Shown one piece after another: positions 1 to 64,000 of a stretch of DNA of 64,000 nucleotides; the stretch's first letter is position 1; the number at the start of each line of letters is the position of its first letter. A program made the position numbers and the translations under genes. Origin of the DNA: Patescibacteria group bacterium (GTDB lineage: Bacteria > Patescibacteriota > Patescibacteriia > Patescibacteriales > UBA12465); NCBI GenBank assembly GCA_041649315.1, contig JBAZNJ010000001.1, positions 133,869-197,868 of the forward strand. The letters are read 5' to 3'. The notes beneath the pieces were generated by a model that saw only the letters and a program-made list of their open reading frames with translations, ran no database searches and was not told where the DNA came from.

Positions 1-204
1 GAGACCATCACCGAAGAAAAAAACGGCGTTAAAATAATTTTAAACGGCAACCTGGAAGTTCTCAGTATAAATCTCAACGAAACTTTACCGAAAAATTCTC
101 AGGAAGAAGCCATAAAAAATTGTTTTAACAGCGCGATTAAAAGCGCCCAAAAAATCATGGCCAAAAAAATGCAGGACATGGGCGGCTTCCCGGGGATGAA
201 TTAA
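1..204 (+). CDS. YbaB/EbfC-family nucleoid-associated protein, C-terminal part (5' end outside window)
   Basis: Frame 1 is open from the window edge: ETITEEKNGVKIILNGNLEVLSINLNE...AKKMQDMGGFPGMN, TAA at 202-204. YbaB-like tail, and the conserved ybaB-recR gene order. Confidence 0.7.
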   Translation, partial: ETITEEKNGVKIILNGNLEVLSINLNETLPKNSQEEAIKNCFNSAIKSAQKIMAKKMQDMGGFPGMN

Positions 205-328
205 AAAATATCCTTTTGGAACCTATCTGCTTACGGAATATTTTGTGCCCGGACAAATAATCTTTTAAACCCTATCCCCGTATAAATCCTGTCCCTATCT
301 CGAGTCGCTTAAATAACCAGCTAATTTA

Positions 329-925
329 ATGAAATACCCTCCGGCTATCCAAGACCTAATCAATAAGCTATCTGAACTCCCAAGCGTCGGACCAAAAACG
401 GCCGAACGCTACGTTTTTTATTTATTGCGGCAGAACAAGGAGAAATTAAAGGACTTAAGCGAAGCGATTAGCGTCTTAAAAGAAAAGACCACGATTTGCC
501 GCTCCTGCCAGGCAATCGCGGCCAGCGATCCTTGCCAAATCTGTGCCGACCGGAATCGCCGAGCCGGAATTCTATGCGTCGTAGAAAACACCCAGGATCT
601 GGCGGCGATTGAGGCAACAAAACAGTTTGGCGGCCACTATTTCGTGCTTGGCGGTCTGATAAATACGATCAATGAAATCCAACCGGCTGATTTGAATATT
701 GATAAATTAATAAAAAAGATAAAAACGGAAAAAATCCAGGAAATTATCTTGGCTTTAAATTTTACTCTGGAAGGCGAAACCACGGCGTTATATCTAAACA
801 AACTTTTAAAAAATCATTTGAAAATAAGCCGTTTAGCTAAAGGTCTGCCGGCCGGATCGGATCTTGAATACGCTGACGAACTAACTTTAAGTAGTGCGCT
901 TAAAAATCGCGGCGAGATGAAGTAG
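329..925 (+). CDS. recR: Recombination protein RecR
   Basis: 198-aa ORF. Helix-hairpin-helix start LPSVGPKTAERYVFYLL, C4 zinc motif CRSCQ...CQIC, Toprim-like C-terminal half. Follows ybaB. Confidence 0.95.
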   Translation: MKYPPAIQDLINKLSELPSVGPKTAERYVFYLLRQNKEKLKDLSEAISVLKEKTTICRSCQAIAASDPCQICADRNRRAGILCVVENTQDLAAIEATKQFGGHYFVLGGLINTINEIQPADLNIDKLIKKIKTEKIQEIILALNFTLEGETTALYLNKLLKNHLKISRLAKGLPAGSDLEYADELTLSSALKNRGEMK

Positions 926-943
926 AAATAATTCTTGACAAAA

Positions 944-970
944 GCCCATCCCCGAAGAGGATGGACTTTT
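944..970. terminator. Bidirectional intrinsic terminator between recR and rplU
   Basis: Stem CCATCC (946-951) / GGATGG (959-964) with a 7-nt loop. A-run upstream and T-run 967-970, between convergent genes. Confidence 0.55.
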
Positions 971-999
971 AAAATTCGTTATTCTAAATTTCTAAAAAC

Positions 1000-1308
1000 T
1001 TAACCGATCTTAGCGATCTTTAAAGCGGTAAATGGTTGGCGATGGCCGAGCGTCCGCTTATAACGAGTCTTATTCTTATATTTTACCACTGTTACCTTAT
1101 CGCCCTTAGCAGTTTCTAAAACTTCCGCCTCAACTTTTTCGCCTAAAGACGGACGGCCCAATTCCAATTTATCGCCCTCGGCGATTAATAAAGTTTCTAA
1201 TTTGATTTTCTTGCCTTTTTCCGCGGCTAATTTCTCAACCTTGACGGTCTCGCCCTCTTTAACCTTATATTGTTTGCCGCCGGTTTTAATCACTGCAATC
1301 TTTCCCAT
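1000..1308 (-). CDS. rplU: 50S ribosomal protein L21
   Basis: 102-aa ORF MGKIAVIKTGGKQYKVKEGETVKVEKL... with typical L21 N-terminus and size. Confidence 0.95.
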   Translation of the reverse strand: MGKIAVIKTGGKQYKVKEGETVKVEKLAAEKGKKIKLETLLIAEGDKLELGRPSLGEKVEAEVLETAKGDKVTVVKYKNKTRYKRTLGHRQPFTALKIAKIG

Positions 1309-1425
1309 AAAATTTAAAAATTATCGATTTTTTCTTAACATTACTCCATAATAGCAGATATTTGAAAAATGTCAACAAATGAGCTATAGTTATCTCATAA
1401 ATAAACATAAAATCGCTTTACAAAT

Positions 1426-2685
1426 ATGGCAAAATTCATTATTAACGGCGGCCGCAAACTTAGCGGCGAAATTACGGTGAGTGGCGCAAAAAATAACGCC
1501 CAAATAATGCTCCCAGTCGCTTTATTATCAAACGAAACAATTACTTTACACCGGGTACCGCTTATTGACGGAGTGCAAAAATCTTTAGAGCTATTGCAAA
1601 ATTTAGGCGCGGAAATTACAAATGACGCCGGGGAAATAAAGATAAATACATCCGCGGTAAAAAAAATTGAATTGGATCCGCAAATCGCGGATAAATTCCG
1701 GACCTCAATTATGTTCGTCGGCCCGCTTTTAGCTCGTTTAGGCGAAGTTAAATTCCCCCATCCCGGCGGTTGCGTTATCGGCGCTGGCGGGCGGCCGATT
1801 GATCTCTTTTTGGAAGGATTTAAAGCCATGGGGGCTTCTGTGGAAATTGATGAAAAATATTATCACTTAAAAAGCCGGCGGCTCCATGGCTGCGACTTTT
1901 TCTTCACTACGACCTCGGTTACCGGGACGCAAAGCTTAATGATAAGCGCCTGCCTGGCTGCTGGTCAAACTACTCTGCGTAACTGCGCCATGGAACCGGA
2001 AATCACCGCTTTAGCTGATTATTTAAATTCCCAGGGAGCAAAAATAAGCGGTGCCGGCACGCCGACAATAATAATTGAAGGCGTGGCCAAATTAAGCGCC
2101 GGAACTTTTGAAATTATTCCCGACCGCATGGAAACCGGTTCTTTCGCTTTAATGGCGGCCGCGACTAATTCGGAGATAAAAATTACTAATTGCAACCCGA
2201 ATCATATTTTAAGCTTGTTGGCCATCTTTGATAAGATCGGCGTTAACTACGAAAAAGGCGAAGATTATTTACTCATGAAAAAATCAGATAACATCCGGCC
2301 TTATAATCTAAGGACCCATGAATACCCCGGTTTCCCGACCGACCTACAATCGCCTTACGTCGTTCTAATGACTCAAGCGCAGGGGCAATCCTTAATCCAA
2401 GAAACGATTTATGATCGCCGCCTAATTTGGACCGATATGCTCTCGCAGATGGGCGCCAATATCATTATGTGCGATCCGCATCGCGTCGTTATCAGCGGCC
2501 CGACTAAATTATATGGGAAAAAACTAATTAGTCCGGATATCCGCGCCGGCATCGCGTTGATTATCGCCGCTCTAATCGCTGAGGGGCAAACAGAAATAGA
2601 TAATATCTATCAAATCGATCGCGGCTATGAAAAATTAGACGAACGTTTGCGCTCCTTGGGCGCCGATATCAGCCGGACAGATTAA
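1426..2685 (+). CDS. murA: UDP-N-acetylglucosamine 1-carboxyvinyltransferase
   Basis: 419-aa ORF. FIINGGRKLSGEITVSGAKNNA start and active-site Cys loop PHPGGCVIGAGGRPIDL. Confidence 0.95.
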   Translation: MAKFIINGGRKLSGEITVSGAKNNAQIMLPVALLSNETITLHRVPLIDGVQKSLELLQNLGAEITNDAGEIKINTSAVKKIELDPQIADKFRTSIMFVGPLLARLGEVKFPHPGGCVIGAGGRPIDLFLEGFKAMGASVEIDEKYYHLKSRRLHGCDFFFTTTSVTGTQSLMISACLAAGQTTLRNCAMEPEITALADYLNSQGAKISGAGTPTIIIEGVAKLSAGTFEIIPDRMETGSFALMAAATNSEIKITNCNPNHILSLLAIFDKIGVNYEKGEDYLLMKKSDNIRPYNLRTHEYPGFPTDLQSPYVVLMTQAQGQSLIQETIYDRRLIWTDMLSQMGANIIMCDPHRVVISGPTKLYGKKLISPDIRAGIALIIAALIAEGQTEIDNIYQIDRGYEKLDERLRSLGADISRTD

Positions 2686-2732
2686 ATATTATCATTCGAA
2701 ACTGATAAAACCAGGCCGCGCGCCTCTATCCT

Positions 2733-4067
2733 ATGTCCAAAAAAACCCGTGATTTAATCTTCATATTCTTCATTATTTTTTTCGTGCTCGGCACGATTTT
2801 TACGTCGCTTTACGCTTCCGGTTATAAATTCAATTTAAGCTGGCCTTTGAAATTTAACCGCCTCCTGATAAAAACCGGAATGATTAATCTTGATACCAAT
2901 CCGCGCGGCGCGATTATCTATCTTAATGGCGAAACTAAAAACGCCTCGCCGATAATATCTTTTAAAAAAACTGAACTGACTACGCCGGCTAAAATTCGTA
3001 ATGTCCTGCCGGGTGAATACAATCTAGTATTGAGGCGTGAGGGCTATCAGCCGTTTGAGAAAAAAATAAGCGTCCATTCCGGCCAAACGACTTTTTTGGA
3101 AGACGTTAATCTTTTCCGCGATGAACTGCCGTTATTTATCGCCGCCGCTCCGGATGGTGATTTAAAAATAAGCGCCGAACGAAATTATCTATATCTGCCG
3201 GCCAGCGGCCAAATCATAAACCTCAAAACCGGACGCGCGGTCGAGTTGGAAAATGAAAAGCTGACGGGGCCGGGCGAATGGCTGCTTGAAGATGAAAAAT
3301 TATTAAACGACGGGCGCTTGTTTGACTTAGAAAAAAATAGTGTAGCCGATTACGCCGCCCTCATCGGAGCTGAAGCTGATAAATGGTATTATGACGAAAA
3401 TAACGACCGCCTTTATTACCGCTTTAAAAATTCTTTGGCCTATCTGAACCTCGGCCAAAAAACCGTCATGACTATCGTTTCCGGAGAAAAATATTCAAGC
3501 TACGAACCGCGGAATAACGAAATATTTTTTGTAGCTCTTAATGCCACCGGCCGGACGAAAATAAAAAAATATTCCCTTACAGACGGAAAAATCATACAGG
3601 AAGCGGAGCTCCCGGGCGTGGCTGACTACCGCTTTATCCGCGATCAACAAAAATCCCTGACACTTTACGACGGACAAAATAAAACTTTATATTTAATAAA
3701 TCCAGATAATCTCAGCGATATTAAAACGATTAAAAACGCCGCTTCGTGGGCCTGGATAGATGATAAAAATCTATTCTATAATAATAGCTGGGAAATCCAT
3801 TCTTTTAATCTTGAAAAAAATTCCTCCTCGCTTGTCACTCGGGTCGGTGAAGAAATAAACCAAATTATCTGGAATAAAAATAAAGATTATTTAATATTCT
3901 CCAGCAACTGGAGCTTGAACGCTCTGGATTTAAAAAATAATATCGCGACTACAATTTTTCGGACCGGAAAAATTACCTCTCCGGTACTTGATGGAAAAAA
4001 TAATATTCTATATTTTTGGGCGCACGTCGGCCAACAAGAAGGAATTTATAAATTAATACTGCAATAG
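2733..4067 (+). CDS. Membrane-anchored PEGA-domain protein with long beta-rich ectodomain
   Basis: 444-aa ORF. N-terminal TM helix LIFIFFIIFFVLGTIFTSLYA. PEGA-like segment PRGAIIYLNGE...LPGEYNLVLRREGYQPFEKKISVHSGQTTFL. Confidence 0.7.
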   Translation: MSKKTRDLIFIFFIIFFVLGTIFTSLYASGYKFNLSWPLKFNRLLIKTGMINLDTNPRGAIIYLNGETKNASPIISFKKTELTTPAKIRNVLPGEYNLVLRREGYQPFEKKISVHSGQTTFLEDVNLFRDELPLFIAAAPDGDLKISAERNYLYLPASGQIINLKTGRAVELENEKLTGPGEWLLEDEKLLNDGRLFDLEKNSVADYAALIGAEADKWYYDENNDRLYYRFKNSLAYLNLGQKTVMTIVSGEKYSSYEPRNNEIFFVALNATGRTKIKKYSLTDGKIIQEAELPGVADYRFIRDQQKSLTLYDGQNKTLYLINPDNLSDIKTIKNAASWAWIDDKNLFYNNSWEIHSFNLEKNSSSLVTRVGEEINQIIWNKNKDYLIFSSNWSLNALDLKNNIATTIFRTGKITSPVLDGKNNILYFWAHVGQQEGIYKLILQ

Positions 4068-4103
4068 AAATTGAAAAAATAAGCCTCAAGAAAATTGATA
4101 ATT

Positions 4104-4132
4104 AAAAAAGGGTCGCTGATGCGGCCCTTTTT
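4104..4132. terminator. Bidirectional intrinsic terminator (PEGA gene / galU)
   Basis: AAAAAA, then GGGTCGC (4110-4116), loop TGAT, GCGGCCC (4121-4127), then TTTTT. One G-U pair. Lies between convergent genes. Confidence 0.65.
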
Positions 4133-4155
4133 AATTTCTTCATCTTTCAAGCTCG

Positions 4156-5079
4156 CTACTTCCCTAACTCTTTTATCAACTTTTTCAAATCTTCGCCAAT
4201 CTCCTTATCTTTCAGGCCCAACTTCAAGGTCGCCTTAATAAAATTAAATTTATTCCCCGTGTCTAACCATTCACCCTCTATCTTCTTACCATAAAGTGGC
4301 TGACCTTGCTGTAATAATTCATCAAAGGCATCGGCTAGGCGAATCTCGCCGGACTTGCCGGAACGCATCCCGTTTAAAATATTAAAAACCGGCGGCGTGA
4401 TTACATATATTCCGACAGCTGCTAAATTAGACGGCGCCGCGCTGACCGTCGGCTTCTCTACGATCCTTTTTATTTCATAAGCGCCATCGCCCAAATCCAC
4501 GCCGTCAATCACTCCGAATTTATCAACTTCATTTTTATCCACGGCGGAAAGGCCGACGACCGGATCGCCATACTTTTCGTAAACATCCATTATCTGCTTA
4601 ACCGGCGAAATCGGCGCGTCATAAAGAGTGTCGCCGAACATTACCAATACCGGTTCGTCCTCGGCAATAAGATGCGCCGCACAACTGATTGCCTGGCCGT
4701 CGCCGAGTGGAATCGGCTGACGGACATAGGAAAAACGCGCCAAGTTTTCAATTTCCTTAACTTTTTTTACTAAATCTAATTTATTTTTCTCTACTAAGGT
4801 CTTTTCCAATTCAAAAGAATAATCAAAATGGTCCTCAATCGCCCGTTTGCCCCGGCCAGTGACGAAAATTATTTCTTCAATGCCAGCAGCTACCGCCTCT
4901 TCCACTAAATACTGGATTACCGGTTTATCAACGATCATCAGCATTTCTTTGGGCTGGGCCTTAGTCGCGGGCAAAAAACGCGTTCCAAAACCGGCGACCG
5001 GCAAAATTGCCTTTTTAATTTTCGGCCTAACGTTATTTTTTAATGTCTTGCTCTGTAACATATATTTTTTATTTATCAT
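4156..5079 (-). CDS. galU: UTP-glucose-1-phosphate uridylyltransferase
   Basis: 307-aa ORF with KAILPVAGFGTRFLPATKAQPKEMLMIVDKPVIQYLVEEA, the typical GalU nucleotidyltransferase signature. Confidence 0.9.
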   Translation of the reverse strand: MINKKYMLQSKTLKNNVRPKIKKAILPVAGFGTRFLPATKAQPKEMLMIVDKPVIQYLVEEAVAAGIEEIIFVTGRGKRAIEDHFDYSFELEKTLVEKNKLDLVKKVKEIENLARFSYVRQPIPLGDGQAISCAAHLIAEDEPVLVMFGDTLYDAPISPVKQIMDVYEKYGDPVVGLSAVDKNEVDKFGVIDGVDLGDGAYEIKRIVEKPTVSAAPSNLAAVGIYVITPPVFNILNGMRSGKSGEIRLADAFDELLQQGQPLYGKKIEGEWLDTGNKFNFIKATLKLGLKDKEIGEDLKKLIKELGK

Positions 5080-5086
5080 CTTAAAT

Positions 5087-5926
5087 TTATCTCTTGACTC
5101 CCGTTTGATTCTTGATTTTGACCTTAAAGCCCCATTTCATAAAATACTTCAGCCAGGAAGCGATATGCTGCCAAGCGAGATGGCTTAAAAATACCGCGAA
5201 ATACCAAGGATGATCAGCGCTCTGCCGTTTATGATCATGAATAACGACCGCATCCGGATTATAAACTACCGAAAAACCTTTAGCCCAGACCTGCCGGCAG
5301 AGATCAATATCTTCAAAATACATAAAATAACGCTCATCAAACAGGGGCTCGAATAAGTCGCCGGTCGATTGCATCAAACGTCGCCGGAACAACAAGCATG
5401 AACCCATAAGCCAATCAACCTCTCTAATCGAATTATGGTCAAAATCATTCATGGTAAAGCGATCGCGAATATTTTTAAAATAATCTCCTAAAAAGGTCCG
5501 CCGCAGAAAAGGCATCAGAAAGACCGGCCAACGGGCGCAAGAGGCCTGCAAAGACCCATCTGGATAAATTAATTTCGGACCGACAATTCCGACCGCCGGA
5601 TTATTTTTCAAATAATTTAATAGGGTATTAATCGCTCTGTCTTTTATTACCGTGTCCGGATTAAGGATTAAAATAAATTCGCCCCGGGAATTCTTGATAC
5701 CTAAATTATTCCCGCCACCCATGCCTGAATTTTTTGCGCTCTTTATCGGGCGTAAATTCGGATAACGCACCGGCAAATCCTCTAAATCATCGCCGGAATC
5801 ATTATCAACGACAATGATTTCATAATTTAAAAAACTAAGCCCGGCGCCGATAATGGACTCCAAACAATTTAACAGTTTAGCGCGGCTCTTATAGTTAACG
5901 ATGATAATTGATAATTCCATAGACAA
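5087..5926 (-). CDS. Family 2 glycosyltransferase (GT-A fold)
   Basis: 279-aa ORF. LSIIIVNYKS, VVDNDSGD, ILNPDT and FEDIDLC motifs. The first in-frame start is TTG at 5926; an ATG lies two codons in. Confidence 0.85.
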   Translation of the reverse strand: MSMELSIIIVNYKSRAKLLNCLESIIGAGLSFLNYEIIVVDNDSGDDLEDLPVRYPNLRPIKSAKNSGMGGGNNLGIKNSRGEFILILNPDTVIKDRAINTLLNYLKNNPAVGIVGPKLIYPDGSLQASCARWPVFLMPFLRRTFLGDYFKNIRDRFTMNDFDHNSIREVDWLMGSCLLFRRRLMQSTGDLFEPLFDERYFMYFEDIDLCRQVWAKGFSVVYNPDAVVIHDHKRQSADHPWYFAVFLSHLAWQHIASWLKYFMKWGFKVKIKNQTGVKR

Positions 5927-5927
5927 T

Positions 5928-6133
5928 AATCAAACAAATAAAGGCAGCTAGGCCGTTCGTCGGCAACACTCCTTCGCTTCGGTAATTTCTGTGGTAAAAT
6001 TTACCGCCTCTTCTCCGGCCACCCCCGCCAGCCGGCGGAGGCGACCGGCCGGCGATAAATTTTACTCTACGAAATTACAGGCGCTCAGGAGCATTGCCGC
6101 CCGAACGGCTTTAATTATAAATCAAACAAATAA
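5928..6133. mobile_element. MITE-like GC-rich palindromic insertion flanked by a perfect 14-bp direct repeat
   Basis: AATCAAACAAATAA occurs at 5928-5941 and 6120-6133. Between them, 5951-6110 is one long imperfect inverted repeat: left arm GCCGTTCGTCGGCAACACTCC...GGTAATTTCTGTGGTAAAATTTACCGCC, right arm GGCGATAAATTTTACTCTACGAAATTAC...GGAGCATTGCCGCCCGAACGGC. Clearly GC-richer than its flanks. Confidence 0.5.
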
Positions 6134-7189
6134 CCTTACTAAACGCCAATATATATTCATCAAGGGGTTGGCGATATACTTTAATATCGGATTGGAAATT
6201 TCCTGGAACATAATCCGTCCCTCAAAATCACGGGCAATTTCTTCAAACGGCACCGTACTAAAACTCTTTAGCCGCGCCCGCTCCTTAGCAATCATATCAT
6301 AAGTCCGGCGTTTAAAAAAATAACTATAAATCTTAATTTCTTCCTTAAACCAGCCGCCTAAAAGCGCATAAAATAACATTCCTAAATCTAAAAAAAAGAG
6401 CGGTAAAAAAATCCAAGCCAGAAAACGATAAGGGTAAAAAATAAGCAGAGTCAGATAGCGATTCCGTTCCATGTAATAAATCATCTTAGTACTGCGTTTG
6501 AATTCATATTTATGATAAACGACCGCCCGCGGCGCCAAAATAATCTTATAACCGGCTAATTTCACTTTTAAACTCAACTCTGAATCATCATGATACATGT
6601 AAAATTCTTCATTATAACCGCCAACTTGCTCAAAAACTTCTCGGCGGATAATAAAGGCACAACCGCTGGCATAACCCTTGATTTCCGGATAACCGAAAAT
6701 TTCTTTATCCGGCGCGCCATAATCGGACGTAAAACCAAAGCCGAGATAATGAATAATATTACCTAAACTATTTATTTTTGGTCGGGATTTTCCTGTCTCA
6801 TCTTTCGGATATAAAAGAATTTTCGCCTGAGCGATTCCGGCGGACGGATTATTATCTAAAGCTTTTACTAATTCTTTTAACCATTGCGACGCCAATTCCG
6901 TGTCCATATTAAGCGTCACCAAATATTCACAGCCGTCTTTAATCACTTCTTTAAAACCAAGGTTATTAGCGGCGGCATAATTTCCGTCCGGCCGCGGCAA
7001 AACCGTCGCTTCCGGATAACTATTTTTTAAATAAGTAAGCGATTCCGGCGTCGAAGCGTTATCAATAATATAAATCCGTGTTTGCTCGACCGGATAATCC
7101 TGAGCGCGCAAAGAATCGCGGCAAGGCGCTAAAAAACGCTCAGCATAATCTTTATAATTAACTAAAATTATTCCGACTTTTTTTATCAT
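6122..7189 (-). CDS. Family 2 glycosyltransferase with C-terminal TM helices
   Basis: 355-aa ORF. VGIILVNYKDY, IIDNAST, TLNMDTE and YHDDSELSLK motifs. Hydrophobic segments FLAWIFLPLFFLDLGMLFYALLGGWF. Confidence 0.85.
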   Translation of the reverse strand: MIKKVGIILVNYKDYAERFLAPCRDSLRAQDYPVEQTRIYIIDNASTPESLTYLKNSYPEATVLPRPDGNYAAANNLGFKEVIKDGCEYLVTLNMDTELASQWLKELVKALDNNPSAGIAQAKILLYPKDETGKSRPKINSLGNIIHYLGFGFTSDYGAPDKEIFGYPEIKGYASGCAFIIRREVFEQVGGYNEEFYMYHDDSELSLKVKLAGYKIILAPRAVVYHKYEFKRSTKMIYYMERNRYLTLLIFYPYRFLAWIFLPLFFLDLGMLFYALLGGWFKEEIKIYSYFFKRRTYDMIAKERARLKSFSTVPFEEIARDFEGRIMFQEISNPILKYIANPLMNIYWRLVRLFV

Positions 7190-7208
7190 AAAAACAAAAA
7201 AATATTTT

Positions 7209-8042
7209 TTATACCAAAATCCTAATAATCCCCCAAACTATTTTTAAAATAAAATATTCCCACTTCTTCCCCCATTTCTGAAAATATTTTAACATTGATT
7301 CTCTAAAATATTTTTGGGTCTGACCGCGTTTAACCTGGTTAAAACTCGCGCCAACGTAATCAAGACACTCAGCCGCCGGCGTATACCAGACCTCGCCGCC
7401 TAATTCATATACCTGACGGCAAAAATCAACTTCTTCAAACCAAATAAAATATCTTTCATCGAGCAACGGCTGCTCCGAGCCGCTAATTTTTTTATAATTC
7501 TCGCGATTGATTAAAAAAAACGCGCCGCGGATAGAATCAACCTTGGCCGCCTTAGAATAATCAAAATCCGCCATTAAATATTTATTAACCGCGGACGGGA
7601 TCAAATGCGGCACTTTTAAAGTAATTAATAGCTGATTCAAAAATTTAGGGAAACGGCGGGCCTGTCTGACAGTTTTGCCTTTTTCATTGACTAAGCGACA
7701 TCCGGTAACCGTGGCCGCCGGATTTTCCTTGGCCCAATTTAAAATATTTCCCAAAGTATCCGGTCGCACACGCATATCCGGATTAAGGAGAAGGATAAAT
7801 TCCCCGGTGGCCTGCCTGATTGCTTGATTATTCGCCTTGGCAAAACCGAAATTATCTTCATTCGCTATTAGACGAACCGTCGGAAATTCATCACGCACCA
7901 TCGCTACGCTTCCATCGGCCGAAGCATTATCAACCACAAAAACTTCAAATTTAAAATCACCCGACGAAGCGAATAAGGCCCGTAGATTTTCTCTTAATTT
8001 ATCTTTGACATTCCAAGAAACGATGATTATCGATAGATCCAT
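7209..8042 (-). CDS. Family 2 glycosyltransferase
   Basis: 277-aa ORF. LSIIIVSWNVKD, VVDNASADGS, LLLNPDMRV and FEEVDFC motifs. Confidence 0.85.
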   Translation of the reverse strand: MDLSIIIVSWNVKDKLRENLRALFASSGDFKFEVFVVDNASADGSVAMVRDEFPTVRLIANEDNFGFAKANNQAIRQATGEFILLLNPDMRVRPDTLGNILNWAKENPAATVTGCRLVNEKGKTVRQARRFPKFLNQLLITLKVPHLIPSAVNKYLMADFDYSKAAKVDSIRGAFFLINRENYKKISGSEQPLLDERYFIWFEEVDFCRQVYELGGEVWYTPAAECLDYVGASFNQVKRGQTQKYFRESMLKYFQKWGKKWEYFILKIVWGIIRILV

Positions 8043-8169
8043 AATACAAATGTTATACCAATGCCGGCGAACGATAGTTTATATGGCCTTCTAAAAAATA
8101 AGCGATGTGCTTTTGGCGCCGCCAAACTCACTCGGATAAAATTACATCAATCAGCTAGCCTTATCGCAC

Positions 8170-8436
8170 CTATCGACTGATCTTAACTAATTTTATCCGA
8201 GCGCCGGCACCGCTAGCAACTTTTATTTGATATTTCCTGACTCCCATCTGCTCCGCCAAAAAATCAATCAACTCTTTATTAGCCTTGCCTTTCTCCGGCG
8301 GGGCGGCAACCGCAATTTTAAGCGTCCCGTCGGCCATTTTATCTAAAAAAGCCGTTTCACCGGCACCGGGCAAAACCTTAATTCGTAAATATATTTCTTT
8401 ATTATTAGCTAATTTTTCAATATATTTAGTCAACAT
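8170..8436 (-). CDS. DUF167 (YggU-like) small protein
   Basis: 88-aa ORF. LRIKVLPGAGETAF...LKIAVAAPPEKGKANKELIDFLAEQMGV...IKVASGAGARIKLVKI matches my recollection of the YggU family pattern. Confidence 0.75.
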   Translation of the reverse strand: MLTKYIEKLANNKEIYLRIKVLPGAGETAFLDKMADGTLKIAVAAPPEKGKANKELIDFLAEQMGVRKYQIKVASGAGARIKLVKISR

Positions 8437-8631
8437 AATAATGTTTTAAGAAGCAAGCCGTTAATCCGGCTCTGCTTATAGTTTAGCTCTTTTCCCCCTT
8501 TTTTACCAGCCCAAACAAGACATAAAATATCATCTGTCAAGATTTCTTTTATTATAAAAATGAGTTAAAATATAGATAATAAATCTTTAAACTCCGGTCG
8601 CCTAAACCGACCGGTTTAATTACCGTAAAAT

Positions 8632-9159
8632 ATGAAAAAAAATAATGATTCTTCAACGGTAGACGATAAAAAAAACGAAGTTTACCGCCGTCCTTCCTGG
8701 GATGAATACTTTTTAAAGATCGTGGAAATGGTTGGCAGTCGCGGCTCCTGTGATCGGGGCCGAGCCGGTTGTGTCGTAACTCGTAATAACCGGATAATCG
8801 CTACCGGCTATGCCGGATCACCAGTCGGCCTGCCACACTGCGATGAAGTCGGCCATGAGATGCACACCGTCGTCAACGAAGACGGGACGACTTCCCGCCA
8901 TTGTATCCGAACAACGCATGCCGAACAGAACGCAATCTGCGAAGCGGCCCGCATGGGTATTGCTATGGATGGCGCGACAATATATGTAAAAATGACTCCT
9001 TGCTATACTTGCGCAAAAATGATTATTAACGCTGGCATCAAACGCGTGGTCTGCGCCCAGGACTATCACGCCGGACAGAGAAGCAAGGAAATTTTCCAAC
9101 AAGCCGGTATCGCTTATGTTTTGGCGAGTAATGAAATGACTAAATACGAGGATCAATAA
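8632..9159 (+). CDS. dCMP deaminase (ComEB-type)
   Basis: 175-aa ORF with the cytidine/dCMP deaminase zinc motifs HAEQNAI and PCYTCAKMIINAGIKRVV. Confidence 0.9.
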   Translation: MKKNNDSSTVDDKKNEVYRRPSWDEYFLKIVEMVGSRGSCDRGRAGCVVTRNNRIIATGYAGSPVGLPHCDEVGHEMHTVVNEDGTTSRHCIRTTHAEQNAICEAARMGIAMDGATIYVKMTPCYTCAKMIINAGIKRVVCAQDYHAGQRSKEIFQQAGIAYVLASNEMTKYEDQ

Positions 9160-9247
9160 ACGAAACAGAAACCAATAAACATAATTTGAACTCTTTAAAT
9201 TAAAAATAAACTTCTTCATCGGCTAATAAATTTAATAATCAAATTTT

Positions 9248-10063
9248 ATGAAACAATATTTAGATTTATTACGTGATGTCCTGGAAAACGGCCAAGGGAA
9301 AGACGACCGGACCGGCACGGGCACGATCAGCGTCTTCGGCCGACAAGCGCGCTACGACCTAAGCGCCGGTTTCCCTTTGGTCACAACGAAAAAAGTCCAT
9401 TTAAAATCAATCATCTATGAATTGCTCTGGTTCCTAAAAGGCGACACTAATATAAAATATCTAAACGATAACGGCGTGACGATCTGGAACGAATGGGCGG
9501 ATGAAAACGGCAATCTCGGACCGATTTACGGAAAGCAGTGGACCGCCTGGGAAGCGCCGAATGGCGAAAAAATAAACCAAATCGCCGAAGCCGTGGAGAT
9601 GATTAAAAATAATCCCTCTTCTCGACGAATTATCGTTAGTGGGTGGAATGTCGGGGATTTGCGGGCTTTAATCGGCGGTAAAAAAACCGCCCCGCCGCCT
9701 TGTCATACGATATTCCAATTCTACGTTTCCCATGATGATAAATTATCCTGCCAACTATACCAACGCAGTGCTGATATCTTTTTAGGCGTTCCTTTTAATA
9801 TCGCTTCTTACGCCTTGTTAACAATGATGATGGCTCAAGTTTGCGGAAAGAAACTCGGCGAATTCGTCCATACTTTCGGCGACTTACATATTTATAATAA
9901 CCATTTAGACCAGGTTAAATTACAGTTAAGCCGCGAACCGCGGTCCTTGCCGAAAATGACTATCAATCCGGATGTAAAAGATATCTTTGCTTTCAAGTAC
10001 GAAGATTTTACTTTAGAGGATTATGATCCTTATCCCGGCATTAAAGCGCCGATTGCGATTTAA
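9248..10063 (+). CDS. thyA: Thymidylate synthase (ThyA type)
   Basis: 271-aa [27 protein letters not shown], catalytic [19 protein letters not shown]. Confidence 0.97.
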
Positions 10064-10135
10064 GATTTATAAATACTAATGGATAATTAAAAATCCGGCT
10101 TCACGGCCTAAAGTCGTGAAATCGTTTACATAAAT

Positions 10136-10639
10136 ATGATTCCCGTTACTATGATGATGGCGATAACCGTTGACGGTAAAATCGCCAAAGATAAAAACCA
10201 ATTAGCCGATTGGACCAGCCGCGAAGACAAGAAGCTTTTTGTGGAAGTTTCTAAATCCCACGGCGTAATTATGATGGGCGAAAATACTTTCAAGACCTTC
10301 CCCTCGCCTTTGTCCGGGCGTTTGAACGTGGTTTTTTCGGAAAATAATAATCCGCCGGAAATAGACGGGGTAAAATGGGTAAAAGGCGAACCGGCCGCAA
10401 TTTTAGATGAATTAGAAAAAATGGGTTATAAATCCGCCCTGCTCGGCGGCGGCGCCTTCCTTAATTCTCTATTTCTAGAAAAAAAATTAATTTCAGAAAT
10501 AATCCTGACTGTCGAACCAAAAATTTTCGGCGCCGGACTATCGCTATTTAATAAAGATCTTGACGCAGATCTAAGGCTTCTGGAAATGAAAAAACTAAAC
10601 GATAATACTATAATGCTGCACTACCAAGTGCTCAAATAA
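10136..10639 (+). CDS. RibD C-terminal-domain / dihydrofolate reductase-family reductase
   Basis: 167-aa ORF. MMMAITVDGKIA...DWTSREDKKLF...GVIMMGENTF...LNVVFS fits the RibD_C-like pattern. Sits directly after thyA. Confidence 0.7.
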   Translation: MIPVTMMMAITVDGKIAKDKNQLADWTSREDKKLFVEVSKSHGVIMMGENTFKTFPSPLSGRLNVVFSENNNPPEIDGVKWVKGEPAAILDELEKMGYKSALLGGGAFLNSLFLEKKLISEIILTVEPKIFGAGLSLFNKDLDADLRLLEMKKLNDNTIMLHYQVLK

Positions 10640-10641
10640 CT

Positions 10642-11205
10642 ATGCCTAAAACTATCCTCGGTTTTGTCGGACGCATCGCCAGCGGCAAAGACGCCTGTAA
10701 AAAATACATTATGGAAAAGTATGGTGCTTCCAGCCATCGCTATTCCACGGTCCTACGCGATATCCTAAACCGCCTCTATCTACCGATTGATCGGAATAAC
10801 CTGCAAAACCTATCTTTAGACCTACGCACCCGCTTCGGCAGTGATCTTCTAGCCCGCGTAATAATTGAAGACATTATTCGGGATGATCATGAGATAATTA
10901 TTATCGACGGTATCCGGCGCCTGGATGATGTTAAAAATTTAACAGAAAAATTTCCGGATCTTCATATAATCGGAATTGAAGTTGAAGCAAAAACCCGCTA
11001 TGAACGCATGGTGCGCCGTAACGAGAACGCCGGCGACACTGAAAAAACTTTTGCCGAATTCCAGGTTGACGACCAAAAAGAAGCAGAACAAGAAATCCCG
11101 ACGGTTATGGCTACGGCTAAATATAAATTAGATAATAACGGAACCTTTGAAGAATTATACGCGCAAATTGATAAGATTATCGGAGAAATTAAAAAGCAAC
11201 GCTAA
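10642..11205 (+). CDS. P-loop nucleotide kinase (dNMP kinase / dephospho-CoA kinase-like)
   Basis: 187-aa ORF with Walker A GFVGRIASGKD. Small kinase-size protein, 2 nt after the preceding gene. Confidence 0.55.
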   Translation: MPKTILGFVGRIASGKDACKKYIMEKYGASSHRYSTVLRDILNRLYLPIDRNNLQNLSLDLRTRFGSDLLARVIIEDIIRDDHEIIIIDGIRRLDDVKNLTEKFPDLHIIGIEVEAKTRYERMVRRNENAGDTEKTFAEFQVDDQKEAEQEIPTVMATAKYKLDNNGTFEELYAQIDKIIGEIKKQR

Positions 11206-11279
11206 AACAAGTCAACAAAATCATCGCTAAGATAAAAAAATATTTAGCGACAGCTCCATAATAAAACACTAATACTAAT

Positions 11280-11609
11280 ATGACCTTTGCCGAATACCAA
11301 AAAGAATCTCAACGCACCGCGCTTTATCCGAATAAGGGAGGAAATTATGTTTATCCGACTCTCGGCTTGGCCGGCGAAACCGGTGAAGTGGCGGAAAAAA
11401 TAAAAAAAATAATCCGCGACAAAGACGGTCAAATTGGCAATACTGATCGCGAAGAATTAAAAAAAGAATTGGGCGATGTCTTATGGTATATCGCACAAAT
11501 CGCGACGGAATTAGGTATTGATTTGGAAAATATTGCCATGGAAAATATAAAAAAATTACTTTCCCGCCTAGAACGCGGCCAAATCGGCGGTAGCGGCGAT
11601 AATCGGTAA
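11280..11609 (+). CDS. MazG-type nucleotide pyrophosphohydrolase (single domain)
   Basis: 109-aa ORF. FAEYQKESQRTALYP, LGLAGETGEVAEKIKK and ELGDVLWYIAQIATELGIDLE are typical MazG EExxE/helix motifs. Confidence 0.8.
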   Translation: MTFAEYQKESQRTALYPNKGGNYVYPTLGLAGETGEVAEKIKKIIRDKDGQIGNTDREELKKELGDVLWYIAQIATELGIDLENIAMENIKKLLSRLERGQIGGSGDNR

Positions 11610-11703
11610 TACTGCCGTGCGGATTTCTTAAATAAATAAAACACATAACTATTCAACCTAAAAATCTAAATTTTAAACGAAATAAAATCCGAACAAATCA
11701 AAT

Positions 11704-12387
11704 ATGAATAATAACAAAGGAAAATTTATTGTGATTGACGGCACGGACGGCTCGGGCAAAACGACCCAGCTTGAACTTTTGAAAAATCGCTTAGAAGCGG
11801 CCGGACGCATTGTCGCAATCGCTGATTTTCCGCAATACAATACGAAATCGGCCGGCTTGGTTGAAGAATATTTGTCCGGTAAATACGGTTCGGCTGAAGA
11901 AGTCGGACCTTATAAGGCCTCTATTTTCTACGCCGCCGACCGCTATGACGCGAGTTTTAAAATCCGTACTTGGCTCGCCGAAGGAAAAATCGTCCTGGCC
12001 AACCGCTACACCAGCGCCAACATGGGCCACCAAGGCGCGAAAATTACTGACCCGGCCGAACGAAAAAAATTTTTCCAATGGCTCTATGAGCTTGAATATA
12101 AAATTTTTGAAATTCCCGAGGCGGACTTGTCGCTAATCCTCCGGGTTGAAGCGGAGATTTCCCAGGAGCTAGCGAAACAACGGGTACGTGAAGATTGGAA
12201 CGGCAAGACTAAAGATATTCATGAAGAGGATTTTAATCATTTAAAAAAAGCCGAAGCCGTCTATTGCGAAATCGCCACTGACTTCCCGAATTTTAAACTG
12301 ATAAACTGCACGCGAGATAACAAAATCATGAGTCGGGAAGAAATCAGCGAGCTCGTCTGGAATGTGGTATCCGGGCTTGATTTATAA
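11704..12387 (+). CDS. tmk: Thymidylate kinase
   Basis: 227-aa ORF. KGKFIVIDGTDGSGKTTQLELL P-loop and the DRY motif AADRYDAS. Confidence 0.92.
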   Translation: MNNNKGKFIVIDGTDGSGKTTQLELLKNRLEAAGRIVAIADFPQYNTKSAGLVEEYLSGKYGSAEEVGPYKASIFYAADRYDASFKIRTWLAEGKIVLANRYTSANMGHQGAKITDPAERKKFFQWLYELEYKIFEIPEADLSLILRVEAEISQELAKQRVREDWNGKTKDIHEEDFNHLKKAEAVYCEIATDFPNFKLINCTRDNKIMSREEISELVWNVVSGLDL

Positions 12388-12569
12388 CTATAAAATTGAT
12401 ATATTAATCCGAAACTTCGTCCAAGCCTAATTAATAAGCGCTTGCTCAAGATAATTCCTAAATCAAAATTTTAGACCGCCGGAGTTAAACTTGTTATAAT
12501 ATAAGGGGCTGTCGCCGAATGCTTTTTTAAGCATAATTTCCCATAAATCAATCACCCAAAATTATAAAC

Positions 12570-14102
12570 ATGAAATATGATATCATTATCGGCTTGGAAA
12601 TCCATGCCGAGCTAAAAACTAAAAGCAAGATGTTCTGCGCCTGCGATAACGACGCCGCGGGCAAGGCGCCGAACACGACGGTCTGCCCGATCTGCCTCGG
12701 GCATCCCGGAACCTTGCCGGTCCCGAATAAAACCGCGATTGACTGGACAATCTTAACCGGCCTGGCTTTGAATTGCCAAATCAGCCAGCTTTCAAAATTC
12801 GACCGCAAAAATTATTTTTATCCTGATCTACCCAAGGGCTACCAAATTTCCCAATACGACCAACCCTTAGCCGCCAACGGCTACTTAGAAATAGACGGCG
12901 AAAAAATTCTCGTTACTCGGATTCATCTTGAAGAAGACACCGGGCAATCGCTTCATTTTAAAGACAAAAACTATACTCTAATTGATTTTAACCGCGCCGG
13001 CACGCCGCTAATGGAACTCGTCACTGAGCCGGTAATCAAAGACGCCGCGACTGCTAAAAAATTCTGCCAGGCCTACCAACAAATCCTGCGCTATCTTGAT
13101 ATCAGTAACGCTGATATGGAAAAAGGCGAGATGCGTTGCGAAGCGAATATAAGTATCCAGAAACCTGGCGCTTGGGAATACCGTGATGGCCAAATTCTAC
13201 CAAAGAGCCACGGCTTATTTGGAAATAAAAACTCCCTTAATGCTAAAGTTGAAGTAAAAAACATCAACTCTTTCAAGGCCGTAGAAAAAGCGATTAATTT
13301 TGAAGTTAAACGGCAAACCGAACTCTTAGATAATAGCGGAAAAATTGACGCGGAAACGCGCGGCTGGAATGAAAATATTGGCGAAACGGTCAGTCAACGA
13401 AAAAAAGAAACTTCAGCCGATTACCGTTATTTTCCGGAACCGGATATCCCGCCGCTGGAAATAAAAGAAGATCTGATTATGCGCCTGCGCGCCGGACTGC
13501 CGGAATTGCCTTTGGCGAAAAAACAGCGTTTCATGAAAGAGTTCTGGTTTAAAGAAGAAATGGCGGAGATTTTAACGACCGATAAAAAATTAGCCGACTG
13601 GACGGAAAATGTCTTGTCTGAACTTGACGCCTGGATTGAAGCGAACGGCGACGAAGAAGAACGCCAAGAACGGCGACTTTCAAAAACCGCCGGCAATTGG
13701 ATTACCAGCGAGCTTTTAAAACATCTTAACGCCGACAATAAAAAAATCGGCGATTTAAAGATAACAGCGGAAAATTTTGCTGAACTGGTCTGCCTGGTCT
13801 ATCAAGGAAAAGTTAATTCTTCGGCCGGACAGAAACTTTTGGAAATAATGTATGAACAAGGCGGCGATCCGACCGATTTAATGGACGAAATGGGATTAAA
13901 ACAGATTGATAATAGCGCGGAATTAGAAGCGGCCGTTAAAGAAATAATTGCCGCGCATCCGACACAAGCCGAACAATACCGGGCGGGCAAAACCAATGTT
14001 CTGCAATTTTTCATCGGCCAAGGAATGGCCGCGACCCGCGGTAAAGCCAACCCGGAAATTCTTAAGGAATTGTTGGAAAAATACCTAGAAGAATCAAAAT
14101 AG
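12570..14102 (+). CDS. gatB: Asp/Glu-tRNA amidotransferase subunit B
   Basis: 510-aa ORF. YDIIIGLEIHAELKTKSKMFCAC, CPICLGHPGTLP, HLEEDTG and a C-terminal YqeY-like tail. Confidence 0.95.
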   Translation: MKYDIIIGLEIHAELKTKSKMFCACDNDAAGKAPNTTVCPICLGHPGTLPVPNKTAIDWTILTGLALNCQISQLSKFDRKNYFYPDLPKGYQISQYDQPLAANGYLEIDGEKILVTRIHLEEDTGQSLHFKDKNYTLIDFNRAGTPLMELVTEPVIKDAATAKKFCQAYQQILRYLDISNADMEKGEMRCEANISIQKPGAWEYRDGQILPKSHGLFGNKNSLNAKVEVKNINSFKAVEKAINFEVKRQTELLDNSGKIDAETRGWNENIGETVSQRKKETSADYRYFPEPDIPPLEIKEDLIMRLRAGLPELPLAKKQRFMKEFWFKEEMAEILTTDKKLADWTENVLSELDAWIEANGDEEERQERRLSKTAGNWITSELLKHLNADNKKIGDLKITAENFAELVCLVYQGKVNSSAGQKLLEIMYEQGGDPTDLMDEMGLKQIDNSAELEAAVKEIIAAHPTQAEQYRAGKTNVLQFFIGQGMAATRGKANPEILKELLEKYLEESK

Positions 14103-14166
14103 CTAACGTCGACATCGGTTTAGCGCACCACTGGGTTGACCGCACCATATCAACTGTTCCTTGATA

Positions 14167-14194
14167 TTGACATTATCGTAATAATAAATAAAAT
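14167..14194 (+). promoter_or_regulatory. Sigma-70-like promoter candidate (TTGACA-16-TAAAAT)
   Basis: TTGACA at 14167-14172 and TAAAAT at 14189-14194, inside the 486-bp convergent gap after gatB. Confidence 0.3.
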
Positions 14195-14199
14195 AAATA

Positions 14200-14494
14200 G
14201 TTCTTTATATTAACCTTAAAAACGAACCACGGGCGAGACCGGAAAAACCGGGGTAAACACGTGGTAAAAAAATGAATGGAAAAAAATTTGAAATTAAAAA
14301 TCAGGGGATAAAAATAAACCCTTCCCGTTATCCCTTAAACCTCCCGAAAACCGAACGGGTAAGACAGGCGTTAAAAAACATCGAGCTTGATCCTCATCTT
14401 TCCGGACATCGGAATCGATCAGAATACAGCTCAGCCTGTATCGAAGATTTTTAAACCGAAGAAAAGAAAAAAGCCTCACCAAGAGGCTTTTTTA
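14200..14494 (+). ncRNA. Unassigned plus-strand transcription unit (candidate ~290-nt RNA or small-protein mRNA)
   Basis: Bounded by the promoter candidate and the terminator at 14466-14494. Nested hairpin ACCACG-GGCGAGA-CCGG-AAAAA-CCGG-GGTAAACA-CGTGGT near 14227-14266 and hairpin ATACAG-CTCAGC-CTGTAT near 14424-14441. No family recognised. Confidence 0.25.
14466..14494. terminator. Bidirectional intrinsic terminator (also serves miaA)
   Basis: AAGCCTC (14471-14477), loop ACCAA, GAGGCTT (14483-14489). A-run before and T-run after. Confidence 0.7.
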
Positions 14495-14588
14495 ATATCT
14501 AGACCAACTAAATTTTAATGCCAGCGCCAACCAAATTAATGTTGCTTTATAAGCAACTACCGCATAAAAAATGCCGCTGGTAATCGAC

Positions 14589-15560
14589 CTAAAAATATTT
14601 CTTTCGCCAACGGCTAATCGTCCGGCGGGCCGCCGACTCACTTTTTGTCCAATTAATCTCCCGCCCCTGCTTTTCCCAACGCCGGAACCAGGTCTTTTGC
14701 CGTTTAGCAAAACGATAAATCGCCGTGCTTAATTTTTCCACCATTTCCGGATAGCTTAATTCACCGAGCAGATGCGCACTCACGAATTTATACTCAAGCC
14801 CGAAAGATTTTAAGCGCTCCCAGGAAAGCCCTTGGTCATTAAGCCTTTTTACTTCCGCGACTAAGCCCTCTTTTTCCAGCCGCTCCAAAAGCCGTTGGAC
14901 AATCCGCTCGCGTAAAATCTTTTCCGGACAATCAAGGCTTAAAATCAGCCAATCATAAGGCGTTTCCTTCCGGCTAATTTTTTCCAAAGCTCCGGCTCTG
15001 ATTATTTCTAGATAGCGCGCCAAGCGCCGAACATTATGCCGGTCGCTGTTATTTATTCGGGCCGCAAAATCCGGTTTGAGCTCCCTAATCATTTCCATGA
15101 GTCCGGCCGCCGACATCTTTTTCTCCCATTCCCGACGCTCGGCCTGGCGCGGCGCAGCCGAAGAAAGATTATAATTATCAACGAGCGACTGGAGATAAAG
15201 ACCACTGCCGCCAACGACAATCGGGAGTTTCCCGCGGCGCAAAATATCTTCGATTGCCTTAAACGCGGCTTTCTGGTATTTAGCTAAATCAAAACGGAGA
15301 CGCGGATTAGCTACGTCAATTAAATGATAAGGGATTTTTTTTCGACCAACCCGATATTCCTTCAAATCCTTACCCGTGCCAATATCCATTCCTTTATAAA
15401 CCTGGCGACTATCAGCACTTACGATTTCACCGTTAAATTCCGCGGCCAAGCGGACGGCCAGTGCAGTCTTACCGCTTGAAGTCGACCCTAAAATCGCCAA
15501 AACCTTCGGCTTATTCTTTATTTTTAAGGGTTTTTTATTGTGGATAAGGTTACTTTTCAT
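14589..15560 (-). CDS. miaA: tRNA dimethylallyltransferase
   Basis: 323-aa ORF. ILGSTSSGKTALAVRLA P-loop, EIVSADSRQVYKGMDIGTGK, HHLID-like YHLIDV. Confidence 0.93.
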   Translation of the reverse strand: MKSNLIHNKKPLKIKNKPKVLAILGSTSSGKTALAVRLAAEFNGEIVSADSRQVYKGMDIGTGKDLKEYRVGRKKIPYHLIDVANPRLRFDLAKYQKAAFKAIEDILRRGKLPIVVGGSGLYLQSLVDNYNLSSAAPRQAERREWEKKMSAAGLMEMIRELKPDFAARINNSDRHNVRRLARYLEIIRAGALEKISRKETPYDWLILSLDCPEKILRERIVQRLLERLEKEGLVAEVKRLNDQGLSWERLKSFGLEYKFVSAHLLGELSYPEMVEKLSTAIYRFAKRQKTWFRRWEKQGREINWTKSESAARRTISRWRKKYF

Positions 15561-15644
15561 AATCTGATTTCTATATTATAATATAAGTAGTGATTTTTAT
15601 ATTGTTAAACTTTTTAAAACCCGCAGTGCGGGAGGGGGTTCATT

Positions 15645-15734
15645 ATGAGAACATTAACATTTATTTCTGGCGATATATCGCCATGCAGTTGCTTTTCAAA
15701 TTTAAACGTAGCAGAAAGAATCCGGTCACACTGA
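15645..15734 (+). CDS. Candidate 29-codon ORF in an orphan plus-strand unit
   Basis: ATG at 15645 preceded by GGGAGGGGG (15630-15638). MRTLTFISGDISPCSCFSNLNVAERIRSH, TGA at 15732-15734. Below the ORF-track size cutoff. Confidence 0.2.
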   Translation: MRTLTFISGDISPCSCFSNLNVAERIRSH

Positions 15735-15763
15735 AGTTTAAAATTTAAAGAAAGGAGTTTTAC

Positions 15764-15790
15764 GAGGGAGTTACAATACTCCCTTTTTTC
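15764..15790 (+). terminator. Plus-strand intrinsic terminator with no annotated plus-strand gene
   Basis: GGGAGT (15766-15771), loop TACAAT, ACTCCC (15778-15783), then TTTTTT (15784-15789). The minus-strand reading has no U-tract. Confidence 0.6.
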
Positions 15791-15890
15791 TTTGTTAAAA
15801 TTTACTGGAATGTTATAAGTTTGGAATTATCACAAGCCTCTCTTAAAATATTTTCATTAAAACGGCCTCTCTTCGTTCGACTTTCTATAT

Positions 15891-17294
15891 CTATCCGACT
15901 GTCTCCCCTTCCAGCCCAAACGCTCTTGCCCTAATTATTTTAACCATCACAAATTTCCCAATCAGCTTGCTTGGTCCGCTTGTCTTTGATGCGGAATCGG
16001 TTTTATTCGAAACCGCACCGCTTTTATGATTTGCTTCTTCTATTAAAACTGTCTGATACCCTCCAGCTTTACCATATAATTTTCCCTGGCGGTTCCGGCC
16101 CTCAACTAACACTTCTAAAGTCCGGCCAAGATATTTTTTATTATTGCTAAGCGCGGTTTCTTTTAAAATTTCGTTTAGAACATAGGCCCGGCGCTTTTTT
16201 TCCGCAATATTCACATTATCTTTTAATTTCGCCGCCGCGGTTCCCGGCCGCGGACTATATCGGGCAATATAGGCCAAATCAAACTTGATTGCCTTAAATA
16301 ACTTAAGCGTATTTTCAAACCGTGCTTTAGTTTCACCGGGAAAACCAACAATTACATCCGTCGTAATCGCGATACCGGGCCGGACGGCACGGATTTTTTT
16401 TATTAATTTCCGATACGCGGCCGCCGTATATTTCCGATTCATGGCCTTTAAAATCTGATCATCACCGGACTGGACCGCCAAATGCAGATGAGGACAAATC
16501 TTTGGCGACTTACCGATAATCTTAATCAGCTTATCGCTTAAATCTTTAGGGTGGCTTGAAGCAAAGCGAACCCAAAATTTTCCGGGCAAAGACGCGACTG
16601 ACGACAAAAGTTCCGGAAAATCAATCGCCGATTTTGAATCCTTATAACTATTAACATTTTGAGCAATTAAGATAATCTCTTTATAACCGGCCTTAATTAA
16701 ACGGCGCGCTTCTTTAATAATTTCTCCGGCCGACCGATAAACCTCACGGCCGCGGGCATAAGGCACGACGCAATAAGAACAGAAATTATTACAACCGTTA
16801 CCAATCGGAATATAAGCGCTGAAATTATTTTTATATTTCGGTTTGATTTTTAAATATTTTTCTCCCTGTTCCAAGCGTCTTTCATCCCGGCTAAAAATCG
16901 GCGCAAAGGACAAGGACTTAGCCCCGTCATCCCGCGCCCCAATCTCCGCCAACAAATCTGACAATCGAGTCATTTCGCTGGTTGGCAAAAACAAATCAAC
17001 CTGGCCGGCCAAACGTTCTTTAACATCCGGCCGCCGGCTCAAACAGCCGATAATAATAATCTTCGCCCGCGGATTCACCTGCCGAATTCTAAAAACTAAA
17101 GCATCCGCGCGATTTTCCGCCGCCTGCCGGACACCGCAAGTATTAATTATCGCCACGCCGGCCCTCTTAAAATCCTCGGCCTCCCGGAAACCGCGGCTTT
17201 CCAAAAAAGCGGCCAGACGCTCGCTATCTGCGATATTCATCTGGCAACCGATGGTTATAATATGAAAAATTTTATTATTTATCTTTTTCATCAA
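15891..17294 (-). CDS. miaB: Radical-SAM methylthiotransferase, MiaB type
   Basis: 467-aa ORF. N-terminal FHIITIGCQMNIADSE, radical-SAM GCNNFCSYCVVPYARG, C-terminal TRAM-like LIGKFVMVKIIRA. Confidence 0.85.
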   Translation of the reverse strand: MMKKINNKIFHIITIGCQMNIADSERLAAFLESRGFREAEDFKRAGVAIINTCGVRQAAENRADALVFRIRQVNPRAKIIIIGCLSRRPDVKERLAGQVDLFLPTSEMTRLSDLLAEIGARDDGAKSLSFAPIFSRDERRLEQGEKYLKIKPKYKNNFSAYIPIGNGCNNFCSYCVVPYARGREVYRSAGEIIKEARRLIKAGYKEIILIAQNVNSYKDSKSAIDFPELLSSVASLPGKFWVRFASSHPKDLSDKLIKIIGKSPKICPHLHLAVQSGDDQILKAMNRKYTAAAYRKLIKKIRAVRPGIAITTDVIVGFPGETKARFENTLKLFKAIKFDLAYIARYSPRPGTAAAKLKDNVNIAEKKRRAYVLNEILKETALSNNKKYLGRTLEVLVEGRNRQGKLYGKAGGYQTVLIEEANHKSGAVSNKTDSASKTSGPSKLIGKFVMVKIIRARAFGLEGETVG

Positions 17295-17305
17295 TTTTCC
17301 TGTTT

Positions 17306-17351
17306 AACAATTTTACTACTTTATCAATAACAATTTTTCTACTTTATCAAT
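17306..17351. repeat. 23-bp tandem duplication (2 copies, 1 mismatch) upstream of miaB
   Basis: AACAATTTTACTACTTTATCAAT (17306-17328) and AACAATTTTTCTACTTTATCAAT (17329-17351). Confidence 0.85.
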
Positions 17352-17357
17352 CACATT

Positions 17358-19241
17358 TTAATTTTCCAACTCAAGCGCCCCGGCTTCCGCTTCGGCGCCA
17401 ATCTCCATTTCAGTCCCAATCTCCACTTTTGCCTCTGTTTCAATTTCAACTTCCGCCCCTATTTCCTCCTCCGGCATTGCCCTAACCCAATACAAACCAA
17501 AATCCTGATTAACTTTTAATTTTAATTTTAAACTCACGCCGTATAGCGGTAATTTACGCTCGTTAAGATAGTCAACCGCGGCTTCATCTAAATAAAAATC
17601 ATAATAATAAACCGGATAATAATCAGCTAATTGCCGGGCCGCCGGCCAAAGCTCGTCCGCCGGGATATTAGCCATAATCACCCGCCGTTCCGGCCACAAA
17701 AGCTTATCATAATAACGAGTAATAATCACCGCATCCGGCTCAGTCAAATTCCAAACCGTTTCCACGCTCGCCCGTTCCGCCCGATTATTATGATATAAAT
17801 AAACCAAACCCTCTTCCGAACCGTATAGCACAAAGAAAAGTGAAAAAATCCCTATTATTAGAACCGTCATCGCTTCTAAACCTAAAGTAATAAGCCTTTT
17901 AACGCGATCGCTTGCCTTAAAAAATAAAACCGCAGCCGCTCGTCCGATCCGCCGAATAAACAAAGCGGCTAAAGGAATTAAAAACAAATAAATTGGCAGC
18001 CAATAGCGCGTATAGGAATTCCCAATCGTAAACCGGGAGGGATCCGGATTATCATTAAATTTCCAGCTGCCGTAATAAAAAATCAAAAGCCCAGACAAAA
18101 CCAAGCCGCTTAGAAAATAAACTAAGTATTTCTTTTTAAAGCGGCGGATATTATCAATACCGACGATAATAAAACCGCCACTAGCGCCATAAAACAAAAC
18201 CGGAAACATTTCTAAAACATAATACCGAAACATCGCAAGCGACTGTTCATACTTAAAGCCAAAATAAAAAACATTCCTGAAAATCGTGCCGACATAATGG
18301 CGGTAGTAATCAAGCTGTCCACGCCAAGTCGCCCGGAATAATTCCCCGCTTGACCGAGCCAAGTCATCAAGCGACCGGTTCATTTCATTATAGCCGCCAT
18401 GCCAGAAAGCGCCATAAAGAAGCTGATTAAAATAAGCAACCGGAACTAAAGGCGCAAAAGCGCCAGCCAAAAATAATAATAATTTTGCCCAACCGAGACG
18501 CCGGGCATAAAAAAGCCAAACGATGAGCCAGGCCGGAACAAGCCATAATAATTCCGAAGTCCGGGTAATGACCGCCAATCCGGCTAAAACGCCGGCGACA
18601 AAAGATAAAGATAACTCTAAATAATGTTGCCCCGGCAGAGTTTTCACGTCAAAAGGCAAAATATCTTGATCAGAATCTTTTCGACGGCCTAAAGCTAAAA
18701 TAAAAAAATAAACCGCCGCGAGCAATAGTGAAATAAATAAAACATTATGGAACATTGACCGAACCGTGTAATAAGTATAGACCGGAAAAACAGCCAGCAG
18801 GACCGCTGACCATAAAGCAATCCGAGCGGAAAAAAAACGGCGGACAATCAGATAAAAAAAGATTAAACCGAGCGCGGCGAAAAAGGGCGTTAAAAAAGGA
18901 ATGACAGACGGACCGAGAATTGCCGCGATCGACCCATAAATCAAAATAATACCCAAGAAGCTCACCGGCTTGATTGTTCCGGAATCGCTTCGCGTACTGC
19001 GCGGCATGATCAGATTACTACCAATCAAGTTCGCCCGATCAAAAAAAGCTAATTGCCCGGTCTCGGCAAACCTTTCCGTAAAAAAATAATTAGCGTTTTC
19101 GTCCGGCGACGACCATTTAATATAATTTTTATCCTGAGAAACACGGTTAAAAGACGAGGTAGCGAAAAAGAAAATAAGCGCCAAGCCGATGACGATGAGT
19201 AAATTAAGATTTTTCACGCAATAGCGCCAAAAAATTTTCAT
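17358..19241 (-). CDS. GT-C fold membrane glycosyltransferase (ArnT/PMT, GT39-like)
   Basis: Polytopic ORF with first-loop motif SSPDENANYFF and many TM helices. ATG at 19241 preferred over the TTG at 19277. Acidic repeat tail EIGAEVEIETEAKVEIGTEMEIGAEAEAG. Confidence 0.7.
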   Translation of the reverse strand: MKIFWRYCVKNLNLLIVIGLALIFFFATSSFNRVSQDKNYIKWSSPDENANYFFTERFAETGQLAFFDRANLIGSNLIMPRSTRSDSGTIKPVSFLGIILIYGSIAAILGPSVIPFLTPFFAALGLIFFYLIVRRFFSARIALWSAVLLAVFPVYTYYTVRSMFHNVLFISLLLAAVYFFILALGRRKDSDQDILPFDVKTLPGQHYLELSLSFVAGVLAGLAVITRTSELLWLVPAWLIVWLFYARRLGWAKLLLFLAGAFAPLVPVAYFNQLLYGAFWHGGYNEMNRSLDDLARSSGELFRATWRGQLDYYRHYVGTIFRNVFYFGFKYEQSLAMFRYYVLEMFPVLFYGASGGFIIVGIDNIRRFKKKYLVYFLSGLVLSGLLIFYYGSWKFNDNPDPSRFTIGNSYTRYWLPIYLFLIPLAALFIRRIGRAAAVLFFKASDRVKRLITLGLEAMTVLIIGIFSLFFVLYGSEEGLVYLYHNNRAERASVETVWNLTEPDAVIITRYYDKLLWPERRVIMANIPADELWPAARQLADYYPVYYYDFYLDEAAVDYLNERKLPLYGVSLKLKLKVNQDFGLYWVRAMPEEEIGAEVEIETEAKVEIGTEMEIGAEAEAGALELEN

Positions 19242-19303
19242 TACCTTTATGTTAACTAAAATTGCCAATTTTAGCAAGAATTTGCTATGATTAAAGAGTA
19301 TTT

Positions 19304-21445
19304 ATGAAAAAGATAAATTTCGCTAAAATTGCCGATAATTCCTATGATTATCTGCTTTTATTTCTGTCTTTAGCCACGATTTTCGGGGCGCTTATTTATT
19401 ATTTTTACGCCCTAAACAGTCAAGGTTTGATTTTAGCCGCGTTTTTAACGCTCGCGAGCGGCGGCGCGATTATTTGGCGCTGGAAAATCTGGGACAAAAA
19501 TCAAGCTAAAAAATCCGAACGAAATACTAAAACAACAGCCCAATCTACCGCGATAGAAAACCAGGTCGCCGGGATAGAAAGCCAAACTGCCGAGGCGGGA
19601 AATCAGGCTATCAAAATAAAAATTCAAACTGCTGGAATAAAAAATAAAATAATCAGTCGATTCGGCTTAGTCGCCTACTTCCTAAGTTATGCCGGTTTGC
19701 TTGCCTTGCTAATAAACGCTCAAAGCGACCGCGCTCTTATTTCCCCGTGGTCAGTCGTGCCGGACGGCTTTTTTTGGCTCTACGGATTTGCTTCGTTGTT
19801 ATTGGTTTTTATTTTAGCTCACCGCGGCTTAAGCGTTAATAAAAAAACCGCCCTACTTTCCCTCCATTACTTCCTGTCTTTTTCGGCCGCTTTAATCGTT
19901 TATAAAATCGGCTATGGCTTTGACCCTTTTGTCCATCAGGCGACTATGGAACTAATCGCTGAAAAAGGCGCGGTCTTACCAAAAACTCCCTACTACTTGG
20001 GCCAATACGGCCTCTTGGTTATGCTCAATAAACTAAGCGGAATTTCCTTGGCCTTATTAAATAAATTATTAGTGCCGGCGCTCGCCGCTTTATTTTTGCC
20101 GACCGCTATTTTTCGCTTCTTAAAAAATTGGCGGGACAGAAAAGATAATTTTCAAAGTGCCGTTAGCAGCAATTTCTTGACCGCGCTTTTTCTGCTTATC
20201 CTAAGCTTCCCAATCTTCATTGTTACGACGCCGCAAAATCTAAGCTATTTATTCTTAATCTTAAGCATTTTAGCCGGCTTTAAGCCGCGGAATTATTTAT
20301 GGACACCGCTTTTAGCCATATCGGCCGCGGCTGTACATCCGCTAACCGGCCTGCCGGCCTTAGCTTACGCCGCCCTGGTTTTATATAAAAAATATGGCAA
20401 AAATTTAAAAACATTCTATAAAAAAATAATTAACATTTTAATCTTTCTTTTTACCGCCCTGGCCTTGCCTTTGGCGCTCGGATTAAGCGGTGGCCGAATG
20501 AACGCGAACGGCAGAAACTGGATTAAAGGTGAAGGCGGGAACGCCATGATTTGGCTTAAAAATTTAATTAGCGAACTATTCGGCACACCACGCGCCGCCG
20601 GAAGCGAAAACATTTTCCTTAATTTCGCTTATTTTATCTTTTATAATTACCGCGTATTTATAATTATTATTATCATCGCGGCAATAATATATTTTTACCG
20701 TCGGCTTAAACGCCGAACGGATTCCGGGGCCGCCGAGAAAGAAAAAATCCGCCTAAGCAAATCAATGTTTAGCTTAAGCGGCGCTCTGCTTATCGCTTAC
20801 TTTTTAAGCCGCGGCCTGCGTTTTAATAATCTTATTGATTACGAGCAAGCAAGCTATGCCAGCCGAATCTTAGTTATTATTATAATCTTTCTTTTGCCTT
20901 TTTTGCTTATTAGCCTGCGCGACCTGATCGCCGCGATTTATGTTCGAGAAAGAATAGCAAAAATCATCTGGCTCGGACTCGGCTTATCCTTGCTCGCCGC
21001 CTCCCTCTATATTTCCTATCCGCGCTTTGACCGCTATTATAATTCCCGCGGTTATAGCACAAGCGCCGCCGATTTGGCCGCCGTCCGCTTAATTGACGAA
21101 CAAAACACCGGCCAGTACATCGTCCTTGCCAATCAACAGGTAAGTGCCGCCGCTCTTTCGCTTTACGGCTTTAACCATTATTATCAGACGCCAAGCGGTC
21201 CTTTATATTTCTACCCAATTCCGACCGGCGGGCCATTATATCAATACTACTTAGATATGGTTTACAAAAAACCCGACCGAGAGACCGCTTTAAAAGCGAT
21301 GGATCTGGCCGGGGTTAATACCGCCTACCTAATTATTAATAAATACTGGCACCAAAGCGGACGAGTTATCAACGAAGCGAAGCTGGCGGCGGATGAATGG
21401 TGGGATATCTATGGAGAGGTTTGGGTGTTTAGGTATGGGCGGTAA
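19304..21445 (+). CDS. Large polytopic membrane protein, unknown function
   Basis: 713-aa ORF with more than 10 hydrophobic segments, divergent from the GT-C gene. Five 21-bp heptad repeats at 19550-19654. Soluble C-terminal domain. Confidence 0.6.
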   Translation: MKKINFAKIADNSYDYLLLFLSLATIFGALIYYFYALNSQGLILAAFLTLASGGAIIWRWKIWDKNQAKKSERNTKTTAQSTAIENQVAGIESQTAEAGNQAIKIKIQTAGIKNKIISRFGLVAYFLSYAGLLALLINAQSDRALISPWSVVPDGFFWLYGFASLLLVFILAHRGLSVNKKTALLSLHYFLSFSAALIVYKIGYGFDPFVHQATMELIAEKGAVLPKTPYYLGQYGLLVMLNKLSGISLALLNKLLVPALAALFLPTAIFRFLKNWRDRKDNFQSAVSSNFLTALFLLILSFPIFIVTTPQNLSYLFLILSILAGFKPRNYLWTPLLAISAAAVHPLTGLPALAYAALVLYKKYGKNLKTFYKKIINILIFLFTALALPLALGLSGGRMNANGRNWIKGEGGNAMIWLKNLISELFGTPRAAGSENIFLNFAYFIFYNYRVFIIIIIIAAIIYFYRRLKRRTDSGAAEKEKIRLSKSMFSLSGALLIAYFLSRGLRFNNLIDYEQASYASRILVIIIIFLLPFLLISLRDLIAAIYVRERIAKIIWLGLGLSLLAASLYISYPRFDRYYNSRGYSTSAADLAAVRLIDEQNTGQYIVLANQQVSAAALSLYGFNHYYQTPSGPLYFYPIPTGGPLYQYYLDMVYKKPDRETALKAMDLAGVNTAYLIINKYWHQSGRVINEAKLAADEWWDIYGEVWVFRYGR

Positions 21446-21632
21446 ATATAGAAATAAAATCTTGTCAGGTCAAACCTCTATCTTTATAGTATATAGAGTA
21501 CTCATAAATCTTCAATTTAAGTATACTCTATTACCAATATATTATTAATAACAAAAAAATACCTAATTTTAGCGAAAAATAAACTAACATTTAATTAGCT
21601 ACCTCCTTTAAAACAGACCAACATCTAAGTAT

Positions 21633-24011
21633 TTACCTTCCCTCACGCCAATCCCAAACCGGGCCGACTGAGAAAACCTTATTATCTCCCTCGCGATGGG
21701 CAACGACTAATAATCTTAAATGGCTCAAATCCTCTTTTAATTTAGTTTTTTGGCCGGGAAAATTAAAAATTATCTGTTTCTGTTCCGGCGCCGCCTTCTG
21801 ATCAATGACCGTAAACTGCCGGCTAAAATTAGCAATAATTTCATTATCACTCGGACTCAAACTCTCGCCAGCTAATTCTTTAAGAACAATTCCTCGGAAA
21901 TCCGTCAGGTTTTCTTCAAGCTTTTTGATTTCCTGGAGCGCGTAATAGGTCTGGCTTTCTAATTGCAAGGCCTCAAGCATTTTAATAACCATCCGGCTAT
22001 TAGCCATAAGCTCATCAATCAAAGCCAAATTCGGCTCGACATAAGAATTTTCGGTCCAACGAGAAAAACTTAAACCGCCGGATGACGGCGTAAGCGGCGC
22101 TCCTAATTTTTCCCATGGTAATTGCAGATTCAACCAGGCCGCGGCCATGCTTTCTAAAGTCCTCTTCTCCCAGGCCGAGGAACGCGCGAACAAGGGCTGG
22201 ATCGCTTTATCTATATTTAAAAACTTTTTCGCTATATCTAAGGTCGCCCAATAATTATTGCTTTGCCAAATTATATCTTTAGATAATTCCTGCCTTAATT
22301 TTCCTGAAGCTGCATTATAGCCCTCATACGCGGTATTTTCCGTAAAATAATCATTACCGGCAATCGGCTTGACTAGGTTTGTAATATCGAAGGCAAATCC
22401 AGAACAGCGATACAAATCCTTATCCGAACATATTGTAATATTATTAGCCGCAACCGGAAGCTCGTTGCTATAGGCGCCGACTTCCGGCTTTAGTAAGTGG
22501 CTGAAAATATAATCATTCGGCCAATAAGATTCAGCTAAAATCCGTAAACCGGCCGCGATTTTAAATTCCGGGCTATCCGACGCCAAACCGCCGGCAATAG
22601 CCGCGAACTCCTTAGCCGCTAATTTTTGTCGCAATTTTTCAAGATTATCTGTTGATTCATCATTATCATCATCAAAAAGCTCCTCTATCTTATATTCCTC
22701 ACCGAATATTTCCATTAAGGCGTCGCGGTAATGGACATAACTTAAATCCTCACGCAAACCCTTAAAAAACGACATCACTTTATAAACCCGGGCCCATTTA
22801 TTTTTTAAATCTTCCCGAGACGAAAAATCTTTAGAAATAAAAGAAGCGGCAATGAAATTCAAACGCCAATCCGGCCAATCTAAAAGGCAATCCGGACAAT
22901 CGCCGCTTTGATAATTAAGCGGAAAAGCAGAATTAAGCCATTTTGTTGTCAAATAAAAATTACGCAATTTAGCATTGTCTTCATATTCCTTCGGTACCAA
23001 GAAATTTTTATAATCGCGGTCATAAAGCAAAACCGGGGACTTTGACTGAACCTTGGCGGCTCGGATAAGCTCAAGTTCTGCGGCCACATCATCGCGCAAA
23101 TAAGACGGCATCATGAATTGGAAGCGATCGCCGTCCGCCGAAGTAAATTTCCCAGCCGCACCGTCCGCCGCGATCTGTTCCGGCGCCGGCTTTAAAAGCT
23201 CCAAGGCGGTCGCAAAAAAAGCCGCGGCCAAGCGCTCTCCTTCTAAAATCGGATCGTTAACTTTGCCGATCATTGCTAACCGCGCTTCATAGCGATCGCG
23301 GGCGATTTCATAGAGTTCTTTATTAACCTCCCAAAGGTTAGAATAAAAAACATTTTCTTCAATGTCCTTAAAAGTCCGCTTTAAAGTATTCTGATAACTA
23401 TAGATTAAAAAATCCGCCGTAATCATAAGCGGCAACTGTTTTTCGTTCAACTCAGCGTAAACCGCAAAAAAATCCGCGGCCTCTTTTTCCCAAGGATTAT
23501 CTATCAGCGCGAAACCGGATTCATTTAAACTCTCCAGTCCCGGATCAAGATTTATCTTCCGAGAAACATCATAATAATTCATTACGTCAATCTTAACATT
23601 AAGCGGCAATTCATAATCCAAAATCTCCGGCGCGACTACTAGCGCCGGCGCCTCGTAAAAATCCGCAAAACTAAGATATTCTAAGGCCTCGGTCCAAGCA
23701 CCGGCTTCACCGTTACCGTTCTCATCGCCGGTTTCAAGCTCAAAACTCGGCAAGACGACCGGAGCAAAAATATCTTCCGGCTCGGCTATTGTTTCCAGAG
23801 GCGGCGCGGATTTAAATGGTGATTTTTTAATCAATAAAAAGGCCACTAAGGCGACCAAGGCAATCACTATTAAAGCGGCGGCGGCGATAATAATGATTTT
23901 CCGCCACGGCGGCCGGGAAACAACCGGCGCGTTATCTTCCGAAGCGCTTTCTTCTTCCGGGGCTAACTCGGAAGAAATGATTTTAGTTTGTTCCGCTTGA
24001 TCTTCAAACAT
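21633..24011 (-). CDS. Membrane-anchored extracytoplasmic protein, unknown function (possibly DUF3160-like)
   Basis: 792-aa ORF with single TM IIIIAAAALIVIALVALVAFLLI. The DUF3160 suggestion is memory only. Starts 4 bp after the mltG stop. Confidence 0.5.
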   Translation of the reverse strand: MFEDQAEQTKIISSELAPEEESASEDNAPVVSRPPWRKIIIIAAAALIVIALVALVAFLLIKKSPFKSAPPLETIAEPEDIFAPVVLPSFELETGDENGNGEAGAWTEALEYLSFADFYEAPALVVAPEILDYELPLNVKIDVMNYYDVSRKINLDPGLESLNESGFALIDNPWEKEAADFFAVYAELNEKQLPLMITADFLIYSYQNTLKRTFKDIEENVFYSNLWEVNKELYEIARDRYEARLAMIGKVNDPILEGERLAAAFFATALELLKPAPEQIAADGAAGKFTSADGDRFQFMMPSYLRDDVAAELELIRAAKVQSKSPVLLYDRDYKNFLVPKEYEDNAKLRNFYLTTKWLNSAFPLNYQSGDCPDCLLDWPDWRLNFIAASFISKDFSSREDLKNKWARVYKVMSFFKGLREDLSYVHYRDALMEIFGEEYKIEELFDDDNDESTDNLEKLRQKLAAKEFAAIAGGLASDSPEFKIAAGLRILAESYWPNDYIFSHLLKPEVGAYSNELPVAANNITICSDKDLYRCSGFAFDITNLVKPIAGNDYFTENTAYEGYNAASGKLRQELSKDIIWQSNNYWATLDIAKKFLNIDKAIQPLFARSSAWEKRTLESMAAAWLNLQLPWEKLGAPLTPSSGGLSFSRWTENSYVEPNLALIDELMANSRMVIKMLEALQLESQTYYALQEIKKLEENLTDFRGIVLKELAGESLSPSDNEIIANFSRQFTVIDQKAAPEQKQIIFNFPGQKTKLKEDLSHLRLLVVAHREGDNKVFSVGPVWDWREGR

Positions 24012-24015
24012 GTTT

Positions 24016-24936
24016 TTATTTTAAATATTTATATTTATTATTCAGATGTTCATTATACGTCCGAGCATAAAAAACTTTCTTGTCCGGCGTCGTTAGAAAA
24101 TAATAATAATCCGACTCAAGCGGATAAATCGCCGCTTTAATCGCCGCTAAACTCGGATTACTAATCGGCCCGGGCGGTAAACCGCGGTATTTATAGGTAT
24201 TGTAAGGCGAATCAACTTCCAATTCCGCGCCGCTATGCGCCGCTTTATTATCATTAAGAATATAAGATAAAGTCGCGTCCGCCTGCAAGCCCTGGCCGAT
24301 ATTTAAACGATTCCAGAAAATCCCGCTAATCAACCGGGCGTCGCGATTTTCGTTATCTCCTTGATAAACCGGCGCTTCTTTTTCGATCAGTGAAGCCATA
24401 ATAATTATTTCATAAATCGTCTTCCCTTGCCGTGCTATTTCTTTCCGCAGGTCCGGCGTGAGCTTTGCGTCAAAATTCGCGAGAATTTTCTCAAGGACCT
24501 GAAGCGGCGTTGAACTGGCATAAATCCGATAAGTATCCGGGAATAAATATCCTTCTAAACCATAATATTCCGGCTTATCCGCTAAAAAAGAAAATTTTTC
24601 GGAAAAATCATAAGGCGCTGGCAACTGTTTATCCTCTGACAATCTTTTATTATTGCGATAATCAACCAAGGGATGCCCGACTAAATCCAAAAATTCTTCC
24701 GCCGGCCATTTCCCCAATTCTTCAAAATATTGAGCCAAATCCCGCGTTGTCCAGCCCTCTTTAATCCGAATAGTTTCCTCTACCGGCACTTCAATAAGCG
24801 GCGTTGGTTTGGGTTTTTCTTTTTTTAATAAAATATTCAAGGCGAGCAAGACGATTGCCGCTAATAAGATTAAAGCCACTAAAAATCTCGCCCCTAATCT
24901 TTTTCTGTTATATCTCCGCCCCTTATATCCAAACAT
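24016..24936 (-). CDS. mltG: Endolytic murein transglycosylase MltG (YceG-like)
   Basis: 306-aa ORF. N-terminal TM, ASLIEKEA, LQADATLSY, SPYNTYKYRGLPPGPISNP. Confidence 0.9.
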   Translation of the reverse strand: MFGYKGRRYNRKRLGARFLVALILLAAIVLLALNILLKKEKPKPTPLIEVPVEETIRIKEGWTTRDLAQYFEELGKWPAEEFLDLVGHPLVDYRNNKRLSEDKQLPAPYDFSEKFSFLADKPEYYGLEGYLFPDTYRIYASSTPLQVLEKILANFDAKLTPDLRKEIARQGKTIYEIIIMASLIEKEAPVYQGDNENRDARLISGIFWNRLNIGQGLQADATLSYILNDNKAAHSGAELEVDSPYNTYKYRGLPPGPISNPSLAAIKAAIYPLESDYYYFLTTPDKKVFYARTYNEHLNNKYKYLK

Positions 24937-24943
24937 AATTTAT

Positions 24944-25444
24944 TTAATTTTTTCTTTTCTTTAAAATCGCCGCCCGAGCAATTAGCTTAGAACTAGCACG
25001 AATTTTTTTGCCCAGGCCGTCAACCATTTTAATCCCTAATTTCCGGCAAATTTCATATTCCGGCACATCATTGATATTTTTCCGATCGCCACCGTTAGCA
25101 AAAATATCCGGTTTTAATTTAGCTAAAGATTTTATAACTGGTACATGGCCATCGGCCGTCTGATAATCATCAATCGCTAAAACCGCCTTATCAACCTCGC
25201 GCAAAGCGCTCACAATCGCCAAACGATCTTTTTCGGACATGAACGGCACCCGACCTTTTAAAGCTACCTGCTTATCATTATTAACAATCACTACTAATTT
25301 ATCACCAAGTTTTTTTGCTTTTTTAATCATTTCCAGATGCCCGACATGAAGCGGGTTAAAGTATCCGGACACGGCGACCACAAGCGGTTTATGGCGCTTT
25401 TTATTGACGGAAATTTTCTTTACTGATTTAGACAATTTAGGCAT
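24944..25444 (-). CDS. HxGH cytidylyltransferase-family nucleotidyltransferase (TagD / RfaE domain II-like)
   Basis: 166-aa ORF. VAVSGYFNPLHVGHLEMIKKAKKLGDKLVVIVNND. Confidence 0.75.
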   Translation of the reverse strand: MPKLSKSVKKISVNKKRHKPLVVAVSGYFNPLHVGHLEMIKKAKKLGDKLVVIVNNDKQVALKGRVPFMSEKDRLAIVSALREVDKAVLAIDDYQTADGHVPVIKSLAKLKPDIFANGGDRKNINDVPEYEICRKLGIKMVDGLGKKIRASSKLIARAAILKKRKN

Positions 25445-25521
25445 AATTTATGAAAAATTTAAAACAAAAATAACAAAAATTGATAATCCTATTATAGCAA
25501 ATTAAGGGAAAAAGATAAAAC

Positions 25522-25545
25522 AAAAAGGCCGGAATTAATCGGCCC
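25522..25545 (-). terminator. groEL intrinsic terminator
   Basis: Minus strand reads GGCCG-ATTAATTC-CGGCC followed by TTTTT (plus-strand stem 25527-25531 / 25540-25544). Confidence 0.6.
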
Positions 25546-25571
25546 TTTCGCTTTAAAATATTTTTTTAAAA

Positions 25572-27280
<1,709 letters not shown>

Positions 27281-27352
27281 TTAGAATAATGGTTTTTTGG
27301 AATAGTATTTTTATGTTGGTGCTCAAAACACTATTCCAAAAAACTCTACATT

Positions 27353-27646
27353 TTAATTATTTATAATCGCGATGATATCGCTTTCGCTCAAAACTAAATA
27401 TTCCTCGCCATCAATTTTTACTTCATCCGGCGAATATTTTTTAAACATAACTTGGTCGCCGACCTTAACCGTCATCAGCGCGACCTGGCCGTTATCAAGC
27501 TGACGGCCAACGCCAACAGCAACGACTTCGCCGCGTTCCGGCTTTTCTTTATCCATCGTTTCCGGTAAAACAATTCCGGATTTGGTCATCTCCTCTTTTT
27601 TTAAGGGCTTAACCACGACATTGTTAAAAAGTGGGTTTAGTTTCAT
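27353..27646 (-). CDS. groS: Co-chaperonin GroES
   Basis: 97-aa ORF. LNPLFNNVVVKPLKKEEMTKSGIVLPE...GEVVAVG. Confidence 0.97.
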   Translation of the reverse strand: MKLNPLFNNVVVKPLKKEEMTKSGIVLPETMDKEKPERGEVVAVGVGRQLDNGQVALMTVKVGDQVMFKKYSPDEVKIDGEEYLVLSESDIIAIINN

Positions 27647-27673
27647 ATTTTTTCTAATATTAAATAATTTATT

Positions 27674-27700
27674 TTAGCAGTCATATTAAATGAGTGCTAA
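27674..27700. promoter_or_regulatory. CIRCE operator (HrcA site) upstream of groES
   Basis: TTAGCAGTC-N9-GAGTGCTAA. One mismatch to the consensus TTAGCACTC-N9-GAGTGCTAA. Confidence 0.9.
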
Positions 27701-27710
27701 TTCTGTTAAT

Positions 27711-27739
27711 ATTTTAGCCCTTTAAAAAATAGCTGTCAA
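27711..27739 (-). promoter_or_regulatory. groESL promoter (TTGACA-17-TAAAAT)
   Basis: Minus strand has TTGACA (27739-27734), a 17-nt spacer and TAAAAT (27716-27711). CIRCE begins 10 nt downstream. Confidence 0.7.
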
Positions 27740-27917
27740 GAGTTAAAATCTGGACATAAAAAACAAAATTAGAATCTACGATAGCGCTTGCGCCGCGAAA
27801 TCAAACTGCACGTTCAGCATAAAACCAGGCCGCGTGCTTGAAATAAATCGCTTGCGTAAAATAAAAAACCGCATATAAATACGCGGCTTCTATATTTTAC
27901 AGGCCTTATTTGACTTA

Positions 27918-28487
27918 TTATTTTTTCCGGGTGAACACAATATAGCTACCCTTAGGAACCCCGTCCTCAAAGCAAGCGATATTGCTTACCCATTTACCGT
28001 ACATATTTTTACTAACGAACACAACTTGGCGGCAACCATAATTACTCAACCAAAGGTTTTTTTCATAATCAAGCCCAAAGATAAATGATTCATCTTCCGG
28101 CTCAACATTCCCTTCTAGTTGTGCCCAAATTATAAATAGTCGGTGCGCATTCGGCATTGATCCCTTTTGTTTAGAGATAAACTCTAAACACTGTTCGCTT
28201 CTCAAGTCGCATTTTAAGCGATAAATAAAAGCATGCTCCCGCCCGGTATAAAGCGGCGCACTCGGATCGAAAGCTCCTTTTAATATATCCCGATTAAAGT
28301 ACAGAAAAACATCTCCTGTATCTTTATAAAATTTCTCTAAGGAAAAATTAGCCGGGATTTCTATTGGCCAGCGCAAGATTGGCTCAAAGCAGTCCTGTAG
28401 TTTTACCTTCTTCGCCTTTTTTGGCGATACAGCGGTCAGCCCGAAAGCAACGACCGACAACAATAATATCAATAATATTTTTTTCAT
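27918..28487 (-). CDS. Secreted protein, unknown function
   Basis: 189-aa ORF with signal-peptide-like MKKILLILLLSVVAFGLTAVSP and 6 Cys in the mature part. AT-rich context. Confidence 0.6.
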   Translation of the reverse strand: MKKILLILLLSVVAFGLTAVSPKKAKKVKLQDCFEPILRWPIEIPANFSLEKFYKDTGDVFLYFNRDILKGAFDPSAPLYTGREHAFIYRLKCDLRSEQCLEFISKQKGSMPNAHRLFIIWAQLEGNVEPEDESFIFGLDYEKNLWLSNYGCRQVVFVSKNMYGKWVSNIACFEDGVPKGSYIVFTRKK

Positions 28488-28681
28488 GGCTAAATATATT
28501 TATTTGTTAATAATACTAATTAATTTTCCTGACATAATACCACATAAATAATCTTATGTCAATATATTATCATCATTATTTTTGTAGTAAGATAATAGAG
28601 TAAAATAAGGGAAAATTTATCAGAATGAGCCGGATGTCTTACTCGCCTTAAAACAAGCTCCCTATTAGCAAATAAAAAATT

Positions 28682-29485
28682 ATGACTATTTTTCATGGCT
28701 TTATTTTAGGTCTGATTGAAGGCCTTACTGAATTCCTGCCGATCTCTTCCACAGCACATTTGATTTTAGCAGCTGATTGGCTAAAAATACCGGGCTCTGA
28801 TTTTTTGAAAACTTTTGAAATTTCTATTCAGCTCGGCGCGATCTTAGCAGTCGCGGTTTTATATTGGAAACGAATTTTCGCTTCCCGCGCCTTGATCGGC
28901 AAAATCACCGCCGCTTTTATTCCGACGGCGCTTATTGGTTTCGCCGGCTATAAAATCATCAAAAACTATTTAATGGATAATCTTTATATCATTGCCGGGG
29001 CGCTCCTGATCGGCGGCTTGATTTTAATTATCTTGGAAAAATATTATTCCCGGCGCGAAGAGAATAAAAAAACCGCAACCGAAGATGGCGGCGCGAATCT
29101 TAAACTTTCTTATCGCCAAGCCGTGATTGTCGGCTGCTGCCAGGGCTTAGCCGTTGTCCCCGGCGTTTCCCGCTCGGCCGCCACGATTATCGGCGGACTC
29201 GGACTTGGAATTAGCCGGAAAGATATCGTAGAGTTTTCTTTCCTACTCGCCTTGCCGACCATGCTGGCGGCCACGGGTTATGATCTTTATAAAAGCCGAG
29301 GAGTGCTCGGCGTTTTAACCAGCCAGGACTTAATCGTCTGGCTTATCGGTTTCGTAATGTCTTTCATAACCGCGATTATCGGCATCCGCTTCTTCCTTAA
29401 ATTCATCAAGAAAAATAATTTCGTTCCTTTCGGCTGGTACCGGATAATTATTGCTTTAGTGGTTTTGGCGGGGCTGGTTTTTTAA
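28682..29485 (+). CDS. uppP: Undecaprenyl-diphosphate phosphatase
   Basis: 267-aa ORF. GLIEGLTEFLPISSTAHL and PGVSRSAATIIGG BacA motifs. Confidence 0.93.
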   Translation: MTIFHGFILGLIEGLTEFLPISSTAHLILAADWLKIPGSDFLKTFEISIQLGAILAVAVLYWKRIFASRALIGKITAAFIPTALIGFAGYKIIKNYLMDNLYIIAGALLIGGLILIILEKYYSRREENKKTATEDGGANLKLSYRQAVIVGCCQGLAVVPGVSRSAATIIGGLGLGISRKDIVEFSFLLALPTMLAATGYDLYKSRGVLGVLTSQDLIVWLIGFVMSFITAIIGIRFFLKFIKKNNFVPFGWYRIIIALVVLAGLVF

Positions 29486-29492
29486 TTTAGCG

Positions 29493-29759
29493 TTAATATG
29501 ATTTAATTTTTCTTTTCCGAATCGGATAATACACTAAACCTAAAATAATAAACACTAATCCTAAAATATTCACGCCCCAAACGCCGATTACAAATATAAC
29601 GTCATATTCAAATAATTTAATCAAACCGAAACCTAATAAAAATGCGAAAAAACCCGTCCTGATATAGGCCAAGGTGTTCCTTTCGTTCGCTAATATAGTT
29701 CTTTCTTGCGCCATCAATTCCTGCGAAGGAATTATTTTTTTAAAATGATTGTTTTCCAT
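29493..29759 (-). CDS. DUF202 (YidH-like) small membrane protein
   Basis: 88-aa ORF. ERTILANERNTLAYIRTGFFAFLLGFGLIKL plus a second TM. Confidence 0.7.
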   Translation of the reverse strand: MENNHFKKIIPSQELMAQERTILANERNTLAYIRTGFFAFLLGFGLIKLFEYDVIFVIGVWGVNILGLVFIILGLVYYPIRKRKIKSY

Positions 29760-29850
29760 AATATTTAAATTAATTTATAGAGCGACGCGTCGCCCTTGCC
29801 ACATGTGAGGCGCGGATTAAAGCCGCGTCGGATTCAAATAGGACATATTC

Positions 29851-30156
29851 CTATTCTTTATTGATCCATTTTTTTTCAATAGCTTCTTCCAGGTCGATTT
29901 CAAGAAGATGGGCATTAACCATCGCCATGCCGACCACATCAGCAAGTTCTTTAGCCAATTCTTTCTTGGAAACATCTTCCGCCACATACTTTTCAGGACG
30001 GCTTTTTTTCCTATAGATTAAAACGGCTTGTGAAAATTCGCCGATTTCTTCATATAATTTAATCAATGCGAAATCTTCATCAATTTCCACATTATATTCC
30101 TTGCCATACCTAATAGCATTTTCTACTACCTTTTTTTGCACCTCTTTGAATGTCAT
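29851..30156 (-). CDS. Small MazG-like nucleotide pyrophosphohydrolase
   Basis: 101-aa ORF. LYEEIGEFSQAV and ELADVVGMAMVNAHLLEIDLEEAIEKK helix pattern. Confidence 0.65.
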   Translation of the reverse strand: MTFKEVQKKVVENAIRYGKEYNVEIDEDFALIKLYEEIGEFSQAVLIYRKKSRPEKYVAEDVSKKELAKELADVVGMAMVNAHLLEIDLEEAIEKKWINKE

Positions 30157-30361
30157 ATAAAAATTAAAATAAAAATTATTTTAGTTAACAGCGGTAAGTA
30201 AGCCGATGGCGCCATAATGTTTACACATACGATAAATTTACCACATCCTTATTAAATTATTTGGCGGTGAAATTTAGATGAAAGAAATTTATATTCCTTG
30301 TTAATATTACAGGTAAATTTATTGAACCTCATATTAGTTGTTATATGATGTTCTGAAATTT

Positions 30362-30925
30362 TTATTTACATTCAACGCTAATTAATATTTCTTTAATAAC
30401 TTTAGAAATTTTTTCAACAGCGGGTGCCAACATTCTATGTATCATCATAATAAATTGAATATTTTCTTTAACATCTACTATCTCAGTAAGTTTTTTTTCA
30501 AACTCCCAAAACAAATTATTTTTTAGACCCTCTTCTTGCGGTAGAAAATCATAAGAGCCGTATTCTATTTGCCTTTTTTCGTGAATATCGCTAAACATTT
30601 TACAAAATACATCTGGATGAATGCTAATTTTCTCAGATTTATAAGTAGTTTCCAGATGGTTTTTTAAAATCAGATCTACTATTTCGTAAAAAATTTCTCT
30701 GCCACATTCATCCTTAAGCTGTTGAAAAATCAATCTATCTACGATATTAATATAAAAATGAGTCATTTCTATAACAATTAGTCCAAAACTTTTTTCATCG
30801 GTTTTCGGATGTGAGGAACCATTAAATATATCAAAAACTGTTTTGGCATCTGAATAAGCTTCTACTTGCAGTATTGAGCTAATTAGTTTTGCGGCTTCGT
30901 TTTTAGTAATCTTTTTATTACTCAT
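30362..30925 (-). CDS. Hypothetical all-alpha protein in an AT-rich island
   Basis: The ORF track extends to a TTG at 31000. ATG at 30925 (MSNKKITKNEAAKL...) preferred. No recognisable motif. Confidence 0.45.
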   Translation of the reverse strand: MSNKKITKNEAAKLISSILQVEAYSDAKTVFDIFNGSSHPKTDEKSFGLIVIEMTHFYINIVDRLIFQQLKDECGREIFYEIVDLILKNHLETTYKSEKISIHPDVFCKMFSDIHEKRQIEYGSYDFLPQEEGLKNNLFWEFEKKLTEIVDVKENIQFIMMIHRMLAPAVEKISKVIKEILISVECK

Positions 30926-31177
30926 TTTTATATAGTTAATAAATAAAAATTTCAAAATTTCACATAGCTCCTTTCTATACAAAACATTTCCATAATTCAA
31001 GCTAAATTTGTATATTATGCGAGATTATGATATATTTTTTGCCATCTAAATCTACCTTTATTTTACTGATTCCTAAACAATTATGCAAATCCGTCTTTCT
31101 TTTAATTATGGCGAATTCGCTATAATTAAGTCCGTGCCTAAAAACTCCAAAACTAAAAAACATTACCAGTCCCTTAT

Positions 31178-31212
31178 AAAAAAAGCCCCGGCTTAGCGGC
31201 CGGGACTTTTTA
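31178..31212. terminator. Bidirectional terminator ending the atp operon
   Basis: CCCGGC (31187-31192), loop TTAGCG, GCCGGG (31199-31204), flanked by A-run and T-run. Confidence 0.65.
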
Positions 31213-31236
31213 TTTTACATTAAAAATATTCATCTA

Positions 31237-31671
31237 CTACTTCCCCTTCACCCTCCGCCATCTATTCAAAGCGCGGGTGCGGGCCAATTCCTTTTCAAGT
31301 TTCGCGGCAATACGGGCAAATTCAACTTGATCGATATTAACGGCGTTCTGTTTCGCTTCTTCAGCGCGCTGACGCGCGGCTTCAATCCGTTCTTCATCAA
31401 GCTCAATCGCCCGTTCGGCCGTATCGGCTAAAATAACAATCTTATCGCGCAAAACTTCTAAAAACCCGCCAGACACGGCCATGATTTCCAGCTCGCCGTC
31501 CGGCTTTTTAATTTCTAAAACGCCCGGCTTCAAAATTGAAACCAAAGGGATATGTTCCGGTAAAATCGTTAGCTCGCCTTCCGTGGTCGGTAAAGTTATC
31601 TGGCGAATTTCCTCTTTAAGGACAACCCTCTCCGGCGTAACGATTTCAAATTTTATAGTTTTCTGAGCCAT
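31237..31671 (-). CDS. atpC: F1 ATP synthase epsilon subunit
   Basis: 144-aa ORF. FEIVTPERVVLKEEIRQITLPTTEGELTILPEHIPL. Last gene of the atp operon. Confidence 0.92.
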   Translation of the reverse strand: MAQKTIKFEIVTPERVVLKEEIRQITLPTTEGELTILPEHIPLVSILKPGVLEIKKPDGELEIMAVSGGFLEVLRDKIVILADTAERAIELDEERIEAARQRAEEAKQNAVNIDQVEFARIAAKLEKELARTRALNRWRRVKGK

Positions 31672-31679
31672 AGTTATTA

Positions 31680-33074
<1,395 letters not shown>

Positions 33075-33099
33075 TTAACAAAAATTATTAATTAATTTA

Positions 33100-34053
33100 T
33101 TAAGCGCTTAAGCTCGCCACGCCAGCGCTAATTTCGGAAATTTCTGCGGTAATACTCGCCTGGCGGGCTTTGTTATAGAAAAGGGTAAGCTCGTCAACTA
33201 AGCCGCTTGCGGCATCGGTCGCCTGATGCATGGCCGCCATCCGGGCGCTATGCTCGGAAGCGTTTGATTCTAACAAGGCCTGAAAAATCTGGACTTCAAT
33301 TAAACGCGGCACCATCGCTTCTAAAACTTCTTCCGGCGTGGGTTCGTAGGTAAAAATAAACTTATTTTTTCCGGAGTTTAAATATTTTTCTTCCTTTTCT
33401 TTAATCATTTCTTTTTTAGTTTCTAATTTTTCGCTTTTGCCAATCGCGCCGAGATACTCGTCCTCCGCTTCAATATCAACCGGCAAAAGCTGTTTGATTC
33501 GCGGAATCTGTTTAACGGCGTTAACAAAGTCGCTATAAGCGAGCATTACTTTATCATAATTGCCGCTTAAAAAGTCTCTAATGATTAGCGAAGCGATCGG
33601 CGAAATCGCGGCTGAATCGGAAATAACATCTTCTTTTGGAAATTCCGCGACTACCTTATAACCGAAGCGATTCTGAACCGCCAAGCCCTTCCGGCCGACA
33701 ATAATAAAATCGGTTTCAATATTATCATGCTTCTTAACCGATTTAATCGCTTTGGAAATCAGAGCCGAATTAAAGCCGCCGCACAAACCGCGATTGGAAG
33801 AAATCAAAACGACCGCGACTCGCTTCACTTCTTTTCTCTTTTTTAGAAGCGGGTGCTGTTCTGAGCCGGCGTTAAGCGAATTAGAGATATTCAAAATCGT
33901 CACCCAGCTTAAATTAGCATAGGTTCTGGTTCGCAAAACCGCTTCCACCGCCTTCCGCATTTTGGCGGCGGCAACCATTTCCATGGCTTTCGTGATTTTC
34001 TTGGTATTGGAAACCGATTTAATCCGTTTTTTTATTTCTTTAGCGTTAGTCAT
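33100..34053 (-). CDS. atpG: F1 ATP synthase gamma subunit
   Basis: 317-aa ORF. IKKRIKSVSNTKKITKAMEMVAAAKMRKA and C-terminal ITAEISEI. Confidence 0.95.
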   Translation of the reverse strand: MTNAKEIKKRIKSVSNTKKITKAMEMVAAAKMRKAVEAVLRTRTYANLSWVTILNISNSLNAGSEQHPLLKKRKEVKRVAVVLISSNRGLCGGFNSALISKAIKSVKKHDNIETDFIIVGRKGLAVQNRFGYKVVAEFPKEDVISDSAAISPIASLIIRDFLSGNYDKVMLAYSDFVNAVKQIPRIKQLLPVDIEAEDEYLGAIGKSEKLETKKEMIKEKEEKYLNSGKNKFIFTYEPTPEEVLEAMVPRLIEVQIFQALLESNASEHSARMAAMHQATDAASGLVDELTLFYNKARQASITAEISEISAGVASLSA

Positions 34054-34125
34054 TTTTCTTAATCAAATTTTTTATTTTCTTAATCTTAATAATTTTACTT
34101 AATCAAGGTTTTCATCTCTTTAGCC

Positions 34126-35664
34126 TTAATCATTTTCCTTAATCAGATAATCTAAAACGTCCTTACAGCCCTGAATCGCCTTTTTAAATTCGGCTTCGTC
34201 CTTTTCTTCAAGTTGACCGGTCGCCTTAACATTAGCTAAAGCTTCCCGGGCGTTATCGCGAGCATATTCGAGTAAATCAACCTCAAAATCCTTGATTTTT
34301 TCTACCGGCACATCATCCATATAACCGTTAGAAACCGCGTAATAAATCAAAACCTGCTCTTCCACGGCGACCGGCGAATATTGATCCTGCTTAAAAATTT
34401 CAAACAGGCGCTTGCCTCTTTCTAATTGGCGCTTGGTCGCTTCATCAAGGTCCGAACCGAATTGCGCGAAGGCCGCCAGTTCCCGATATTGCGCCGCTTC
34501 AAGTTTAATTTTTCCGGCTACTTTTTTCATCGCCTTAATCTGCGCCGCCGAACCGACTCGGGAAACGGAAATACCGACGTTAACCGCCGGCCGGTTTCCT
34601 TGATAAAACAAATCCGGTTCCAAATAAATCTGACCGTCGGTAATGGAAATAACATTAGTCGGAATATAAGCGGCCACATCGCCGGCCTGGGTCTCAATAA
34701 TCGGCAAGGAAGTTATGGAACCGCCGCCGAAGTCCTTGTTTAATTTACAAGATCTTTCCAATAAGCGAGAATGGAGATAAAAAACATCACCCGGATAAGC
34801 TTCGCGACCCGGCGGACGTTTCAATAACAAAGAAATTTCCCGATAAGAGACGGCATGCTTTGATAAATCATCATAAACAATCAAAACATCTTCGCCTTTA
34901 TCTAAAAAATATTCGGCCATAGCCGTACCGGCATAAGGCGCGATATATAATAAGGAAGCCGGATCGCTGGCACCGGCGACCACAACAGTCGTATATTTCA
35001 TCGCTCCGGTCTCCTCTAATTTAGCCACGATATTCGCTACTTTAGATTCTTTCTGACCAATGGCGACATAAACGCATTTCATATTCTGGCCGGCCTGGTT
35101 AATAATCGCGTCAATCGCAATCGCAGTTTTTCCGATCTGACGATCACCGATAATAAGTTCCCGCTGGCCGCGGCCAATCGGAATCATAGCGTCAATCGCC
35201 TTAATTCCGGTCTGAACCGGCTGTTTAACGGATTCACGGGTAATAACACCGGAAGCAATTTTTTCAATCGGGTAATATTTAGCCGCTTTAATGTCTCCCT
35301 TGCCATCCACAGCCGCGCCTAAGGGATTAACAACCCGTCCGATCAAACTCTCTCCGACCGGTACTTCTAAAATACGCTTGGTAGCAATAACCTCATCGCC
35401 TTCTTTAATCCGGCTGGAGTCGCCTAAAATAATTGCGCCGACGCTATCTTCGTTCAAATTCAAAACTACGCCATAAACCGAACCGGCAGCCGCTTTAAAT
35501 TCAAGCATTTCCGACATCATCGCTTCGGACAGGCCGGAAACGCGGGCGATGCCATCACCGGCTTCGATTACGCGGCCGAAAGAGCGTTCTTCATTATTAA
35601 ATTCCAAATCCTGGATCTGTTTTTTTAATTGTTCGACGATAAAATCTTTGGTATGGCTGGACAT
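34126..35664 (-). CDS. atpA: F1 ATP synthase alpha subunit
   Basis: 512-aa ORF. Walker [10 protein letters not shown] and [20 protein letters not shown]. Confidence 0.98.
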
Positions 35665-35694
35665 ATGCTTTTTAATTATGCTTATTTTAAAATA

Positions 35695-36096
35695 TTAATT
35701 ATTTAAGGCCTGAGCCAGGGAACGAAGCTTGGTCCGAATACTGGCATCAAGTAAACGGTCGCCGTATTTTATTATTATTCCGCCTAAAATTCCGGCGTCT
35801 AAACTGCTTTTAGATATAACTTCTCCGGCTCCCGCCAGTTTTTTAATATATTCATTTAAAAACTTCTCGGTCTGGGCGTCTAATTTATGCGCAGCGATTA
35901 TTTCCGCTTCAGTTAAAGATTTTTCCTTATTCCAAAGATCGCTGAAACAGTTTATAATCCGATCTAAACGGACGATCTGCTGATGCGCGGCCAAAACCCG
36001 GGCGAAATTCTTTATCGCCATTTCTAATTCTTTTCCCTCTTTATCCCGGACTATTTCCAGCAGGGCTTGCGCGTATTGTTTGTCGCGTATCTTCAT
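35695..36096 (-). CDS. atpH: F1 ATP synthase delta subunit (short form)
   Basis: 133-aa ORF in the delta position between atpF and atpA. C-terminal ILGGIIIKYGDRLLDASIRTKL is OSCP-like. Confidence 0.8.
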   Translation of the reverse strand: MKIRDKQYAQALLEIVRDKEGKELEMAIKNFARVLAAHQQIVRLDRIINCFSDLWNKEKSLTEAEIIAAHKLDAQTEKFLNEYIKKLAGAGEVISKSSLDAGILGGIIIKYGDRLLDASIRTKLRSLAQALNN

Positions 36097-36119
36097 ATTT
36101 TAATAAATCCTTTAATTCT

Positions 36120-36614
36120 TTATCTTAATTCCTTAACCGCCTTTTCAATTAAATCCTTATCCTTAGCCGCGTCAATTTTTTCACCAAGAACTTTTTCCAA
36201 AGCCGCGACTACCAGGTCAGAAACCTCTTTCTTAATTTCCCGTAAAGAAGCGGCTTTCTCCGCGCTGATTTTCTCCCGCTCTTCGTTAATAATCGCGCCG
36301 ACATCCTCGCGCGATTTATTAATTATTTCCTGATAGCGGATTTCCGCTTGCTTTTTCGCTTCTTCAATTATTCCAGCCGCCTCTTTCTTGGCCGTGCTGA
36401 TAATTTCTTTATTCTCTTCCGTAACTGCCGCTAATTTTTCTGCCGCTTCGTCAGCATCGGCAACTCCTTTAGCGACTTTCTGCCGGCGCTCTTCTAAGGT
36501 ATTAAAAAGCGGGCGATAAGCAAAACGCCATAAAACAAATAATAAGATAGCGAAATTAAAAAATTGCGCCAAAAGTATCCGCCAATCAATTCCCAAAGCT
36601 TTAATTAAGGCCAT
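36120..36614 (-). CDS. atpF: Fo ATP synthase b subunit
   Basis: 164-aa ORF with an N-terminal TM then a long charged helix. Operon position. Confidence 0.88.
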   Translation of the reverse strand: MALIKALGIDWRILLAQFFNFAILLFVLWRFAYRPLFNTLEERRQKVAKGVADADEAAEKLAAVTEENKEIISTAKKEAAGIIEEAKKQAEIRYQEIINKSREDVGAIINEEREKISAEKAASLREIKKEVSDLVVAALEKVLGEKIDAAKDKDLIEKAVKELR

Positions 36615-36682
36615 AAATTAAAAATTAAAAAACAAAGAAATCCGTCCCTTTATTTTAAAAAGAGCCGGACTCTCTTCGCCTT

Positions 36683-37698
<1,016 letters not shown>

Positions 37699-37704
37699 AT
37701 TATT

Positions 37705-38085
37705 TTAATCGCGAGGAGAATTATCCGGCGAATTCTTAGCTAAACCACTAACCGGGCTATTTTTAATTGAATCTGTAACCTGATTATTATTACTATCTAA
37801 TAATTCAACATTTTCGTCCGAACTTTCCGAGGCCTTTTCTTTATAAGTCGCTATCAAGTGATTAATCTGTCCTAATTTTTTAAATAGTAAAATATTCGTG
37901 GTTACGAAAGCTAAGAAAACACCAATTATTAAATACAAGGGCCCGCTGGAAAATTTTCGATCAAGAAAATACCCAAGCCCCCCTAAAATTAACAAAGGCC
38001 CTAAAATGGCCCCGCTAGTATGATAGAAAGTGGCAATTGCCATCGTCTTTATACTCCTCGCGTCAATAATTTTTTTAAAATCCAT
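37705..38085 (-). CDS. Small two-TM protein in the AtpI/AtpZ position
   Basis: 126-aa ORF, first gene of the atp operon. Two hydrophobic helices plus a polar tail. Confidence 0.5.
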   Translation of the reverse strand: MDFKKIIDARSIKTMAIATFYHTSGAILGPLLILGGLGYFLDRKFSSGPLYLIIGVFLAFVTTNILLFKKLGQINHLIATYKEKASESSDENVELLDSNNNQVTDSIKNSPVSGLAKNSPDNSPRD

Positions 38086-38222
38086 ATATTCCAGCTGATA
38101 TTAGGTTAAAAATAAACCTAATTAAACCATCTTTTTTATAGCGCAAAAAATCCTACGTGTCAATACTCCGATTTTGCGACTTTTAAACGTGCCCAACAAG
38201 CACCGACACAATTCCTAACTAT

Positions 38223-39074
38223 TTAAATCCGAAAAAGATTCTTAGCGGTATTTGTGCTAATATCAGCCACTTTTTCAATATTAATATTTCTAATATCGGC
38301 GATTCGTTTGGCTACGTACTGAACAAGTAAAGGCTCGTTTCGCTGGCCGCGATACGGCTCCGGCGTCATATACGGAGAGTCGGTTTCAATCATAATCTTA
38401 TCCAAAGGAACTTTCCTGATTAAATCATCCCATTGTTGGCTAAAAGTGATCAGGCCGGTGAAGGAAATTAATAAGCCGAGACGGAAATATTTCCAGGCCA
38501 AATCCTCATCGCCGGAAAAACAATGGACAACGCCCCAGGGCCGATCCGACGGCACTAAATCTCCATATTCTTTTTTAAATTCTAAAAGCATCGCGTATAA
38601 ATCATCATGCGCTTGCCGGCAATGAATGATTACCGGTTTATCTAAGCTTCGCGCTAATAATAGCTGTTGAGCAAAAACTGCCTGCTGTTTTTTCTTAACG
38701 GCTTGTAGGTCCTGAGCTGGATTTAAATGATAATAATCAAGACCAATTTCGCCAATCGCTACGACTTTTTCAAATTTCGCCAAACGCTCATAACTGCCGT
38801 AATCAAATTCTTCCGGCCGCGCCTGGAAACTCGCGCCAACACCGGTTTCACCGGTCTCAACCCGACCGGCTTCTAAATGAACCGGGTGCAGGCCGATCGC
38901 GGCATAAACGCCGCGTTCGTATTTATTGGCGTAATCTAAGGCGCGATTTGAGGTCTTAAATTCCGATCCGACCAAAATCATCCAGGTCTCATTATCTAAA
39001 GACCGGCGGATTACCTCTTCGGCATCGTCTTTAAAAGCAGAAAAATTTACATGGGCATGAGTATCAATAAACAT
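38223..39074 (-). CDS. tatD: TatD-family metal-dependent hydrolase/DNase
   Basis: 283-aa ORF. MFIDTHAHVNF, GEIGLDY, IIHCRQA, ETDSPYMTP. Confidence 0.9.
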   Translation of the reverse strand: MFIDTHAHVNFSAFKDDAEEVIRRSLDNETWMILVGSEFKTSNRALDYANKYERGVYAAIGLHPVHLEAGRVETGETGVGASFQARPEEFDYGSYERLAKFEKVVAIGEIGLDYYHLNPAQDLQAVKKKQQAVFAQQLLLARSLDKPVIIHCRQAHDDLYAMLLEFKKEYGDLVPSDRPWGVVHCFSGDEDLAWKYFRLGLLISFTGLITFSQQWDDLIRKVPLDKIMIETDSPYMTPEPYRGQRNEPLLVQYVAKRIADIRNINIEKVADISTNTAKNLFRI

Positions 39075-39090
39075 AAAAATCTTAATACTT

Positions 39091-39115
39091 AAAAAACGCG
39101 CCGAACGCGTCTTTT
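39091..39115. terminator. Bidirectional terminator after the Cys-rich gene
   Basis: AAAAAA, ACGCG, CCGAA, CGCGT, CTTTT. The minus strand reads the hairpin followed by a U6 tract. Confidence 0.6.
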
Positions 39116-39202
39116 AAGGAACCTGCCGCTAAATACTCTTTTTAACACAAGATAAAAACAGCATTCAACGGCAATCCCCTAAACCCTTAATTTACTTGAA
39201 AA

Positions 39203-39445
39203 TTATTGCGGGTTGCCGGAATTTCCGGACTGTTCGGATGACGGGGCAGAAGAAGCGTTCGCAGATTGATTAAAAGGTTGGTCAGAGGGTTGAGACGGCA
39301 TTGAATTTGTCGGAGCGGCCACTTCTTTATCTTTATTTTCCTCGCCGTGTTCGCAACACTTATCACATTCATTACATTCACAATTTTTATCTTCTTCACC
39401 GCATTTGCACTTGCAACCAAAAAGCTTTTGTAACCAATTACACAT
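39203..39445 (-). CDS. Small cysteine-rich protein (metallothionein-like N-terminus, low-complexity tail)
   Basis: 80-aa ORF MCNWLQKLFGCKCKCGEEDKNCECNECDKCCEHG... with 9 Cys and 1 His in the first 34 residues. Has its own consensus promoter and terminator. Confidence 0.55.
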   Translation of the reverse strand: MCNWLQKLFGCKCKCGEEDKNCECNECDKCCEHGEENKDKEVAAPTNSMPSQPSDQPFNQSANASSAPSSEQSGNSGNPQ

Positions 39446-39482
39446 AAATTTTTGATAAATAAATTAATGTTTTACTATATAA

Positions 39483-39511
39483 ATTATAGCATTTAAGGGT
39501 TTAAAGGTCAA
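39483..39511 (-). promoter_or_regulatory. Near-consensus promoter TTGACC-17-TATAAT for the Cys-rich gene
   Basis: Minus strand has TTGACC (39511-39506), a 17-nt spacer and TATAAT (39488-39483), about 38 nt upstream of the ATG. Confidence 0.6.
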
Positions 39512-39556
39512 AAAAACAGGATTTTTTGACTAATTTTAACCACATATTTCCAGATA

Positions 39557-40474
39557 CTAACGACGCAATAAAATCGTGAAATAACTAGTGGAACTGTCTA
39601 AACTACTGACTCCCATGGCCTCGGCCTGATTTTTATTATTAACTATTTCCAAATTCTCGGCGCCGGCTTGTCCAGTCGCCGTTAATACGGTCACAGCGGT
39701 CGCCGGCGAATCAATGTAATCATCATTAAACGAATATATCTTTTGATAATCGCGCGCGCCCAAGGCCTCTCGAGTTATCTCGTCATTAACTCGAGCCCGC
39801 TCGGTCGGGAGGTAATGAGAAAAATCGATTGAGGCGATAATGATTGTTTCTTGATTAAGATCAGCGGCTAAATATTCTCCTAGCGCTTTCGCCTGTTCTA
39901 ATGTTATCCGGTTATTTAATATAAGCGGCACGATTTCAGCTTCCGGGAAGCAATAGTTCACATAGGGGGTGATATTGGATATAGAATGCTCTGTGCTTAA
40001 ACGGCTGATATCGGAAACCGCGATTCCCTCTTTTATTATCCTAGCAACCATACCTTGATTGGAGTTAACTCGACCGTCGGGCAAATTATAGGCGATTGGC
40101 CCGGTGATGATATCGCCGGCACCCGTGTTTTCATGATTGGGCCCGACAATAATTACTCTTTTTATATTATAACGACAAATTTTTTGAAATAATTCCGCGC
40201 TATAATCAGCCGCCAAATCATGATGCGGCGCAATCAATCCTAAAACACCATTCTCGACAAACTCGGCTCCGGCAGGATATTTTTCAATCGCATCATAAAA
40301 AAGCGGCCAATTATAATTAACCGGAAAAATCGACTGCGCCACGACCGACGCCGCTGGCAGGGAATTATTTTTAATTTTATTTAATTTATCCATAACCCGC
40401 CAAACGCAAAAACTGGCAAATATAATTGCCAGTATTGCGCTAAAAAAAATTAATTTTTTCTTTTTATCCTTCAT
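39557..40474 (-). CDS. Membrane-anchored Memo-like protein (AmmeMemoRadiSam system protein B family-like)
   Basis: 305-aa ORF. N-terminal TM. LIAPHHDLAADYSAE, VIIVGPNHEN, TEHSISNITPYV and SIDFSHYL resemble Memo motifs. Confidence 0.6.
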   Translation of the reverse strand: MKDKKKKLIFFSAILAIIFASFCVWRVMDKLNKIKNNSLPAASVVAQSIFPVNYNWPLFYDAIEKYPAGAEFVENGVLGLIAPHHDLAADYSAELFQKICRYNIKRVIIVGPNHENTGAGDIITGPIAYNLPDGRVNSNQGMVARIIKEGIAVSDISRLSTEHSISNITPYVNYCFPEAEIVPLILNNRITLEQAKALGEYLAADLNQETIIIASIDFSHYLPTERARVNDEITREALGARDYQKIYSFNDDYIDSPATAVTVLTATGQAGAENLEIVNNKNQAEAMGVSSLDSSTSYFTILLRR

Positions 40475-40494
40475 GTTATCCTTTATGACTAATT

Positions 40495-43400
40495 TTACCG
40501 CTGATGAATTTCTATTTGTCCGGCGGATGAAAAACTTTTAAGGTCGGCGATTTTAACTGACTGGATCAACGCCGATTCGGCAATATACTTGCCCGGCTGG
40601 CTGATGCGCGCGAAATAGCTAAAATAATCCTTTTGGCAACGGGGGTCCTTATTCCAATTTTTATCAACGATGAATTTAACTTTCTGGCCGGAAACTTCAT
40701 AAGGATAGCGGATACCGCAATCAGCTTCAAGGCCATAACGATAAGTATTACTTATTAATTTTAAGCCGCTCGGTAAAATATCAGTAATTTCATAAAGTCC
40801 GTCCGGCGCCGTGCCAGAAAATCGCGATTTAATCCGAACTTCGACGATATCGCCTTCCTGAAAATCATTACTCAACTTCCCTTTATTCCAATAACTCCGT
40901 TCTAAACCGACTTCCTGGCTCTGTTTAGTTAAATCGGCTCTAGCGTCATAATCGCTAACCGCCGCTATCTGGCCGCTGATTACTTTTATTTCTAAGGTCG
41001 GCAACTGTTCGGGGCCGACCAGAAATTGAAAGGATTCGCCGCGTCCTAACGTTTTATTAATTTCTTGATTAGCAATCTTAAGGGAAAATTCAGCCTTACC
41101 GGACGGAATATTTGGAATCATTAATCGTAAATATAAGAGCTGTTCCAAATTACCAAGAATATCCGTCGGACGATTATCAACCACATAATTTCGGAAATTC
41201 TCTGCGCGATCATCGTCCAGCCCAGCCGCCAAGATAGCGGCTAAGACCGTGGCTAAAAAATTATCATCGTTATTTTTATCATTTATCTTAAGCCGCGAAT
41301 ACGCGTTAAATTTTTCGCCGTAAGCGGCTAACAATTCATCATATATCTTTTGCGCCAATTGATTATCGCCGATAAGCCGCGCGCCTAAAGCTAAATACAA
41401 TTTATCCAAAGGCCCAAGATCGGACAAGCGACTAAATTCGCGTAAAGAAATAAGCACCGGCTCATTAAGCGCGGCTAAACCGGACAAGGCCAAAGCTAAT
41501 TCATCGCGATTGGCGTCCCGATTATTATAAACACTATATAAATACCCGGCTAAAGCCTGGCTATCAAAGGCCTCCGGTTTAGCCATGGCTGCTAAAACAG
41601 AAATTCTTAAATCCGCGTCGGAATAAGGCAATAATGAGATGCCACCGGTCGCAGTCTGATATATTTTTAAGTCCGCGTCCGTTGGTTCGGTCGCGGCGCT
41701 AAAATATTCGTTCATTAAATCGGTCGCGATAAGCGCTGATAATTTCTGGTCAACTCGCGCCCCGTAGCCATGGCTTAAACCGAGCAATTCCGAATAATAG
41801 CGACCCCGATTATTATCCATCAGCGTAATCGTTGTCCAGCTATCCTCCGCGCCGGCAATCTTATCGCCGGTTTTAATTTCCGAAACGATCTGATGCCGTT
41901 CACTTAGTCGCGAATCAATAACGCTAATTTCATTAACAACGGTATCTTGATTATTTTGGGAAGCGGCGCCAATTTTTAATTTATAGGTCCCCGCGCTTAC
42001 TCGATTTAAGTTAAAATAAATCGGACGGAAAGCTTTCGCTTCCTGATCAACCCGTGCCGCGCCGAGCGCCGGCGCTTCAAGATAAGCCTGTATTTTATCC
42101 GCGGCAACCAAGTCATCGCCGTAAGCCGTCGCCTTAATTATCGGTTCATCGCCGGCCAAATATTGCTTGGATAAATTAGTCTCGACGAAAAATGGCAAAG
42201 TCGCTTTAAGCTGCGTTTTAGCAACGCCGGCTTCTAAGTCGCCGGAAATGCCCTGGACGCTCATCTGCCAAGAAGTAATATTGTCGGGCAGTTGGAATTT
42301 AACCGTCGCCCGGCCGCTCTGATCAGTTTCGACTTGAGTAAACAAAGCTAAATCCGGGAAATAAGAACGCTCTCCGCTCCCGCCGCCGCCTCTTTCCGCA
42401 CCGCCGCCTAATAGAACGTTCTTATGGGAATATTTACTAAAGAGATGGCCACTACTCAGTGCCCGATATAAACCGCTTAAAGGATCGGACTCGGGAATTC
42501 CACCTAAAGGTGCAAGGGCTAGATCAACGGCGCTAACATTAATACGGGCTCGGACATCTCGCCCCGCTTGATCTTTAACGGAAATATTCAAAGTCGCCTC
42601 ATCGCCGGGACGATACTCGTCCTTATCGGTCTTAATGGCGATATCTAACTTACGCTTCTCCTGATTAAAAAAGGCGCTAAACCCATTATCAGCATGATAA
42701 GTCCGCCCGTCAAACCAAGTGGCGACAACGTAAATATTCGGTATATCGTCGGCCGCATAATTAAAGCTAAATTTAGAACTATCGCTCACCTGATAATCAC
42801 GCAGACCATTTTGCAAACGTAAATATAAGAAACGACCGGCATCAGTAATTGTTTCCGTGCCATACCTTTTAACTTCAAGCTTAACCTTCTCATCAATATC
42901 ATAACTTTTCTTATACGGCGTTTCTTCAACCAGGTTATAGTAATCGAAGCGCGGATCATTTATCGACTGGGAAGCGTTAAAATATAAATTATCATTCGTT
43001 ATGTTATTATATTGATCGCCGGCCAGCAATTTTATTTCATAATAATATTTTGGATCAACGTCAAACACTAAACTACCGGTACCATCCGCGCCGGTGGCGA
43101 AAGATCGATCGGGCAAGGCCGTCTTTTTCTGATCGTAACGATAAATCGGATAAGAAACCTTATTAATGAAATCGTAATAAGTCCCGGTCTGACGTGGAAT
43201 ATATTCTATGGCCGTAATCTTAACAGTTACTACTTTGCCCGCCGCCGGCGCGCCATTCCAGTCATCCTCTGCTTTATTTAAATCAACATTAAACAATTCT
43301 GTTTTGATTTGGACTTTATTTTCTTGCCCAACCCGGTTAATACTCGCGTTATCAAAACGGATTCGCGTCCGGAAAACGCGAACATCGGCACTGCCGTAAA

Positions 43401-45639
43401 CCTCGCCGGCTTCGGATAATTTCGGTTTAACCGTTAATTCGTCTCGGCAAGTATCCCCACAAGAATCACCGCTACAAGAACAGGATGTCGTATATTTTAA
43501 ATTAACCGTGCCATTGCCATCCGTGGCCGCCATCTGGCCGTCCGAGACTGTTGGTGAATCACTGCTTTTATTATTATGTACAATCTCTAAATCATGGTTG
43601 ACTAAAGGCGTCCCCTCGAAAAAACTGGTTTTAATTTCGTAATTAACGCTATCTCCGGCAAAAACCGCTTGAGCACTCGGGGCTACTTTTATCTGATAGG
43701 CCGGCTTGATGTAATCTTGGACTATAATATAGCGGCCGGAATAAAGCTCCTTGTCATCAAGCCGAATATCAACCCGGTAATTGCGCGGGATTAAATTATT
43801 AAATTTCAAGCTGCCGATAAAAAACCCCTGGCTGTCAATTTTTGCTTTCTGTTCCACGACGATTATCGGCTCCTGATAAATATCCCAAAAACTATCATTG
43901 ACTAAGCGAACCGTGACTTCCTTATCGGCCGTGGCTACGACATCAGATCGCGACCGAACAAAACCCCAAAAATTTATTTCATCGGTCGGCTGGTATAAAT
44001 CGCGGTCGGTATATAAATAACTCCAATAATTATCCGGGTTGTTCGCGCCATCCGAACGATAATCCGGCGGAACGCTCACCACCAAATTCTTTCCGGCCGC
44101 TTCGATCAAAAATAGAGAAGTTTTCTCATCTTGATAATCAAATTTTAGAACGGCAACGCCACTGGCGTCGGCCGAAGCGCTAGTCTTAGTTCCTAAATTA
44201 CTAACTTTAGCCGGAGATTTTTTATCCAATCCGATGTCGTTAATCCAAAACAGTACCTCGTCGTTAATGACTGTCGTATAGGCGGAAACATCGCTCACCT
44301 GAACGAAAATCCAGCTATGATTATCGCCGATGGCCGCTTCGACCAGGTAGAAACCAGCCGGCAAGCGATTAGGCAAAACCAGATAATTTCCCCGATCATT
44401 ACTGGCCAGGGGCAGATTATAAGTGGCGGCTAAAGACAAACCGGAATAATTTATTTCCGCGCAACGACGAGCGCTGGCAGCCCAGCTCGGAATCTCGTAA
44501 TATTTTTCCAAAGCGGCCGTGAAAGCGTCTAAGCTCTGATAATTATAAACTTTAACAGCGGCTAATTGCTCTGCTTGTTTATTGCGGGCATAAACAGAAA
44601 AAGCCGGATTTTGTTCGGTGGCAAACTCAACTAAATCATCGGCAAAATTTATAGTCGTTGCCGGCGCTTCTTCTTCCCGGACTTCAAATTGAAAACGATA
44701 AGCTTCCGATAAATTTTCACCGGTCGCTAAATCGTTAACCGACGGCGCGACCGTTACAGTATAAAGCGTTCCGGGATTAAGCGACTGTTTCGGAACGAAA
44801 ACCATGGTCTGCCGGTGTTTCTCAAAAGCCCCTTCAACCGCCGGAGTAATATTAAAAGCCGTCTCAAAACCGGTAAAATTTTCCGTACTAAAATTTATCT
44901 CAATGCCGGTATTGGCCAGCGCGCTTGTCCGATCGGCCGGAAGCGAGCCGGTAATTTTAAATTTATTTTTTACCTGAAAGGCCCAAGAATAAAGATGATC
45001 GACCGTTAGGCCTTGATCGTTAACATAGGCGGAAGCGATAGTCAGGCGATAAACGACTTTATCCACTAACCCGTCTTTAGGAATTAATCTAAATTCGTAT
45101 TCATTAACCGCCGTTAAATCAAACTCCGTCGCCGGCGACAATTTAATATTAGCGCGCAGAGAATCAAGATCTTTAATCGCGGTTTTACTCTTAATAACAA
45201 AATGGGTATTGGCTTCAACGCCAAATTCACCCCCGGCCGTCGCTTCAACGGAAAAATTATCGCGCGCGTAGGCGGTCTCGACCGTAAACGGCGAAAATCC
45301 GCTTTGCGGCCAAAACTTAACCGCCGTGATAATAACGGCAAGTATCACCACTAAAGCCAGGGCCGGCGCTAAACGACGGACATTAAAGCGGGAAAACCAG
45401 GCCTCCCAGATTTTTGCAATTTTATCTTTCATAGAAAAAGTTTTGGCTTGGCGTCGCGCTAAAATTTCCATCCGCAAGCGGTCTTGGAAATCAACAGTCG
45501 GCGCTAAGTCCTTAGAAACGGAGCTCTTAATCTTGTCTCCTGCTTCTAATAACGCCGAAATCTCCGGATCATTACACTCCGACGGCGCTTGTCCGGCGGC
45601 TAAAGCGGCGGCTAATAATTTTGCTTTTTCTTTATTCAT
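40495..45639 (-). CDS. Anti-sigma-like N-terminus + TM + alpha-2-macroglobulin-like giant ectodomain (no thioester motif)
   Basis: Start taken at ATG 45639 (MNKEKAKLL), overlapping the sigma gene stop by 8 nt. TM LAPALALVVILAVIITAV. A2M hallmarks YTDRDLYQPTDEINFWGFV, DKDEYRPGDEATLNISV...VSAVDLAL and FPDLALFTQVETDQSGRATVKFQLPDNITSWQMSV. HGYGARVDQ stands where CGEQ is expected. Confidence 0.8.
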   Translation of the reverse strand: MNKEKAKLLAAALAAGQAPSECNDPEISALLEAGDKIKSSVSKDLAPTVDFQDRLRMEILARRQAKTFSMKDKIAKIWEAWFSRFNVRRLAPALALVVILAVIITAVKFWPQSGFSPFTVETAYARDNFSVEATAGGEFGVEANTHFVIKSKTAIKDLDSLRANIKLSPATEFDLTAVNEYEFRLIPKDGLVDKVVYRLTIASAYVNDQGLTVDHLYSWAFQVKNKFKITGSLPADRTSALANTGIEINFSTENFTGFETAFNITPAVEGAFEKHRQTMVFVPKQSLNPGTLYTVTVAPSVNDLATGENLSEAYRFQFEVREEEAPATTINFADDLVEFATEQNPAFSVYARNKQAEQLAAVKVYNYQSLDAFTAALEKYYEIPSWAASARRCAEINYSGLSLAATYNLPLASNDRGNYLVLPNRLPAGFYLVEAAIGDNHSWIFVQVSDVSAYTTVINDEVLFWINDIGLDKKSPAKVSNLGTKTSASADASGVAVLKFDYQDEKTSLFLIEAAGKNLVVSVPPDYRSDGANNPDNYWSYLYTDRDLYQPTDEINFWGFVRSRSDVVATADKEVTVRLVNDSFWDIYQEPIIVVEQKAKIDSQGFFIGSLKFNNLIPRNYRVDIRLDDKELYSGRYIIVQDYIKPAYQIKVAPSAQAVFAGDSVNYEIKTSFFEGTPLVNHDLEIVHNNKSSDSPTVSDGQMAATDGNGTVNLKYTTSCSCSGDSCGDTCRDELTVKPKLSEAGEVYGSADVRVFRTRIRFDNASINRVGQENKVQIKTELFNVDLNKAEDDWNGAPAAGKVVTVKITAIEYIPRQTGTYYDFINKVSYPIYRYDQKKTALPDRSFATGADGTGSLVFDVDPKYYYEIKLLAGDQYNNITNDNLYFNASQSINDPRFDYYNLVEETPYKKSYDIDEKVKLEVKRYGTETITDAGRFLYLRLQNGLRDYQVSDSSKFSFNYAADDIPNIYVVATWFDGRTYHADNGFSAFFNQEKRKLDIAIKTDKDEYRPGDEATLNISVKDQAGRDVRARINVSAVDLALAPLGGIPESDPLSGLYRALSSGHLFSKYSHKNVLLGGGAERGGGGSGERSYFPDLALFTQVETDQSGRATVKFQLPDNITSWQMSVQGISGDLEAGVAKTQLKATLPFFVETNLSKQYLAGDEPIIKATAYGDDLVAADKIQAYLEAPALGAARVDQEAKAFRPIYFNLNRVSAGTYKLKIGAASQNNQDTVVNEISVIDSRLSERHQIVSEIKTGDKIAGAEDSWTTITLMDNNRGRYYSELLGLSHGYGARVDQKLSALIATDLMNEYFSAATEPTDADLKIYQTATGGISLLPYSDADLRISVLAAMAKPEAFDSQALAGYLYSVYNNRDANRDELALALSGLAALNEPVLISLREFSRLSDLGPLDKLYLALGARLIGDNQLAQKIYDELLAAYGEKFNAYSRLKINDKNNDDNFLATVLAAILAAGLDDDRAENFRNYVVDNRPTDILGNLEQLLYLRLMIPNIPSGKAEFSLKIANQEINKTLGRGESFQFLVGPEQLPTLEIKVISGQIAAVSDYDARADLTKQSQEVGLERSYWNKGKLSNDFQEGDIVEVRIKSRFSGTAPDGLYEITDILPSGLKLISNTYRYGLEADCGIRYPYEVSGQKVKFIVDKNWNKDPRCQKDYFSYFARISQPGKYIAESALIQSVKIADLKSFSSAGQIEIHQR

Positions 45640-46201
45640 ATTTTTGATAGATTGCTCGAAAACGCTTAAGCGCGCGAAAAAGCCAAACTCCGACATTGTT
45701 CGGCTTAATGCCCAGGGATTGCGCGATTTCAATATTATCCAATTCGGCAAAAAATTTAAGCTGTAAAATCTGTTGATCGCGTGACGACAAACTGGCCATA
45801 GTTTTTTCTACAATAGCCCGATTAAGCGAGCGGATTGAATCGGCCTGCGGATCTTGGCATTCATCGCTCGGCTCAGTAATATTTTCAATGTTAACCGTCG
45901 CGCGCCGACCCTGACCGCGATAATAATCGATCAATTTATTATTAGCAATTCGATAAAGCCAAGCGGCGAAAGAATAATCGTTCTTCGGCCGAAAAGTCCT
46001 AAGATTCGTAAAAACTTTTAAAAAAATAGCGGAAACAATATCTTCCGCCGCTTCTTTTTGCCCGACCCGCTTTATAATAAAAAAATATATCTTCGGGAAA
46101 TAAAAATCATACAAGACCGCGAAAGAACGGTCATCGGTTTTAGCTTGTTCCACGATCATGTTTTCGTTTATTAATTTATCCGACAAAATTTGGCCTTCCA
46201 T
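45632..46201 (-). CDS. ECF-type sigma-70 family RNA polymerase sigma factor
   Basis: 189-aa ORF. Region 2 AAEDIVSAIFLKVF...FAAWLYRIANNKLIDYYRG and region 4 LSSRDQQILQLKFFAELDNIEIAQSLGIKPNNVGVWLFRALKRF. Confidence 0.9.
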   Translation of the reverse strand: MEGQILSDKLINENMIVEQAKTDDRSFAVLYDFYFPKIYFFIIKRVGQKEAAEDIVSAIFLKVFTNLRTFRPKNDYSFAAWLYRIANNKLIDYYRGQGRRATVNIENITEPSDECQDPQADSIRSLNRAIVEKTMASLSSRDQQILQLKFFAELDNIEIAQSLGIKPNNVGVWLFRALKRFRAIYQKYE

Positions 46202-46264
46202 ATATAATAACGATAAATAACCTTAAACATTACAACTTAATAGACTCTATTTCCATTAATAAGT

Positions 46265-47374
46265 CTAAATATCCAATTCCTCAAGCAATTTCTTTTGTTG
46301 ACGGCTTAAGCCGTCCGGAATCTTGACGATAATTCTCACGAATTGATCCCCGAGACCGCGCTGATGCAATTTACTGATCCCCTTTTCTCTTAATTTAAAA
46401 ACCGTTCCGGATTGGGTTCCTTCCGGAATTTTTAATTTCACCGGGCCATGAATCGTTTCCACCTCAATCTTATCGCCCAAAATCGCTTGTTTAATATTTA
46501 TCGTTTCTTCGGTTCTAATATCATAGTCGTCGCGGATAAATTTTTTATGGCTACCAACTTTCACGCGCAGATATAAATCGCCGGCCGGCGCGCCCTTGGC
46601 TCCGGCTTCGCCCTGGCCGCTCAAACGAATTGATTCGCCGTCGCTGATTCCGGCCGGAATCTTGACTTTTATTTTAACCGCTTCATGGCGAATACCGGCA
46701 CCGCCGCATTGCCCGCATTTCTGAGTATAAATTTTCCCTTCACCGCCGCAAGCTGTACATTCGGACTGCATCTGAATATTGCCTAAAATCGTCCGCTGAA
46801 GACGAGAAACGCGACCGGAACCGCCGCAAGTTTTACAAGTTTCTATTTTAGCGCCCGGTTCGGCGCCTGTGCCGCCGCAATGACCGCAAACTACATTCTT
46901 AGAAAATTTTAATTCTTTTTCTAAGCCGAAAGCCGCTTGTAGAAAATCCAAATTTACTTTCATCTCCAAATCACGGCCACGTGTTGTCCGGCGAGAAGAA
47001 CTGCCACGGGACGAGCCACCACCGAAGCCGAAAATATCACCGAAGCCGCCGAACATATCGCCCAAATCTTCAAAATCAACATTAAAACCTTGGCCGCCCT
47101 GAAAACCGGAAAAACCGGAAAATCCCTGGCCAAAACCGCCGAAACCGCCGCCGCCGGCCTGGCCGTTCTGGAACGCTGAACCGAATTGATCGTATTGCTG
47201 GCGCTTTTGCGGATTGCTTAAAACCTGATAGGCCTCATTGGCTTCTTTGAATTGCGCTTCGTCGCCGCCTTTATCCGGATGATGCTCATGCGCTTTCTTG
47301 CGAAAAGCGGTTTTGATATCAGCGGCGCTGGCGTCTTTAGACACGCCTAAAATATTGTAATAGTCTTTGGACAT
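46265..47374 (-). CDS. dnaJ: Chaperone DnaJ
   Basis: 369-aa ORF. J-domain DYYNILGV...HPDK, G/F region and four CxxCxGxG zinc motifs. Confidence 0.97.
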   Translation of the reverse strand: MSKDYYNILGVSKDASAADIKTAFRKKAHEHHPDKGGDEAQFKEANEAYQVLSNPQKRQQYDQFGSAFQNGQAGGGGFGGFGQGFSGFSGFQGGQGFNVDFEDLGDMFGGFGDIFGFGGGSSRGSSSRRTTRGRDLEMKVNLDFLQAAFGLEKELKFSKNVVCGHCGGTGAEPGAKIETCKTCGGSGRVSRLQRTILGNIQMQSECTACGGEGKIYTQKCGQCGGAGIRHEAVKIKVKIPAGISDGESIRLSGQGEAGAKGAPAGDLYLRVKVGSHKKFIRDDYDIRTEETINIKQAILGDKIEVETIHGPVKLKIPEGTQSGTVFKLREKGISKLHQRGLGDQFVRIIVKIPDGLSRQQKKLLEELDI

Positions 47375-47406
47375 AATTAATTTAAAGATGGCGCTAATGA
47401 GATAGT

Positions 47407-48177
47407 TTAACTTAAAGATTTAATCCACTTATCCATAACAGAATAAATTTCTTTTAAATGTTCCTCGTCGCGAAAAGTATGGGGAGCGGCTTTAACTATA
47501 TAGAGCTCTTTTTTATCTGCCGGGATGGCTTTGAATAAAATTTCTTGGTGCGCGGGGGGGCAGGACTCATCAAACTCGCCGACGATTATAATAGTCGGCA
47601 TAGTTAATTTTTCTGCTTTTTCTAATAAATTATATTTTAAACGATCTTCCATGTGCGACCATTTCAATTTTTTCTCTAAACCGCTACTATAACCAATTGT
47701 TGTTCGCCAACCGCTTTTCTCCCAAGCCGCCATTTCTTCCGGATTATGTACCGCGAAAGATAACTCACCGGAAACCACGGGAGCAATCGGCGCCAAAGCC
47801 TTTATTTCCTCCGGATAATTCTCGGCATATAAAGCCGTACATATCCCGCCTAAACTATGGCCGCATAAAATAAACGGTTCTTGATAAAAATTTTGTTTCT
47901 TTGACCAGGCAATAACATCTTCCAGATCTTCGTAATAATTAGTCGTCGTAGCGTCGCTATAATTACCGTCACTTTCGCCGAAAGTATTGGTTGTATCAAA
48001 ACTGATAACTGTATAATTATTATCCAAAAAACTTCTGATGAAGGCACGGATGTGTGGCTGTTCCTTAAACCCTCCTAATCCATGCATCACAAAAGCCAGC
48101 CCGATCGGCTTTTCCGGTTTTTCAACTAAGACACAAATTTTCTTATCATGGCGATTTTTGATGAAGAGTTTTTGCAT
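47407..48177 (-). CDS. Alpha/beta-fold hydrolase
   Basis: 256-aa ORF. MHGLGG oxyanion region and nucleophile elbow GHSLGG. Confidence 0.8.
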   Translation of the reverse strand: MQKLFIKNRHDKKICVLVEKPEKPIGLAFVMHGLGGFKEQPHIRAFIRSFLDNNYTVISFDTTNTFGESDGNYSDATTTNYYEDLEDVIAWSKKQNFYQEPFILCGHSLGGICTALYAENYPEEIKALAPIAPVVSGELSFAVHNPEEMAAWEKSGWRTTIGYSSGLEKKLKWSHMEDRLKYNLLEKAEKLTMPTIIIVGEFDESCPPAHQEILFKAIPADKKELYIVKAAPHTFRDEEHLKEIYSVMDKWIKSLS

Positions 48178-48211
48178 AAATTAATAAACTAATACCATGC
48201 TGCCGGAAGCA

Positions 48212-48240
48212 TTGACACTGAATAAACGATAATATATACT
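48212..48240 (+). promoter_or_regulatory. Near-consensus plus-strand promoter TTGACA-17-TATACT
   Basis: TTGACA at 48212-48217 and TATACT at 48235-48240, in a gap flanked by minus-strand genes. Confidence 0.45.
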
Positions 48241-48246
48241 ATAAAT

Positions 48247-48304
48247 GTAGTTAGAAATAGCTACATTGATTCTAAAGCTTGGGGGTCCCTGCGGGATCCT
48301 TTTT
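48247..48304 (+). ncRNA. Candidate ~58-nt sRNA (two hairpins, the second a terminator)
   Basis: Hairpin ATGTAG-N10-CTACAT (48245-48266). Terminator GGGTCCC-TGC-GGGATCC (48283-48299) followed by T5. The reverse strand has no U-tract. Confidence 0.3.
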
Positions 48305-48420
48305 GCGTTTTAGACTATCATTTCCTTGGATAAACAAATATTTTCTCTGATTCTAAATCCTCTCCGAAAATTTTTTGGCGAGTATTTCTAATCTGGCTGT
48401 TTTTGGAACAAACATATATA

Positions 48421-49635
48421 TTAAATTCGATTATTCTTACAAATATCCGCATAGAATCGCGCCGACGGTCGCGCCTTCCGTTCATATGTCTGATAATCTA
48501 TCTCGTATAATCCGAAGCGCGGACGAAAGCCTTCAGCCCATTCGAAATTATCGATTAGCGACCAATGAAAATATCCTTTGACGTCCGTCCCCTCACTGAT
48601 CGCCCGATGGACATTTTTCAAAATTTCCGTAATATACCAGGCGCGATGCTGGTCGCCGCGGTCGGCTAAGCCGTTTTCGGTGATATAAATCGGCAAAGCG
48701 TATTTTTTCAAATCTTTCAATAAATGATAAATTCCTTCCGGATGCAGGCCCCATTCAATATCTGATTTCTTCTTATAAGAGAATTGGCCGTTGAAACCAT
48801 AGTTAACGAAATTATGGAAATAATAATTCAGGCCGATAAAATCCTGATGGCTCTTGATCTTATTTAAAAAACGATAGTTCCACCACCAGTCGGCGACCAC
48901 TTTCAAAACACGATTGACGAAAGCGTTGTTGCCGGCTTCAAAATAGATATTATGCTTCGCGATGCCGACCTGATTCCCCGCGTCGATATTTTTTAAAACG
49001 CCGTAAGCCACGCGATGCGCCGCGGCCAGATTATTTATAACGCGCCAAAGCGCGAAGGGGTTGCACTTTTGCGGCGGCCATTCGCCGACCAGATAGCTTT
49101 GCGAAGCATAGACCATCGGCTCATTAAGCGTGATCCAGAAATTTACTTCTGTATTAAAATAAGCTGCGACTTTCTCGGTAAATCTCTTAAAATAACCTAC
49201 TATCTCGCGATTCTCCCAGCCGCCCCTGTCGCGAAGCCAGAGAGGTAAAGGCCAGTGCCAAAGCGTCACGAAGGGCTCGACGCCCTGTGCCCGCAGTTTC
49301 TTGATGAAATCTTTATAATATTCCAGAGCCGCGGTGCTGAATTTCCCTTCTTCCGGTTCAATCCGCGACCAGTCCACGGAAAAACGATAGGCATTCGCGT
49401 TCAATTCTTTTAGACAGGCGATATCAGCATTATTTTCAATATAGGAATTAACCGCCGTACCCGATATGAAATCCAAAGGATCAAGCTGCTTCTTGGCTAA
49501 ATCCGCCAAACGCCGCGGCGACTTCTCCCATTCGGTCCAATCGTTTACCAAGCCGCCTTCGACCTGATGCGCCGAAGTCGCGCAACCCCAGAAGAATTGC
49601 GGCGGAAAGATTAGATCTGTCTTTTCGTTAGGCAT
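48421..49635 (-). CDS. GH1 beta-glucosidase
   Basis: 404-aa ORF. FFWGCATSAHQVEGG, acid/base TLNEP, nucleophile YITENG. Confidence 0.93.
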   Translation of the reverse strand: MPNEKTDLIFPPQFFWGCATSAHQVEGGLVNDWTEWEKSPRRLADLAKKQLDPLDFISGTAVNSYIENNADIACLKELNANAYRFSVDWSRIEPEEGKFSTAALEYYKDFIKKLRAQGVEPFVTLWHWPLPLWLRDRGGWENREIVGYFKRFTEKVAAYFNTEVNFWITLNEPMVYASQSYLVGEWPPQKCNPFALWRVINNLAAAHRVAYGVLKNIDAGNQVGIAKHNIYFEAGNNAFVNRVLKVVADWWWNYRFLNKIKSHQDFIGLNYYFHNFVNYGFNGQFSYKKKSDIEWGLHPEGIYHLLKDLKKYALPIYITENGLADRGDQHRAWYITEILKNVHRAISEGTDVKGYFHWSLIDNFEWAEGFRPRFGLYEIDYQTYERKARPSARFYADICKNNRI

Positions 49636-49660
49636 ATTACTAGACTGTGTACTTACTTAT

Positions 49661-50710
49661 TTATTCCTCATTTCCCTTGCTCCCCAGCTCCTCGCACAAT
49701 TCGACGCTAATTTCTTTCAGCGCTGCTTCTAACTCGGCGGTATTAACTATCTGACGGACCTTATTATGAATAGCAAAAGTGCCGCGATGCTTGGCCGTGA
49801 AAGTATCTTCCGGCAAATCAACGACTTTCGACTGTTTATCGCCAGCTAAAACCAGCCGCCCTCTCTTAATATAAGACTTCACTAAATTTATCACCGATTT
49901 ATCATCATAACTAGCCAACAAAGTTTTCAGGGCCTCCCGAACGCTGCCCATATCATCCTCGGAACGACGGAATTCTTCCGCGCCGATGTTGACTAAGAGT
50001 TCTAAAATATCAGTCGCCTTATTATTCTTTTCGCTGACCGTCGCGGCTTTGTCCTTATTAAAAACAATATCCGGCAGATTTAGAATCGGTTCGCTCACCC
50101 GACCGCCCTCTTGCTTCTTAAAAATAATATCGCCGCTCACTAATTCGCCAATAGCGCCATGCGCGTCATGAATCTGCCTTATATACTTGCCCGTTTCGGC
50201 CAGGGCCTGAAAACGATCCAAGTCTTTGACTTTCTCGCTATCAATTAAGTCAGAGCGATAGACATCCTGCAGTGGCACGCCATGACGGAATAAATCCTGG
50301 TCTTTTATCTCTATCCCTTTTTCATGCAGACCATAAGTATTTTCTAAGCCGAGGCGCTGGACATTCTCGAAAATTTCTTCCTTACTGCCGCGATATTTTT
50401 TCGCGCCCGGCGCCAAGAATTTGAAAAATAATCTCGGATCGCGGCGAAAGAAGGCGCCCATATCTTTCACGAGATGATCGTCGAAAGTCCGAAAGATAGC
50501 ATCGCCCCATTTGTCGATCTTAGAAACTAAGCCGGAATTATCCCAAACCATCTTACCCTCTTCCGTCTTCATCTTGCCGCCATAGACGCCGAGCGTACTC
50601 TTATAATCTTCATTCGGGAAACCGGACTCATACATCGTCTCGTTAATCTTGTCGGTCAATTTATCGACTTTAGGAGTAAATTTTTGAAACTCCGGATTTT
50701 CAAAGCTCAT
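49661..50710 (-). CDS. Hypothetical cytoplasmic protein, unknown function
   Basis: 349-aa ORF directly downstream of dnaK. No confident motif; HDAHGAIGELVSGDIIF only faintly recalls kinase-like catalytic loops. Confidence 0.5.
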   Translation of the reverse strand: MSFENPEFQKFTPKVDKLTDKINETMYESGFPNEDYKSTLGVYGGKMKTEEGKMVWDNSGLVSKIDKWGDAIFRTFDDHLVKDMGAFFRRDPRLFFKFLAPGAKKYRGSKEEIFENVQRLGLENTYGLHEKGIEIKDQDLFRHGVPLQDVYRSDLIDSEKVKDLDRFQALAETGKYIRQIHDAHGAIGELVSGDIIFKKQEGGRVSEPILNLPDIVFNKDKAATVSEKNNKATDILELLVNIGAEEFRRSEDDMGSVREALKTLLASYDDKSVINLVKSYIKRGRLVLAGDKQSKVVDLPEDTFTAKHRGTFAIHNKVRQIVNTAELEAALKEISVELCEELGSKGNEE

Positions 50711-50776
50711 AAAATTAAATTTAATTTATATTTGCCAATCAGCCACCCAAACGCCAGGCGGCTGATAAAATCTAAA

Positions 50777-52720
50777 TTACTTCTTCTCCTCAACCTCTCC
50801 CTCAACAACATTATCATCTTTCTTTTTGGTTTCAGTTTCGTTAGCTTCCGTCCTCTCAGTTGCTCCTGATTCCGCACCGGCCGCACCGGCCTGCTCCGCG
50901 CCCGGGACTCCTCCCGCGCCCGGCTGTTGATACATGGCCGCGCCAATCTTTTGCGCGATCGTATTTATCTCCTCCATTTTCTTTTTCATCTCTTCAAGAT
51001 TTCCGGATTCTTTGGCTTTCTTTAATTCCGCGTTTTTATCTTCTAACTCTTTCTTGTCTTCAGGTTTCATTTTATCGCCCGATTCTTTTATCATCTTTTC
51101 CATAGTAAAACTCACGGCGTCGGCCTGATTTTTTATTTCCGCTTCTTCTTTCTTTTTCTTATCTTCTTCAGAATGAAGTTCGGCTTCTTTTTTCATTTTT
51201 TCAATTTCCTCTTTAGATAAACCGGACGAAGCGGTAATGGTAATCTTCTGCTGTTTATTGGTCGCCTTATCGGTCGCGGAAACATTTAAAATTCCGTTGG
51301 CATCGAGATCGAATTTAACTTCAACCTGTGGCACCCCACGCGGCGCAGCCGGAATACCGTCTAAAGTAAAATGGCCTAAAGTCTTATTATCACTAGCCAT
51401 CGGACGATCACCCTGGACCACATGAATTTCAACCGCGGTCTGGCCATCGGCGGCCGTGGAGAAAACCTGGGACTTCGAGGTCGGAATGGTTGTGTTGCGT
51501 TCAATAAGAGGAGTCGCGACGCCGCCTAAGGTTTCAATCCCTAAAGTTAAAGGCGTAACATCTAATAATAAAACATCTTTAACGTCGCCTTGTAAAACGC
51601 CAGCCTGAACGGCCGCGCCCATAGCCACAACTTCATCCGGATTAACGGTTAGATTCGGTTCCTTACCAAAAAATTCTTTAACCTTTTGTAAAACCAAAGG
51701 CATACGAGTCATGCCGCCAACCATAACCACTTCCTCAATATCTTTAATAGAATATCCAGCATCGGCCAAGGCCTTCTTACAAGGCTCAATTGTTTTTTCC
51801 ACCAGGTCCATCACTAAAGATTCTAATTTCGCCCGAGAAATTTTCATGACCAAATGCTTCGGCCCATTGGCGTCAGTCGTGATAAAGGGCTGATTGATTT
51901 CTGTCTCAGCCGCCGTCGATAATTCAATTTTCGCTTTTTCAGCCGATTCTTTTATCCGCTGCAAAGCCAAAGTATCTTTTGATAAATCAATTCCTTGATC
52001 TTTCTTAAATTCTTCTAAAATCCAATTGATAATCCGCTGGTCAAAATCCTCGCCGCCTAAATGCGTGTCGCCGTTGGTCGCCTTAACCTCAACCGTGTCC
52101 GCGGAAATATCAAGGACGGAAACGTCAAAAGTTCCGCCGCCCAAATCGTAAACAACAATCTGCTGACCCGCCTTCTTATCAAACCCATAAGCCAGCGCGG
52201 CTGCGGTCGGTTCGTTAATAATGCGTTTTACGTCTAGCCCGGCAATCGTGCCGGCGTCTTTAGTCGCCTGACGTTGCGAGTCGTTAAAATAAGCCGGAAC
52301 CGTAATAATCGCTTCGGTAATTTTCTCGCCGATCTTCGCTTCTGCGTCCGCCTTTAATTTAGATAAAATCATGGCAGAAATTTCCTGCGGACTATAATCC
52401 TTATCGCCCATCTTCACTTTAACGCCTTCGCCGGCCTGTAAAATCTGATAAGGCGCGGTTTTAAGATCCCGCTGGACTTCGTCTTCGGAAAAATGGCGGC
52501 CGATCAAACGCTTGACCGCGTAAACCGTGTTAGTCGGATTGATAACCGCCTGGCGTTTCGCGGCCTGACCGACAATGCGCTCGTTATTCTTGGAAATCGC
52601 CACGACCGACGGGGTCGTGCGGTTGCCTTCAATGTTCTCAACAATCTTCGGCGCCCCGCCTTCCATAATCGCCATGGCGGAATTAGTGGTGCCGAGATCA
52701 ATTCCTAAAATTTTTGACAT
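50777..52720 (-). CDS. dnaK: Chaperone DnaK (Hsp70)
   Basis: 647-aa [36 protein letters not shown]. Confidence 0.98.
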
Positions 52721-52733
52721 ATTTTTTTATTTA

Positions 52734-52928
52734 TTAATTATTTAATATTTCATTTTTTAATTCTTTGATATCATGTTCATTTTCAAGCTTAACGCCCGAC
52801 TCAAATTTATATAACAGAGGAATAACGCCGCACTCGGCGCACTTCCCCCATTTACAACCACCTTTTTCCTTAAAAAGCCTGGCGCAGGTTTTAGTTTCTT
52901 TCTTATAAACGTCGGAAAAATATTTCAT
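52734..52928 (-). CDS. Small four-cysteine protein, unknown function
   Basis: 64-aa ORF, 13 bp upstream of dnaK. Cys pattern C15-x9-C25-x4-C30-x2-C33 (GGCKWGKCAECG). Confidence 0.45.
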   Translation of the reverse strand: MKYFSDVYKKETKTCARLFKEKGGCKWGKCAECGVIPLLYKFESGVKLENEHDIKELKNEILNN

Positions 52929-52992
52929 ACTTTTAATTATTAACTAATTTTCGGCTCGCTTTTTTCAAGCGGACCGATTTATCAACTAACAA

Positions 52993-53424
52993 TTATTTCT
53001 TTTTATTCTGGATCTTAATCGTTTTTGGCTTCACTTCAGCCGCTTTCGGAACAGTAATTTTTAATACCCCGTCCTCATTCACGGCTATTGCCTGGTCGCC
53101 ATCAACCTTAGTCGGCAAAGGAATAGAGCGATAAAAAGAGCCACGACGGATTTCCTTGCGATAATAATTTTTCTCATCCACCTCGCTTTTCTTCTCGCTC
53201 TCGCCTTTAATAGACAGGACATTATTCTCAATCGAAATATCAACCTTATCAGGATCAATGCCGCCAAGCTGGGTTTCAATTACGATATTATCCTTGTCCT
53301 CATACATATCAACCGCTGGCGTAAAGCCGAATTGATTGCCCCGGACAGCCGGCAACATGGATTCTAAACTTTTTTCCATGTCGTCGAACTCCGGAAAAAA
53401 TGGTGTCCATTTTATTAATGACAT
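52993..53424 (-). CDS. Small heat-shock protein (Hsp20/alpha-crystallin)
   Basis: 143-aa ORF. PAVDMYEDKDNIVIETQLGGIDPDKVDISIENNVLSIKGE...YRSIPLP...GVLKITVPK. Confidence 0.93.
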   Translation of the reverse strand: MSLIKWTPFFPEFDDMEKSLESMLPAVRGNQFGFTPAVDMYEDKDNIVIETQLGGIDPDKVDISIENNVLSIKGESEKKSEVDEKNYYRKEIRRGSFYRSIPLPTKVDGDQAIAVNEDGVLKITVPKAAEVKPKTIKIQNKKK

Positions 53425-53435
53425 AGATTTTATGC

Positions 53436-53481
53436 TTCTTCCCGTAAAACTCAGTCCTAAGCTGAGTGGATAGGGGAAGAA
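53436..53481 (-). promoter_or_regulatory. Structured hsp20 leader hairpin (candidate thermosensor)
   Basis: The mRNA reads UUCUUCCC-CUAUCC-ACUCAG-CUUAGGA-CUGAGU-UUUAC-GGGAAGAA, ending 11 nt before the AUG. 8-bp outer and 6-bp inner stems counted by hand. Confidence 0.35.
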
Positions 53482-53527
53482 TAAAATTATTAATTAATTT
53501 CTAATTTCCTGCCTGCCGGTAGGCAGG

Positions 53528-53590
53528 CTAAACCCATGAATATTAATTTCAAATTTCTAAACCCATGAATATTAATTTCAAATTTCTAAA
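53528..53590. repeat. 29-bp perfect tandem repeat (2 copies plus a 5-nt third start) in the grpE-hsp20 spacer
   Basis: CTAAACCCATGAATATTAATTTCAAATTT at 53528-53556 and 53557-53585, then CTAAA. Confidence 0.9.
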
Positions 53591-53763
53591 TCCTAATTTC
53601 CAATCAAATCCAAATTTTTAAATTAAAATGTCAAAATTAGAAATTGTGATTTTGTTATTGATTGGAAATTGGAAATTTGACATTAGAAATTTTAAAAATA
53701 ATCTTTTAATCTTTATTTTTTTAATTTTAAATTTTAAATTTTAAATCTTTAATGTTTAATTTT

Positions 53764-54384
53764 TCAATCTTTCACAATCACTTTCGCCGGCCTAATTACT
53801 TTTCCGTTCAACTTATAGCCCGGCATAATCTCCTGCTTAATTTTTTCACCGGTTCCATCTATCGCTTCCATCAAATCATGATCAAATTTTTCGCCCTCGG
53901 TTTTAATTTCTTCAATGCCGCGCGTTGCCAAAACTTCCTTAAATTGTTTTAAAACATGTTTCACCCCTTCAACCCAGGCGCTCTGGCTTTCTTCTTCGCT
54001 TAAACCTTTAAGCGATAACTTTAAATGATCATAAACCGGCAAGATATCATGTAAAAAATCTTCCACCGCGTATTTAACAAATTCTTCTTTTTCCTTAGCG
54101 CTCTGTTTGACTAAATTTTGGTAATCGGCCAAGGCGCGGAGGTATTTTTGATTATCGCTTTCCACATCTTCTTCTCGCAAAAATTCAAATCTCGGCTTCT
54201 TTTCCCCCTTCAACTCGACTTCTCCTAAAAACATTTTTTTAGGTCGAACCCAAATTTTATTTTCATTATTAACATCACGATATATTATTAATTGTTCTTT
54301 ATTTTCCGAATGAGTAGCTTCACTCAAAAAAATATATTCTCCTCCTTTATAATGGCGGTAAATTCCTTTTTTTAATTCACTCAT
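53764..54384 (-). CDS. grpE: GrpE nucleotide-exchange factor with an N-terminal DUF1653-like domain
   Basis: ATG at 54384, 1 nt after the hrcA stop. N-terminal GIYRHYKGGEYIFLSEATHSENKEQLIIYRD...IWVRPKKMF is DUF1653-like. C-terminal LRALADYQNL...FDHDLMEAI...PGYKLNGKVIRPAKVIV is GrpE. Confidence 0.85.
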   Translation of the reverse strand: MSELKKGIYRHYKGGEYIFLSEATHSENKEQLIIYRDVNNENKIWVRPKKMFLGEVELKGEKKPRFEFLREEDVESDNQKYLRALADYQNLVKQSAKEKEEFVKYAVEDFLHDILPVYDHLKLSLKGLSEEESQSAWVEGVKHVLKQFKEVLATRGIEEIKTEGEKFDHDLMEAIDGTGEKIKQEIMPGYKLNGKVIRPAKVIVKD

Positions 54385-54385
54385 A

Positions 54386-55075
54386 TTATTCAAACTTATT
54401 CTTAATAAATTCCACTAGCGCTAAATTGCGCCCATAATCCATGCGCATCGGCCCTAAAATCCCGAAAACGCCGTCTTGATTATTATTCTTGTACTTGACT
54501 AAAACCGTGCTTAAAAAATTTCCAAAAGGATTCTTAGATCCAATCAAAACCTGCGCGCCGTCTTTTAATTCTTCGAAGGTATCATCAATAATTTCTTCCA
54601 AACGGTCAATAACCGCGGACACGTCGCTAATCGCGTCAACCCGGGCAAATTCCGGCTGAGCGAAAAGATTGGCGAGGCCGGTATAATATAGATCATTTTT
54701 ATGAAAAGCCCAAAATACCGCGCCGCCAGCCAATTCCGCGATTACCTTGGCTGTCCGTTTATAAGCGGCTTCTTCCGCAGCAAACAAGCCCTCTAATAAT
54801 TTAAATTCGCTATCTTTTAAATTTTTCTTCTTTATTTCCGATAAATTTTCTAAAAACAATTCGTAAGCGGCTTCGGTCGGCACGCGGCCGGCCGAAGTAT
54901 GCGGCTGGTAGATATAGCCTTCTTCCTCAAGCTCCATCATTTCATTCCGCACAGTCGCCGGAGAGACCTCCAGCTTATATTTCTCTACTAATCCACCCGA
55001 AGAAACCGGCGTCGCGGTTTTTATGTATTCGCAAATAATTGTTTCTAAAAGGAATTTTTTACGATCGGAAATCAT
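54386..55075 (-). CDS. hrcA: Heat-inducible transcription repressor HrcA (compact, 229 aa)
   Basis: N-terminal wHTH RKKFLLETIICEYIKTATPVSSGGLVEKY...SPATVRNEMMELEEEGYIYQPHTSAGRVPT and C-terminal GILGPMRMDYGRNLALVEFI. Confidence 0.85.
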   Translation of the reverse strand: MISDRKKFLLETIICEYIKTATPVSSGGLVEKYKLEVSPATVRNEMMELEEEGYIYQPHTSAGRVPTEAAYELFLENLSEIKKKNLKDSEFKLLEGLFAAEEAAYKRTAKVIAELAGGAVFWAFHKNDLYYTGLANLFAQPEFARVDAISDVSAVIDRLEEIIDDTFEELKDGAQVLIGSKNPFGNFLSTVLVKYKNNNQDGVFGILGPMRMDYGRNLALVEFIKNKFE

Positions 55076-55140
55076 AAAATTATAGCTGTATTCATTTATA
55101 TTTTATGGCTAAAAAATCTACTAAAAATCCATCTGTTTAC

Positions 55141-55169
55141 ATTATAAACAAACTTAGCACTCCCGTCAA
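55141..55169 (-). promoter_or_regulatory. hrcA-grpE promoter TTGACG-17-TATAAT overlapping CIRCE
   Basis: Minus strand has TTGACG (55169-55164, inside the CIRCE spacer), 17 nt, then TATAAT (55146-55141). Confidence 0.65.
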
Positions 55170-55180
55170 GAGAGTGCTAA
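55154..55180. promoter_or_regulatory. CIRCE operator upstream of hrcA
   Basis: Perfect TTAGCACTC-N9-GAGTGCTAA. Confidence 0.92.
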
Positions 55181-55223
55181 TTATTTAAAAACCTAACAAT
55201 AAAAAGCATTTATAGCTTTAAAA

Positions 55224-55733
55224 TCATTCCGTCTCAACAAACCCCGCTCGCTCCCGATATATTAAATAATTCTGATATTGCCCCGGACTCAAAAGTTGTT
55301 CCGTTTTAAAACCCTGACTGGCGCGATAAATTATGGAATAATTACGAGGCGAATAATTATTGATAAAACAATCGGAAATTAAATGAACGAAACCGGCCGC
55401 AGCCAAACTTATTAAAAAAATCGCGACTTTTTTCTTTTGGCGAACTAAATAGGCAATGATTAAAAGTATGGGGACCAGCTCCCAGGCATGAAAAAAAAGA
55501 TAAGTTCGCTCACTGGCTAAAAATTGGTAGCCGTTAAAAAATTCCGTAAAACTAAAACGCAAGCCAAAAGTTAAAAAATATTCCAAGACATGATCTAAAT
55601 CAATCAAGCATCCGCCCATTATCCCAGCAATAACCCCCAGCCGCATATTCTTAAAATATCGGCCGCAGAAATAACCGGTTAAAACCGCGACTATGAAATG
55701 GAGTGATAAATGAAGCGCTAAAGGCATAAGCAA
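55224..55733 (-). CDS. Membrane protein, YdjM/DUF457-like putative metal-dependent hydrolase
   Basis: 169-aa ORF with 4-5 TM segments and His/Asp motifs DLDHVLEY, HAWE, HLISD. Confidence 0.45.
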   Translation of the reverse strand: MLMPLALHLSLHFIVAVLTGYFCGRYFKNMRLGVIAGIMGGCLIDLDHVLEYFLTFGLRFSFTEFFNGYQFLASERTYLFFHAWELVPILLIIAYLVRQKKKVAIFLISLAAAGFVHLISDCFINNYSPRNYSIIYRASQGFKTEQLLSPGQYQNYLIYRERAGFVETE

Positions 55734-55744
55734 TAAAAAAATAA

Positions 55745-57889
55745 CTAACGACTACTATAATACCAACTTAAAATATCCCTGGCAATCGGCGCGGCCATGG
55801 TACTGCCCTCCACGCCTTCTTCGACCAAAACAGTAATCACAATCTCCGGATTTTCATAAGGCGCGAAGCCGGTGAACCAGGCGTGCGGATCCTTACCGAC
55901 CGACCATTGCGCCGTTCCGGTCTTGCCGGCTACGGCCACCGGCAGAGAATACAAGGATTGGGCGCTGCCGACGGTTATGGTCTCCCGCATACCTTGGCGG
56001 ACTATTTCTAAATTAGCCGGATCAATAAAATCTTGACGAATTATTTCCGGCGCTATCTCCCTAATCACTTCATTATTATCTCCCAAAATCTTGGTAACTA
56101 AACGCGGCTGGTAAAGAATGCCGTTATTGGCTATGGCCGCGGTATAATTCGCAACCTGGAGCGGCGTAACTAAAACATCGCCCTGGCCGATCGCGAAATG
56201 ATAAGTATCGCCAATATACCAAGGATCTCCCTTTGTTTCTTCTTTCCATTCGGCAGTCGGAACAAAACCGGAACGTTCGCCGGGCAGGTCAATACCGCTC
56301 GGCTCACCTAAACCGAACAGCCTTGAATATTTTATTAAACCGCTTAATCCCAAACCGGAAAAATCGCCATAACCGCCGCCGATATAATAGAAAAAAGTAT
56401 TAACCGACTCGGCCAAGGCCTTGCGGACATTGGTCGCGCCATGGCCGCCAGCCTTCCAATCCGGAAAAAACCAAGCGCTAATCGCTAAACCGCCCGTGCT
56501 TAAAAAGCTTGTCCGCTCGGTAATTATTCCTTCCTCTAAGGCGGCGGCGGCAAAGATCGGCTTAATCGTTGATCCGGAGGGAAATTCGCCGCTGACCGGC
56601 CGGTTAAACAAGGGTAAATTTTTATCATTTAAAAATCTATCATACTCTTCTTGGCTAATGCCGCGGGCAAAAAGATTATTATCATAAGCCGGCAAAGAAA
56701 CCAAAGATAAAATCTCTCCGTTATTTGGATCCATGATTACGACCGAAGCGCGACTAAGATTATTCCTGGTTAAATATGACCGGGTGATTTCTTCCGTTTT
56801 ATTCTGTAAAGCCGCGTCAATTGATAGCTGTAAGCTATACCCGTCCTCGGCCGGCGTTTCATTGATTATCTTTTTCTGGCGGCCGAGCGCGTCAACCTCA
56901 ATATTTTTCTGGCCGGTTTTTCCTTTAAGCTCTTTTTCCCAAGACAATTCAATCCCGGTCTTGCCGATATAATCAATTGAAGAATATTCCGCTCCTAAAT
57001 TTTCCAATTCTTTTTCGCTGATTTTTCCGGTATAGCCTAAAACATGGGCCAAGCTGCTTGATTCTAAAACTTCGGCCGCGGCAATATCCGGACCGGCCGG
57101 TGCCAAATATTCCCGCCGAATCTTGCTGGATAAAAATACGCCCGGCCATTCCGGTAATTTTAAAACAACCAACATTGCTTTGGCATAATCAATATTATCG
57201 GCGACAAAAAAGGGCTGGTATGATTCTAAAGAACCGCGTTTAATCTCGCCTAAATCTTCTTTTAATTTATAGAAAGCAGCTTCATCAGAAATAATATCTA
57301 AGGACCCTAAACCGGCGTTCGAATCCGGGCGATTCGGCGCCGTTAAGTCGATCGGATTGGTTAAAATAGAAGACTCTTCATCCAAGGCGTCTCCCTTTTC
57401 TAAAACATAAATAATTTCCCGCAAAATCTGATCGCGGGCTAATTCTTCCGCCGGCAAATTGATTGGCCGCAGATATAAAACAAAATTAGCTTTATTCCGA
57501 ACCAAAGGCGATAAATTACGATCATAGATTATACCCCGCTTCGGCTCGATTGTTTCCGCCCGCAAACGATTACCCTCGGCTAAGAGGGAATAATATTCAT
57601 GCTGGCTGATCTGCAGCCAAGCGGCGCGAAAAATTAAAACCAACAAGCCGATCAAAACCGCTAAAATAAAATATTTTAAGCGGCTAAAATCAAAAGAGCG
57701 GCTGACGGTTTCTTTATGCCCGGTATCGGCCAAAAAAGATTCTTCGGTCCAATCGGTATAATAGAAAGAATCCTTAAGCCGGCCAAAACTAAAACGGCCC
57801 TCCTTAACTGAAAAAGGGTCTTCGCCGCGCTCCCGCAAATGATCTTTTGCCCGGTTTTTATGGATATTTTTGAAAAATTTATCAATCAT
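55745..57889 (-). CDS. Class B penicillin-binding protein (PBP2/FtsI-type transpeptidase)
   Basis: SxxK motif GSTIKP and KTGTAQ. N-terminal TM. The ORF track starts at a TTG at 57928; ATG at 57889 (MIDKFF) preferred. Confidence 0.9.
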   Translation of the reverse strand: MIDKFFKNIHKNRAKDHLRERGEDPFSVKEGRFSFGRLKDSFYYTDWTEESFLADTGHKETVSRSFDFSRLKYFILAVLIGLLVLIFRAAWLQISQHEYYSLLAEGNRLRAETIEPKRGIIYDRNLSPLVRNKANFVLYLRPINLPAEELARDQILREIIYVLEKGDALDEESSILTNPIDLTAPNRPDSNAGLGSLDIISDEAAFYKLKEDLGEIKRGSLESYQPFFVADNIDYAKAMLVVLKLPEWPGVFLSSKIRREYLAPAGPDIAAAEVLESSSLAHVLGYTGKISEKELENLGAEYSSIDYIGKTGIELSWEKELKGKTGQKNIEVDALGRQKKIINETPAEDGYSLQLSIDAALQNKTEEITRSYLTRNNLSRASVVIMDPNNGEILSLVSLPAYDNNLFARGISQEEYDRFLNDKNLPLFNRPVSGEFPSGSTIKPIFAAAALEEGIITERTSFLSTGGLAISAWFFPDWKAGGHGATNVRKALAESVNTFFYYIGGGYGDFSGLGLSGLIKYSRLFGLGEPSGIDLPGERSGFVPTAEWKEETKGDPWYIGDTYHFAIGQGDVLVTPLQVANYTAAIANNGILYQPRLVTKILGDNNEVIREIAPEIIRQDFIDPANLEIVRQGMRETITVGSAQSLYSLPVAVAGKTGTAQWSVGKDPHAWFTGFAPYENPEIVITVLVEEGVEGSTMAAPIARDILSWYYSSR

Positions 57890-58028
57890 AGTTAAATATA
57901 TCTTATCGCGGATTAAGGGGAAAAGCAAATTAGGGATTTAACGGAAAAACAAGCATTAACCATAAAACATTGGCTCCCTTATAGCCGAAAACTCCAATTT
58001 CAGCCCCGACAATCATTCTTTATTTTTT

Positions 58029-58057
58029 CTTTAGAAAAACTTTAACTTTTTTTCAGG
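58029..58057 (+). promoter_or_regulatory. Box A: operator-like 29-mer with an 11-bp-phased direct repeat
   Basis: CTTTAGAAAAACTTTAACTTTTTTTCAGG. Half-sites CTTTAG / CTTTAA are 11 bp apart. TATAAT at 58068-58073. Confidence 0.45.
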
Positions 58058-58107
58058 GGAAATAATTTATAATGGAGAATGAAGATAAAAAATAAAAAAA
58101 TAAAAAC

Positions 58108-58278
58108 ATGAGCTTAAGCAAAACCTGCAAAAAACATCGTTGTTTAAAAACCGGGGTCTGCCGCCATAAAACCTGGCTCGGCAACCTGGCGCTCTGCCGA
58201 ATCGGGGATAAGCAGTGTCCTTACTGCTCGCCGACTCCGTTCGGACGCTACGAACCGGAAGATATTCTCCTGCCTTAG
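58108..58278 (+). CDS. Candidate 56-codon Cys-rich basic peptide ORF
   Basis: MSLSKTCKKHRCLKTGVCRHKTWLGNLALCRIGDKQCPYCSPTPFGRYEPEDILLP, 6 Cys. GC-richer than the AT-rich flanks. A-rich leader with no SD. Below the ORF-track cutoff. Confidence 0.35.
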   Translation: MSLSKTCKKHRCLKTGVCRHKTWLGNLALCRIGDKQCPYCSPTPFGRYEPEDILLP

Positions 58279-58300
58279 CCGGAGTAATTCTTCTTGAACT

Positions 58301-58336
58301 TGATCCGCCCCTCGCTATTAAGCCGGGGGCGGGTCA
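58301..58336 (+). terminator. GC-rich hairpin between the peptide ORF and the regulator gene (terminator/attenuator candidate)
   Basis: TGATCCGCCCC (58301-58311) pairs with GGGGCGGGTCA (58326-58336): 11 bp with one G-U, 14-nt loop, followed by ATTTATATTTTA. Confidence 0.45.
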
Positions 58337-58467
58337 ATTTATATTTTATAAATCCAAGAAAAAAACAAGCCTACCTTTAGCCTAAGCCGGAAAATAAATC
58401 AGCTTAAATGTAAAAAAATTTGTCTTAGTAATAAAAATATCTTACAATAAAATAATAATACTAATTT

Positions 58468-59145
58468 ATGAAAATTCTTCTAATCGAGGACGACGAAAAT
58501 ATTGTCGATTCTCTCATTGCTCTCCTAAAAACCGCCGGCCACGCGACAGAAACAGCCTCTGACGGCGAACGCGGTTATCGCTTTGCCCGCTCCGGCGATT
58601 ATGACCTGATAATAATGGATTACAATCTGCCGAAAATGAATGGCCGAGAAATAACGAAAAAAATAAGAGAAGAAAAAATAAATACTCCGATTCTAATGCT
58701 TACTGTCCGAAACAAACTGGACGATAAAGTTGAGCTTCTTAATCTCGGCGTTGATGATTATTTAGCAAAACCTTTTGCCGCGGCCGAACTTTTGGCGCGT
58801 TTAAAGGCGCTTAGCCGGCGGCCGCGCGTCTGGCAAGGCCATATTTTAAAAAACGGCAACCTGGAACTAGATCCGGATCGTTTTTTAGTGACTAAAAACG
58901 GCCAACGGATCGTTTTATCCGGAAAAGAATTTTCTCTTCTTGAATGTTTAATGAAACACGAAGGCCGGATTCTTTCCCGCCAGGAAATAATGGAAAAGGT
59001 CTGGGATGAAAACGCCGATCCTTTCTCGAACACGATTGAAGTCCATATCATGAATTTACGAAAAAAATTAGAAGAGCGCGGCGAAACTATAATCGCCACG
59101 ATTTCCGGACGCGGCTATCGAATTGAAACGCCCGCGGAAAAATAA
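58468..59145 (+). CDS. OmpR/PhoB-family response regulator
   Basis: 225-aa ORF. Receiver MKILLIEDDENI...DLIIMDYNLPKMNG...DDYLAKPF and winged-helix C-terminus LSGKEFSLLECLM...RGYRI. Confidence 0.93.
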   Translation: MKILLIEDDENIVDSLIALLKTAGHATETASDGERGYRFARSGDYDLIIMDYNLPKMNGREITKKIREEKINTPILMLTVRNKLDDKVELLNLGVDDYLAKPFAAAELLARLKALSRRPRVWQGHILKNGNLELDPDRFLVTKNGQRIVLSGKEFSLLECLMKHEGRILSRQEIMEKVWDENADPFSNTIEVHIMNLRKKLEERGETIIATISGRGYRIETPAEK

Positions 59146-59230
59146 ATAATTTCCGATCTAGCAGCCATGCGAACCAGCCAAAATTTTTTATCTCATTACA
59201 CATTCCCGTTAAATATCCGATAAAAATTAT

Positions 59231-59259
59231 CTTTAGAAAAATCTTAACTTTTCTTCAGG
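59231..59259 (+). promoter_or_regulatory. Box B: second copy of the 29-mer (26/29 identical to box A)
   Basis: CTTTAGAAAAATCTTAACTTTTCTTCAGG, 86 nt after the regulator stop codon. Confidence 0.45.
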
Positions 59260-59350
59260 CCGCCTTTGCTAAGATAAAGGCGGCGGCAAATTCCTCGAGC
59301 GGAATTAGAAAAGTCGATGTTGCCTTACTCTAGTTCTAAATTTTTGCTCT

Positions 59351-59464
59351 ATGTTGAAAAGTAATCAAAATTCATCTCGGACGAAGAGTCACAAAGAAAA
59401 TCAGGCCTTATTGGCGATGATTTTAGCAACTGCTCTTAATCCTGGAACTCCCTGGCGCAGTTAA
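59351..59464 (+). CDS. Candidate 37-codon leader ORF
   Basis: MLKSNQNSSRTKSHKENQALLAMILATALNPGTPWRS. The stop is 6 nt before the terminator stem. No SD. May be non-coding leader RNA instead. Confidence 0.2.
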   Translation: MLKSNQNSSRTKSHKENQALLAMILATALNPGTPWRS

Positions 59465-59470
59465 AAAGAA

Positions 59471-59505
59471 AAAACACTTCTTCCTTAGAAGAAGTGTTTT
59501 GTTTT
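59471..59505 (+). terminator. Strong intrinsic terminator 10 nt upstream of the kinase start codon
   Basis: AAAACACTTCTTC-CTTA-GAAGAAGTGTTTT, a stem of about 13 bp, followed by GTTTT. Confidence 0.75.
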
Positions 59506-59514
59506 ATCATAAAT

Positions 59515-60939
59515 ATGAAAAATCTCGTTAAAAATCTAATCCGACCCTTAAGCCGAGACGAAGATCTTAGGCAACAAGAACTTATCCTTAATATTCTGCT
59601 TGGCCTGTCAATTTTTTGCTTCACGATTTTAAACCTAATCCGTTTGAAAGATGTTTTAGCCGGCGTCGGAGATATCGGAATGCCGATTACCTATACTTTG
59701 CTGATTCTGCTATTTTTTATTTTTTTGCTTTGGCTTTCTAAAAAGGGCCGGATAAAAACCGCAGCTTGGCTCCTAATTATCACTTATTCCCTACCGATGT
59801 TCTATTCTTTTATCGCCTGGGGAGGAGATCTGCCGGCCGCCTTGCTGTTAGCGGTTTTGATTATCGCTTTATGCGGCATTCTAATCGGCCAGCGTTTTGT
59901 ACTTATTGCCACGGCCGCGATTAACTTATTTTTAATCGGACTGACTTATTTGCATAACCGAGGATTAATGGCGATTGATAATTCCTGGCGCGAAGGCCGG
60001 CATGAAATCGCTGACGCTATCGCCTACGCCGTAATCTTCCTAGTTATCGCCGGTGTCTGCTGGTTATTTTGCCGCGGGTTGAATCATGCCCTAAAACGGG
60101 CGCGGCAAAGCGAAAAAGCCTTAAAACAAGAACGCGATCTTTTAGAAATCAAGATTATTGAACGGACACAGGAATTACGCCAAGCCGAAGAAAAAAAAAT
60201 AAACCAACTGCATCGCGTCGCCGAATTCGGCCGGCTCTCTTCGGGGATTTTCCATGACTTAGTTAACCCTCTAACCGCGCTCTCGCTTAATCTTGAACAA
60301 ATAAAAAATGGCGAAGATAATAAAATAGGTGATAGTAAATCTTATTTAAGCCAAGCGCTTTTGGCAACACGAAAAATGTCCGATTTAATCGTTAGCATTA
60401 AAAGCCAGATCAAAGCCGACGGGAATCAGAAAGAATTTTCCGTTAACGAAGAAATAAAACAAATAATTCAAATTTTATCTTATAAAGCGCGGCAAGCGAA
60501 TATCCACCTGGATTTCCCCGCGACGCCGGAATACTGCCTCTACGGCGATCCGGTTAAGTTCGGCCAGATTATAAGTAACTTAATAAGCAACGCGATTGAA
60601 GCCAGTAACCCCGGCCAAACCGTAAAAATCAATCTGGAAAAACAAAGCGATTATCTTAAACTTAAAGTGAGTGATCATGGCCGCGGCATTGCTCCGGACG
60701 ACCTCCCGAAAATATTTGATTCATTTTTCAGCACCAAGAAAAACGAAGGGCAAAATTTAGGCATCGGCTTGGCTTCGGTTAAAAATATCTTAGCAAAAAA
60801 TTTCCAAGGAAAAATCTCGGTTATAAGCAAACTTGGACAAGGCAGTGAATTTTCTTTATTATTTCCCTTGCAAGTCGCGAGAAATGATAAATTAAAAAAT
60901 CAAACCGAAGAACAAGCCCTAATTAAAAAATGCCTTTAG
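59515..60939 (+). CDS. Sensor histidine kinase with a multi-TM membrane sensor
   Basis: ATG at 59515 (MKNLVKNL) preferred over the GTG at 59494 inside the terminator stem. About 6 TM helices, H-box SSGIFHDLVNPLTAL, N-box LISNAIEA, G-boxes DHGRGI and GIGLASV. Confidence 0.9.
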   Translation: MKNLVKNLIRPLSRDEDLRQQELILNILLGLSIFCFTILNLIRLKDVLAGVGDIGMPITYTLLILLFFIFLLWLSKKGRIKTAAWLLIITYSLPMFYSFIAWGGDLPAALLLAVLIIALCGILIGQRFVLIATAAINLFLIGLTYLHNRGLMAIDNSWREGRHEIADAIAYAVIFLVIAGVCWLFCRGLNHALKRARQSEKALKQERDLLEIKIIERTQELRQAEEKKINQLHRVAEFGRLSSGIFHDLVNPLTALSLNLEQIKNGEDNKIGDSKSYLSQALLATRKMSDLIVSIKSQIKADGNQKEFSVNEEIKQIIQILSYKARQANIHLDFPATPEYCLYGDPVKFGQIISNLISNAIEASNPGQTVKINLEKQSDYLKLKVSDHGRGIAPDDLPKIFDSFFSTKKNEGQNLGIGLASVKNILAKNFQGKISVISKLGQGSEFSLLFPLQVARNDKLKNQTEEQALIKKCL

Positions 60940-61781
60940 AAAAACCTTATTTCTGGCCGGAATGGTTCGCGGCCGGATTAAACGCGAGCGAAAAGAAAAA
61001 AATAAACCCTGAACTGATCTTAAAACTTAATCGCGCCAATCTCTATTTATGGCGCGCCTTGAATATTTATGACGATTTTCTAGATGGCACGGGGCAGGCA
61101 GCGCGCCTGCCTATAGCCAACCGCTATTATCGTCATTTTTTGGAAAGCTATTATCGATTAAATTTAAAAAGTGATTTTTATCGCTTATTAAATAAGATCT
61201 TAAATGACTTAGACGCGGCAAACCGCGCCGAAGCCGCGCTTGAAAAAATAAAAACAAAAAACGGAAAAATAATCATTCCCTCTCGCCTGCCACTTTTTGA
61301 ACCGTTAAGCTTATCCCGAAAATCCTTGGCGCTCGGTCTTGGCCCAATCGCCCTGCTCTCTACTCTCGGCTATCCGGCAAAAAGCGAAAAAATAAAAAAC
61401 ACTCTTAAATTTTTTCGCGCCGCTTTAGCCGCAAAACAATTAGCCGATGACGCGGCTGATTGGTTTGAGGACCTAAAAAACGGCGCTTTAAGCGCCGCCA
61501 ATGTTCTTGTTTTAAGAGCGGCGAAACGAGACGGCCTAACTCTTAAACCGGAAAGCGAACCGGAAATTCTATATCTCTTATTCGCGACCAAGGCCTCCGG
61601 CAAATTAGCCGCCGATATCAGCCGCTTATGTCGCCGCGCTCGCGCCCTAGCGGACACAATCGGACTGCGCACTAATAATCGCTTATTAAGAGAAATAATT
61701 TTGCCCTTAGAAGATGCCATAAAAGAAAGCGAGAGATTTAGGAAAGAGTTTTTTGGGGATGATATTTCTATCCCCTGTTGA
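60930..61781 (+). CDS. Isoprenoid (polyprenyl/terpene) synthase-like protein with two DDxxD motifs
   Basis: 283-aa all-alpha ORF. Its ATG overlaps the kinase stop by 10 nt. LNIYDDFLD (D48-D52, nt 61071-61085) and KQLADDAADWFEDL (D173-D177, nt 61446-61460). Confidence 0.5.
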   Translation: MPLEKPYFWPEWFAAGLNASEKKKINPELILKLNRANLYLWRALNIYDDFLDGTGQAARLPIANRYYRHFLESYYRLNLKSDFYRLLNKILNDLDAANRAEAALEKIKTKNGKIIIPSRLPLFEPLSLSRKSLALGLGPIALLSTLGYPAKSEKIKNTLKFFRAALAAKQLADDAADWFEDLKNGALSAANVLVLRAAKRDGLTLKPESEPEILYLLFATKASGKLAADISRLCRRARALADTIGLRTNNRLLREIILPLEDAIKESERFRKEFFGDDISIPC

Positions 61782-61950
61782 ATATGGCGCCTCTTTTTCC
61801 TCTTTGCAATCCTTCTTCTAAAATTGACTAAATTATGATAATGAGTTAAGTTAATATAATATTTTTAGGCGTAAAAAGTAAAAAATCGCCTCAAAATTTA
61901 TTTCCTTAACAAACAAATAAATACTATTGTTGAACAAATAAATAAGTAAA

Positions 61951-63378
61951 ATGGAAAAGAATCTTAATTTACCGGGAAATCCAAGATACCAGCCGGAACA
62001 GCTAAAACCTATCTTAGGTTATGATAATCTCTATCGGTCTTGGGGCGAAATTGAAATCGCTAAATTGGAAGTAATGAAAGAAATCGGAAAAATACCGGCG
62101 GCTGTTTGGGAACAGCTAACAGAGGAACATCGCTTGGCAATCTTGGGGATAACGACTTCTGAAACCGACGGAGTAGAACGCAAAATAACTAAACATGACG
62201 TTAATGCGCATAACAGATTAATGAAAGAAGTCCTGCCGCCGGAATTAGCAATTTATATCCATATGCCGCTTACTAGTTATGATAAAATAAGCAATGGATA
62301 TGTAATGATGTTTCGTGACGCTTTTCAGCAGGTCATCAAACCGGCCGCCAAAGAATTAATCGGCCATTTAGCTGATTTAACCGAGACCTTCGCGACAACC
62401 ACGCAAATCGGCCGGACGCACGGCCAACAAGCCCTGCCAATAACCGTTGGCTTCTGGTTCGCGACGCTTCTATACAGGATAACTTACAATTATTCCGAAC
62501 TTCGCAATAATTGTGAAAAGCTAAAAGGAAAAATTTCCGGTGCTACCGGCGCTTATAACGCCCAAGTCGCTCTCGGCTTCGATGACGATAAAACCGGAAA
62601 AAGTTTTGAGGAAATGGTGCTACATAAATTGAATTTGAAACCGGCACCAATAAGCACTCAGATTCTCTGCCCAGAAGCAGTTGCCTATTTCCTTTTTAGC
62701 GCGACTATGCTGTCGGCGGCGTTAGCCCAGTTTGGCCGCGATGGACGGCAATTAATGCGCACAGAAATCGGAGAAATTATTGAAAGTTTTGGTGCCGGCC
62801 AGGTCGGATCCTCGACGATGGCGCACAAACGCAATCCAATAAATTTCGAAAATACGGAAGGAATGTGGCTGAAAAACAAAAACGAATTTGGCAAAGTTAT
62901 GGATACTTTGATTAGCGAGCATCAACGCGATCTTGTAAACAGCTCGGTAATGCGTGACTATCCGATAATTTTAGTTAATTTAGCTTATCAGTTAAATACG
63001 CTGTTGCGCAAAGACCAATCCGGAGAACCATTTGTAAAACGGATAAAGGTTGATACTGAGTGCCTACAGAATAATTTATCATTAAATGCTAATTTGATAA
63101 TGGCCGAACCAATCTATATTTCTTTGCAATTGGCCGGCTATTCTCAAGACGCTCATGAACTTGTTAATCGCATTCTGACTCCAATGGCGAAAACCAGCGG
63201 TTTAACGATAATTTACCACTTAGAGGAGATGGCAAAAAATAATCAAGACATAAGTGGCGCTTTAGAAAAAATTCCGGATGAATTAAAAAATCTTTTTCGC
63301 AATCCGGAGCTTTACACTGGCAAAGCGGCCACCAAGGCCTTTGAAATCGCGGCCTGGGCCAGAAAAAAGATAGCCTAA
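61951..63378 (+). CDS. Adenylosuccinate lyase-like fumarate-lyase-family enzyme
   Basis: 475-aa ORF. TKHDV, TSYD, GRTHGQQALP and signature GSSTMAHKRNPINFEN. Confidence 0.85.
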   Translation: MEKNLNLPGNPRYQPEQLKPILGYDNLYRSWGEIEIAKLEVMKEIGKIPAAVWEQLTEEHRLAILGITTSETDGVERKITKHDVNAHNRLMKEVLPPELAIYIHMPLTSYDKISNGYVMMFRDAFQQVIKPAAKELIGHLADLTETFATTTQIGRTHGQQALPITVGFWFATLLYRITYNYSELRNNCEKLKGKISGATGAYNAQVALGFDDDKTGKSFEEMVLHKLNLKPAPISTQILCPEAVAYFLFSATMLSAALAQFGRDGRQLMRTEIGEIIESFGAGQVGSSTMAHKRNPINFENTEGMWLKNKNEFGKVMDTLISEHQRDLVNSSVMRDYPIILVNLAYQLNTLLRKDQSGEPFVKRIKVDTECLQNNLSLNANLIMAEPIYISLQLAGYSQDAHELVNRILTPMAKTSGLTIIYHLEEMAKNNQDISGALEKIPDELKNLFRNPELYTGKAATKAFEIAAWARKKIA

Positions 63379-63402
63379 CGCCTATCCTAACTCCTAAAAA
63401 CC

Positions 63403-63431
63403 AAAAATCCTCGCCAAAACGAGGATTTTTT
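63403..63431 (+). terminator. Intrinsic terminator after the lyase gene
   Basis: AATCCTCG (63406-63413), loop CCAAAA, CGAGGATT (63420-63427), then TTTT. Confidence 0.75.
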
Positions 63432-63610
63432 ACGTCTCTAGCCTATTTGTATTATTAAACTTTCACTGTTTTGCCAACATAACCGTAAAAAATTGACAAA
63501 AATTCTTATATTTTCACGGTTTTGGCTATAAAAACATTAAACCTTGAATTCATAAATCCTCACAATGATAAAATTAATTCTATATCTTTGTTATAGAATT
63601 AATTTCATTG

Positions 63611-63681
63611 CTGCGGGGCCTGGATTCGAACCAGGATAGCAGGATTCAAAGTCCCGAGTCCTACCGTTAGACGACCCCGCA
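63611..63681 (-). tRNA. tRNA-Gln (anticodon UUG)
   Basis: Hand-folded 71-nt cloverleaf UGCGGGG-UC-GUCU-AACGGUA-GGAC-U-CGGGA-CUUUGAA-UCCUG-CUAU-CCUGG-UUCGAAU-CCAGG-CCCCGCA-G. U1:A72 and G73. No encoded CCA. Confidence 0.9.
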
Positions 63682-64000
63682 ATTTATATTTATTCCCTCT
63701 ACCCAACCTTGTATTCTTCTATTTAAATTCGTGCTTCTGCGCACGATAACTCTTAATAATCCATAATAGCCTTCGCCACGATTCTTCCTGTTGCTACTAA
63801 TCTGATTGCGCTTCCAGGTCACTTTCTTAAATTCGTCTAGAGGGAACCCGGTCGCTTGAGACCAATATTTTTGCACTTCCGGTAATCTCTCGGCCGCTGT
63901 TTTATGGAGAAACAACCAAAAATGAATATCGTTCTTAGGTATTTTACAAATATCGATTAACCACTTTAAAAATACCTGTATCAAGAATCGATCAGAATTT
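63667..64000 (-). CDS. LAGLIDADG-type homing-endonuclease-like ORF, C-terminal part (5' end outside window)
   Basis: The frame stays open to the window edge (the track TTG start is not forced). FLKWLIDICKIPKNDIHFWLFLH...VQKYWSQATGFPLDEFKK...YYGLLRVIVRRSTNLNRRIQGW resembles this family from memory. Its 3' end overlaps the tRNA 5' end by 15 nt. Confidence 0.45.
   Translation of the reverse strand, partial: NSDRFLIQVFLKWLIDICKIPKNDIHFWLFLHKTAAERLPEVQKYWSQATGFPLDEFKKVTWKRNQISSNRKNRGEGYYGLLRVIVRRSTNLNRRIQGWVEGININCGVV

Follow-up and report, generated by a model that had tools for sequence, protein, structure and literature searches.

A divergent enzyme of predicted trans-prenyltransferase fold in a patescibacterial two-component locus: a candidate ComQ-like peptide prenyltransferase

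The 64-kb stretch of patescibacterial DNA analysed here (the window) carries a locus in which the genes for an OmpR-type response regulator, a putative precursor peptide of about 37 aa and a six-TM sensor histidine kinase are followed, in last place, by the gene for an enzyme with a predicted trans-isoprenyl diphosphate synthase (IPPS) fold (Table 1). The reading we lean towards, by analogy with known systems, is that the enzyme is ComQ-like: it would prenylate a Trp residue of the peptide, the product would be sensed by the kinase, and the locus would represent a variant of ComQXPA that is common in Patescibacteria. Clustering at 50% identity gives about 1,460 protein clusters for the module. 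An earlier note on this DNA had described the enzyme gene and missed the peptide gene, and it is this small Trp-tailed ORF that shifts the reading to a ComQ-like peptide prenyltransferase. A search of the literature on terpene synthases or ComQXPA in Patescibacteria (CPR) found no prior description, and the four-gene cassette of regulator, peptide, kinase and prenyl enzyme appears to be unreported in these bacteria.

Table 1. Features of the regulator–peptide–kinase–enzyme locus (positions in the window)
Feature	Position	Strand	Description
30-nt box 1	58028..58057	+	TCTTTAGAAAAACTTTAACTTTTTTTCAGG; candidate OmpR-type regulator site, promoter P1
Small Cys-rich protein	58108..58278	+	56 aa, CxxHxC...C...C...CxxC...P[YF]GRYEPED[IV]LLP; hypothetical WC545_00965
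OmpR-family response regulator	58468..59145	+	225 aa; Response_reg E 2.3e-28, Trans_reg_C E 5e-27
30-nt box 2	59230..59259	+	27/30 identical to box 1; candidate promoter P2, regulator-dependent, of the peptide–kinase–enzyme unit
Precursor-peptide gene, unannotated (proposed)	59351..59464	+	37 aa, MLKSNQNSSRTKSHKENQALLAMILATALNPGTPWRS; between response regulator and kinase; start codon uncertain
Hairpin, 13-bp, then T-run	59471..59500	+	directly after the peptide stop; putative intrinsic terminator/attenuator before the kinase
Sensor histidine kinase	59515..60939	+	474 aa; about 6 closely spaced TM helices (by eye), no extracytoplasmic domain, then DHp and HATPase
Enzyme	60930..61781	+	283 aa; predicted trans-IPPS-fold, Mg-dependent prenyl-diphosphate-binding enzyme; DDFLD (48-52), K131-S132, K169-Q170, DDAADWFED (173-181)

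The start of the enzyme ORF overlaps the TAG stop of the kinase gene by 10 nt (ATGCCTTTAG, nt 60930–60939), as the earlier note had reported for the ATG at 60930. Overlapping or abutting genes are the commonest layout at this junction in related loci, with offsets mostly of -11, -8, -4, +1 and +2. The ORF read also agrees with the note on two Asp-rich motifs in a 283-aa protein: LNIYDDFLD occupies residues 44–52 and AKQLADDAADWFEDL residues 168–182, and D48 and D173 are 125 residues apart. By a rough estimate, two DDxxD motifs would arise by chance in 283 aa in well under 1 in 100 cases, but their conservation across homologues is the stronger evidence. Both motifs are kept in 49 homologues of 40–84% identity, in which no substitution occurs at D48, D49, D52, K131, S132, Q170, D173, D174 or D181, while D177, K169 and R68 are almost invariant.

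The AlphaFold2 model of the enzyme (pLDDT 94.1) places the Asp motifs at the C-terminal ends of two long helices, H27-51 and H153-176. When the model was searched against the PDB with Foldseek, the top 50 matches were all trans-prenyltransferases, the best being 3aqb_B (E 2e-5), with IPPS matches spanning E 2e-5 to 1e-3 and TM-scores of 0.6–0.67. The closest structural matches were HexPPS, GGPPS and FPPS. The fold is predicted to be the class I isoprenoid-synthase alpha-bundle, nearest to trans-prenyltransferases, in line with the earlier note. Neither result that the note had named as refuting, an unrelated fold or Asp motifs not kept in homologues, was obtained. Ord1, an all-alpha indole prenyltransferase, ranks 3, 5 and 8 among the Foldseek matches (E 2.1e-4); it has the IPPS fold and prenylates indole instead of IPP (PDB 9V4G-J; PMC12510300). 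Identity in the structural alignment with Ord1 is 13–16%, and ordinary IPPS score at least as well as Ord1 in Foldseek.

By sequence, no similarity of the enzyme to Ord1 or to any IPPS was detectable in a PDB profile search or with hhalign. The PDB sequence/profile search with the enzyme family returned designed repeat proteins only and did not retrieve Ord1. The Pfam polyprenyl synthase profile (PF00348) did not match the enzyme at E<=1 and matched one of the 49 homologues (E 0.18); neither the enzyme nor its family profile matched NCBIfam at E<=1. Comparisons by hhalign with Escherichia coli IspA and with a nine-sequence IPPS alignment (IspA, IspB and seven plasmid-borne homologues) were not significant or out of register, the first motif of the enzyme being aligned with the second motif of the IPPS. 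An anchored MAFFT merge alignment brought the FARM, KT, Q-SARM and D-G-T region of the two families into register. It is an alignment and not a structural superposition, and in it the RRG after FARM, the GGKRxR and the Lys of GK (GKxT) have no conserved basic counterpart in the enzyme.

Compared with the trans-IPPS (FPPS, GGPPS, HexPPS; PF00348), the enzyme shares the fold, a spacing of about 125 residues between its two DDxxD motifs, a KT-like pair and a Gln at -3 of the second motif, but is about 40 residues shorter at its N-terminus, has a 12-residue deletion after the second motif in the MAFFT alignment, and may carry an aromatic YFWPxWF motif near the position of GGKRxRP. Judged from these residues, the allylic-diphosphate/Mg site (the two Asp motifs, with the KT-like Lys and the Gln that precedes the second of them) seems to be retained, while the basic IPP-binding residues appear to be lost, so that the enzyme is probably not a prenyl chain elongator.

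The kinase gives Pfam matches to HATPase_c (E 5e-26), HATPase_c_5 (1.3e-7) and HisKA (2.4e-4). Its listed GTG start at 59494 is covered by the hairpin, and the protein is annotated as 474 aa in an identical contig; the start is therefore most likely the ATG at 59515. The earlier note had proposed a check of co-occurrence with this kinase family, and the association proved very strong. A kinase gene lies immediately upstream of the enzyme in 36 of 39 stand-alone loci, and an orthologous kinase (full-length, 37–40% identity) does so in all 76 assessable loci of the larger, fused relatives described below. In three stand-alone loci the enzyme is kept, with intact motifs, where no peptide, kinase or regulator gene is nearby. 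The kinase ends in KKCL, and prenylation of its tail was considered and rejected, as orthologues do not consistently have the C-terminal Cys.

The regulator gene is syntenic in the stand-alone loci and is present in 58 of 83 fused loci. Box 1 is a direct repeat, CTTTA-N6-CTTTA, with an 11-bp period, 40 nt upstream of a TATAAT (58068–58073); box 2 has the same 40-nt distance to the -10-like hexamer TAAGAT (59270–59275) downstream of it. The 17-mer core of the boxes occurs only twice in the window (both strands searched), and variants with up to three mismatches are found in the matching intergenic regions of about ten related loci, compared with 1.5% of background windows. The small Cys-rich protein encoded after box 1 has no Pfam match; it is conserved in 11 of 31 distinct loci and is an optional member of the locus.

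The peptide gene lies between those of the regulator and the kinase, and the exact 37-aa sequence is absent from the protein collection. The peptide begins with a basic stretch, is hydrophobic in its middle part and ends in LNPGTPWRS, with Trp (W35) third from the end. The ORF is common to 32 distinct stand-alone loci, and its C-terminal core, NPG(T/I)PWR(D/N/S/Y), is invariant. Third positions vary synonymously under the invariant residues, which indicates protein-coding selection, and all three stop codons are used. A homologous Trp-tailed mini-ORF of about 36 aa is also found in 49 of the 57 fused loci that have both regulator and kinase. There the leader (LIKKILTDKKxRN) is conserved and the tail is variable, with Trp 2–7 residues from the end and Pro-Trp in 36 of the 49; one fused relative, for instance, has a peptide that ends in SSMMAWGGV. 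Of 32 stand-alone loci, 30 have a stable hairpin within 55 nt of the peptide stop (mean z -5.5), the structure being kept and the sequence not; in the fused loci a hairpin was found in 10 of 46 and is not general.

Most relatives of the enzyme are proteins of about 650 aa in which the enzyme domain is fused to a class II terpene cyclase domain. This N-terminal domain is homologous to the cyclase domain of AsDMS, a HAD-TCbeta drimenol synthase (PDB 9MHS, 9M7D), by hmmsearch (E 1.8e-13) and Foldseek (2.7e-10); the class II cyclase MstE is also among its nearest known counterparts. Its motif is an invariant PYPDDLDDT, compared with PDDLDTT in AsDMS, and the DxDDT is intact. The order of cyclase and then prenyltransferase fold is that of the fungal chimeric class II cyclase–prenyltransferase diterpene synthases (Mitsuhashi et al. 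2017, as cited in PMC12324236). Unlike AsDMS and the fungal chimeras, the fused relatives have an IPPS-like domain as partner rather than a HAD phosphatase or a canonical GGPP synthase, contain a single beta-type barrel, and are encoded behind a kinase gene and, mostly, a Trp-tailed peptide gene (76/76 and 49/57, respectively). The enzyme of the window has no cyclase domain, and no separate class II cyclase gene was found near stand-alone enzymes, either in the window or in 44 loci. A canonical polyprenyl synthase gene is found near the fused relatives in 16 of 83 loci; one of these synthases matches PF00348 with E 3.5e-57, and one is fused to an IDI-like NUDIX domain. Around the stand-alone enzymes, a link to the cell wall through a divergent PBP2 gene was considered and rejected: PBP2 and HrcA are syntenic in the stand-alone clade only and absent from all 83 fused loci, and the adjacency is treated as lineage synteny and not as part of the module.

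ComQ and StheQ are Trp prenyltransferases of the IPPS superfamily whose genes lie next to one for a short peptide with a Trp at its C-terminal end; they carry a FARM DDxxD together with a pseudo-SARM, NDxxx, that binds no metal (bioRxiv 10.64898/2026.08.29.745113). The enzyme is likened to them by fold, motifs and gene context. The systems of Bacillus subtilis (ComQXPA) and Sphaerobacter thermophilus (StheQ/StheX) have in common with the present module an all-alpha enzyme of the trans-IPPS superfamily that performs no IPP condensation (for the enzyme described here, as its residues suggest) and, beside it, a short precursor peptide with Trp 2–3 residues from the C-terminus. The first DDxxD, a Lys and a Gln one helical turn before the second motif, which hold the diphosphate, are likewise shared. 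As in ComQXPA, the locus also encodes a response regulator and a histidine kinase that spans the membrane several times. The gene order, however, is regulator–peptide–kinase–enzyme and not Q-X-P-A, and the regulator is of the OmpR type, whereas ComA is a NarL-type regulator. The kinase has 474 aa and about six TM helices, the stand-alone clade has an invariant peptide core, the phylum is Patescibacteria, and most relatives carry the additional class II cyclase domain. In place of the pseudo-SARM, the enzyme has a complete DDxxD(xxxD) as its second motif (D173, D174, D177, D181).

By analogy with these systems, the 37-aa peptide is proposed to be a ComX-like substrate of the enzyme, and the kinase the receptor of the modified peptide. 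The enzyme would use geranyl or farnesyl diphosphate as donor and attach the prenyl group to the indole ring of the conserved Trp. The lipopeptide, possibly after loss of the basic and hydrophobic N-terminal part, would reach the membrane or the outside and be detected by the membrane-embedded sensor of the kinase; the phosphorylated regulator would then bind both 30-nt boxes and increase transcription of the peptide, kinase and enzyme genes, giving positive feedback. The presence of two near-identical boxes at the same distance from -10-like hexamers supports such an architecture. Several findings count against the ComQ-like reading. The second DDxxD is complete, compared with the pseudo-SARM of ComQ and StheQ; the sequence searches linked the enzyme to neither Ord1 nor any IPPS; three loci keep the enzyme with no peptide, kinase or regulator gene nearby; and no exporter or leader peptidase was identified. 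No source of prenyl diphosphates was found in the window or the stand-alone loci (IspA, IspB, UppS and Dxr were looked for), and the MVA and MEP pathways are absent from most Parcubacteria (PMC6107057). The invariant peptide core of the stand-alone clade is also unlike the polymorphic ComX pherotypes, and would fit a ribosome-arrest leader before the hairpin as well.

This last point belongs to an alternative that we consider unlikely. The enzyme could be an output of the two-component system that acts on free prenyl diphosphates, as an IPPS-derived terpene synthase or a prenyl-diphosphate diphosphatase, and so alters membrane isoprenoids; the kinase would sense the membrane in the manner of DesK, and the small ORF would encode an arrest leader or a small membrane protein modulating the kinase, and no substrate. 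Intact metal motifs with an apparently absent IPP site are what such an enzyme would show, and in our reading of the alignment D173, D177 and D181 have the i, i+4, i+8 spacing of the NSE/DTE triad of terpene synthases. The partner domain of the fused relatives is homologous to drimenyl-diphosphate-forming class II cyclases, which use FPP itself, the three loci with neither peptide nor kinase keep the enzyme, and an invariant peptide end followed some 6–10 nt on by a terminator hairpin (30/32 loci) has the anatomy of an attenuator. In the fused clade, however, the leader is the conserved part, the tail is hypervariable except for the Trp and the hairpin is mostly absent, a pattern that fits the precursor of a modified peptide and not an arrest peptide. 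The top 50 structural matches include no bona fide terpene cyclase, and the KS pair and the invariant Gln three positions ahead of the second motif are typical of IPPS and ComQ, not of terpene synthases.

That the enzyme is an inactive or ligand-sensing accessory of the kinase, which binds a prenyl diphosphate (e.g. from the FPP or undecaprenyl-PP pool) and signals by protein–protein contact, is more doubtful still. The near-universal pairing of the two genes and the overlap of start and stop, which implies coupled translation and a fixed stoichiometry, would suit such a partner, as would the PBP2 gene adjoining the stand-alone cassette, but that adjacency is lineage-specific. The catalytic Asp, Lys and Gln are all invariant over 40–84% identity, the gene is retained with intact motifs where the kinase is absent, and the fusion to a DxDDT cyclase and the neighbouring IPPS genes point to metabolism and not to sensing. 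The earlier note had offered an enzyme that makes or senses a prenyl compound linked to the signalling pathway; the making part and the kinase linkage come close to our conclusion, and a pseudo-enzyme serving the kinase is unlikely given the invariant metal-binding Asp residues. Its other suggestion, a truncated isoprenoid synthase, did not hold for a truncated canonical enzyme. We regard it as highly improbable that the enzyme is a very divergent but ordinary short-chain synthase making FPP or GGPP, for undecaprenyl phosphate for example. HexPPS, GGPPS and FPPS are its best structural matches, the canonical DDxxD spacing, the Gln at -3 and the KS pair are in place, and the window has no canonical IspA or IspB. 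Against this, PF00348 is unmatched at E 1 save for the single homologue at 0.18, the RRG, GGKRxR and GK Lys are absent from the MAFFT alignment, separate canonical PF00348 synthases encoded right beside fused relatives would make it redundant, and the linkage to kinase and peptide would be left unexplained.

A large part of bacterial diversity belongs to the CPR/Patescibacteria, which have tiny genomes with few regulators. To our knowledge, hardly any cell–cell signalling is known in them, and reports of ComQ-type peptide prenylation are confined to Firmicutes and a single member of the Chloroflexi. So widespread a module would be among the few conserved signalling circuits of the CPR and, if the ComQ-like reading is true, would extend ComQ-type prenylation to Patescibacteria by a branch of enzymes with a complete second metal site. 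In the fused lineages the signal would then be a peptide with a cyclised terpene on its Trp, a modification not described for ribosomal peptides, and the cyclase fusions would point to a new type of peptide–terpenoid hybrid and to enzymes for lipopeptide engineering. The 37-aa precursor, the key gene of the module, is missing from the genome annotation here, and the case illustrates such omissions. Two synthetic genes and mass spectrometry would suffice for a direct test of peptide prenylation. The wider picture is tentative, and we hold it with somewhat less than even confidence: a lipopeptide signalling system found across the phylum, in which an unrecognised IPPS branch, mostly cyclase-fused (drimenyl-type) and sometimes with its own IDI-IPPS gene, prenylates the C-terminal Trp of a ribosomally made peptide some 36 aa long, and a dedicated six-TM kinase senses this peptide. 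If true, this would be a rare peptide pheromone system in ultra-small episymbionts, and it could mediate communication among CPR cells or between them and their hosts.

The start codon of the prenyl-synthase-like gene lies inside ATGCCTTTAG, the final three bases of which are the TAG stop of the upstream gene. The two Asp-rich motifs of its product, LNIYDDFLD (residues 44–52) and AKQLADDAADWFEDL (residues 168–182), are 125 residues apart (D48 to D173). The overlap, the motifs with their spacing, and the identity of the upstream gene as a histidine kinase all hold as the earlier note had described them (see table). No meaningful match of the enzyme was found to Pfam, NCBIfam models or PDB sequences. 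A word-indexed search returned 144 relatives; those carrying an organism name are all Patescibacteria or Falkowbacteria, and one is labelled 'class 1 isoprenoid biosynthesis enzyme' by NCBI. The earlier note had staked its proposal on conservation of the Asp motifs in homologues, and both are conserved in an alignment of 49 sequences with 40–84% identity to the query enzyme. Invariant in this alignment are W9, P10, W41, N45, Y47, D48, D49, D52, L60, N64, Y75, E101, K131, S132, L135, Q170, D173, D174, D181 and P259, while D177, K169 and R68 are near-invariant.

Features of the cassette and its flanking elements (window coordinates)
Feature	Position	Strand	Remarks
30-nt box, copy 1 (TCTTTAGAAAAACTTTAACTTTTTTTCAGG)	58028-58057	+	upstream of Cys-rich ORF; TATAAT 40 nt downstream
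Cys-rich small protein	58108-58278	+	56-aa ORF, hypothetical WC545_00965, between PBP2 and regulator
OmpR-type response regulator	58468-59145	+	Response_reg and Trans_reg_C; precedes kinase
30-nt box, copy 2	59230-59259	+	upstream of peptide gene; TAAGAT 40 nt downstream
Mini-peptide ORF (MLKSNQNSSRTKSHKENQALLAMILATALNPGTPWRS)	59351-59464	+	37 codons
Terminator-like hairpin	59471-59500		13 bp and T-run, directly after peptide stop
Sensor histidine kinase	stop at 60930-60939 overlap	+	HATPase_c (E 5e-26), HisKA, HATPase_c_5
Prenyl-synthase-like enzyme	60930..61781	+	283-aa ORF

An AlphaFold2 model built on the 49-sequence alignment (pLDDT 94.1, pTM 0.90) is helical throughout except for one short hairpin. 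An unrelated fold would have spoken against the earlier note, but the best 50 Foldseek matches in the PDB were without exception trans-prenyltransferases or prenyltransferase domains, including hexaprenyl, geranylgeranyl, farnesyl and solanesyl diphosphate synthases (top match 3aqb_B, E 2e-5; TM scores up to 0.67), with 'prenyltransferase Ord1' at ranks 3, 5 and 8. No significant in-register match to trans-isoprenyl diphosphate synthases (IPPS) came from profile searches, nor from hhalign comparisons with E. coli IspA and with a nine-sequence IPPS alignment. The two family alignments were joined by a MAFFT merge, that is, by sequence and with no structural superposition. In the merge, four elements are in register: the first Asp-rich motif (FARM), the KT dipeptide (K131-S132), Q170 as the Gln at position -3 of the second motif, and the Asp/Gly/Thr of the region after that motif. 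No conserved basic counterpart was seen in it for the RRG after the FARM, the Lys of GKxT or the N-terminal GGKRxR, and 12 residues are deleted after the second motif; the invariant aromatic motif YFWPxWF probably sits at about the GGKRxRP position. From these aligned and missing elements, the allylic-diphosphate/Mg site looks intact and the IPP site looks lost.

Relatives in the stand-alone form were sampled in five contigs with an exactly or closely identical protein and in 39 species-representative loci. All share one gene order: the minus strand carries HrcA, a YdjM-like membrane protein and PBP2, and regulator, kinase and enzyme follow on the plus strand; kinase stop and enzyme start mostly overlap or abut (offsets mostly -11, -8, -4, +1 and +2). 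In the window the YdjM-like gene (nt 55224–55733, minus strand) specifies a His-rich membrane protein of 169 aa that matches YdjM weakly (E 1e-4), and it always lies between HrcA and PBP2 in this clade. A very long ORF (1751 aa) occupies nt 40495–45750 of the minus strand. The kinase start in the ORF list, GTG 59494, is covered by the terminator-like hairpin, which makes ATG 59515 (474 aa) the more plausible start. Prenylation of the kinase's own C-terminal Cys was considered and rejected, as the residue is not conserved.

Many relatives are instead fused to a second domain. An exhaustive profile search of 1.84 billion representative proteins gave 1,461 matches to the family, many of them about 650 aa long with the flagged domain at residues 370–645, and a second search gave 873 fused proteins from Parcubacteria, Paceibacteria and Microgenomates, one of them named 'terpene cyclase/mutase family protein'. 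Their N-terminal 330 residues carry invariant PYPDDLDDT and EGGPYxTW motifs, and the fused-family profile matches AsDMS, a drimenol synthase from bacteria, in its class II cyclase domain (9mhs, E 1.8e-13), with the alignment spanning the catalytic PDDLDTT motif. In the AF2 model of one member (pLDDT 92) the first domain matches AsDMS (E 2.7e-10), small squalene-hopene-type cyclases, MstE and SsDMS, and the second matches GGPPS and FPPS, among them E. coli IspA (1rqi). In the window and 44 loci, no stand-alone gene was found to have this cyclase domain encoded separately nearby. Some fused proteins have a precomputed match to Pfam PF28380, which may be a recent family covering one of their domains.

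The co-occurrence of enzyme and kinase family, a check proposed by the earlier note, is borne out in both forms: the kinase is directly upstream in 36 of 39 stand-alone loci and in 76/76 fused loci with upstream sequence. The fused sample comprised 80 metagenome loci and three long contigs (83 in all), and the regulator was detected in 58 of these. In the three long contigs the preceding kinase is orthologous full-length to that of the window (37–40% identity), the orthology beginning in the transmembrane region, and an OmpR-type regulator is nearby. PBP2, HrcA and PurB are absent from all 83 fused loci; having PBP2 next door, as the window does, is therefore a matter of lineage-specific synteny, and what is conserved as a module is the set of regulator, kinase and enzyme. 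At three stand-alone loci (L010, L024 and L028) an enzyme with intact motifs lies directly beside PBP2 (gene at about 8000), and regulator, peptide and kinase are absent there. In one fused locus, L045, the kinase is apparently frameshifted (two tblastn pieces), and the fused gene has a phage-type integrase a few kb upstream of it. At nt 3337–4712 of this locus a reverse transcriptase gene (RVT_1) adjoins a bAvd-like gene, which suggests a diversity-generating retroelement.

Ord1 is an all-alpha indole prenyltransferase related to ComQ (PMC12510300), and the gap of about 350 bp between regulator and kinase was for this reason examined for a peptide gene. It holds a mini-peptide ORF with counterparts in 32 distinct stand-alone loci (26–57 codons from ATG, mostly 27–37), each Lys-rich and variable at the N-terminus, hydrophobic in the middle and ending in an invariant NPG(T/I)PWR(D/N/S/Y)-stop; one further locus pair ends in NAGIPWRY. 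Third codon positions under the invariant residues are free (four Pro, four Gly, four Arg and two Asn codons) and all three stop codons occur, the signature of selection on a protein and not on an RNA or DNA element. The exact 37-aa sequence is absent from a collection of 15 billion proteins and is thus unannotated in this genome, and one orthologue has been deposited as a hypothetical protein. Among 57 fused loci with regulator and kinase, 49 have a homologous ATG-started ORF between them, mostly of 34–41 codons, with a conserved leader (MKxLIKKILTDKKxRN...L.AF) and a hypervariable tail in which Trp stands 2–7 residues from the end, preceded by Pro in 36/49 (for example GTPWQN, EPWQD, APWSGLD, NPWTDVA and HPWCC). 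Precursors of modified peptides are usually built in this way, with a conserved leader and a variable core, and tails such as GTPWQN, compared with GTPWRN, link the two peptide groups.

The two 30-nt boxes are identical at 27/30 positions, each has a direct repeat of 11-bp period, and a -10-like hexamer stands 40 nt downstream of each. Their 17-mer core was not found elsewhere in the 64-kb window on either strand, and in about ten related loci both intergenic regions contain variants of the box, far over background. The box looks like a putative OmpR-family activator site replacing the -35 element, and the two copies would act as promoters under the regulator's control, closing a positive feedback loop. 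An inverted repeat rich in GC (GCCGCCTTT ... AAAGGCGGC, nt 59259–59285) separates the second box from the peptide ORF and overlaps with the putative -10 hexamer. A stable hairpin follows the peptide stop in 30/32 stand-alone loci (mean z -5.5), its structure kept and its sequence not, and in only 10/46 fused loci; it may be a leaky terminator setting a high peptide-to-enzyme ratio. The Cys-rich family (54–60 aa; C-x2-H-x-C ... C ... C ... C-x2-C ... P[YF]GRYEPED[IV]LLP) has no Pfam match, is present in 11/31 distinct loci, and could be a zinc-ribbon protein or a second regulon product. A GC-rich hairpin (nt 58303–58336) lies downstream of its ORF.

On balance the enzyme probably, though far from certainly, prenylates the peptide. 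It would bind geranyl or farnesyl diphosphate via Mg held by the two Asp motifs, K131 and Q170, and move the prenyl group onto the indole of the conserved Trp. The kinase, which has six predicted transmembrane segments without an extracytoplasmic domain, would detect the lipopeptide in or at the membrane, and the regulator would then activate the two boxes. Ring closure of the prenyl chain would fall to the cyclase domain in the fused enzymes. The drimentine pathway offers a chemical precedent for prenylating first and cyclising afterwards: in it a class I-fold prenyltransferase farnesylates Trp-containing diketopiperazines and a cyclase then makes the drimane. A rival reading takes the protein for an output enzyme whose substrates are free prenyl diphosphates, and the small ORF for a leader that arrests ribosomes ahead of the terminator. 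It would suit the invariant peptide C-terminus and hairpin seen among stand-alone loci, as well as the loci where the enzyme persists and the kinase does not, but is unlikely given the variable tail and mostly absent hairpin of the fused clade.

Genes for prenyl donors bear on two further readings. In 16 loci the fused gene has a canonical IspA/IspB-like gene no more than about 2.5 kb away, mostly directly downstream, where it is the commonest neighbour (12/66 loci); in one of the 16, L109, it is a fusion of NUDIX (IDI-like) and polyprenyl_synt domains (nt 6435–8021, plus strand; PF00348, E 3.5e-57). These neighbours indicate that the regulator-peptide-kinase-enzyme module uses prenyl diphosphates and that the flagged domain is probably not itself an elongating synthase. 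An ordinary FPP/GGPP synthase is accordingly disfavoured, being redundant beside canonical synthases and lacking the IPP-site motifs. The ligand-sensing pseudo-enzyme offered as an option by the earlier note is likewise disfavoured, since the catalytic residues are fully conserved and both the fusions and the neighbouring genes are metabolic. No IspA/IspB-like gene, UppS or Dxr was found in the window or the stand-alone loci; the mevalonate pathway is present in most Microgenomates and few Parcubacteria, and the MEP pathway is sparse in CPR (PMC6107057).

The closest known system in working and organisation is the Bacillus peptide-pheromone system ComQXPA. ComQ and its newly described homologue StheQ belong to the IPPS superfamily and attach a prenyl group to a Trp close to the C-terminal end of the short peptides ComX and StheX, whose genes adjoin theirs; in Bacillus, genes for the membrane kinase ComP and the regulator ComA lie in the locus as well (bioRxiv 10.64898/2026.08.29.745113). 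The flagged enzyme lacks the pseudo-SARM (an altered second Asp-rich motif), one of the features that define the ComQ family, and, ComQ having been compared by description, is not filed as a member; the cassette is described as a ComQXPA-like system that would stand on a separate branch of the superfamily. In full-text searches, no paper tied terpene synthases, ComQ or ComQXPA to Patescibacteria or CPR. Where an IPPS gene accompanies the cyclase-prenyltransferase fusion, the two form a compact terpenoid gene cluster in Patescibacteria, and the form fused to a cyclase, which is the majority, might introduce a peptide modification of a new kind.
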